A DNA stretch of 33,844 bases, taken from the IMG/VR virus record IMGVR_UViG_3300023293_000007, positions 1-33,844 of that record, one strand, 5' to 3'. The notes beneath the pieces are model-generated. The model was given only the letters and a program-made list of their open reading frames with translations. It was not told the DNA's origin and made no database searches. Source of the DNA: a virus (taxonomy: Duplodnaviria; Caudoviricetes). A program made the position numbers and the translations under genes. How positions within the stretch are numbered: the first letter of the stretch is position 1; each line of letters begins with the position of its first letter. Below are positions 1-33,844 of this stretch, one piece after another.

Positions 1-127
1 TATGAACACCTCACAGCGATCTAAGGTATGCGCCGTCCATAACTCTCAATTTGGCGAGGTATGGTGGTTTTACCCAAGCACCGCCTCTGTAGAGAATGAT
101 AGGTACGTTGTATATGATTATAAAGAA
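1..127. repeat. 127-bp terminal direct repeat (left copy); circularisation overlap
   Basis: 1-127 reads identical to 33718-33844; it lies in the middle of an open reading frame that crosses the join. Confidence 0.95.
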
Positions 128-544
128 AACCACTGGAATATTGGTGTATTAAGTAGAACGTCAGGCGTTGACTCTGGTGTATTCAGTCAGCCTATGTGGT
201 TTGATGCCTCTGGTAATATCTATAACCAAGAGACTGGTCACTCTCACGGCACTAGCGCATCTTATTTAGAGAGTGGGCCTATCAGTATTGGTATAGGCGA
301 TCAGATAACAAAAGTTAACCAGATTATTCCAGATGAGCTTAATCTGGGTGATGTAACACTAACCTTTAAGACTAGATTCTATCCAAATGGCACTGAAGAG
401 TCTTACGGACCATTTACCATGTTAAACCCTACTGGCGTTAGGTTTCAGGGAAGGCAGGTTCGCATGAGGATTAATGGCTCAGAATTGGTAGACTGGAGGG
501 CGGGAAAGATGCGTTTAAACGTGACTACTGGTGGCAGTAGATGA
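2..544 (+). CDS. C-terminal 180 aa of tail/packaged-DNA stabilisation protein (P22 gp10 / tail tubular B-like); continues the ORF starting at 32783
   Basis: ATG at 2 equals 33719, which is in frame with ATG 32783 (936 nt = 312 codons); beta-rich 'EVWWFYP..NDRYVVYDY..W' segment; precedes ejection-protein genes. Confidence 0.7.
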   Translation: MNTSQRSKVCAVHNSQFGEVWWFYPSTASVENDRYVVYDYKENHWNIGVLSRTSGVDSGVFSQPMWFDASGNIYNQETGHSHGTSASYLESGPISIGIGDQITKVNQIIPDELNLGDVTLTFKTRFYPNGTEESYGPFTMLNPTGVRFQGRQVRMRINGSELVDWRAGKMRLNVTTGGSR

Positions 545-1197
545 GTCTAGCTGAACGCCCACCACCACCACTAGGGCCAGATTGGAAGCCTTGGGGTGAG
601 AGGTTGACGGACTTCTTAACTAGAACAAAGTCTAAGCTGTCATACTATCTTGCTGGTGAGTCTGCCGGCGAAGATGGCGTGTTATTGTGGGATAGGACCG
701 GCTATCCAGTAGTATCAAAGAATGGCGAGTGGAGGCAAATAAAATTAGCGGGAGGCAGTGGATCATTTGCATCAACTGTAGATGTAGTTGCCGCTAGCCC
801 AGATACAGCTTATGCCATACCCTTTGACCTTGTATCGGCTACTGGGACGGTGACTATTGATGCGGCTGACAGCACTAAGATAATATTTGCAGAGGCAGGA
901 GTGTACTCGGTGGCTGGTAATTTCCAGTTATTATCGAGTACGGCAGCAGTAAAAACTATATATCTTTGGACGATGTTAGATGGAACAACAGACTCAGTGT
1001 CGGTACAAACTGATATTAAAGACAGCGGGCAAGTTAAGACGGTAGGGGTGTCCTTTACGTTAACAATTGCAGCAGGGTCATATCTGCAAATAAAGTGGGC
1101 AGTTTCTAATATTGCATTAAGGTTAAAGGTGGTAGCAGCAACCGCATTTGCACCTACTACACGCGCAGCTCAAGTATCCATAACACGCGCATCCTAA
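541..1197 (+). CDS. virion structural/tail-associated protein with beta-sandwich C-terminus
   Basis: 218 aa, ATGA overlap with upstream stop; 'AGVYSVAGNFQL' and alternating beta-strand pattern; tail module position. Confidence 0.55.
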   Translation: MSLAERPPPPLGPDWKPWGERLTDFLTRTKSKLSYYLAGESAGEDGVLLWDRTGYPVVSKNGEWRQIKLAGGSGSFASTVDVVAASPDTAYAIPFDLVSATGTVTIDAADSTKIIFAEAGVYSVAGNFQLLSSTAAVKTIYLWTMLDGTTDSVSVQTDIKDSGQVKTVGVSFTLTIAAGSYLQIKWAVSNIALRLKVVAATAFAPTTRAAQVSITRAS

Positions 1198-1200
1198 AAA

Positions 1201-1215
1201 TGGTATAATCGAGCA
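1201..1215 (+). promoter_or_regulatory. putative late promoter, extended -10 (TGGTATAATCGAGCA)
   Basis: TGnTATAAT in an intergenic gap; same motif at 25209, 25771, 27664, 28275. Confidence 0.65.
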
Positions 1216-1236
1216 TATTTTGATACGGAAGTGCAG

Positions 1237-1605
1237 ATGTCAGACTTAGACGTAGAATTAGAACGATGCAGGGTTTGGATAGAGGCAGCGTTAGATTATA
1301 GTGGAGGAACGCACGATTTTGATGATATTGCGGCTAGTGTTCGGTCTGGTTACATGCAGTTTTGGCCTGCACCTAAAGGGTGTGCGATAACAGAGATATT
1401 AACATTTCCAAAGCGCAAGATTTTTCATATCTTTCTTGCTGGTGGAGAGAAGCAGCAAATAGTAGATATGGACGAGTCGGCAGTGGAGTTTGCTCGCAGA
1501 GAGGGATGTACAGGCATGACTATTGCTGGTCGTAGAGGCTGGGCAAGAGTTTTAATGAATAAAGGATGGACGGAAGCGTTCACCACATTAAGCAAGGATA
1601 TATAA
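1237..1605 (+). CDS. hypothetical protein, possibly GNAT-like fold, in the position typical before ejection genes
   Basis: 'HIFLAGG...FARREGC...AGRRGWARVL..GW' pattern; ATG 1237 preceded by GGAAG. Confidence 0.55.
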   Translation: MSDLDVELERCRVWIEAALDYSGGTHDFDDIAASVRSGYMQFWPAPKGCAITEILTFPKRKIFHIFLAGGEKQQIVDMDESAVEFARREGCTGMTIAGRRGWARVLMNKGWTEAFTTLSKDI

Positions 1606-1606
1606 T

Positions 1607-2269
1607 ATGTCAGGTGGAAAAGGCGGCAGCCAAACAACAGAAGCAACAATTCCAGAGTGGGCCAAGCAACCCACTATCAGAAACTTGGCAAGAGCCGAGC
1701 AAGTCCAGAAAATTGGCTACATGCCTTACTATGGTCCTGATATTGCGGCGTTTACTCCACAGCAGGAACAGGCGATGCAAGCCAACCAAGATGCGGCTTC
1801 TGCCTTTGGATTAGCCTCCCCTGGTGTTGACGCTATGGCAGGAATGCCTGAAGCGCAAAGCTTTGGTGGCATGAGTGGCTATAGCTCTTCTCCTATATAC
1901 GAGGCAGCCGTAGCAGAATTAAAAGAAAAGCAGCCAGGATTTGTTAACCAATACGATCAATTATTTGGTCAGCAACGTCAGGCTGGTCCTGGTTATTTCG
2001 GTCCAGGTTATGAGGGTAGTCGTCGCTACGCTGGTTTTGACCCAGGCAATGCTGGCATGAGTGGAGGATCACAAGATTACCCTTCTGGCTTTCCGTCTGG
2101 TCAAATGCCAGATATGGGAAGCTTTCAGACTCAACAAGAGCCTCAAATGAGCATGTACCAAGCTCCAATGCAAGCTCCAATGCCAAATCAGTCGATGTAT
2201 CAATCTCCAGCGCCAGGTACCTCAGTAGATGATCAATACTTACAAATGATGTCAGGGAGTAAAATATAA
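1607..2269 (+). CDS. putative internal virion / DNA ejection protein
   Basis: N-terminus MSGGKGGSQTT typical of podophage ejection proteins; G/Q/P/M-rich. Confidence 0.55.
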   Translation: MSGGKGGSQTTEATIPEWAKQPTIRNLARAEQVQKIGYMPYYGPDIAAFTPQQEQAMQANQDAASAFGLASPGVDAMAGMPEAQSFGGMSGYSSSPIYEAAVAELKEKQPGFVNQYDQLFGQQRQAGPGYFGPGYEGSRRYAGFDPGNAGMSGGSQDYPSGFPSGQMPDMGSFQTQQEPQMSMYQAPMQAPMPNQSMYQSPAPGTSVDDQYLQMMSGSKI

Positions 2270-4746
2270 TGGCTGGAGCAGGAATGCCAAATCAGCGAAC
2301 CCTTCCACAGATGGGTGTTGCAAACAACCAATTACAGCCAGGTGGAATAGGCCAACCATTAGGGCTTGGACAAGCACAACCACAGCCTGCTCCTCAGCCT
2401 CCTCCTGGATTAAATAAGCCTGGTTATCAGCCCTTTGCTGATCCTGCACCTGCCTCTTTGTACTCTGATCCTAACTTGGGCGTAAGCGGAAATCGCGTAA
2501 ACCTGGGACAAGCAACTGCGGTCAACCAGCAAAAAGCGGGACAAAATCCGGCATCTCTATACTCTGATCCTAATCTGGGCGGCGGAAGAGGTATTCCACC
2601 ACGAGGAGATGGCGGAGGTATGGTAAATGGCTTTGACCAAGCACCAAACTTCGGTCTTGGTACTGGTGAGTATAGCGGTAACACGGGTGTTACGGGCGGT
2701 ATGCAGAAGTATGGGGGTAGCTATACCGATCATAGTATGGACGGTCGTTTGAGCGAGAAATTTTTTAGTGGTAGTGCGGAGGAAATGCGTGGCCGTGGAT
2801 TTGGGGATGGTGCAGGTATGCAACCGCCGGGTAATCCCGACTGGAGAGGCCCGCAGCCTGGACAACCATCTGCTGGGGCAAAGGGCGGCGCTCAAGTGCA
2901 ACCTCCTGGTGGAGCTATTACGCCACCACCACCACAGCCTCCCTCTACTATTCCTACGCCTCCTCCTTCGACGCCTCCTGTTGCCACTGCACCTGTTGCG
3001 CCTGTTGATCAAGGTCCACGCGCCCCAAATATTAATCAATCGGCTGCCGCTGGAATACAAGGCTCTATGGCTGGAGCAGCCCGCGAGATGAATTATCAAC
3101 CAACCAATATTGGTGGCGCATCCTACAATCCTTATTCAACTGGATCACAAGGCTATGGCGCTACTACTGCTGGCGCTCAAGGTTTTGGTGCTTCTGGTGT
3201 TAATGCTCAAGGATATGGGGCGGCGGGAACTGGATCACAAGGTTATGGAGCGGCGGGAACTGGATCACAAGGTTACGGCGCTACTGGAGCTGGATCACAA
3301 GGATATGGCGCTAGTCAAATGTTTGGCGCTCCAACTGTTGGCGCCCAGAACGTCACAGCAGGACAACTTGCAGGAACTGATTTATCCCAATACCAAAACC
3401 CATACGAAACCCAGGTAGTCCAATCTACCTTGTCTGACTTAGATCGGTCTAGGCAAATGGCTATGGGACAAGCAGGCGCTCAAGCTACAGCGGCGGGTGC
3501 GTTTGGTGGTTCTCGCCTAGCATTAATGGAAGCAGAGACTAATCGGTCTTTTGCTGATCAAGCTGCTAGGTCTGCTGGACAACTGCGTCAAGCTGGATTT
3601 AATCAAGCTCAAGGCATGGCTCAACAGGATATTGCAGGTCGTATGCAGGCAGGTCTTGCCAATCAGGGTGCAAATCTACAGGCTGGAACTACTACAGCAA
3701 ATCTCATGCAACAGGCAGGATTGTCTAACCAATCAGCTTTAAACCAAGCCTCACAGTTTGGGTCTTCCGCTGCTAACCAAGCCGCCCTTGTTAACGCTTC
3801 TGCACAGAATCAGGCTAGTCAATTTGGAGCGCAATCTGGTAACGTAGCATCCCTATCTAATCAAGCTGCACAGAATCAGGCAAGTCAGTTTGGCGCTCAG
3901 GCTGGTAACGTAGCCTCTTTATCTAACCAGGCAGCTCAAAACCAAGCTAGTCAGTTTGGCGCTCAGGCATTTAACCAGGCTGCTCAACAGGCGTCTGCAC
4001 AACAGCAAGCGGCCAGTCAGTTTGGCGCTCAAGCAGGTAATAATGCTGCACTAGCTAATGCTGCCTCTATGAACCAAGCCAACCAGTTTGGGGCGCAGGC
4101 AGGAAATACTGCACAGTTAGCCAATCAGTCTGCATTTAATCAGGCAGGTCAGTTTAATGCACAACAGGCTTTGGCCGCACAGATGGCTAACCAACAGGCA
4201 GGATTATCAGGATCTGCTCAACGTCTTGGTGCTGCTGGTCAACTTGGCAACCTATCTAACCTTGGTTTTGGTATGGGACAAACTGTTAACCAAAACATTA
4301 TGCAACAGGGTATGATGCAACAAGCTATTCAACAGCAGCTCATTGATGCGGCTAAGGCTCAATTTGCAGGTTACACGCAAGCGCCTTACCAGTCTATTGG
4401 ATTGTTATCGCAGGCTCTGGGTGCATCACCAATTCCTCAGTCTCAAACTACTAGCAAGCAGCCAGGCATGTTTGATTATTTGACTATGGGCGCTCAACTG
4501 TATGGGGCTTCTGATTCTCGCTTAAAAGAGAATATTACTCAAATAGGATCATTACCTAATGGCCTTGGATTATATACTTGGGATTGGACGGATGACGCCA
4601 ATGAGAAGGGATTAAGTAATCCTATGACTACTGGTGTTATAGCTCAGGAAGTGCAGGCTGTTATGCCTGAACTGGTGAAGATGCAGCCTTCTGGTTATCT
4701 TGCCGTTAATTATGGTGAGTTGGTAAAAGGAATATACAATGCTTAA
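2269..4746 (+). CDS. putative internal virion/ejection protein with Q/A/N/G repeats and C-terminal peptidase S74 (intramolecular chaperone)-like domain
   Basis: 'NPYETQVV','GAFGGSR' motifs; C-terminal 'SDSRLKENI...YTWDW...GVIAQEV...MPELV...VNYGEL'; TAATG coupling. Confidence 0.7.
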   Translation: MAGAGMPNQRTLPQMGVANNQLQPGGIGQPLGLGQAQPQPAPQPPPGLNKPGYQPFADPAPASLYSDPNLGVSGNRVNLGQATAVNQQKAGQNPASLYSDPNLGGGRGIPPRGDGGGMVNGFDQAPNFGLGTGEYSGNTGVTGGMQKYGGSYTDHSMDGRLSEKFFSGSAEEMRGRGFGDGAGMQPPGNPDWRGPQPGQPSAGAKGGAQVQPPGGAITPPPPQPPSTIPTPPPSTPPVATAPVAPVDQGPRAPNINQSAAAGIQGSMAGAAREMNYQPTNIGGASYNPYSTGSQGYGATTAGAQGFGASGVNAQGYGAAGTGSQGYGAAGTGSQGYGATGAGSQGYGASQMFGAPTVGAQNVTAGQLAGTDLSQYQNPYETQVVQSTLSDLDRSRQMAMGQAGAQATAAGAFGGSRLALMEAETNRSFADQAARSAGQLRQAGFNQAQGMAQQDIAGRMQAGLANQGANLQAGTTTANLMQQAGLSNQSALNQASQFGSSAANQAALVNASAQNQASQFGAQSGNVASLSNQAAQNQASQFGAQAGNVASLSNQAAQNQASQFGAQAFNQAAQQASAQQQAASQFGAQAGNNAALANAASMNQANQFGAQAGNTAQLANQSAFNQAGQFNAQQALAAQMANQQAGLSGSAQRLGAAGQLGNLSNLGFGMGQTVNQNIMQQGMMQQAIQQQLIDAAKAQFAGYTQAPYQSIGLLSQALGASPIPQSQTTSKQPGMFDYLTMGAQLYGASDSRLKENITQIGSLPNGLGLYTWDWTDDANEKGLSNPMTTGVIAQEVQAVMPELVKMQPSGYLAVNYGELVKGIYNA
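3139..3312 (+). repeat. 30-bp coding tandem repeat, about 6 units (TGSQGYGAAG)
   Basis: ACTGGATCACAAGGnTAnGG recurs with 30-nt period. Confidence 0.85.
3742..4203 (+). repeat. 66-bp (22-aa) coding repeat, 7 units (NQASQFGAQAGN...)
   Basis: units start at 3742, 3808, 3874, 3940, 4006, 4072, 4138. Confidence 0.85.
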
Positions 4747-5185
4747 TATGTACAATCCAGAAAATGATCAGGAAGCACAACTGCGTAAGATTTTGGAATC
4801 AGCGCAAATGGTTAATCCAGGGGATATTGCAGGTATGCAGGTCAGTCCTGGAGGAATTGATAATGTCGGATCGGCGATAAACGGTATTGCTAACGGCCCT
4901 ATCGCCCCCGAAATATTACAGGCTACTGAGGCAGCAGGAAACCCATCAACAGCAAGCAAGATAATTGATGGGCTGGCTAACTATCAGGTCGCACCTATTA
5001 ATGCTCCCCCTATGGGTCAATTGCAGCGTGGAGGTGGTTTAATGCCTCTTAATGCCCCTCCTATGGGACCGTATGGAAGTAGTGCGTCTGGAATTCTAAA
5101 CTCTATCGGCCAGCAGCCAGATAAAGATGACGATGACGAAAAAACAAGTAAAATGGCGAAGCTGTTAAAAATGTTTGGAGGGTAA
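4739..5185 (+). CDS. hypothetical virion-module protein
   Basis: 148 aa, overlaps upstream stop, AAGGA RBS; internal NAPPMG repeat. Confidence 0.7.
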   Translation: MLNMYNPENDQEAQLRKILESAQMVNPGDIAGMQVSPGGIDNVGSAINGIANGPIAPEILQATEAAGNPSTASKIIDGLANYQVAPINAPPMGQLQRGGGLMPLNAPPMGPYGSSASGILNSIGQQPDKDDDDEKTSKMAKLLKMFGG

Positions 5186-5186
5186 G

Positions 5187-6518
5187 ATGGCTGGTATATT
5201 TGATTTTATGAATAGTGGCATTGAAGACGAGAAGCTAAAGTCGCTGGAAGCTATGATGTCTGGTAAGATGGGGATGCCTAATGGCGGCGTAGACAATACT
5301 ACTGCTGCTATGGCTGGAATGCCTATGCCGAACAATATGTCTGGAATGCAGGCTAACAACCAGATGAACAATGCTCCTCAAGCGATGAGGGGTGTTGCTA
5401 ACGGACCGATTCCTAATAGTATTATACAAGCTACGCAGGCTCCTTCACCTCCACCAGAACAACCAGGTTTCTTTGCTCGTATGGGGCAGGGATTCAAAGA
5501 CTACACATCTGATCCAGAGAAGATGGCTCGTGCTGCTGCGGCATTTAATACAATGCGCCTAAACCCTGATCCAAATGTCTCAAAGATGGCTCAAGATCAA
5601 ATTGCTCGGTCTCAGGGCAACAAATCAGCCAACCAGACTGTTGCCTTGTTGCGGAAATCAGGTTACTCCGATTTAGCAGATATGGTTGAAGCTAATCCAG
5701 CTATGGCAAAAGAAGCCTTGGCCGCTTTAACAAAAAGCAAAATGGGGACTGACTACTCCTCTAAAAATATTGGCTCTATACAGACTGCGGAAGATGATAT
5801 TCTGGAAAATGGTGTCGTTGTTGTCCCTAAAGGCGGGCAGTACACTTATAGCCTAGATCCGAACGCTCCCACAGGATCACAATACAAAATAGTTCCATTG
5901 TCTGGTGCTGGCCTGACCTCGGCAGACAAGAATAAGATGGATATAGAGAAGCAGAAAGCTGAGTGGGATATGACGCAAGGGCTTAAAAAAGGTGAAGAAG
6001 TATTTTCGCAGTTTCAGCTTATTGATGATCAAATACAGAGCTTTGCGCGAGCAGAGGTGTTGGTGGGCGAGGGTGCAAAAAGTGGCTTTCTTAAAAAGTT
6101 CTTACCTTCAACAGATGCGGCAACTACTGAGCTTCGTCAGATCGCAAACAAGATGGGTATTGATATTATTAATTCCGCTACATTTGGTGCCCTAAGTGCT
6201 ACCGAGCTAAGGCTGGCTTTAGAAACAGGCTTTGACCAAAATCTATCAGGTGATCAGTTAATTGAGTACATCCAAAATAAGATTGCCGCCCAAACTAAAC
6301 TTAGAAATGCGTTGATGCCTGAAGTGCAAATGCTTCTTGGAGGCTCTGGGCTTAAAGCATACGCTGACTACAAGATAGAAAACAGGAAGCGTCACGATGC
6401 AGCACAAAATGCTTTCAGTCAAATACAGAAAAGCAATCCTAGCCTTACAGTTATAGAGTGGGAGGACTATAATTTGGAAGAGCGCGAAGGCGTTATGAGA
6501 GATGGTGGCTTACTGTGA
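5187..6518 (+). CDS. putative internal virion/ejection protein
   Basis: ATG 5187 after GGAGGG; helical A/Q/M-rich, 'TFGALSATEL' motif; between ejection genes. Confidence 0.6.
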   Translation: MAGIFDFMNSGIEDEKLKSLEAMMSGKMGMPNGGVDNTTAAMAGMPMPNNMSGMQANNQMNNAPQAMRGVANGPIPNSIIQATQAPSPPPEQPGFFARMGQGFKDYTSDPEKMARAAAAFNTMRLNPDPNVSKMAQDQIARSQGNKSANQTVALLRKSGYSDLADMVEANPAMAKEALAALTKSKMGTDYSSKNIGSIQTAEDDILENGVVVVPKGGQYTYSLDPNAPTGSQYKIVPLSGAGLTSADKNKMDIEKQKAEWDMTQGLKKGEEVFSQFQLIDDQIQSFARAEVLVGEGAKSGFLKKFLPSTDAATTELRQIANKMGIDIINSATFGALSATELRLALETGFDQNLSGDQLIEYIQNKIAAQTKLRNALMPEVQMLLGGSGLKAYADYKIENRKRHDAAQNAFSQIQKSNPSLTVIEWEDYNLEEREGVMRDGGLL

Positions 6519-8443
6519 GCAACTTTTTAGAGGAACTTCGCAGAAAGAAACAGGCTGCCAACCCTGGTATACCTGTTATCCAGCCAAATGAAGCTGTCAT
6601 AGCAGAGCCACAAAAGCTGCGTACTTTTGCTCAGGGTGTTACCTACGGCTTTAGTGATGAGATTGAGGCGGCTGTTCGATCCGCCCTACCCGCGTCAATG
6701 GGTGGCAGAGAGTATGATGTCGTTAGGGACGAGCTTAGGGGTAAGCTAAAAGATTACAAGGATCAGAACCAAGGGGCGGCTATTACCTTAGAGGTGGCTG
6801 GTGCTTTTCTTCCATCTATCCTTATGGCTATGACCGGCGTTGGCGCTCCTGCTGCTGTTGCAAATACCACTAGAGCCGCCCAGCTTCTTAAAACCGCAAA
6901 GATAGGTGCAGGAGAAAGCGCAGCCTATTCTGTGGGAGCCTCTGAAAACCCGCTGTTTAGCGCAGGGAGCGCAGGTGATGTTGGATTTGGAACCGCTTTT
7001 GGTTCTGGTGCTGCCGTTGCTGCTGATCTGGCTTTAAGCAAGCTAGGGAAGGTAGGCAGGGCTTTAATTGATTATACGCGACGCAAGATGAAGGGCGCTG
7101 ACAATGCTGTACAGAAAGAGCTTTTACGCTTGGTAGAGGGTACTGGTTTAACGGTTGACGAGGTAATTGAAGGCGTTGCTAGCGGCAGCGTTATTGCTGA
7201 TAACGCCACATTGAGTGCAGCGGTAAAAGGCATGGTTAATGAGGGCGGCCAAGCTAAGGCAACAATACTGGGCGCAAGTGAGGCTAGAAGGCAAAAAACA
7301 ACCCAGCAAGCTAATGAGTCTATGTCTGATGCACTAGCGCCAGATGTTTCTGACCCCAACATATTGAGAGCTAGGGCTGCCACTGAAAAAGAGTTAAGAG
7401 ATGAAGCGTCTGGGGCATATAAGAAAATTTACGCACAACCAGAAAGCGAAGCTGTCACACAGGAAATTTCAGATCAGATGCTTAATGTTGCTCAACGATC
7501 CCCAGACATTAGGGCAGAGCTTCAGGCTAATTATGACCTTGAGGGGATAGTCCCGCTGTTTAAGACAGAGGCAAACGGTGCTGTTTCTCTTAATAGAATG
7601 CCTACACTGGAAGATGCTGAGGCCATGAGAAGAATCTTAAAAGAGGAAACTCAGTCTTTATACGTCGCAGGGAAGGGAAGGAGAGCAGGAACGACTGGCG
7701 AGCTAGAAGGCGGCCTTCGCGGAGCAATTGACACCGCTTCTCCTGAAATGGGTGCTGCGAGAGCTAATTATGCTGGCATGATGTCTCAAAACAAGCAGTT
7801 TGAAGCAGGACGAAAAGTTTTAAGTATGAACGCTGATGATTTAGAGATATTAGTTAGTCGGCTTAACCCCACCGATCTAGCAGCGTTTAGGGCTGGCGCA
7901 ATGGCTAACATTAACGACAAGGCGCGTAGGTCAGGAACCACAATGGAAAACCTAGCCAAAGAAGATATGCAGCTTGGCACTGTTCTTAGGATTTTATTGC
8001 CAGAAGATAAGGCGTCGGGAGTTGTACAGAATGTATCTAATGCAGCCAGGTCTACGTCTATGGATAAATATATACAACCCAGGTCGCAGTCCTCAACACA
8101 GGCGCTACAAAGAGAAGCGCAGCTGCGTGGCGGTGGCGTTGCTATGGAGGATTTTGCCAGAGGAATGGCGGGTGATCCACTAGCGTTGGTTAAAATGGCT
8201 GTTCAGATGGTGCCGTCTGGCGCGGGGCTGTCGGATAAACAAATGACAGAAGTGGCAAGAATCCTGTATAGTGAGTCCCCTGATTTGGTAGGAAGGGCGT
8301 TAAAAGATAATACTGTATTTGGCGAGCTGCTAAAGAAAATTGAAAGCGCCTCGAAAGTGGTTTTAGCAGGTTCGACAACAGCCGCAGCACAACAAGGCTC
8401 TGGTGTCGATTCCGTTGAGAAAGTCATGGGCTTGTTAAATTAA
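6515..8443 (+). CDS. large putative internal virion/ejection protein
   Basis: 642 aa Ala/Gly-rich helical protein; 'QGVTYGFSDEIEA' N-terminal motif; GTGA overlap. Confidence 0.6.
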   Translation: MSNFLEELRRKKQAANPGIPVIQPNEAVIAEPQKLRTFAQGVTYGFSDEIEAAVRSALPASMGGREYDVVRDELRGKLKDYKDQNQGAAITLEVAGAFLPSILMAMTGVGAPAAVANTTRAAQLLKTAKIGAGESAAYSVGASENPLFSAGSAGDVGFGTAFGSGAAVAADLALSKLGKVGRALIDYTRRKMKGADNAVQKELLRLVEGTGLTVDEVIEGVASGSVIADNATLSAAVKGMVNEGGQAKATILGASEARRQKTTQQANESMSDALAPDVSDPNILRARAATEKELRDEASGAYKKIYAQPESEAVTQEISDQMLNVAQRSPDIRAELQANYDLEGIVPLFKTEANGAVSLNRMPTLEDAEAMRRILKEETQSLYVAGKGRRAGTTGELEGGLRGAIDTASPEMGAARANYAGMMSQNKQFEAGRKVLSMNADDLEILVSRLNPTDLAAFRAGAMANINDKARRSGTTMENLAKEDMQLGTVLRILLPEDKASGVVQNVSNAARSTSMDKYIQPRSQSSTQALQREAQLRGGGVAMEDFARGMAGDPLALVKMAVQMVPSGAGLSDKQMTEVARILYSESPDLVGRALKDNTVFGELLKKIESASKVVLAGSTTAAAQQGSGVDSVEKVMGLLN

Positions 8444-8449
8444 TCTGGA

Positions 8450-10549
8450 GTGAACGTGGAACTTAAACCATTAGAAAAAGATGACATTGAAAATATTGCT
8501 CGCGAAGCAATTATGGACGCTATTGATTTTGTTGAGTCAGAAGTAGCTGAAGATCGCATTAGAGCGCAACGATACTATAATGGTGAAGTTGACATTGGTG
8601 AAGAAGATGGCCGATCCACTGTTGTTGCCACTAAAGTGCGTGACGCTGTGCGTTCAATTAAGCCAAGCCTGCTAAGAGTATTTTTATCTACTGATCGCTT
8701 TGTAGAGTTTGTTCCTACTGGACCAGAGGATGTAGAGTTTGCTGAACAGGCAACTAAATACATACAATACAAGTTTCAAGAGCTTGGTGGATACGACATA
8801 TTAAACGATGCCTTCCATGACGCCTTATTAAAGAAGAACGGTATTGTTAAAGTTTATTGGGATACTTATTCTGAGGCTGAGTCTTATACTTTTAACAACC
8901 TTAATGACATGGAATTTTCTACCATTGTTAATGAGCAAGATGTTGAGGTTGTTGAACACACGACTAAGATGAGCGTTGAAATAGATGAGTATGGCACTCA
9001 AGTAGAGACACCTCGGCACGATTTAAAGATCAGCCGAATTAGTGAGCTAGGTGATCTTTGCGTGGAGTCTGTACCTCCAGAAGAGTTTTTTGTTGATCGC
9101 AACGCCACTTCAATTGATGACGCCTATGTTGTCGGCCATCGTACTGAGGTTAGGGTGAGCGATTTAGTATCTATGGGATACGACTTTGACGAAGTTTCCG
9201 AGCTGTCTGGTTTGGGTCATTCTGACACCTTCTCTGATGTAGAAAGATACGAACGCAGGGGTTATGAGTCAGACTATAACTCTGATAACGTACAAGACCC
9301 CTCTATGCGTATCGTTGCTCTAACTGAGCTATACATGAAGATGGACGTTGATGGGACTGGCGTAGCAGAAATGCAAAAGCTTACCCTTGGCGGCAATGAC
9401 TACCAGTTATTAGATGTTGAGCCTTGGGGTGATGCTCCATTTGCCGTGTTTGAGGTAGAGCCGGAGCCACACACATTTTATGGCATCTCTATTGCTGATC
9501 TTATAATGAATGACCAGGATGCTGCAACTGCTATGTTGCGAGGTGTTTTGGATAATGTTGCACTGACTAACAACCCTAGAACAGAAATTGTTGATGGTGC
9601 CGTAAATGTTGACGACATGCTTAATAATGAAATTGGCGGCATTGTTCGTGTTAAGCAGGCTGGCGCTATCAACCAGTTAACTGTGCCATTTGTTGCCGGT
9701 CAGACGTTAGAGGCTATTCGCTATTATGACGCTGAGATTGAGAATAAATTAGGCATCTCTAAGGCAAGCCTGGGACTGAATCCAGACGCCCTTAAAGCAA
9801 CTACAGCTACAGCAGTACAAGCTACTATTGCAGGAGCCGCAGGTCAAACTGAGGTAATTGCTAGAAATCTGGCTGAGGGCGGCGTCCGTAGAATGTTTAA
9901 GCTGATGCTGAAATTGGTTATTGAAAACTGTGATGAAGAGAAGATGATGCGTATTAGTGGGCAAGATTATGAGCCTGTTGATCCTCGATCATGGAACAAG
10001 AAAATGGATGCCTCTGTCAATGTGGGATTAGGAACAGGCAGAGAAGACCAAAGAAACGCAGCTCTTGCCCAGGCACTACAGATGCAAATGCAGATATTCC
10101 AGGCATACGGCCCCTCTAACGGCCTTGTAAGCATGACGCAGATTAGGAATACCTTGGCAGACATGCTAGCATTAAACGGCGTTAGAAACGCTGACAGGTA
10201 CTTTACGCCCATGACTGTGGAGATGGAGCAGCAGATGCTAGCACAGCAGCAGCAAGGACAGCAGCAGCCTCAGATGGATCAGGCAACCGCCTATCTACAG
10301 GCAGAGCAATTAAAGGCTCAGGCTAAGTCTCAAACAGATATGGCTAAAATACAAATTGATGCTCAGAAGGCTATAGCAGCAGATGATAGGGATAGGGATC
10401 AAATGGATCAAAACCTGTTAGTTTCTGCTGCCGAGATTTTAGGCAAATATGGTACCGCTGTTGACGTAGCGCAGATTCAGCAATTGAAGAATGCTCCACG
10501 GTATCCGGCAGAAGCTCCTGCTGAAGCAGTCACTGGAGGTAGGTTCTGA
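8450..10549 (+). CDS. portal protein (P22-like, with Gln-rich C-terminal barrel)
   Basis: 699 aa; 'RYYNGE','DALLKKNGIVKVYW','VPPEEFFVD','VNVGLG'; precedes scaffold and capsid. Confidence 0.9.
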   Translation: MNVELKPLEKDDIENIAREAIMDAIDFVESEVAEDRIRAQRYYNGEVDIGEEDGRSTVVATKVRDAVRSIKPSLLRVFLSTDRFVEFVPTGPEDVEFAEQATKYIQYKFQELGGYDILNDAFHDALLKKNGIVKVYWDTYSEAESYTFNNLNDMEFSTIVNEQDVEVVEHTTKMSVEIDEYGTQVETPRHDLKISRISELGDLCVESVPPEEFFVDRNATSIDDAYVVGHRTEVRVSDLVSMGYDFDEVSELSGLGHSDTFSDVERYERRGYESDYNSDNVQDPSMRIVALTELYMKMDVDGTGVAEMQKLTLGGNDYQLLDVEPWGDAPFAVFEVEPEPHTFYGISIADLIMNDQDAATAMLRGVLDNVALTNNPRTEIVDGAVNVDDMLNNEIGGIVRVKQAGAINQLTVPFVAGQTLEAIRYYDAEIENKLGISKASLGLNPDALKATTATAVQATIAGAAGQTEVIARNLAEGGVRRMFKLMLKLVIENCDEEKMMRISGQDYEPVDPRSWNKKMDASVNVGLGTGREDQRNAALAQALQMQMQIFQAYGPSNGLVSMTQIRNTLADMLALNGVRNADRYFTPMTVEMEQQMLAQQQQGQQQPQMDQATAYLQAEQLKAQAKSQTDMAKIQIDAQKAIAADDRDRDQMDQNLLVSAAEILGKYGTAVDVAQIQQLKNAPRYPAEAPAEAVTGGRF

Positions 10550-10809
10550 ATATAAAAGATAGGGCGTCCCGAATTAGGACGCTTACCAATGACGATACCT
10601 TTAAGGAAGTCATTAGCGAAATTCAGCAAATGCAGGTTTCTGTGTTTCTGAACAGCCAGTCTCAAATTGAGGCTATTAACGATGCACACGACATAATTCG
10701 TGCGCTAGACCGTATCGAGGATTACTTCCAAACCGTACTAATGGAAGAAGCAATCTTTGACAAGAAAGAAAAAGGAGCAGCACCGTGGAAGCGACTGAAG
10801 CCGCAGTAG
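10546..10809 (+). CDS. small conserved-position protein between portal and scaffold (87 aa, probable CTG start)
   Basis: Open frame (M)NIKDRASRIRTLTNDDTFKEVI...KRLKPQ fills the gap; GGAGGT at 10535-10540, CTGA overlap with portal stop; absent from ORF track. Confidence 0.7.
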   Translation: MNIKDRASRIRTLTNDDTFKEVISEIQQMQVSVFLNSQSQIEAINDAHDIIRALDRIEDYFQTVLMEEAIFDKKEKGAAPWKRLKPQ

Positions 10810-11774
10810 AAATGGATGGCACCATTGAGGGAGCCATTGCAAGTTTAATCGAGCCAGAAGAGACCTTAGAGGACGGGTTAGATGATGAGTCCGAGGGTGA
10901 TGATGGTGTAGAGGATGATGAGCAAGAGCCTGATTCGGAAGAAGATGATGACGAAGAATCAGATGAGGAGCAGGATGACTCCGAGGACGACGAAGAAGAT
11001 ACTGACGATGCCGTTCAGTCGGGCCAGACGCACTCTGTTAAAATAAATGGAGAGGAAGTGTCTGTAACCCTAGAAGAACTCAAGCAAGGATACAGTGGTC
11101 AAAAGTACGTCCAGCAAGGTATGCAGCAAGCTGCGTCACAGCGCAAGCAAGCTGAAGAGGTTTATAATGCCTTGTTAAGTGAGCGACAAAATATTGCTCA
11201 ATTGTACCAGCAAGTTCAGTCTGGAGGCTTTACGCAACCACCTGTTCAACCATCGAGAGCATTGTTTGACACAGACCCCATAGGATATATGGACGCCAAA
11301 CTGCGATACGATGAGGACTTAGGTGCCCACCAAAACCAAATGCGTCAGCTTGAGTCAGTAACTGCACAACAATCTCAAGCGCAGGAGGCGGCACAGAAAG
11401 CGTACCTACAGCAAGAAATGGCTACATTACAACAAGTGATACCTGAATTTTCTGACCAGAAGAAGGCTTCCGCAGTACGCGATAAGATGCTAAAGCTGGG
11501 TACAGAAGTTTACGGATACCAGGCTGACGAGATTGGTCAGATTATGGACCATCGTGCTATTAGAGTTTTGCATGATGCCATAAAGTACCGTGAGATCATG
11601 GGAGGTAAAAAAGCCGCTGAAGATAAAGCTAATCCTGCAAATCGCCGCAAGCGACCAGTAAAAGCTGGATCTAAACCTACAATTAATAGCAAGAAAAAAG
11701 TCGCTCAGAGACGATCTAAACTAAGTGCTTCCGGCAGCATTGAAGATGCTCTGGGGCTTATTCTAAATACTTGA
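10785..11774 (+). CDS. capsid scaffolding protein
   Basis: Very acidic N-terminus, 'VKINGEEVSVTLEELKQGYS', coiled coil, basic C-terminus; directly upstream of capsid gene. Confidence 0.85.
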   Translation: MEATEAAVEMDGTIEGAIASLIEPEETLEDGLDDESEGDDGVEDDEQEPDSEEDDDEESDEEQDDSEDDEEDTDDAVQSGQTHSVKINGEEVSVTLEELKQGYSGQKYVQQGMQQAASQRKQAEEVYNALLSERQNIAQLYQQVQSGGFTQPPVQPSRALFDTDPIGYMDAKLRYDEDLGAHQNQMRQLESVTAQQSQAQEAAQKAYLQQEMATLQQVIPEFSDQKKASAVRDKMLKLGTEVYGYQADEIGQIMDHRAIRVLHDAIKYREIMGGKKAAEDKANPANRRKRPVKAGSKPTINSKKKVAQRRSKLSASGSIEDALGLILNT

Positions 11775-11784
11775 GGAAATTGAC

Positions 11785-12741
11785 ATGGCACAGCCAATTA
11801 ATACTTTTGACACATATGATTCCGTTGGAATCAGGGAAGACCTACAGGACGTAATTTATCAGATTAGCCCTGAAGAGACTCCTTTTTATTCAGCCAGCAA
11901 GAAAGTGAAAGCCTCTAACACTCTACACGAGTGGCAGACTGACACTTTACGCGCAAGTGCTGATAACAAGCACATCGAGGGAGATGACACTACTTCTGAA
12001 GCTCGCAGTGCTACTTCTCGCCTTGGCAACTACACGCAAATCTTTAAGAATTCTGTGTCGATTCCTGACACTGATGAAGCCATAAAGAAAGCAGGTAGGT
12101 CAGCGGAAATTGCGTACCAAACTCTAAAAATTGCAAAAGAGCAGAAATTAGATATTGAAAAAGCCCTTTTTGCTAACAACGCTAGAGTTGCTGGCAATGC
12201 CACTACTGCTCGCGAACTTGCTGGCGCTCCTGCCTGGTTGGTAACTAACGTAAACTTCCAGTCTGGCGACAGTGGTGCAGATCCAACTGGTGACGGTACT
12301 GATGCTCGTACAGATGACGATACTCCCACTGACTTTACTCAAGCTAAATTCGATGCAACTATGCAAAGCATTTGGTCTGAGGGTGGCAAGCCTGACGTTT
12401 GCTATTTGTCTGCGTACCAGATGGACATTGCTCTTGGATTTACCGGTAACAACAACCAGCGTTCTTCTGTTCAAGCTGGCGACAAGAAGGTTGTTAAGTC
12501 ACTAGACGTTTATGTGACTCCCTGGGGAACTGTTGAGTTCGCACCTACCCGCGAAAACCGTGGCCGTGATGTGTTCATTATGCAAAGCGATATGTGGTGT
12601 GTTGGTCTGCTTCGTCCGACCAAGAACACTGCACTAGCCAAAACTGGTGACTCCACTCGCCGTCAAGTTCTTACTGAGCTAACTTTAGTCTGTAAGAATG
12701 AGAAGGCTTCTGGTATCATAGCTGACAACACCGTTTCTTAA
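11785..12741 (+). CDS. major capsid protein (DUF5309/SU10-like family)
   Basis: 'GIREDLQDVIYQISPEETPF','HEWQTD','NYTQIF','LAKTGD'; GAGG RBS; followed by terminator. Confidence 0.9.
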   Translation: MAQPINTFDTYDSVGIREDLQDVIYQISPEETPFYSASKKVKASNTLHEWQTDTLRASADNKHIEGDDTTSEARSATSRLGNYTQIFKNSVSIPDTDEAIKKAGRSAEIAYQTLKIAKEQKLDIEKALFANNARVAGNATTARELAGAPAWLVTNVNFQSGDSGADPTGDGTDARTDDDTPTDFTQAKFDATMQSIWSEGGKPDVCYLSAYQMDIALGFTGNNNQRSSVQAGDKKVVKSLDVYVTPWGTVEFAPTRENRGRDVFIMQSDMWCVGLLRPTKNTALAKTGDSTRRQVLTELTLVCKNEKASGIIADNTVS

Positions 12742-12756
12742 TATAAGCAACACTAG

Positions 12757-12784
12757 AAGGGGTACTTAGGTGCCCCTTTTTTTT
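12757..12784 (+). terminator. rho-independent terminator after capsid gene
   Basis: AAGGGGTAC-TTAG-GTGCCCCTT hairpin running into a T8 tract. Confidence 0.85.
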
Positions 12785-12794
12785 GGAGAAAAAT

Positions 12795-13082
12795 ATGAAA
12801 ATTGGAGAGAAAGTCCATTTTGATGGAAGTGATAAGTTTGTGATTGAGACTATTCACGACAATACTCCGTATCTCGAACAAGCTAAGATCATCCGAGATG
12901 CTGGCGCTGGGATAAAGGGCGACAACAAGTTGGTGGGTAGAATCCCTATGCACATGGTATCTCAATGGCTAAAAGAGGCTGGAATTAAGTGGGATGACCA
13001 CGAAGCTAAAAAAGATTTGATTAGAACAAAAATGCTATCAGGAGAGTTTGACGCCTTTAGAATATGGAAGGGAACCTATTAA
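12795..13082 (+). CDS. hypothetical protein (post-capsid)
   Basis: ATG 12795 after GGAG; 95 aa; TAATG coupling to the next gene. Confidence 0.75.
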   Translation: MKIGEKVHFDGSDKFVIETIHDNTPYLEQAKIIRDAGAGIKGDNKLVGRIPMHMVSQWLKEAGIKWDDHEAKKDLIRTKMLSGEFDAFRIWKGTY

Positions 13083-13432
13083 TGGAAGATTTGAAGTATT
13101 TTAAGCTATCAGATTTTGATTGCCAGGAGACTGGTGAGAATGAGATGAACGAGGATTTCTTGATAAAACTTGATAGCCTTAGACATGAATGCGGATTCCC
13201 TTTTATCGTCACCTCTGGGTATAGATCACCCCAGCACTCTATTGAGATGCGTAAAGCTAAAGCAGGAACACACTCTAAAGGAATAGCCTCGGACATTAAG
13301 ATAAACAATGGCGCTGAAGGCTATGTAATCGTTTCTAAGGCGATTCAGATGGGATTTAAGGGCATAGGGGTGGCTAAGACTTTCATTCACTTAGATGCTC
13401 GTAAGACCATGCCTGTTATCTGGAGTTATTAA
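13082..13432 (+). CDS. peptidase M15 family Zn-peptidase, probable endolysin
   Basis: 'YFKLSDFDC','SGYRSPQH','HSKGIASD','FIHLD' (H, D, H Zn ligands). Confidence 0.85.
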   Translation: MEDLKYFKLSDFDCQETGENEMNEDFLIKLDSLRHECGFPFIVTSGYRSPQHSIEMRKAKAGTHSKGIASDIKINNGAEGYVIVSKAIQMGFKGIGVAKTFIHLDARKTMPVIWSY

Positions 13433-13449
13433 AAAGCCCCCGAAGGGGC
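13431..13449 (-). terminator. rho-independent terminator of the leftward operon
   Basis: Minus strand GCCCC-TTCG-GGGGC-TTTTT at the convergence of two operons. Confidence 0.85.
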
Positions 13450-13483
13450 AAAACGGCAGAGTCAAACAAGGGTATAACTTAGA

Positions 13484-13717
13484 TTATACATCAAAACTAG
13501 GGTGATGCAACCTTAACTCTTCTTCAGTCGGTGGCTCCATAAATAAATCCTTAGCTTCCTCAATCTCTAGCCAGATCATATCTATCTCCTTTCTTCCGTA
13601 AACAGCAAGGGCAGACCCATAGATAACAGCCTCAGTAATAGAATCTAACCTTTCAGTAACGTCCGTTAAACCGTACTTAATAGCGTTTATTCTTAACTCC
13701 TCCAGGTATCCAGTCAT
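13484..13717 (-). CDS. hypothetical protein
   Basis: 77 aa, ATGA overlap, GGAG RBS. Confidence 0.7.
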   Translation of the reverse strand: MTGYLEELRINAIKYGLTDVTERLDSITEAVIYGSALAVYGRKEIDMIWLEIEEAKDLFMEPPTEEELRLHHPSFDV

Positions 13718-14121
13718 TGCAGTCTCTCCTCATGGTGTTTAATCTGACTTTCAAATTCTGCTAACATTTCTCGGTAGTCAGCCACATAAAACTTCTTTAA
13801 CTTTCGCTTATCTTCGTGCATCTTCTCAACAAAGTCCAGTCCGTAGTAATTAATCATCCATAACGTGTACTGTCCTTCAGCGCTTCCATGCTTCATGCCA
13901 AAACCATTGCACCCTTTGCACTGGGGATGAACATTCTCAATCTCTAAAGCCCAATAAGAACTAGAACCTTTTGCAATGAAATGTCCTCCGTCACAATCCT
14001 TCCAGTGCATTCTCTTATTATCACAAGATACACATTGAACCATTCCATATTCATCAGCCGCAGATATTCTTGCTAACTTCTGTATTTTTTCTAAACATTT
14101 CGCTCTTAAAGTTTTAGCCAT
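13714..14121 (-). CDS. ninG: NinG/Rap-like junction endonuclease
   Basis: 'CVSC...DGGHF...NVHPQCKGCN' His-Cys pattern. Confidence 0.85.
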   Translation of the reverse strand: MAKTLRAKCLEKIQKLARISAADEYGMVQCVSCDNKRMHWKDCDGGHFIAKGSSSYWALEIENVHPQCKGCNGFGMKHGSAEGQYTLWMINYYGLDFVEKMHEDKRKLKKFYVADYREMLAEFESQIKHHEERLQ

Positions 14122-14223
14122 TTTAAGCTCCGTTTAAGCTCCGTTATGCCATACCCAGTAGGGTAGCTTATGTTTTGCGCTAAAGTCCCTGTAACGTTCG
14201 ATATGGGGTGTTAAAACGCACAT

Positions 14224-14385
14224 CTAGGTACGGTTCCTGCCTGCCTTCTTCCTTTGCCTTTCCAAATCTTTAGACTTTTCCTTTTCGCGTCTATGTTCTA
14301 ACTCTTCATCGAGAACCATAAGGAACCAACCCCACATAAATACGGCTACTATGACAATGAATATTACTGCGATTATCTGTTCCAT
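14224..14385 (-). CDS. small single-TM protein (53 aa)
   Basis: MEQIIAVIFIVIVAVFMWGWFLMVLDEE... ; TAATG coupling; not in ORF track. Confidence 0.6.
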   Translation of the reverse strand: MEQIIAVIFIVIVAVFMWGWFLMVLDEELEHRREKEKSKDLERQRKKAGRNRT

Positions 14386-14837
14386 TATTCCACCTGTTTA
14401 CGTTTAAGTTTTGAGTAATCACTATCCATAGGGACGGTTAACATAACGCCTCCCTTTGTGGCTAGGTCATACACCTGATCTAAAAAGAAACACCATTCAC
14501 CTGCTGATAACTTGTTTGTGCTTTTAACCTGCCCTGCTACGATAGTAGACTTAAACTCGTAGTCTTGGGTCCCTAAGAATTTATGCTTCATTAGCATCTT
14601 GATGGTTGCTTCATCTTCTGGGGTGGGCTTTTCCTTTATCCACTTCCCTGCTATCTCCCTGCACCACATATGAAACAGTCTACTTTGCGATGTTGAGGTA
14701 ACAGGAACGTACGCTTCTACCCTGATAACACAAGGAGCGGTGTAGTCCCAAGCCTGTATTCGTTTGGTTAAGTACTCCATACGCTTCTCAATATCATTCC
14801 TTGAGGTGATTTTAACGTGATCGCCTTGAGTAATCAT
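14385..14837 (-). CDS. NinB/YbcN-like recombination accessory protein
   Basis: 'SQSRLFHMWCREIA...K.LMKHKFLG...STNKLSAGEW..FLDQV' pattern; adjacent to ninG-like gene. Confidence 0.7.
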   Translation of the reverse strand: MITQGDHVKITSRNDIEKRMEYLTKRIQAWDYTAPCVIRVEAYVPVTSTSQSRLFHMWCREIAGKWIKEKPTPEDEATIKMLMKHKFLGTQDYEFKSTIVAGQVKSTNKLSAGEWCFFLDQVYDLATKGGVMLTVPMDSDYSKLKRKQVE

Positions 14838-14974
14838 CGTGAAGTCCTCGCTACAATGTAACTAGCCGTTATTCCTAAGCTTACGAATGCCAGCGCGGTG
14901 CTGCCTGTAAAAAGGTGTGCAACGTAAGACAAGACGGCAAGCACAATTAATATTTTCTGGGATTTGGTAATCAT
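14834..14974 (-). CDS. small two-TM protein (46 aa)
   Basis: MITKSQKILIVLAVLSYVAHLFTGSTALAFVSLGITASYIVARTSR; ATGA overlaps at both ends. Confidence 0.6.
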   Translation of the reverse strand: MITKSQKILIVLAVLSYVAHLFTGSTALAFVSLGITASYIVARTSR

Positions 14975-15399
14975 ACAAGTTTCCTTCTCATCCATTGTGC
15001 GTTTAGGCTATCAGTGGTCTTTTTGGTAACGTAGATAGGCTTCACCCTCAAGTCATTTGCCGTACAGACCTTTCTTTTGTTTAACCTTCCGTTCATAGCC
15101 TGTCCTGTTATTCCACAGACCGCACCTAATTGCTTTAGTGTATAAATCTGATCTGTGATTAACTCTTTATGCTTTCCTATAAACCTAACCCAAATAACAT
15201 TATCCTTCTTGGGTCTAGCAAAAACAGACTCTTTAGCTTTTGTCTTGCCTCGTAACCTAACATAGATAAGATCATAGGACATATCATAAGCTTTAGCTAA
15301 TTCAACAATCGAATATCTTTTCCCTGAGATTAGCTTGTCGTTAGTCCCTGTATATTCCATCATGTGTGGCGGTGGTGCGCCAAGTTCTTTAACTGGCAT
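14971..15399 (-). CDS. hypothetical protein with two tandem HTH-like repeats
   Basis: 'YTGTNDKLISGKRYSIVELAKAY..RLRGK' and 'FIGKHKELITDQIYTLKQLGAVC..RLNKR'; GGAGGAG RBS. Confidence 0.6.
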   Translation of the reverse strand: MPVKELGAPPPHMMEYTGTNDKLISGKRYSIVELAKAYDMSYDLIYVRLRGKTKAKESVFARPKKDNVIWVRFIGKHKELITDQIYTLKQLGAVCGITGQAMNGRLNKRKVCTANDLRVKPIYVTKKTTDSLNAQWMRRKLV

Positions 15400-15625
15400 T
15401 GTCTTTCTCCTCCTTTACCCAACGATTACCCAAGATTAAATACTGCATCTTTCGCCAAAACCAATTAGGCTCTTTACCCTTATATGGAATCCAAGTCAGA
15501 CTCGTGGCCGACCCACCAAACAGGTAACACTTCCAATCAGAATACTCAGGTTGTGTAAAAGAGCATATATCCGCAGGGTCTAGGTAGACTGAGCCACTTG
15601 CAACCTTTTCTTTTAATTCGTCCAT
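15389..15625 (-). CDS. hypothetical protein (last gene of cassette array)
   Basis: ATG supplied by junction repeat; 'PNWFWRKMQYLILGNRW'. Confidence 0.75.
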   Translation of the reverse strand: MDELKEKVASGSVYLDPADICSFTQPEYSDWKCYLFGGSATSLTWIPYKGKEPNWFWRKMQYLILGNRWVKEEKDNAS

Positions 15626-15643
15626 CACTTCACCTCCAGTCGG

Positions 15644-15916
15644 TTATATTTTCTTAAAACAGGTAATGCCAGATGCGGCCTTTAAGGGGATGCGAGACGT
15701 TAATACAACGCACAGCATGGTCGGTGCTTCATTTGGCGTGAACTCATGGACCTCATGCATGTGATCAAGTGTGTAAGTAGTGCCTATAAACTTAGATTCA
15801 CTGGCATCATGTTGTTGATCAACATTACAGGCAGAGAGCAAAAGAAGGCTTGGTATAAGTACCCGTCTAATTGCATCTTTCTTACCCGTCTGATTGCATC
15901 TTTCGGATTCTTTCAT
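15644..15916 (-). CDS. hypothetical protein, possible lipoprotein (cassette)
   Basis: 'RRVLIPSLLLLSAC' lipobox-like; start from junction repeat. Confidence 0.65.
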   Translation of the reverse strand: MKESERCNQTGKKDAIRRVLIPSLLLLSACNVDQQHDASESKFIGTTYTLDHMHEVHEFTPNEAPTMLCVVLTSRIPLKAASGITCFKKI

Positions 15917-15920
15917 CACT

Positions 15921-16094
15921 TCACCCTCTCAAGTGTGGTAAGGGGGCGCTAAACATTTTAATAACATCATCTAGACTAATCATGGTTTCTCCGCCCAGTC
16001 CTTCTTTGTACATTTCTAGACCTGTGACCGTATCCTCTAGCGCGGCCGTATAGCCTTCTCTGTGTGCTTTTTGTAGCTCTTGCTCTTTCTTCAT
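15921..16094 (-). CDS. hypothetical protein, 57 aa (cassette)
   Basis: MKKEQELQKAHREGYTAALEDTVTGLEMYKEG...PHLRG; exactly fills the space between two repeats; not in ORF track. Confidence 0.7.
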   Translation of the reverse strand: MKKEQELQKAHREGYTAALEDTVTGLEMYKEGLGGETMISLDDVIKMFSAPLPHLRG

Positions 16095-16291
16095 CACTTC
16101 ACCCCCACTGGTGTTATTTCACCGCAAAGTATTTTTCGCGATTCTTCAATTAGCTCTTTACTAAAAAACACTTCTAAGTTGACAAGCAATTCACTAGGTC
16201 TTATCTCTGCCGTTTTCTCGTTTGACCACGTGCAATAATGCATCATCTCAACACACAGTCTTAGCGGGTATTTAATCTCTGGCAAATACAT
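16094..16291 (-). CDS. hypothetical protein (cassette)
   Basis: 65 aa, ends PVGVK, TGATG coupling. Confidence 0.75.
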   Translation of the reverse strand: MYLPEIKYPLRLCVEMMHYCTWSNEKTAEIRPSELLVNLEVFFSKELIEESRKILCGEITPVGVK

Positions 16292-16425
16292 CACTTCACC
16301 CCCACTGGTTTTAATAGATAAAATTTAAGGGTGTGCTTTGCCTTGAGCAAGCGATCTTCTGCGATGTCTCTCTCCCGCTCAAACCTTGCTATCGACTCTC
16401 TCAACTCTTTCTCTTCTCTGTTCAT
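16291..16425 (-). CDS. hypothetical coiled-coil protein, 44 aa (cassette)
   Basis: MNREEKELRESIARFERERDIAEDRLLKAKHTLKFYLLKPVGVK; not in ORF track. Confidence 0.7.
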   Translation of the reverse strand: MNREEKELRESIARFERERDIAEDRLLKAKHTLKFYLLKPVGVK

Positions 16426-16631
16426 CGCTTCACTCCTCTAACTCGAAATCTGTCGATTGTAATAATCCTCTTCGTCTTGCTTATCACCCTACAGCAATCA
16501 CCACGCACATGGTCTGCGTCTTTCCAAACCTCATCAATATCCGATATGCGCCCAACTTCAAACATGGAAGTCACTCGACCTTCTTTATCTGTAGGCAGTC
16601 CACACCATCCGCACCTATATAATTTACTCAT
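16422..16631 (-). CDS. hypothetical Cys-containing protein (cassette)
   Basis: 'YRCGWCG..GDCC', ends RGVKR. Confidence 0.7.
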   Translation of the reverse strand: MSKLYRCGWCGLPTDKEGRVTSMFEVGRISDIDEVWKDADHVRGDCCRVISKTKRIITIDRFRVRGVKR

Positions 16632-16894
16632 CACTTCACCCCCACTACAGGTTCATGCGTTTGTTCAAATATGTCAGGCTTGACAGGGTAGAAATTAATA
16701 CCATTCGGCTCCGGAATAATCCAGTCACCTACTTCAATGTTAACAACTTGGTTGTTGTGTATTGTGTGGACGTGCGGCTCATAGCGTTCTCTATTAACCG
16801 AACAAAGCGTTGATCTACACATTCCAGTCACTAATTTCCTATATCCTTTATATTGTTCTGCATCAATTACTACAGGTTTTTTTCTGAATTTCAT
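16631..16894 (-). CDS. common small phage protein of the 'KFRKKPVVIxAxQ ... GDWII ... YPVKPDIFEQT' type (cassette)
   Basis: Recognisable N- and C-terminal motifs; ends VVGVK. Confidence 0.8.
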   Translation of the reverse strand: MKFRKKPVVIDAEQYKGYRKLVTGMCRSTLCSVNRERYEPHVHTIHNNQVVNIEVGDWIIPEPNGINFYPVKPDIFEQTHEPVVGVK

Positions 16895-17133
16895 CACTTC
16901 ACCCCTACTGTGTTGCGTGGCACGATACTCAGGATATAAGGATGCTCTTCACTGTCGTAAGTGTTTATAGCACTATACTCACCAAGTTCTTCATGGTTTT
17001 CTACTGCGTTCATGCCCACCATACGTTTAGTATCAATTAGGGAAATTTCCCCTCTTCGGCACCGCGCCCTCAAGTGCCCTGTTAGGACACCGGAATAACT
17101 TACTGAGTAATCCTCTTCTATAACTAAAAACAT
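16894..17133 (-). CDS. hypothetical protein (cassette)
   Basis: 79 aa, ends TVGVK. Confidence 0.75.
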   Translation of the reverse strand: MFLVIEEDYSVSYSGVLTGHLRARCRRGEISLIDTKRMVGMNAVENHEELGEYSAINTYDSEEHPYILSIVPRNTVGVK

Positions 17134-17134
17134 A

Positions 17135-17446
17135 TTACTTCACCCCCACTGGTTTTAAATAAGGTGTGGCATGGTCGTATGGGGAACCCATAGCAACATC
17201 AAACCGATACTTACCTGTAGAGTCTCTAAACCTATTTTTCACAAGTACCCTAAACTTGAAGTCTCCTTCGTCGTCCCATGCCAAGCACTCGACCCAAGTA
17301 TCTTGGTCATGTGGGTCTATATCATCCCACCAGTTAGGGATTTCTTCTCTTAGATACATTAAAATGTTCTTTGCCTGAGTGTCGCTTATACAAATAGCCT
17401 TGATTAAAGCTAGCGCCTTCTCATCATCATCAATTACTCTACTCAT
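17135..17446 (-). CDS. hypothetical protein (cassette)
   Basis: 103 aa, ends PVGVK. Confidence 0.75.
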   Translation of the reverse strand: MSRVIDDDEKALALIKAICISDTQAKNILMYLREEIPNWWDDIDPHDQDTWVECLAWDDEGDFKFRVLVKNRFRDSTGKYRFDVAMGSPYDHATPYLKPVGVK

Positions 17447-17694
17447 CACTTCACCCCCACTACTTCAACACCGAAGCACGTTTTCATAAATCGGCTTGCG
17501 GCATCGTTAGATATTCTGCGTCTGTTGGCTACATCCTCATCGCTTAGACTAACCCACGGTTCAAGATTCATAGAGTCGTAACAAGCCATAGCTATGTTGC
17601 AATGCCACCCGTGTGCTAGGCTTCCAACCTCCATACCGTCTTCGACCATAGCTTTTTTAATAACATCCATTGCATTTTTCACTTCTTTAGTCAT
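17446..17694 (-). CDS. hypothetical protein (first gene of array)
   Basis: 82 aa, 'AHGWHCNIAMACYD', ends VVGVK; own GAGG RBS. Confidence 0.75.
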   Translation of the reverse strand: MTKEVKNAMDVIKKAMVEDGMEVGSLAHGWHCNIAMACYDSMNLEPWVSLSDEDVANRRRISNDAASRFMKTCFGVEVVGVK

Positions 17695-17719
17695 AATCTT
17701 ATCCTCTGTTTAATCTCTG

Positions 17720-18196
17720 TTATTCAAACATCTTTCGCATTGTATCCAAGTGGATACGAGCCTTCTCCTTCCTTTCTTCCTTCGTACCAGACTCTAATAG
17801 CTGTTCTGGCTTGTAAATCTTGTGGCATAACGTCCCTGCCGACCCTGTAAACACACCTTCGTTGGTCAACAGTCCTATAATTGCGTCAATATCAGGCCAA
17901 CTAAACTTATCATTCCCTGACCTTCTCTCTTTGTGGGCTAGGTCAAACGCTTCATTGATCTTTTCTCGACTAAACGTAGCAATCACCTTGCCAAACTCTC
18001 TTCTTGCTAGGTCAGATGATACTTTATCAGGCCATTGTGTCTGCATCTTCACTGTTCCATACAAATTCTGTAGTCGCATAAAGAAATAAGCGATTGAATC
18101 TTTATCTTCAGGACTAAAAGTCTGTGGCTTTTTCGTAGTCGTAGAAGTTTGAAGCGTAATCAGATCGTTTTTCGATAGCAGTTCGTTTATTTGCAT
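17720..18196 (-). CDS. putative replication protein P-like / helicase loader
   Basis: Overlaps 3' end of initiator; 'FFMRLQNLYG..W','WP.I' pattern; ATG 18196 after AAGGA. Confidence 0.5.
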   Translation of the reverse strand: MQINELLSKNDLITLQTSTTTKKPQTFSPEDKDSIAYFFMRLQNLYGTVKMQTQWPDKVSSDLARREFGKVIATFSREKINEAFDLAHKERRSGNDKFSWPDIDAIIGLLTNEGVFTGSAGTLCHKIYKPEQLLESGTKEERKEKARIHLDTMRKMFE

Positions 18197-18848
18197 TTTC
18201 CTTATTCCTCTTTTTGTCACTTGCTTCCCAGGTTTGGACACACTTCTTCCAGTTCTGCATCTTATTCTTGCCGATCATCCAGCCTTTGCTTCCATAGAAG
18301 TTCATAAAGTTCTGCGCATCAATGCCGTTATCTCTTTCAATACAGTATTCAGTCACTTCTTCAAGCGTAGGTATCTTTAACTTTTCCTCATTTCCAGGTA
18401 ACTCTGGGGATTTATCCCCTTTATTATTATCCTTATTATTATCCTTATCTATTATACTTGGTGTACACGTCAAGGGGGTATTGCACTCCACGTCAAGGGG
18501 GTCTTGATCTGTACGTCTAGGGGGGTACTGTACGTCAAGGGGTAAGCACGTTAAATATCTAGCCTCAACCTGGTTAGTTCCCTCCCTATAAGTAATGACC
18601 CTACTTAAATAGCCTAACCTCTCAAGTTTGGTTATCATCTTGCTTATAGTGGTAACTCCCAGGTTTATGCGCTCACCTATCTGAGAGTTCTTAGCGTAGC
18701 ATTGCAAGCCATTGACCACCGTAAAGCTGTAAACGACCCCATACAGGGCAGCATCGCTAAGAGTAAGCCTATCATCTTTCAAAAGGGCGTCCAATAAAGG
18801 AACAAACGTCATCGCGTTCCTTGTTAGTTTGCTACCAGTCTCTTTCAT
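18114..18848 (-). CDS. replication initiator (N-terminal wHTH, lambda O-like organisation)
   Basis: 'CYAKNSQIGERINLG..TISKMITKLERLGYL'; C-terminal 'PTLEEV..YC.ER..IDA..F..FY.SKGW.IGKNKMQNWK'; internal iterons; ATGA overlap. Confidence 0.8.
   Translation of the reverse strand: MKETGSKLTRNAMTFVPLLDALLKDDRLTLSDAALYGVVYSFTVVNGLQCYAKNSQIGERINLGVTTISKMITKLERLGYLSRVITYREGTNQVEARYLTCLPLDVQYPPRRTDQDPLDVECNTPLTCTPSIIDKDNNKDNNKGDKSPELPGNEEKLKIPTLEEVTEYCIERDNGIDAQNFMNFYGSKGWMIGKNKMQNWKKCVQTWEASDKKRNKENANKRTAIEKRSDYASNFYDYEKATDF
18419..18543. repeat. putative replication origin: four ACGTC(A/T)AGGGG(G)T iterons plus adjacent AT-rich 12-bp repeats
   Basis: Iterons at 18467, 18490, 18513, 18532; C(C/T)TTATTATTAT repeats at about 18419-18450. 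Confidence 0.8.
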
Positions 18849-19957
18849 ATACAAAACCTATCGTTTAATGTTATCCATGCTTTAGCGGCTGTCTGTGGCA
18901 CTACTCCATTGCCAAGTTGACGTACCCGATCAACTCTGTCTGGGCATTCGGAAATCACTCTGTCAATCCCCAACTCCCAAGAGCCGTCCATCCAAGAGGA
19001 AGCCCCATCAAACCCTCCACCCAATCGGGGTTCAGCTTCCCTGATGCTTTGTTCGCAACCATTACCGCGTTCGGTAGCTGACCCATCTGCGCTCTCTCTC
19101 CTCTCTCTATCTTGTCGAGTGTCGCCTGGTATCCGTTCGCACCCTTGTAATCCCTCGCTGATGGAGTCGGCCAATACCGCACCTGATCGCTCAGATTCGC
19201 GCCATAAGTTTTGGTCGGGTCGCTGACTGATATTCTCTGACCCTTCTCGTTCAATGTCCTGGGGCCGCCTTGAGCATCCGCTGCTCTTGGTGTCGCCCAG
19301 CTTGTTTTTTTGTATATCTCCACCGCCCTGGGGTTTACTTGCTCCCTCAAGTTTGCAGGAGCCGTCCTCCCTTTGCGCGTTGTCGTTGCTTGACGAATTA
19401 ACGCTTCTTCTGATCGTTGTGGCAGATGGTCCATTGTGTTTGGTGTTGCCCAAGATGTAGACTCGCTTTCTCTGGTGAGGAGCGCCAACTTCACGCGCTG
19501 AGAATATTCCCCACGTTGATCTATAACCATCTGATTCCAGTTCGCTAATGACTTCTCTGAGTCCGAGACTAATGTGTCCCTCGACATTTTCAAAGAAACA
19601 GGAAATAGGTCTAATTGATTCAATGTGTCGCCTGATATGAGGCCAAAGGTGCCTGGGGTCGTCTGCTCCAAGTCGTTTCCCTGCTGAACTAAATGGCTGA
19701 CAGGGATAACCGCCAGTGATGAGGCTAATCTTGTCTCGAAAGAGGTGTGCTGGGAAGGAAGTAAGATTGCTGTAAATAGGCGCTGGCTCCAGCCTCCCTT
19801 GTTCCATTTTCGAGAGTAGGTTTGCAATCGCATAGGCTTCGATCTCCACATAAGCGACGACTCTATGTTTAAACCCTGCAAGGTCAAGTCCTCGCTCGAT
19901 GCCACCATATCCAGAGCAAAAGCTGATGACAGTTGGTAATTCTTTGGTAGTATCCAC
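18845..19957 (-). CDS. DNA (cytosine-5)-methyltransferase, catalytic chain
   Basis: Motif I FCSGYGG, IV GYPCQPFS, VI ENV, VIII HQRKRVY, X LGNGVVP; GTG start. Confidence 0.9.
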   Translation of the reverse strand: MDTTKELPTVISFCSGYGGIERGLDLAGFKHRVVAYVEIEAYAIANLLSKMEQGRLEPAPIYSNLTSFPAHLFRDKISLITGGYPCQPFSSAGKRLGADDPRHLWPHIRRHIESIRPISCFFENVEGHISLGLREVISELESDGYRSTWGIFSAREVGAPHQRKRVYILGNTKHNGPSATTIRRSVNSSSNDNAQREDGSCKLEGASKPQGGGDIQKNKLGDTKSSGCSRRPQDIEREGSENISQRPDQNLWRESERSGAVLADSISEGLQGCERIPGDTRQDRERRESADGSATERGNGCEQSIREAEPRLGGGFDGASSWMDGSWELGIDRVISECPDRVDRVRQLGNGVVPQTAAKAWITLNDRFCI

Positions 19958-19959
19958 AT
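18955..19959 (-). CDS. overlapping alternative-frame protein: probable second methyltransferase subunit (W[AP]TP repeats, motif IX-like)
   Basis: 334 open codons; WATP, WATP, WPTP repeats; 'GKLNPDWVEGLMGLPLGWT'; ATG coupled to upstream TAA. Confidence 0.7.
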   Translation of the reverse strand: MWILPKNYQLSSAFALDMVASSEDLTLQGLNIESSLMWRSKPMRLQTYSRKWNKGGWSQRLFTAILLPSQHTSFETRLASSLAVIPVSHLVQQGNDLEQTTPGTFGLISGDTLNQLDLFPVSLKMSRDTLVSDSEKSLANWNQMVIDQRGEYSQRVKLALLTRESESTSWATPNTMDHLPQRSEEALIRQATTTRKGRTAPANLREQVNPRAVEIYKKTSWATPRAADAQGGPRTLNEKGQRISVSDPTKTYGANLSDQVRYWPTPSARDYKGANGYQATLDKIERGERAQMGQLPNAVMVANKASGKLNPDWVEGLMGLPLGWTALGSWGLTE

Positions 19960-20159
19960 TATTCGCCAGCCGCTATAAACTCGCCAATCGTCATGTCACC
20001 CACGACAGCCATTCTGCCTAGCGACTCCATACTCGGCATTCTTTTTCCGTTCATTAGCAGGCTTAGAGTGCTAACGGACACTTCTGAGCGACTCGCCATT
20101 TCATTTTGATTTATGTCTAGCTTGTACATAACCGCCCTTATTGATCGTCGAATATCCAT
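19959..20159 (-). CDS. XRE/Cro-like HTH regulator
   Basis: 'INQNEMASRSEVSVSTLSLLMNGKRMPSMESL'; first gene downstream of leftward promoter. Confidence 0.85.
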   Translation of the reverse strand: MDIRRSIRAVMYKLDINQNEMASRSEVSVSTLSLLMNGKRMPSMESLGRMAVVGDMTIGEFIAAGE

Positions 20160-20185
20160 GATTAATTCCTTATTAGTGAGATGCT

Positions 20186-20214
20186 ATAGTAAACTAAATA
20201 AAATAAATAGTCAA
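20186..20214 (-). promoter_or_regulatory. leftward sigma70 promoter
   Basis: TTGACT (20214-20209) - 17 bp - TACTAT (20191-20186). Confidence 0.8.
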
Positions 20215-20219
20215 ACCAT

Positions 20220-20248
20220 TTGACAGATGGTTATAAATAGTCCATTAT
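20220..20248 (+). promoter_or_regulatory. rightward sigma70 promoter
   Basis: TTGACA (20220-20225) - 17 bp - CATTAT (20243-20248). Confidence 0.75.
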
Positions 20249-20280
20249 GTCACCTCAACATCAGAGAAAAGGAAAAGAAA

Positions 20281-20427
20281 ATGAACGGATGGAATGGTAG
20301 TTGTGAGGATTGGTTACACGGTGATGAGAATTTAACAGACGAAGCTTATCCACCAGTGTCACCAGAAGAGATCGAAGAGGCGTTAGCGGATATTAAGCTA
20401 AGAGAGGAGAAAGACAATGAAAGCTAA
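20281..20427 (+). CDS. small acidic hypothetical protein (48 aa)
   Basis: ATG 20281 after AAGGA and downstream of the promoter; the track's 20227 start lies inside the promoter. Confidence 0.6.
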   Translation: MNGWNGSCEDWLHGDENLTDEAYPPVSPEEIEEALADIKLREEKDNES

Positions 20428-20740
20428 AAAGATTAAGCCATTAACGCCTGGTAACAGCATGAAAAGAATAATCGATACAATGAGCGCGGCAGATATGAAA
20501 CTGTCTTGGGCCAGGTGGGGAAATCCTCTTGATTTGTGGTTCGATGAAATGTGCAAAGAGATGCCTGGCAATAGAGGCTCTGACATACAATACCTCGAAG
20601 ATTTAGAGCGAGGGGATTACGATTGTCAGCAAGGTAATCCAGCGAAAGATGGTGAGTCACTAGGATACGAGATAGGCTACGGAGCGCGATACGTTCTGGA
20701 GCAGAATCAAAACCACCAAACAGAAAGGGGAATGAAATGA
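20417..20740 (+). CDS. hypothetical protein
   Basis: 107 aa, GAGGAG RBS; 'ERGDYDCQQG...YEIGYG'. Confidence 0.7.
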   Translation: MKAKKIKPLTPGNSMKRIIDTMSAADMKLSWARWGNPLDLWFDEMCKEMPGNRGSDIQYLEDLERGDYDCQQGNPAKDGESLGYEIGYGARYVLEQNQNHQTERGMK

Positions 20741-21336
20741 ACAGTAGCGAATCAATTAAAAACTTAGCGGTTGCGCTAGTAAAGGCACAGAAAGAAATGG
20801 GCGGGGCGGTTAAGGATAGCAAAAACCCCTTCTTTAAGTCTAATTATGCAGACCTAACCTCGGTGATTATGGCAATCAAAGAGCCTTTTAGTAACGCAGG
20901 GCTTGCTTACACTCAGTTTCCAGTGAGTGAAGATGGTCGAGTAGGCGTGGTTACAAGACTAATGCACGAATCAGGTGAATGGCTAGAGCATTCCTATACG
21001 CTTCCAACGGTAAAGAATGACCCTCAAGCCGCAGGTTCAGCCATAACGTACGCAAGACGGTACGCACTTCAATCTATTGCAGGAATACCAACGGCTGACG
21101 ATGATGCTGAAAGTGCAATGCTTCGGGGTAACGGGTTGCCTGTTGTAGAAAGGGCCATAATAGGTGACGACCAAGCCACTGAAATCAAAGGGCTGCTGGC
21201 CGAGTACAAGATAGACGTCAAAGCGTTTCTTAAATACTTCAAAGCCACCTCTGTCGATCTAATGCTTGCCTCTAACTACACTAGGGCAATAGCGACCTTA
21301 CAGGCAAAGGCTCCGAAGTCTGGGGGTGAGTCGTGA
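20737..21336 (+). CDS. erf: ERF-family single-strand annealing protein
   Basis: 'KNPFFKSNYADL','LMHESGEW','PQAAGSAITYARRYAL..IAGI..DDDA'. Confidence 0.92.
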   Translation: MNSSESIKNLAVALVKAQKEMGGAVKDSKNPFFKSNYADLTSVIMAIKEPFSNAGLAYTQFPVSEDGRVGVVTRLMHESGEWLEHSYTLPTVKNDPQAAGSAITYARRYALQSIAGIPTADDDAESAMLRGNGLPVVERAIIGDDQATEIKGLLAEYKIDVKAFLKYFKATSVDLMLASNYTRAIATLQAKAPKSGGES

Positions 21337-21623
21337 AAACTCAAACGGTACACATCAACGCAAACTTTAAGGTTGAAATTGATAAGTGGAATCATACCTT
21401 GTTAGAGTTTAGACCCGCTGAAATAATAGAGCGAGGCAAGAACATAGGTAAGGTGCGAAAGGAAAACTGGGCGGTGGTTGGATATTATAAAGATATGCAC
21501 CTTGTTATCCGGAAGCTGTCTGAATGTATTGGGCTAACGGACGCTGATTACTCCATGATGGAACACTGCAAAGCGGTATTAGATAAGGCCGAGACTTTGT
21601 GTGCGTCAGTTGCAAAGGTTTAA
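21333..21623 (+). CDS. hypothetical protein
   Basis: 96 aa, GTGA overlap, 'W..VGYY' motif. Confidence 0.7.
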   Translation: MKTQTVHINANFKVEIDKWNHTLLEFRPAEIIERGKNIGKVRKENWAVVGYYKDMHLVIRKLSECIGLTDADYSMMEHCKAVLDKAETLCASVAKV

Positions 21624-21668
21624 ATCAAACACGCTGTCGGTAGTCACAATACCGATAAAGGAGACAAT

Positions 21669-22040
21669 ATGATTATAAAGGACAGTCAGGGGGGGGGAGG
21701 GGATCCAAAATACTCCCCCAAAGGCGGCAAGATGTTTCATGAAGATGGATACCAGTTGCCTGATGACGAGCCTCTAATGGTTTTTCGCGGAAAAGATATA
21801 GGAAGTTTGATGGCTATTTATGAATATGTGTCGATGCTTGAAGACCAGCCGCAAAACCAGACTATTGTTAGTCACTTGGAGAGCAGTTTGGAGAGATTGG
21901 GTGCGTTTTATCACTACCAAATAAACAACCCTCACCTACAGTCAGTCGGTTGCTCTATGAAAGCCCATGATCGCTATAAAATGTTCTTAAATTTTGCAAA
22001 ATCTAAATTAATTGAGCATGGATTGGAGGTTGAACAATGA
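21669..22040 (+). CDS. hypothetical protein
   Basis: AAGGAG RBS; 'PDDEPLMVFRGKD' motif. Confidence 0.75.
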   Translation: MIIKDSQGGGGDPKYSPKGGKMFHEDGYQLPDDEPLMVFRGKDIGSLMAIYEYVSMLEDQPQNQTIVSHLESSLERLGAFYHYQINNPHLQSVGCSMKAHDRYKMFLNFAKSKLIEHGLEVEQ

Positions 22041-22642
22041 TTATATTAGATCAAGAACAGGGTAGTCCTGAGTGGCTGGAGTCGAGGCTGGGGAGGCCAA
22101 GTGCCTCTCAATTCTCTAACCTGATAACGGTTACTGGGAAACCATCGTCTTCTGCGGCTAAGTATATCCTTAAGCTAATATCTGAGCGTATAACAGGCGA
22201 GTCTGAGCAGTTCTTCCAGAGTTCAGCCATGCTTAGAGGTATTGACTTGGAGAGCGATGCTAGAGAAGCCTACGAGTACATCACTGACAACAAGGTTCAA
22301 GAGTATGGGTTCATTTTAGATGATTCTGGCGAGTATGGGTGCAGTCCTGACGGTATGTTAGTTGATGAAAACATAGGATTAGAGTTAAAATGCCCTCTTG
22401 CCCCGAACCATACTAAGTATTTACTAGACCCCAATGAGCTAGTTAAGGATTATTTTCAGCAGATTCAGGGCTGTATGCTAGTCACTGAAAGGGAGGCATG
22501 GGACATATTCAGCTATCACCCACTGGCAGGCCATGTGTTAGTGCGAGTACCAAGAGATGAAGAGTTTATAACCAAGTTGAAAGCCGAGATAGATAAGGCT
22601 GTTGACATTATTTTAACCGAAACGAAGAGGCTAATGATATGA
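22037..22642 (+). CDS. YqaJ / lambda-exonuclease family protein
   Basis: '[16 protein letters not shown]','AMLRG..LE','GCSPDG','ELKCP','QIQG'. Confidence 0.9.
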
Positions 22643-23070
22643 GTGGAATTAACAAAGTATTTATTATAGGAAATGTAGGCGCAGACCCAGAAATTAAATT
22701 CTTGCCTAGCGGTGGTGCGGTGGCTAACTTAACTGTGGCAACCAGCGAGACATGGAAGGATAAAACTACAGGCGAAAAGAAAGAAGCTACCGAGTGGCAT
22801 AAGGTGGTGTTCTTTGGGCGTGTCGCTGAGATAGTCGGGGAGTATATCAAGAAAGGCTCCAAGATTTATGTTGAAGGTTCGCTGAAAACGCGGAAGTGGC
22901 AAGATCAGGAGGGTAATGATCGCTACACAACGGAGATTAAGGGTAATGAGATGCAAATGCTTGACTCTAGGGGCGATGCTAGCTCAAAAGATCCAGCACC
23001 CAAAGAAACCCCACAAAAAGGCTCGCCACAACAATCTGAAGCCGTTGATGACGATACTATACCTTTCTGA
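22639..23070 (+). CDS. ssb: single-stranded DNA-binding protein
   Basis: '[15 protein letters not shown]','TEWH.VVFFG','[11 protein letters not shown]', acidic tail DDDTIPF. Confidence 0.95.
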
Positions 23071-23119
23071 TCTGTGCCATTCTAGCTAACCGCGTCCTAC
23101 GGGGCGCAATGAGGTTTTA

Positions 23120-23887
23120 ATGAAACATTTAATCATACCTGATACGCAAGTAAAGGCTGATACTCCGATAGAGCATTTGGGGTGGGCAGGACAGTACGCG
23201 GTGAAGATGCGGCCAGATGTTATTGTGCATATTGGTGACCATTGGGATATGCCTAGTCTAAACTCTTACTCTGGTGCAGGAACCAAGAGTTTTGAGGGCA
23301 ATAGATACATTAAGGATATTGAGTCTGGTATCTTAGGCATGAAGGAGTTTTTAAAGCCTATCCGCGACGAACAGGCAAGGCTACGCAAGAACAAAGAGAA
23401 ACAATGGAAGCCTAGAATGGTGTTCACTCTTGGCAACCATGAGAACAGGATTGCTAGAGCCGTAGAGTCAGACCCTAAACTTGATGGGCTTATTGGGTTT
23501 AAAGACTTAAAGCTCGAAGAGATGGGGTGGGAAGTAGTGCCATTCCTTATGCCAATTAAGATTTCAGGCGTGGTCTACGCTCACTATTTTACTTCGGGCG
23601 TGATGGGGCGGCCTGTATCCAGTAGCAGGGCATTAATTAACAAGCAATTACAGAGCTGTGTGATGGGGCACGTTCAAGACCGCGAAGTCCATTTTGCGAA
23701 GAGGGCTGACGGTACAAGGGTTACAGGACTATTTGCAGGAATATTCTACCAGCACAACGAAGAGTATCTTAATCCACAAACAAATCTATCGTGGCGTGGT
23801 ATATGGGTCTTGAATGAGGTTGATGATGGTGCTTTTGACGAAATGCCAGTGTCACTTAACTACCTTAGAAAGAAGTACGGACAATGA
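23120..23887 (+). CDS. calcineurin-like metallophosphoesterase
   Basis: 'IPDTQ','HIGDHWD','GNHE','AH','GHVQ'. Confidence 0.85.
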   Translation: MKHLIIPDTQVKADTPIEHLGWAGQYAVKMRPDVIVHIGDHWDMPSLNSYSGAGTKSFEGNRYIKDIESGILGMKEFLKPIRDEQARLRKNKEKQWKPRMVFTLGNHENRIARAVESDPKLDGLIGFKDLKLEEMGWEVVPFLMPIKISGVVYAHYFTSGVMGRPVSSSRALINKQLQSCVMGHVQDREVHFAKRADGTRVTGLFAGIFYQHNEEYLNPQTNLSWRGIWVLNEVDDGAFDEMPVSLNYLRKKYGQ

Positions 23888-23961
23888 TAGGCTACCTCGG
23901 TGTATCTCTAATATTATCCGCTATGTTGTGGGGTGAGTACAAAGACAGAGGAGCGCAATAA
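23884..23961 (+). CDS. possible 25-aa hydrophobic peptide
   Basis: ATGA overlap; MIGYLGVSLILSAMLWGEYKDRGAQ. Confidence 0.35.
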   Translation: MIGYLGVSLILSAMLWGEYKDRGAQ

Positions 23962-24202
23962 ATCTAACACATAATTATCTATGTGGATTCCTTATAGACT
24001 ATACCAATAAAGGGCTACAGTTAATATTATGTTAGGATTATCATTCTTATTGATTAGTTTTAACGGATTGTATAAAAACACTTAGGTGGTACCGTAACAG
24101 ATTACGGCACCAAAATATGAGAAAGGGTAACGGGTAACTTAAATGAACACTATGGCTATCAAAATGTACGAAAATGATAAGCATAGTAACCAGGAGAAAG
24201 GT

Positions 24203-24469
24203 ATGGAAGCAAGGGCAGAAGATTGGTTAAGACTTAGGGAAGCGCATCCTGCTATTGAGAAGGAATTAGTTGACGTAGGTTACAGGAAGAAGGAGGGCAC
24301 TACCGAGATCCAGGTGATCGTGCGTGGTGATGCTGATTCAGAAACGCTGGTCTGTGAGATAGAGAGGGCGGTTAACTTTCTAAAGGACTTGCAGAAAAAG
24401 CTACTGTTAACGCCAGAGGTCAAAAAGTTGGTCATGGCAGGGAACAGTTTAATGCGCGACAAAGTGTGA
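24203..24469 (+). CDS. hypothetical protein
   Basis: ATG 24203 after AGGAG (frame is open from 24143). Confidence 0.6.
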   Translation: MEARAEDWLRLREAHPAIEKELVDVGYRKKEGTTEIQVIVRGDADSETLVCEIERAVNFLKDLQKKLLLTPEVKKLVMAGNSLMRDKV

Positions 24470-24501
24470 GATTGTAACAGTTTAATGCGCTAAAAAGTGT
24501 G
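24443..24501 (+). repeat. 26-bp imperfect direct repeat, two copies
   Basis: AACAGTTTAATGCGC(GAC/TAA)AAAGTGTG at 24443 and 24476. Confidence 0.85.
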
Positions 24502-24527
24502 GTGTTTTGCTGACATATTGCAGGCAT

Positions 24528-24549
24528 AAAAAAGCCCCATTGCTGGGGC
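24528..24549 (-). terminator. rho-independent terminator
   Basis: Minus strand GCCCCA-GCAA-TGGGGC-TTTTTT. Confidence 0.85.
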
Positions 24550-24566
24550 AAGGTACTGCGGGAGTA

Positions 24567-24719
24567 TTAGTTTATAGCGCCAGCTGATACTGCCAGACCG
24601 TACACTAGGAAGCCGGTTAACACGGTGACAACAATGGCAAGTGATATGCCACCCCATACTTTTAACCTTTTGGCTCGTTTGTATTGCGCTTGGGTGAATA
24701 GGAATTGATCGTTAATCAT
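24567..24719 (-). CDS. small membrane protein (50 aa)
   Basis: MINDQFLFTQAQYKRAKRLKVWGGISLAIVVTVLTGFLVYGLAVSAGAIN; ATGA overlap; precedes terminator. Confidence 0.6.
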   Translation of the reverse strand: MINDQFLFTQAQYKRAKRLKVWGGISLAIVVTVLTGFLVYGLAVSAGAIN

Positions 24720-24898
24720 TGTATAGCCCTCATTAGTTGGTCTGTTTTATTGCGTAGGTTAGTATTTAATCGCTGAAGCTCTTTCTCGGTTAGGTGTCCT
24801 AGCTCGTACACTCTCACCAGCCCAAGCCATGTTCTAGCCAGGTCTAGGGTGGAGCCTGCGTTGTTAATGCGTTGTACCGCGCTTTTAAAGTCGCTCAT
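24716..24898 (-). CDS. hypothetical protein
   Basis: 60 aa, AGGAGGT RBS. Confidence 0.75.
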   Translation of the reverse strand: MSDFKSAVQRINNAGSTLDLARTWLGLVRVYELGHLTEKELQRLNTNLRNKTDQLMRAIQ

Positions 24899-24983
24899 TT
24901 GTAACCTCCTGCTTGATTATGTATGTAATAAAGAATATGTGAGCCAGTATTGCATAGATTGTTCCATCTGTTAGTATTTCCAT
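24885..24983 (-). CDS. possible 32-aa hydrophobic peptide
   Basis: MEILTDGTIYAILAHIFFITYIIKQEVTNERL; GGTGGA upstream. Confidence 0.4.
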   Translation of the reverse strand: MEILTDGTIYAILAHIFFITYIIKQEVTNERL

Positions 24984-25208
24984 TATGTCCACCGTTAGTT
25001 GCGTTGCTTGATTACTAATTTACTTTCATTGAGAATAATAAGTTATCTATAAGAGACGCTGACTTATCTAATAACGACATAAAGGCTGAAAACGCTACTA
25101 TTTTACAGGGGAGCAGGCAAGCAAGGGTAAAAACACGGCATTATTCGCCATGTATTGAGTGAATGTTAAACCAGGTCTAAACGCGACTCAACCTACAACC
25201 CATTTCAA

Positions 25209-25220
25209 TGGTATAATCGC
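25209..25220 (+). promoter_or_regulatory. putative late promoter (TGGTATAATCGC)
   Basis: Extended -10 motif at the head of the late block. Confidence 0.55.
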
Positions 25221-25325
25221 ACCTAAAGCTTGATCTATGTAAGGCAATTAAACCATAAGCGTGATATGTTATGATGTATATGATAAGAAACAACGTACAT
25301 TTAATGAAACAACAGCGGAACCATA

Positions 25326-25535
25326 ATGGATAAACCCAAGGTAGTAAAGCTTAGACCTGACCGAGCAGACCTTGTTAGAGACGCTTTAGAAGCCCACATG
25401 AACCGTTCTGAGGACTTTATCTTAATATCAATAGGAGAGGAAGGGGTAGAGATGGGAAGCACCCTTGACGACGAGAGAGGGTTGTTCTATATTGAAATAG
25501 CTAAACAGATGATAATAAACGACTGGATGAGTTGA
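25326..25535 (+). CDS. hypothetical protein
   Basis: 69 aa, first ORF of late block. Confidence 0.7.
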   Translation: MDKPKVVKLRPDRADLVRDALEAHMNRSEDFILISIGEEGVEMGSTLDDERGLFYIEIAKQMIINDWMS

Positions 25536-25547
25536 TGGAGCCTAGTG

Positions 25548-25733
25548 ATGGGTGAAGAACATACCCCTAAACGCGATAAAAAACCCGCAGGTAGGCATTT
25601 CCCTGAGAATCACGGTGGTAAGGGTAATCGTGGCGGCAAAGGAACCAAGGAAGACAGAAAGAACTTTAAAGACAATTACGGACAGATTGATTGGGGTTCT
25701 AACACTAAAGACTTCGTTAAGTCAGAAAACTAG
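25548..25733 (+). CDS. small basic hypothetical protein
   Basis: GGAG RBS; 'GGKG...FKDNYGQIDW'. Confidence 0.6.
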   Translation: MGEEHTPKRDKKPAGRHFPENHGGKGNRGGKGTKEDRKNFKDNYGQIDWGSNTKDFVKSEN

Positions 25734-25770
25734 AATAAGTGGCTGTATGGAGGCTACTGAGCAAAAAATA

Positions 25771-25784
25771 AGGTATAATCGGGC
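25771..25784 (+). promoter_or_regulatory. putative late promoter (AGGTATAATCGGGC)
   Basis: Motif copy ending immediately before ATG 25785. Confidence 0.6.
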
Positions 25785-25967
25785 ATGATAAGAATATCAA
25801 CTGACGAAGATGTACACGAGTATGATCTGGACTTGATCCAAGATTACGCCACTGCGCTATTTGACAAGGACCAGTACCTTATGTCTGAGGTGCTATACTT
25901 AACAGAGCAGCGTATGGCGCGAGACTGTCACTGCTTTTCGGTTAACTGCGTCTGTGGCTTAGTATGA
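25785..25967 (+). CDS. hypothetical protein with C-terminal CxC..CxC
   Basis: 60 aa; ATGA overlap with terS. Confidence 0.65.
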   Translation: MIRISTDEDVHEYDLDLIQDYATALFDKDQYLMSEVLYLTEQRMARDCHCFSVNCVCGLV

Positions 25968-26383
25968 GGCCATCAATCTTTACTGAAGCACTAGCGGATA
26001 CTATCTGCCGGCGTCTATCTCTTGGTGAGAGCGCAAGACAAATCTGTCGTGACGATAGTATGCCTGCTATGTCTACTCTGATGAAGTGGTTAACAGAGAC
26101 TGACAAGGTAATGTTTTCGGAACAGTACGCGAGAGCCAGAGACTGCCAGGCTGATTACTATGCTGATCAGATTGTTGACATTGCAGATGAGCTGCCAGAA
26201 GACTGCGATTCAAACGCCATTAATAAAGCAAGGCTAAAGATAGATTCACGCAAGTGGAAGGTGTCCAGGATGTCCCCTCGCAAGTGGGGCGATAAGCAGG
26301 CTATTGATCATACGTCCTCTGATGACTCGTTCAAGCCTACCGTCATTAAGTTGGTGGCGGGAAAAACTGAACAAGATGGATAA
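25964..26383 (+). CDS. terS: terminase small subunit (Sf6-like)
   Basis: 'RPSIFT..LAD.IC.RL..GES.R.ICRDD.MP..ST..KW','QYARAR','ARLKIDSRKW..S.M.PRKWGDK'. Confidence 0.9.
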   Translation: MRPSIFTEALADTICRRLSLGESARQICRDDSMPAMSTLMKWLTETDKVMFSEQYARARDCQADYYADQIVDIADELPEDCDSNAINKARLKIDSRKWKVSRMSPRKWGDKQAIDHTSSDDSFKPTVIKLVAGKTEQDG

Positions 26384-27659
26384 CCCAGAAGCAGAAATCC
26401 TATTACCTCCTAAGATGGTGTCTCTATTTGAGGGAGAGGCTAGATACCGATGCGCTCACGGAGGTCGTGGTTCAGCCAAGACGCGCTCCTTTGCCCTTAT
26501 GACTGCTGTAAGAGGCTATCAATGGGGAATGGGTGGAAAGCAAGGCCAGATACTCTGTGGTCGAGAACACCTTAACTCCTTAGACGAGTCCTCACTTGAG
26601 GAAGTCAAATCCGCTATTAGATCCGTCCCCTGGTTGCTTGCTTACTATGATATTGGTGAGCGATATGTTCGGTCCAAAGATGGAAACATTAACTATGTAT
26701 TCTCTGGCCTAAGACGTAACCTAGACTCTATCAAGTCAAAGGCTAGGATTATATTAGCGTGGATTGACGAGGCTGAGGGAGTGTCTGAGCTGGCCTGGAG
26801 TAAGTTGATACCTACTGTACGAGAAGATGACTCAGAGATTTGGGTAACGTGGAATCCAGAAACAAAGCATTCAGCTACTCATAGACGCTTCAGAGTTAAT
26901 CCTCCGTCAGATATGAAGATATGTGAGATAAACTATAGGGACAACCCTTGGTTTCCGGCAGTATTAGAGGCTGAAAGAAAAGACGATCAAAAGCTTAGGC
27001 CAGATACCTACGCCCATATCTGGGAAGGCGAGATGCTGGTTCATGCAGACGGCGCTTACTATGCTGTTGAGATGAGAGAGTGTGCAGCAGAAGAGAGAAT
27101 TACCCATGTGCCTTATGACCGCGCTGTTGGCGTTTTCACGGCCTGGGACTTAGGGATAGGGGATAGCACTGCAATTTGGTTTGCTCAGATGGTAGGGGCT
27201 GAGGTTAGGCTTATTGACTACTATGAGAGCAGTGGTGTCGGTTTAGACCATTACGCTAAAGAGCTTCAGAGTCGCCCCTATGTATACGACGGTCACATAC
27301 TTCCACATGACGTTAGGGTTAGGGAGCTTGGAACAGGTAAGTCTCGGCTTGAAACCTTAGATAGCTTAGGGATTCGGAACGTAACAATAGCACCGCAGCT
27401 TGGTGTTGACGATGGAATACAGGCTGTAAGATCAATGATCCCCAGGGCATGGTTTGATAAGGTTAAGTGTGAGAGAGGGGTAGACGCCCTACGTCAATAT
27501 AGGCGTGATTACGATGACAAGGGTATGACCTGGCGGGGTAGACCGATGCACGACTGGACCAGTCACTGTGCTGACGCATTTAGATACCTAGCGGTGGGCT
27601 ATAAGCCTGCAAGTAATTGGGGCGATCCAATTCGGCGCAATCTGCAAGGCATTGCCTAA
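26376..27659 (+). CDS. terL: terminase large subunit (PBSX/Terminase_3-type)
   Basis: Walker A GGRGSAKT, Walker B WIDEAE, TWNP, nuclease AWDLG and HCADAFRY. Confidence 0.95.
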   Translation: MDNPEAEILLPPKMVSLFEGEARYRCAHGGRGSAKTRSFALMTAVRGYQWGMGGKQGQILCGREHLNSLDESSLEEVKSAIRSVPWLLAYYDIGERYVRSKDGNINYVFSGLRRNLDSIKSKARIILAWIDEAEGVSELAWSKLIPTVREDDSEIWVTWNPETKHSATHRRFRVNPPSDMKICEINYRDNPWFPAVLEAERKDDQKLRPDTYAHIWEGEMLVHADGAYYAVEMRECAAEERITHVPYDRAVGVFTAWDLGIGDSTAIWFAQMVGAEVRLIDYYESSGVGLDHYAKELQSRPYVYDGHILPHDVRVRELGTGKSRLETLDSLGIRNVTIAPQLGVDDGIQAVRSMIPRAWFDKVKCERGVDALRQYRRDYDDKGMTWRGRPMHDWTSHCADAFRYLAVGYKPASNWGDPIRRNLQGIA

Positions 27660-27663
27660 TTTA

Positions 27664-27677
27664 TGGTATAATCGGGC
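27664..27677 (+). promoter_or_regulatory. putative late promoter (TGGTATAATCGGGC)
   Basis: Motif 4 nt after terL stop. Confidence 0.65.
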
Positions 27678-27703
27678 TTTATTTATTTATTTAGGGTGGT
27701 GTG

Positions 27704-27955
27704 ATGGCGGGCATTAGTAAAGGGTTGTTGGCGCTATCCAAGCTCAATCAGGCTAGCCCTAGCACTGGCTTATTAAATATTGGCCCAAGTGCGGCAGCAG
27801 AACAAGCCGCCATTGATTACGCAAAACGCTCAGGAATACCCTACACCCCATCAACTTCTGTTGGTCCTAATGACCCTATTTTTGGCGCAAGAGTCGCTAA
27901 AGAATACGAGGCAATGCAGCAGGGGTGTTATCACCTAACTGGGCAGAGCCTGTAA
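27704..27955 (+). CDS. hypothetical protein, possibly truncated 5' part of a longer gene
   Basis: 83 aa; overlaps next ORF by 31 nt in another frame. Confidence 0.55.
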   Translation: MAGISKGLLALSKLNQASPSTGLLNIGPSAAAEQAAIDYAKRSGIPYTPSTSVGPNDPIFGARVAKEYEAMQQGCYHLTGQSL

Positions 27956-28245
27956 AAGACGCTATATACCCTGAAGACGCAAGAGGACAACTGGCTAAAG
28001 ATTGGTCAAGTAAGGTGGGAGACACTCTATCCCCAATAGTTGATAAATATATTGCCCCAGCGATTCAAAACTATGCAGCACCAGCGGCACGATCCGCTTA
28101 TGAAAATAAGCCATTGGTGGGTTACTCTGCTAAAGAGACAGTGGGCGGCTTAATGGACTTGTATGGTAAGTTGCCAGCCTCTGTTCGTGATGAGCTAAGT
28201 CCACGCCTGAAACATTTGGGTGGTCTGCTTGCGTCCGTATTATAA
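27925..28245 (+). CDS. hypothetical protein, possibly 3' part of the preceding gene
   Basis: GTG start without a well-placed RBS; ends GGLLASVL. Confidence 0.5.
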   Translation: MLSPNWAEPVKDAIYPEDARGQLAKDWSSKVGDTLSPIVDKYIAPAIQNYAAPAARSAYENKPLVGYSAKETVGGLMDLYGKLPASVRDELSPRLKHLGGLLASVL

Positions 28246-28274
28246 ACGTTAAAATGTAAAGTTTTGCTAAAAAA

Positions 28275-28289
28275 TGGTATAATCGGGCA
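28275..28289 (+). promoter_or_regulatory. putative late promoter (TGGTATAATCGGGCA)
   Basis: Intergenic; preceded by CTAAAAAA as in the 1201 copy. Confidence 0.65.
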
Positions 28290-28306
28290 CATAACTGGAG
28301 TTAGCA

Positions 28307-28930
28307 ATGGCATTAGGCACATACAGTGAATTACAGACCTCTCTGGCAGACTTTCTGAACAGGGAAGATTTAACGTCCGTAATCCCCACATTCATCGCTC
28401 TAGCAGAGGCTAGTATCAACAGAGATGTACGCCATTGGCGTATGGAAAACAGATCAACTGCAACTATTGACGGTCAATATTTCACAAGACCAGGTGATTG
28501 GGTTGAAACAATCAGACTTCATTTGACTACTGGAACCACATACATCATGGACCTGGTAAGTCAGAATGCAATGGCAGATAAACGTCAAGGCTCAGAAAAT
28601 ATTGCTGGAAAACCAAGATTCTACAGTCACTCAGAAGACCAATTTGAGGTATTCCCTACTCCAGATGAGTCGTATGCAGCAGAGCTGTTGTACGTCCAAA
28701 AGATTCCTGCACTATCAGATTCCAACACTACCAACTGGCTGCTCAGTGATTCGCCCGACCTGTACCTATACGGCGCTTTAATGCACTCTGCACCATACTT
28801 AGCGGAGGATGCAAGAGTTGCAACATGGGCTACAGGATACAGTGAAGCCGTACAGCGATTAAACTTAACATCTCAACAGTCTAAATTTTCAGGCATTGGG
28901 TTAAAGACTAAAATACGAGGATTAGGATGA
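28307..28930 (+). CDS. head-tail adaptor / tail tubular A-like protein
   Basis: 'TYSELQ..LADFLNR.DL..IP.FI.LAEA','FP.PD..Y','TNWLL..PDLYLYGAL..SAPYL'. Confidence 0.7.
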   Translation: MALGTYSELQTSLADFLNREDLTSVIPTFIALAEASINRDVRHWRMENRSTATIDGQYFTRPGDWVETIRLHLTTGTTYIMDLVSQNAMADKRQGSENIAGKPRFYSHSEDQFEVFPTPDESYAAELLYVQKIPALSDSNTTNWLLSDSPDLYLYGALMHSAPYLAEDARVATWATGYSEAVQRLNLTSQQSKFSGIGLKTKIRGLG

Positions 28931-29307
28931 GCTTTTCAAACTTCTTAGAGACAGAGATACTGGATCACGTTTTCGGTGGGGCTGCTTATACTGCTCCAAC
29001 CACACTTTACATTGCTCTATACACCGGCGCTCCTAATGATGCAGGTGGTGGAACTGAGGTGAGTGGAACTGACTATGCACGACAGACGTCTACCTTTACT
29101 ACTTCTGGTGACACTACTAGCAATGCAGGCGCAATTGAGTTCCCTACGGCTGGTGATAGCTGGGGTACTGTAACTCATGTCGGCGTATTTGACGCGCTGA
29201 CTACTGGCAATTTGCTCGCTTACGGCACACTGACTGCAAGTAAAGCTGTAGAAAGCGGAGACGTTTTCCGTATTATCGCGGGTGCTTTAGACATTACGTT
29301 AGACTAG
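28927..29307 (+). CDS. virion structural protein (tail-associated)
   Basis: 'MSFSNFLE..ILDHVF..Y.AP..LYIALYT','EVSG..YARQ','WGTVTH.G.FDA.T.GNLL'. Confidence 0.7.
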   Translation: MSFSNFLETEILDHVFGGAAYTAPTTLYIALYTGAPNDAGGGTEVSGTDYARQTSTFTTSGDTTSNAGAIEFPTAGDSWGTVTHVGVFDALTTGNLLAYGTLTASKAVESGDVFRIIAGALDITLD

Positions 29308-29308
29308 T

Positions 29309-29827
29309 ATGTTATATGGTGTCTATAAATATGGGCAGGCTGCATACTCTACTGCTGACCTAGAAGATGGCGTTGTTGCCACCTCTGCGTCTTCAAGTGT
29401 GGTGGTGGTGGCCGCAGTTACTGTTTCGGGCGTATCGCAAATATCTGCAACGTCAACGGTAGCTACGGATGCCATTAGAGTGCGAGAATCGTCCTCTACG
29501 GTCACTTCTGCATCTAGTGTAGCGGTAGCAGGGCAAAGGATACATTTAGCTGATACGGCCATTAACGGCGTCTCAGGGACTACAGGAAGCGGACAGGTCA
29601 TAAAACTGGGTTCGTCTGTAGTAAGTGCTGTTGCAGGTGTTTCTGCTGATAGCGTTAGGGTTAGACAGTCAGACTCGGCAATTACGGCAAGCGGTGGATT
29701 GATATGCTCTGGCATTATACTCTGGATTGACAATAATCCATCAGAGAAAAGCTGGGCTAATACTTCATCATCAAATGTAACGTGGGCAAATGTGCCCCTA
29801 AATGAAATAGAATGGGAGGCCGCTTAA
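29309..29827 (+). CDS. S/A/V/T-rich putative structural protein
   Basis: 172 aa with ~20-aa degenerate periodicity; tight spacing with neighbours. Confidence 0.6.
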   Translation: MLYGVYKYGQAAYSTADLEDGVVATSASSSVVVVAAVTVSGVSQISATSTVATDAIRVRESSSTVTSASSVAVAGQRIHLADTAINGVSGTTGSGQVIKLGSSVVSAVAGVSADSVRVRQSDSAITASGGLICSGIILWIDNNPSEKSWANTSSSNVTWANVPLNEIEWEAA

Positions 29828-31780
29828 ATGGCTGATACAACGACTACAACATACTCGCTAGTAAAGCCTGAAGTGGGCGCATCCGAGGACACTTGGGGCA
29901 CAAAGATAAACACCACGCTGGATACTCTTGACGACCTATTGGACGGCACAACCCCAGTTGTTGGCATGGACCTTAATACTCCAGATATTGATGGCGGTAC
30001 TGTCGATGGGATTACGTCTCTAAGCACAAGCACATCTGGCACAAGCAACTTTATAGCAGGCGTAAACGCAGGTAACTCCATTGAAAGCGGTGGTAATTAT
30101 AACGTCTTAGTAGGCGATGATGCAGGTACTGCTATTACGACTGGCGGCACTAACGTCGCTCTTGGTTTTAACGCCTTGAACGCAAGTACTAGCGCCTCTA
30201 ATAATGTTGCTATAGGCTCCAACAGTTTGCTGGTGAATACTACAGGGTCTTCAAATGTTGGGATGGGCCGAGACTCTTTAAAAGGCAACACTAGCGGAGC
30301 TAACAACGTAGCTTTGGGTACGTATGCACTAGATGCCAACACAACGGCAGACAACAACACTGCTGTAGGCTATGCTTCGCTTGGTGCTAATACCACTGGC
30401 GCGGGCAACGTCGCACTAGGGCGTCAGGCTTTAACGGCCAACACAACAGCAAGCTCTAACGTAGCAGTCGGGCAAGACGCCCTGCTTAGTAATACTGAGG
30501 GACATAACAATACTTCTGTAGGTACTAGCTCTTTAGCGGCCAACACAACAGCAGATTATAACGTAGCAGTAGGGCGCTCGGCTCTAGGAGGCACAACGAC
30601 AGGGGGGAATAACACTGCGGTGGGTTCGTGGGCACTAGACGCCAACACAACAGGTCAAGGCAATACAGCGACTGGCTATGGTTCTTTAGGTACCAACACA
30701 ACCGCCAATTTTAACTCATCTTTTGGTTTTAACTCTTTAATTAGTAACACAACAGGTAGCGATAATAACGCCTTTGGTACAAACGCCTTGGCTTCTGTTA
30801 CTACAGGCGCTAATAACGTAGCGATGGGTCGAGATGCTTTAAACAACAACTCAGCCAGTAACAACACTGCTTTAGGTCATAATTCCTTAAAGGCTAATAC
30901 AACTGCTTCAGGTAATGTTGCAGTAGGCTATCTAGCCATGGAGGACTCTACCACAGCCGCTAATGCTACCGCAGTTGGCTATGAGGCTTTAGCCAACAAC
31001 ACTACCTCTAATGGAAACCACGCTTTTGGCTTTAGAGCTTTGACAGCCTGTACCACAGGGTCGTCTAATATTGCTTTGGGGGGTCAATCGTTAGACGCTT
31101 GTACCTCGGGTGCTAACAACGTAGCAGTAGGTAATAATTCCGGAGGAGCACTCACAACAGGTATTCGTAACGTCATAATTGGTGAATCAGCAGGTGATCA
31201 CAGTCCTAGTCTTACTACTGGCAATTATAATGTTCTTATAGGTGCATACGCGGATGTAACTGCCGCTAGTGCTCAGTTTGCTATAGCTATAGGCTATGAC
31301 GTTTCAGGGGAGGCAGGTTACACAACAATTGGCCAGCAGACTACCGACATAAGAGCGCAACACGGCGTAGCAACTTGGGCGACAGTGTCAGATGAGCGAT
31401 ACAAGAAGGATATTGAAGACTGCACAACAGGGCTTTCCTTCATCAACTCATTGCGATCAGTAACTTGGAACTACAAGACTCTCGGCGAACTCCCAGAAAC
31501 CTTTAGCGCCTATGAAGAAGGTTCTACTGAAGTCTTTAAGAACACTCAAACTAACCACGGCCTTATTGCTCAGCACACCAAGGAGGCTATTGATGCTGAT
31601 AGCGGCTTGAAGGATGGCTTTAAACTTTGGGACGAAAGAGAAGATGGTTCTCAGGAAGTAGCAGAGGCCGCACTAATACCAATCTTGGTTAAAGCCATAC
31701 AGGACTTGTCTGATCAAGCAATAGCACAAGCCGACATTATCACAAACTTAACCGCAAGACTCGAAGCACTGGAGGCATAA
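29828..31780 (+). CDS. tail fibre/spike with 14-aa beta-roll repeats and C-terminal S74 chaperone
   Basis: N-terminal anchor '[28 protein letters not shown]'; many 'NTTGxxNxAxGxxAL' repeats; 'SDERYKKDI...GL.FIN.L...HGLIAQ...LVKAIQDL' and coiled coil. Confidence 0.85.
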
Positions 31781-31781
31781 T

Positions 31782-32018
31782 ATGTCACAAGTAGAAGATC
31801 GTAAAGCAGAACAACTAGCACAAGACTACTCAGCAATGGGTGATAGTGTAGTACTTATCACAGCCACTATCGCCGCAGAAGCTGATGAAGATAGCCAAGG
31901 AACAGTTGAGCGTAATGTTCAGCACCTAGAGCTTATGGTTGCTAAAGACGATTGGGGCGATGAGGACATGACTGCGGTTAATGCCGCCATTAGCTCTGGC
32001 AATGAGTACATATCATAA
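31782..32018 (+). CDS. small acidic protein after tail fibre
   Basis: GGAGG RBS; 78 aa. Confidence 0.7.
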   Translation: MSQVEDRKAEQLAQDYSAMGDSVVLITATIAAEADEDSQGTVERNVQHLELMVAKDDWGDEDMTAVNAAISSGNEYIS

Positions 32019-32212
32019 TGGACTTAATACTACAGAGCCTCAAGTCTAAGACGATACAATTCAGCATTGCGTTGACTGTTTTAAGCATGGCTCAAGGCTA
32101 CACTGGTCTATTGCCTGTCAGTCAAGGCTCACAAGCACTCATTGGAATAGGTATTGCAGTATGTATTGTTGTGCTTAGATCAGTAACTACAACGGCACTC
32201 AACCAAAAATAA
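32018..32212 (+). CDS. two-TM holin-like protein
   Basis: 'LKSKTIQFS..', two hydrophobic segments, 'LRSVTTTAL..K'. Confidence 0.6.
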   Translation: MDLILQSLKSKTIQFSIALTVLSMAQGYTGLLPVSQGSQALIGIGIAVCIVVLRSVTTTALNQK

Positions 32213-32223
32213 CGGACTACATA

Positions 32224-32409
32224 ATGGCAACGGCAAAGGAAGTATTGATTCGGCTAGAAGGGCATGAGAAAGAATGCTCTGTCCGATATACTAACATTGA
32301 GAAGCAATTAGACGATGGCTCTGTGAAGTTTAGGAAAGCTGAGTTAATGTTGTGGTCTATGTATCCGCTTATCTTAGGGTCAACCTTTCTGGAGAGGTTA
32401 GTTCAATGA
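32224..32409 (+). CDS. small coiled-coil protein with hydrophobic C-terminus (lysis cluster)
   Basis: 'LEGHEKECSVRY..IEKQL..G..KF'. Confidence 0.6.
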   Translation: MATAKEVLIRLEGHEKECSVRYTNIEKQLDDGSVKFRKAELMLWSMYPLILGSTFLERLVQ

Positions 32410-32783
32410 GCCTGATCACTTCTTTAATCGCGCCAGTAACTAGCCTACTCGACAAATGGATTCCAGATGCAACCATCAAACAACAACTCGCGGCAAAGAT
32501 TAGCACACTTTCAGAGGTACACGCGCAGGAACTCGCAGTCGCTCAGATTGCACTCAACACCGCAGAAGCAAAAGGAAACTGGTTCCAAAGTTCATGGCGA
32601 CCCGCTACAGGATGGGTCTGTGTTGTCGGAATGGCCGTCAACTTCTTAATATCACCACTAGCGGCAGGGTTTGGTTTCGTTATACCCCAGGCTGATATGA
32701 CAACCATGATGCCTGTTCTAATGGGTATGCTGGGGCTATCATTCAACAGGACTTACGAGCGTGTTAAAGGAGTAGGCAAATAA
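32406..32783 (+). CDS. holin of the 3TM (GTA-release) family
   Basis: 'LLDKWIPD','N.AEA..WFQSSWRPA.GWVC','LMGMLGL..RTYER.KGV'; ATG 32406 after GAGG. Confidence 0.8.
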   Translation: MSLITSLIAPVTSLLDKWIPDATIKQQLAAKISTLSEVHAQELAVAQIALNTAEAKGNWFQSSWRPATGWVCVVGMAVNFLISPLAAGFGFVIPQADMTTMMPVLMGMLGLSFNRTYERVKGVGK

Positions 32784-33844
32784 TGGCGTATGTCAGTATT
32801 GATTTACCTGCTGGAATATTCAACCACGGTACAGAGCTAGATTCGACTGGACGGTGGAGAGACGCTAACCTTATACGGTGGGAAAACAATTCTATTCGCC
32901 CTGTCGGTGGGTGGACTACTCGCGTGTCTAGCGCATTTGCTGCGGCTCCGCGTGGAGTTATAACCTTGGCCGATAACAACTCAGATGCTCACATTGCAGC
33001 AGGGACATACAATAAACTTTATGCAGTTAATGCAGGGGGTGTCGTTAGTGATATAACCCCAACAGCCTTAACCTCTGGCGATTTAGATGCTGACGTCAAT
33101 CTAGGCTATAGCGGATCTTTCTGGGGCACTATTACTTATGGAACAAACAGGCCAAGCAATGGCGTTCCTGCTGAGGCTACGTCCTGGTCTTTAGACACAT
33201 GGGGCCAGTATTTGATTGCCTGCTCAAGCAAGGATGGAAAGATATACCAGTGGGAGCTGGATGGTGCGACAATTGCTGCGCCTTTGACAAATGCTCCTGT
33301 TGATAATGGTGCTATTGTGGTTACTGATGAGCGATTTATCTTTGCGCTTGGATCAGGCAATAACCCACGGCTAGTCAAATGGTGTGATCGTGAAGATAAT
33401 ACAGACTGGACTCCAACAGCAGTTAACCAGGCTGGTGATCTTGAATTGCAAACATCTGGAAAAATAGTTTCTGGATTAAGGGTGCGTGGAAGAACACTAA
33501 TCCTTACTAACGTCGATGCTCATGTTGCCACCTACAGTGGACCACCAACAGTTTACGGCTTCCAGAGGGTAGGCACATCTTGTGGCTCTATCTCTCGTCT
33601 AGGGGCTGTTGCTGTTGACGAAGGCGCTTACTGGATGGGTGCTAAGTCATTTTACGTCTATAATGGATCATCTGTACAAGAAATGCCATGTGACGTCATG
33701 GACCATGTATTTAATGGTATGAACACCTCACAGCGATCTAAGGTATGCGCCGTCCATAACTCTCAATTTGGCGAGGTATGGTGGTTTTACCCAAGCACCG
33801 CCTCTGTAGAGAATGATAGGTACGTTGTATATGATTATAAAGAA
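32783..33844 (+). CDS. N-terminal part of tail/packaged-DNA stabilisation protein (492 aa once circularised, ending at 544)
   Basis: TAATG coupling; MAYVSIDLPAGIFNHGTELDSTGRWRDANLIRW...; in frame with ATG 33719 (=position 2); omitted from ORF track because no stop lies in the window. Confidence 0.8.
   Translation, partial: MAYVSIDLPAGIFNHGTELDSTGRWRDANLIRWENNSIRPVGGWTTRVSSAFAAAPRGVITLADNNSDAHIAAGTYNKLYAVNAGGVVSDITPTALTSGDLDADVNLGYSGSFWGTITYGTNRPSNGVPAEATSWSLDTWGQYLIACSSKDGKIYQWELDGATIAAPLTNAPVDNGAIVVTDERFIFALGSGNNPRLVKWCDREDNTDWTPTAVNQAGDLELQTSGKIVSGLRVRGRTLILTNVDAHVATYSGPPTVYGFQRVGTSCGSISRLGAVAVDEGAYWMGAKSFYVYNGSSVQEMPCDVMDHVFNGMNTSQRSKVCAVHNSQFGEVWWFYPSTASVENDRYVVYDYKE
33718..33844. repeat. 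127-bp terminal direct repeat (right copy)
   Basis: Identical to 1-127. Confidence 0.95.

What the first reader, a model, noticed from the sequence alone, without database searches (positions are those of the whole stretch)
15389..17694. Cassette-like array of ~10 unrelated small genes joined by a 20-bp RBS/stop/start repeat
Seen: nine copies of minus-strand GTGGGGGTGAAGTGATG or close variants (+ strand starts 15623, 15914, 16092, 16289, 16423, 16629, 16892, 17131, 17444; spacings 291, 178, 197, 134, 206, 263, 239, 313). Each interval holds exactly one ORF and each repeat supplies the next start. Copies at 16625 and 17440 share 24 identical bp; copies near 16293 and 17137 share 22 bp. Six unrelated proteins end in xVGVK. 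In two cases the upstream gene stops in another frame or before the repeat, so conservation is at the nucleotide level. Other genes in this genome use ordinary, varied RBSs. Established: GG(A/G)GGTGA is an extended Shine-Dalgarno and TGATG gives translational coupling; ERF-type annealing proteins tolerate short homology. Inference: the repeat is a universal connector that lets accessory genes be gained, lost or shuffled as expression-ready cassettes with no dedicated integrase, possibly through the phage's own ERF/YqaJ/NinB/NinG functions.
Basis: partly seen in the sequence, partly recalled or inferred. Interest (0 to 1): 0.88.

Follow-up and report, generated by a model that had tools for sequence, protein, structure and literature searches.

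The report
Shared junction shuffles phage mini-genes
Ten small genes of a salt-lake phage are joined by one repeated ribosome-site/stop/start sequence, and unrelated phages carry the same genes in other orders with the swaps mostly at that sequence, so it likely acts as a shared linker that lets different phages trade ready-to-express genes by recombination.

Summary
Confirmed. In a complete 33.7-kb lambdoid-type phage, nine copies of a 14-24 bp junction (GGGGTGAAGTGATG core: Shine-Dalgarno plus overlapping stop/start) join ten small genes between the P-like gene and ninB. The same genes, 85-99.8% identical, occur in other orders in at least four unrelated phage backbones. A sister phage with 99.7% identical capsid protein has wholly different content here. 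The 95 junctions from 22 loci give 56 combinations of 30 gene ends and 35 gene starts. Gene ends change partner at motif junctions more often than at other junctions (13 of 19 vs 4 of 23, p=0.0014). The connector is not universal: distant homologues of the genes, and 23 loci of more distant phage relatives, lack it. Some breakpoints are intragenic, the carriers encode different annealing proteins (ERF, Sak-like, gp2.5-like), and most junction pairs share less identity than efficient recombination needs. Best reading: a pool-specific boundary sequence used by short-homology recombination and kept by translational coupling; the mechanism is inferred. This is a new variant of the known linker/boundary-sequence model (PeSLs, cluster AU repeats). 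This scan has noted the same kind of junction on other DNA several times.

The parts
17720..18196 (-). P-like gene (158 aa) after the O-like initiator; left flank of the array. The 'P-like' label rests on position only
   Evidence: O-like neighbour hits phrog_270/428; this ORF has no family hit; 98% identical in sister phage L111
17692..17707 (-). Entry junction AGAGGATAAGATTATG, a motif-like RBS; followed by three different first genes in the window, L147 and L157
17446..17694 (-). Cassette J, 82 aa, ends VVGVK; widespread family of unknown function whose other members end near CFxVETK
17440..17463 (-). Junction copy J/I; 24 bp identical to copy G/F
17135..17446 (-). Cassette I, 103 aa, ends LKPVGVK; its 3' part is fused to another 5' part in L045/L184/L192/L162 (break at 17332)
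   Evidence: Atlas hits below 0.9, no family
17131..17158 (-). Junction copy I/H (TAATATG variant) with TTAAAACCAGT tail; 22 bp identical to copy E/D
16894..17133 (-). Cassette H, 79 aa, ends TVGVK
   Evidence: also in L153, L157, L175
16892..16908 (-). Junction copy H/G
16631..16894 (-). Cassette G, 87 aa, phrog_419 (unknown function), ends VVGVK; outside homologues mostly end near TYEPV/TYEPAE
16625..16648 (-). Junction copy G/F
16422..16631 (-). Cassette F, 69 aa, Cys-rich; truncated in L023 and fused to E in L153
16423..16436 (-). Junction copy F/E (weak variant, ATGA overlap)
16291..16425 (-). Cassette E, 44 aa, ends LKPVGVK
16289..16314 (-). Junction copy E/D; in L153 the shared 1402-bp block ends here and integrase-encoding DNA follows
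16094..16291 (-). Cassette D, 65 aa, ends TPVGVK
   Evidence: also in G001, L161, L189
16092..16112 (-). Junction copy D/C
15921..16094 (-). Cassette C, 57 aa; stops in another frame here (LRG) but ends HVGVK in L045
15914..15927 (-). Junction copy C/B
15644..15916 (-). Cassette B, 90 aa, lipobox-like LLLSAC (motif recalled); stops before the repeat
15623..15639 (-). Junction copy B/A (GAGG variant, non-coding upstream)
15389..15625 (-). Cassette A, 78 aa, widespread family of unknown function; seven downstream partners in the pool; two copies 97% identical in G005
14971..15399 (-). 142-aa gene before ninB; right flank. A look-alike follows the P-like gene directly in distant relatives L126 and L128 (empty site)
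   Evidence: likeness judged by eye
14385..14837 (-). NinB/Orf recombination mediator
   Evidence: phrog_72, E 1e-17
20737..21336 (+). ERF-family single-strand annealing protein; candidate recombinase, untested
   Evidence: PF04404, E 2e-25

Best explanation
The repeat is a junction shared by a pool of co-occurring, otherwise unrelated phages, and it likely works as a recombination linker: a strong ribosome site whose bases also encode the last codons and stop of one gene and the start of the next, so that a crossover inside it would give an in-frame, translationally coupled new neighbour. Shown: shared genes, new orders, and breakpoints enriched at the junction. Inferred: co-infection of one host; short-homology annealing by whichever phage protein is present (ERF, Sak-like, gp2.5-like) or by host RecA; often one crossover in a long shared cassette and the other in the junction; and new genes acquiring the junction by microhomology at their own GGAG/GAGG end, after which selection for coupling keeps it.
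For: Sister phage G002 (capsid 99.7%, portal 99.9%, terminase 99.8% identical) shares no array DNA and has two other cassettes here. G001 (DNA polymerase, primase-helicase, gp2.5-like; no capsid or terminase match to the window) carries B,J,I,A,x,F,E,D at up to 99.5% identity. L153 carries J-I-H-G-F-E at 99.8% next to an integrase. L184 and G005 are 99.95% identical over 2107 bp and differ by three cassettes removed motif to motif. 39 of 61 alignment ends fall at the motif in both partners, against 15% background; all pairs give 132 of 260 against 10.7% (rows not independent). Partner switching is 13 of 19 at motif junctions and 4 of 23 at others, p=0.0014. Conservation is at DNA level: GGG to GAG (Gly to Glu) in 11 of 56 combinations but synonymous GGA in 2; 6 of 30 ends are out of frame; 6 of 30 unrelated ends share a TTAAAACCAGT tail upstream of the ribosome site. 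Variants left of the core mostly travel with the upstream gene and those at the start codon with the downstream gene, with exceptions at several positions, as expected of crossovers that vary in place. The window and G001 share 1865 bp of tail-spike gene at 99.4%, suggesting one host. Independent contigs show the B-to-J join in 3 of 4 runs and the I-to-A join in 1 of 4.
Against: Unrelated junctions share a median of only 12 identical bases, and 10% of 1457 pairs reach 20. That is below the 23-27 bp cited for Red-beta and 31-34 bp for RecA (PMC3945230, passage). Six of 61 alignment ends are intragenic and 11 lie at array edges without the motif. Four of 23 non-motif ends also switch partner, and three mixed ends switch with and without it. 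The control rests on a home-made gene caller, hand-merged clones and small numbers. No recombinase, host or expression was tested.
Confidence: 0.7

Rival explanations
1. Selection filter only: breakpoints arise by illegitimate recombination anywhere, only those that keep a ribosome site, stop and start survive, and the motif is an efficient coupling signal that hitch-hikes.
For: The core pairs with an anti-Shine-Dalgarno over 8 bases (-14 to -15 kcal/mol with a recalled E. coli-type tail). Intragenic chimeras and non-motif switches exist. Identity runs are short. The Phamerator paper (PMC3233612, passage) gives this as the main alternative model.
Against: It does not explain why the spacer is also fixed: 46 of 55 starts anchored only on G[GA]GGTG continue AAGT. 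Nor does it explain the shared upstream tail. Tightly coupled ea and nin regions of P22 and HK620 share at most 7-10 identical bases between start regions. Motif ends switch more often than non-motif ends.
Confidence: 0.15
2. A dedicated site-specific recombinase, encoded by the host or a helper element, cuts at a fixed position in the motif.
For: The core is strongly conserved, asymmetric and in one orientation. Several exchanges are precise motif to motif. The B-to-J join looks like a circular permutation.
Against: No shared hairpin: 7 of 8 junctions fold like shuffles. No integrase hit among 58 window ORFs or 42 of the 54 large ORFs of G001, G003 and G005; only L153 has one. Linkage of variants breaks at several positions rather than one.
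Confidence: 0.07
3. The motif is mainly a regulatory site (an mRNA- or DNA-binding target for co-regulation, like SASs), or a C-terminal xVGVK tag, and shuffling is incidental.
For: It sits at start codons of non-structural genes in one orientation, as SASs do (PMC3203893, passages). 24 of 30 gene ends are open in the xVGVK frame.
Against: Non-synonymous change is commoner than synonymous change, and non-coding copies keep the sequence, so a peptide tag is unlikely. The same gene occurs with and without the motif in the pool. Regulation alone does not predict the breakpoint excess.
Confidence: 0.06
4. The different orders are mis-assemblies of metagenome contigs at a short repeat.
For: All evidence comes from metagenome assemblies; no raw or long reads were available.
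Against: Alternative orders recur in separate records (G001, L023, L043; L045, L184, L192) and carry their own substitutions. Logan contigs reproduce both the window's order and alternative joins. Shared runs are nearly all shorter than 31 bases.
Confidence: 0.02

Closest known systems
Boundary/linker sequences of phage modular evolution (Botstein; Clark et al. 2001 on HK620, seen only as a reference entry and as summarised in PMC3233612 and PMC2839356)
   Same: A short conserved sequence at gene boundaries, proposed as the target of homologous recombination that swaps single genes.
   Different: Here one sequence recurs up to 11 times in a genome, is itself the ribosome site plus stop and start, overwrites protein C-termini, and is shared by phages with no capsid or terminase match.
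32-bp repeat around a five-gene cassette in Arthrobacter cluster AU phages (bioRxiv 10.1101/2020.01.10.891226, passages read)
   Same: A repeat before and after each small gene, with deletions and translocations confined to that array.
   Different: Described as intergenic and within one phage cluster; the passages read mention no ribosome-site or coupling role and no sharing across unrelated backbones.
PeSL cassettes of T4-type phages RB49/phi1 (PMC2839356, abstract and Discussion read)
   Same: A repeated expression signal doubles as a recombination target for shuffling small unknown genes without a dedicated integrase.
   Different: PeSLs are promoter plus terminator stem-loop, a transcriptional unit, with mini-circles shown. 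This element is translational, has no promoter or hairpin, and circles are not shown.
Start Associated Sequences (SAS) of cluster K mycobacteriophages (PMC3203893, passages read)
   Same: An asymmetric repeat containing a Shine-Dalgarno core just before start codons of non-structural genes, in one orientation.
   Different: Different sequence; SASs are dispersed, were proposed for translation initiation, and the passages read do not link them to shuffling.
Integron attC cassette arrays (recalled)
   Same: One gene per repeat interval; order and content vary.
   Different: No attC-like hairpin and no integron integrase.

Membership tests
Boundary/linker sequence | Short conserved sequence at boundaries of unrelated genes | tested here: met
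Boundary/linker sequence | Mosaic edges between related genomes coincide with the sequence | tested here: met
   39 of 61 and 132 of 260 alignment ends; 13 of 19 vs 4 of 23 partner switches
Boundary/linker sequence | Exchange shown to proceed by homologous recombination at the sequence | not testable with these tools
   only linkage of variants; needs a cross or plasmid assay
PeSL cassette | Sigma-70-like promoter in each element | tested here: not met
   13 promoter-like sites vs 12.7 expected in 13300-20400; none recurs at the junctions
PeSL cassette | Terminator stem-loop in each element | tested here: not met
PeSL cassette | Mini-circles formed between neighbouring elements | tested here: inconclusive
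   the back-joint 17695 to 15627 carries the substitutions of the G001-type order, so it is no proof of a circle; only contigs were available
Integron attC array | Single-strand hairpin at each site | tested here: not met
   8 of 9 junctions folded; 7 fold like shuffles and one hairpin lies upstream in coding DNA
Integron attC array | Integron integrase nearby | tested here: not met
   no integrase family among 58 window ORFs; host genome unknown
SAS | Asymmetric Shine-Dalgarno-containing repeat at starts of non-structural genes, one orientation | tested here: met
SAS | The cluster K 13-bp consensus | tested here: not met
   consensus in PMC3203893 differs from the logo here
SAS | Upstream 17-bp inverted repeats (ESAS) | not tested
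   only direct repeats were searched

The most novel reading that the evidence does not exclude
The junction is a self-spreading standard part of one host's virome. It converts the tails of incoming genes, links phages of different families into one cassette economy of more than 40 small-gene families, and moves them as circular intermediates or through a dedicated host or phage factor that recognises the motif: an integron-like system built from a translation signal.
Probability: 0.15. Interest if true: 0.85.

Novelty: new variant of a known kind. Interest (0 to 1): 0.58.

Why it matters
Whether phage mosaic joints are targeted to conserved linkers or are random breaks filtered by selection is a long-standing open question (PMC3233612 passage; PMC2839356 Discussion). 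This pool gives a natural test: one defined 14-24 bp junction, near-identical genes in unrelated backbones, and an internal control of non-motif boundaries. It also shows how a translation signal can become a scarless joint and rewrite protein C-termini. The cargo is almost all of unknown function (8 of 42 families hit PHROGs, only one with a named function), so it is a ready set of recently exchanged early genes to screen.

Tried and rejected
Annotated phages: no relative of the array, only five 40-bp matches; gene G homologues there are hypothetical proteins. Host: the capsid search in genome contigs gave 13 loci in MAGs of mixed taxa (best 78%, Ca. Endobugula bin), so the host is unresolved. 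No RNA holder was listed, so expression is untested. Rfam gave no match in the window. Function of cargo: 42 of 43 pool families scanned; Pfam gave YopX plus two weak hits, PHROGs eight hits of which one is NinB-like; the Atlas gave no hit at 0.9 or above for gene I. A peptide-tag reading, a hairpin site and promoter/terminator cassettes were rejected. The first two versions of the control (13 of 20 vs 4 of 44; 13 of 20 vs 4 of 41) were inflated by clonal records and replaced, which merged 26 loci into 21 groups by hand and left out 3 mixed ends. One G001 junction (family 40) is an artefact of the record's ends and was ignored. The full records of the 120-135 kb contigs were not available, so their nature rests on 6-kb stretches. 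Look-ups of earlier scan notes by sequence and by place were empty. Nine paper searches showed no paper on a ribosome-site/stop/start junction shared across phage families; only listings were seen except for five papers read in part, and subscription papers such as Clark 2001 are not held.
Full report
Setting. The window is a complete phage genome with a 127-bp end overlap. It has a P22-like portal, ERF, YqaJ, SSB, an O-like initiator, NinB and NinG, and no integrase hit among 58 ORFs. The array lies on the minus strand in a run of genes from a cro-like gene through methyltransferase, O-like, P-like, the array and the nin genes to a terminator-like site at 13449-13436. Promoter-like sites occur at chance level (13 vs 12.7). 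I name the ten genes J to A in the direction of transcription. All 24 runs that hold the stretch are labelled salt lake metagenome, six of them possible sources.

Observation. Confirmed as described: eight copies by pattern search against 0.11 expected, a ninth weak copy, exact 24- and 22-bp identities, and 18 of 36 copy pairs with at least 14 identical bases. The core reads as a Shine-Dalgarno, a 7-base spacer and an overlapping TGATG. It pairs over 8 bases with a recalled E. coli-type anti-Shine-Dalgarno; the host's own 16S tail is unknown. Other window genes, and the ea and nin regions of P22 and HK620, share at most 7-10 identical bases between start regions, so tight coupling alone does not give this identity.

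Relatives. Pattern scans returned 110 viral and 55 metagenome stretches. Most hold one copy; those with several copies nearly all belong to one pool at 41-47% GC. A 22-base form occurs in only 12 stretches of 8 viral contigs. Sister phage G002 has 99.7-99.9% identical capsid, portal and terminase proteins, yet none of J-A; two other cassettes sit at the site. Of the 29 loci found with the P-like gene or ninB I counted motifs in the 23 more distant ones (three near-identical and three short loci left out): none has a copy, and in L126 and L128 the P-like gene runs straight into the pre-ninB gene. The array is therefore likely a recent insertion in this lineage.

Other backbones. G001 (51.6 kb; DNA polymerase, primase-helicase, ribonucleotide reductase, gp2.5-like protein) has the order C',B,J,I,A,x,F,E,D,y at up to 99.5% identity. 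G003 (ERF, another portal family, distal tail protein) shares only 221 bp with the window. G005 has a Sak-like protein with NinB and NinG. L153 has J-I-H-G-F-E at 99.8% in front of an integrase. G004 and contigs of 120-135 kb carry further copies but were not characterised. The window's capsid and terminase find no match in G001, G003, G004 or the partial G005. The window and G001 also share 1865 bp of the tail-spike gene at 99.4%, which suggests a common host; the host itself is unresolved.

Breakpoints. 95 junctions from 22 loci reduce to 30 gene ends, 35 gene starts and 56 combinations; 15 of 30 ends and 14 of 35 starts have more than one partner. 39 of 61 alignment ends in the window's array lie at the motif in both partners, against 15% background. 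Of the 22 others, 11 are at the array's outer edges, 6 are inside genes I and C, and 5 are at a window copy where the partner had no counted copy in range (rows are not independent). L184 and G005 differ by three cassettes removed from motif to motif in DNA that is otherwise 99.95% identical. After merging clonal records by hand, 13 of 19 motif ends and 4 of 23 non-motif ends have more than one partner (Fisher p=0.0014; mean pairwise switch 0.57 vs 0.15; three mixed ends left out). Contigs from eight runs reproduce the window's order (X7 bridges all nine junctions), the B-to-J join (3 of 4 runs) and the I-to-A join (1 of 4). Their loose ends fall both at motif copies and inside genes.

Scope. 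The motif is local. Of 38 distinct homologues of A, two have it upstream and one downstream, all pool members. Of 62 distinct homologues of G (from the best 80 of 559 found), one pool member has it on both sides and one outsider has a 2-mismatch match upstream. One of 120 homologues of J ends in GVK, the 93% identical one. A YopX-family gene in the pool ends NPELVGVK, and A has several different 3' ends after the same WVK codons. Genes therefore appear to acquire the junction on entering the pool. Conservation is at DNA level: the Gly codon changes to Glu in 11 of 56 combinations and synonymously in 2, 6 of 30 ends are out of frame, and 6 of 30 share an upstream tail outside the ribosome site (the junction set was chosen by 2 mismatches or fewer, but 46 of 55 starts anchored only on the first six bases continue the same way).

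Mechanism. Shown: shared genes, new orders, breakpoint excess, no hairpin, no shared integrase. Inferred: short-homology recombination during co-infection. Variants upstream of the core travel with the upstream gene in 44-48 of 48 pairs, and those at the start codon with the downstream gene in 35 of 35, with exceptions at several positions, which fits variable crossovers better than one cut site. The main difficulty is length: the median identical run between unrelated junctions is 12 bases, under the 23-27 bp cited for Red-beta (PMC3945230, passage). Exchange at the motif is thus probably infrequent per event, aided by long homology in shared cassettes and by the viability of every product. 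ERF is not required, since carriers differ in annealing protein.

Comparison and novelty. It works like the linker or boundary sequences of modular phage evolution (PMC3233612 passage; PMC2839356 abstract and Discussion) and closely parallels the 32-bp repeat of cluster AU phages (bioRxiv 10.1101/2020.01.10.891226, passages). It fails the membership tests for PeSLs, attC arrays and the SAS consensus. What differs is that the linker is the coupling signal itself and that it is shared across unrelated backbones. Nine searches showed no paper on that combination, but I saw listings only for all except five papers, no supplements were read, and subscription papers are not held. This scan's own notes report the same kind of junction in several other genomes (70 notes held the search words, 8 shown); they are unchecked and are not counted as support. 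Verdict: real, a new variant of a known kind, interest 0.58.

Noticed in passing
window 18845-19957 and 18955-19959 (-): Two long ORFs overlap in different frames over about 1 kb and both hit DNA methyltransferase families (PF00145/phrog_363 and phrog_1008). This resembles a two-polypeptide cytosine methyltransferase encoded in overlapping frames (recalled example: M.EcoHK31I).
   Followed up: no
window 30326-32190 vs G001 28408-30272: 1865 bp of the tail-spike gene and its flank are 99.4% identical to the unrelated phage G001, while the sister phage G002 has a spike only 53% identical: a recent receptor-binding swap.
   Followed up: partly
window 15397-15420; L023, L179, L189: A looser second junction family (GGAGAAA, giving KEKE-type ends) precedes 28 of 263 distinct gene starts in the pool, and some of these ends also switch partner.
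   Followed up: partly
L144:554-600: Gene A starts with the first six codons of gene J (MSKEVK) after the B junction, suggesting a deletion from J's start into A at a microhomology just beyond the motif.
   Followed up: partly
window 14837-14974 vs L144: The 46-aa gene before ninB is missing in L144; the break lies in ATGATTACC, shared by both start regions, a motif-free exchange at gene starts.
   Followed up: partly
window 16444; L153, L023: One extra base fuses genes F and E into a 113-aa ORF in L153 and truncates F in L023; the insertion is also seen in two runs.
   Followed up: no
window 1196-1218, 25763-25788, 27656-27677, 28267-28292 (+): A repeated TGGTATAATCGGGC-type sequence before structural gene blocks, possibly late promoters.
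   Followed up: no
L169/L170: A 43,066-bp contig is 100% identical to the window over all the DNA fetched (13092-20461), although the window is 33.8 kb with end repeats; the extra length is unexplained.
   Followed up: no
L153:1411-2490: The integrase behind the array appears as two ORFs (187 and 156 aa), each hitting phrog_1.
   Followed up: no
L368 (P22 eaD) and L367 (HK620 hkaG): Both genes end in AGIxxKGE yet are followed by different genes, a possible inter-phage boundary sequence in model phages.
   Followed up: no
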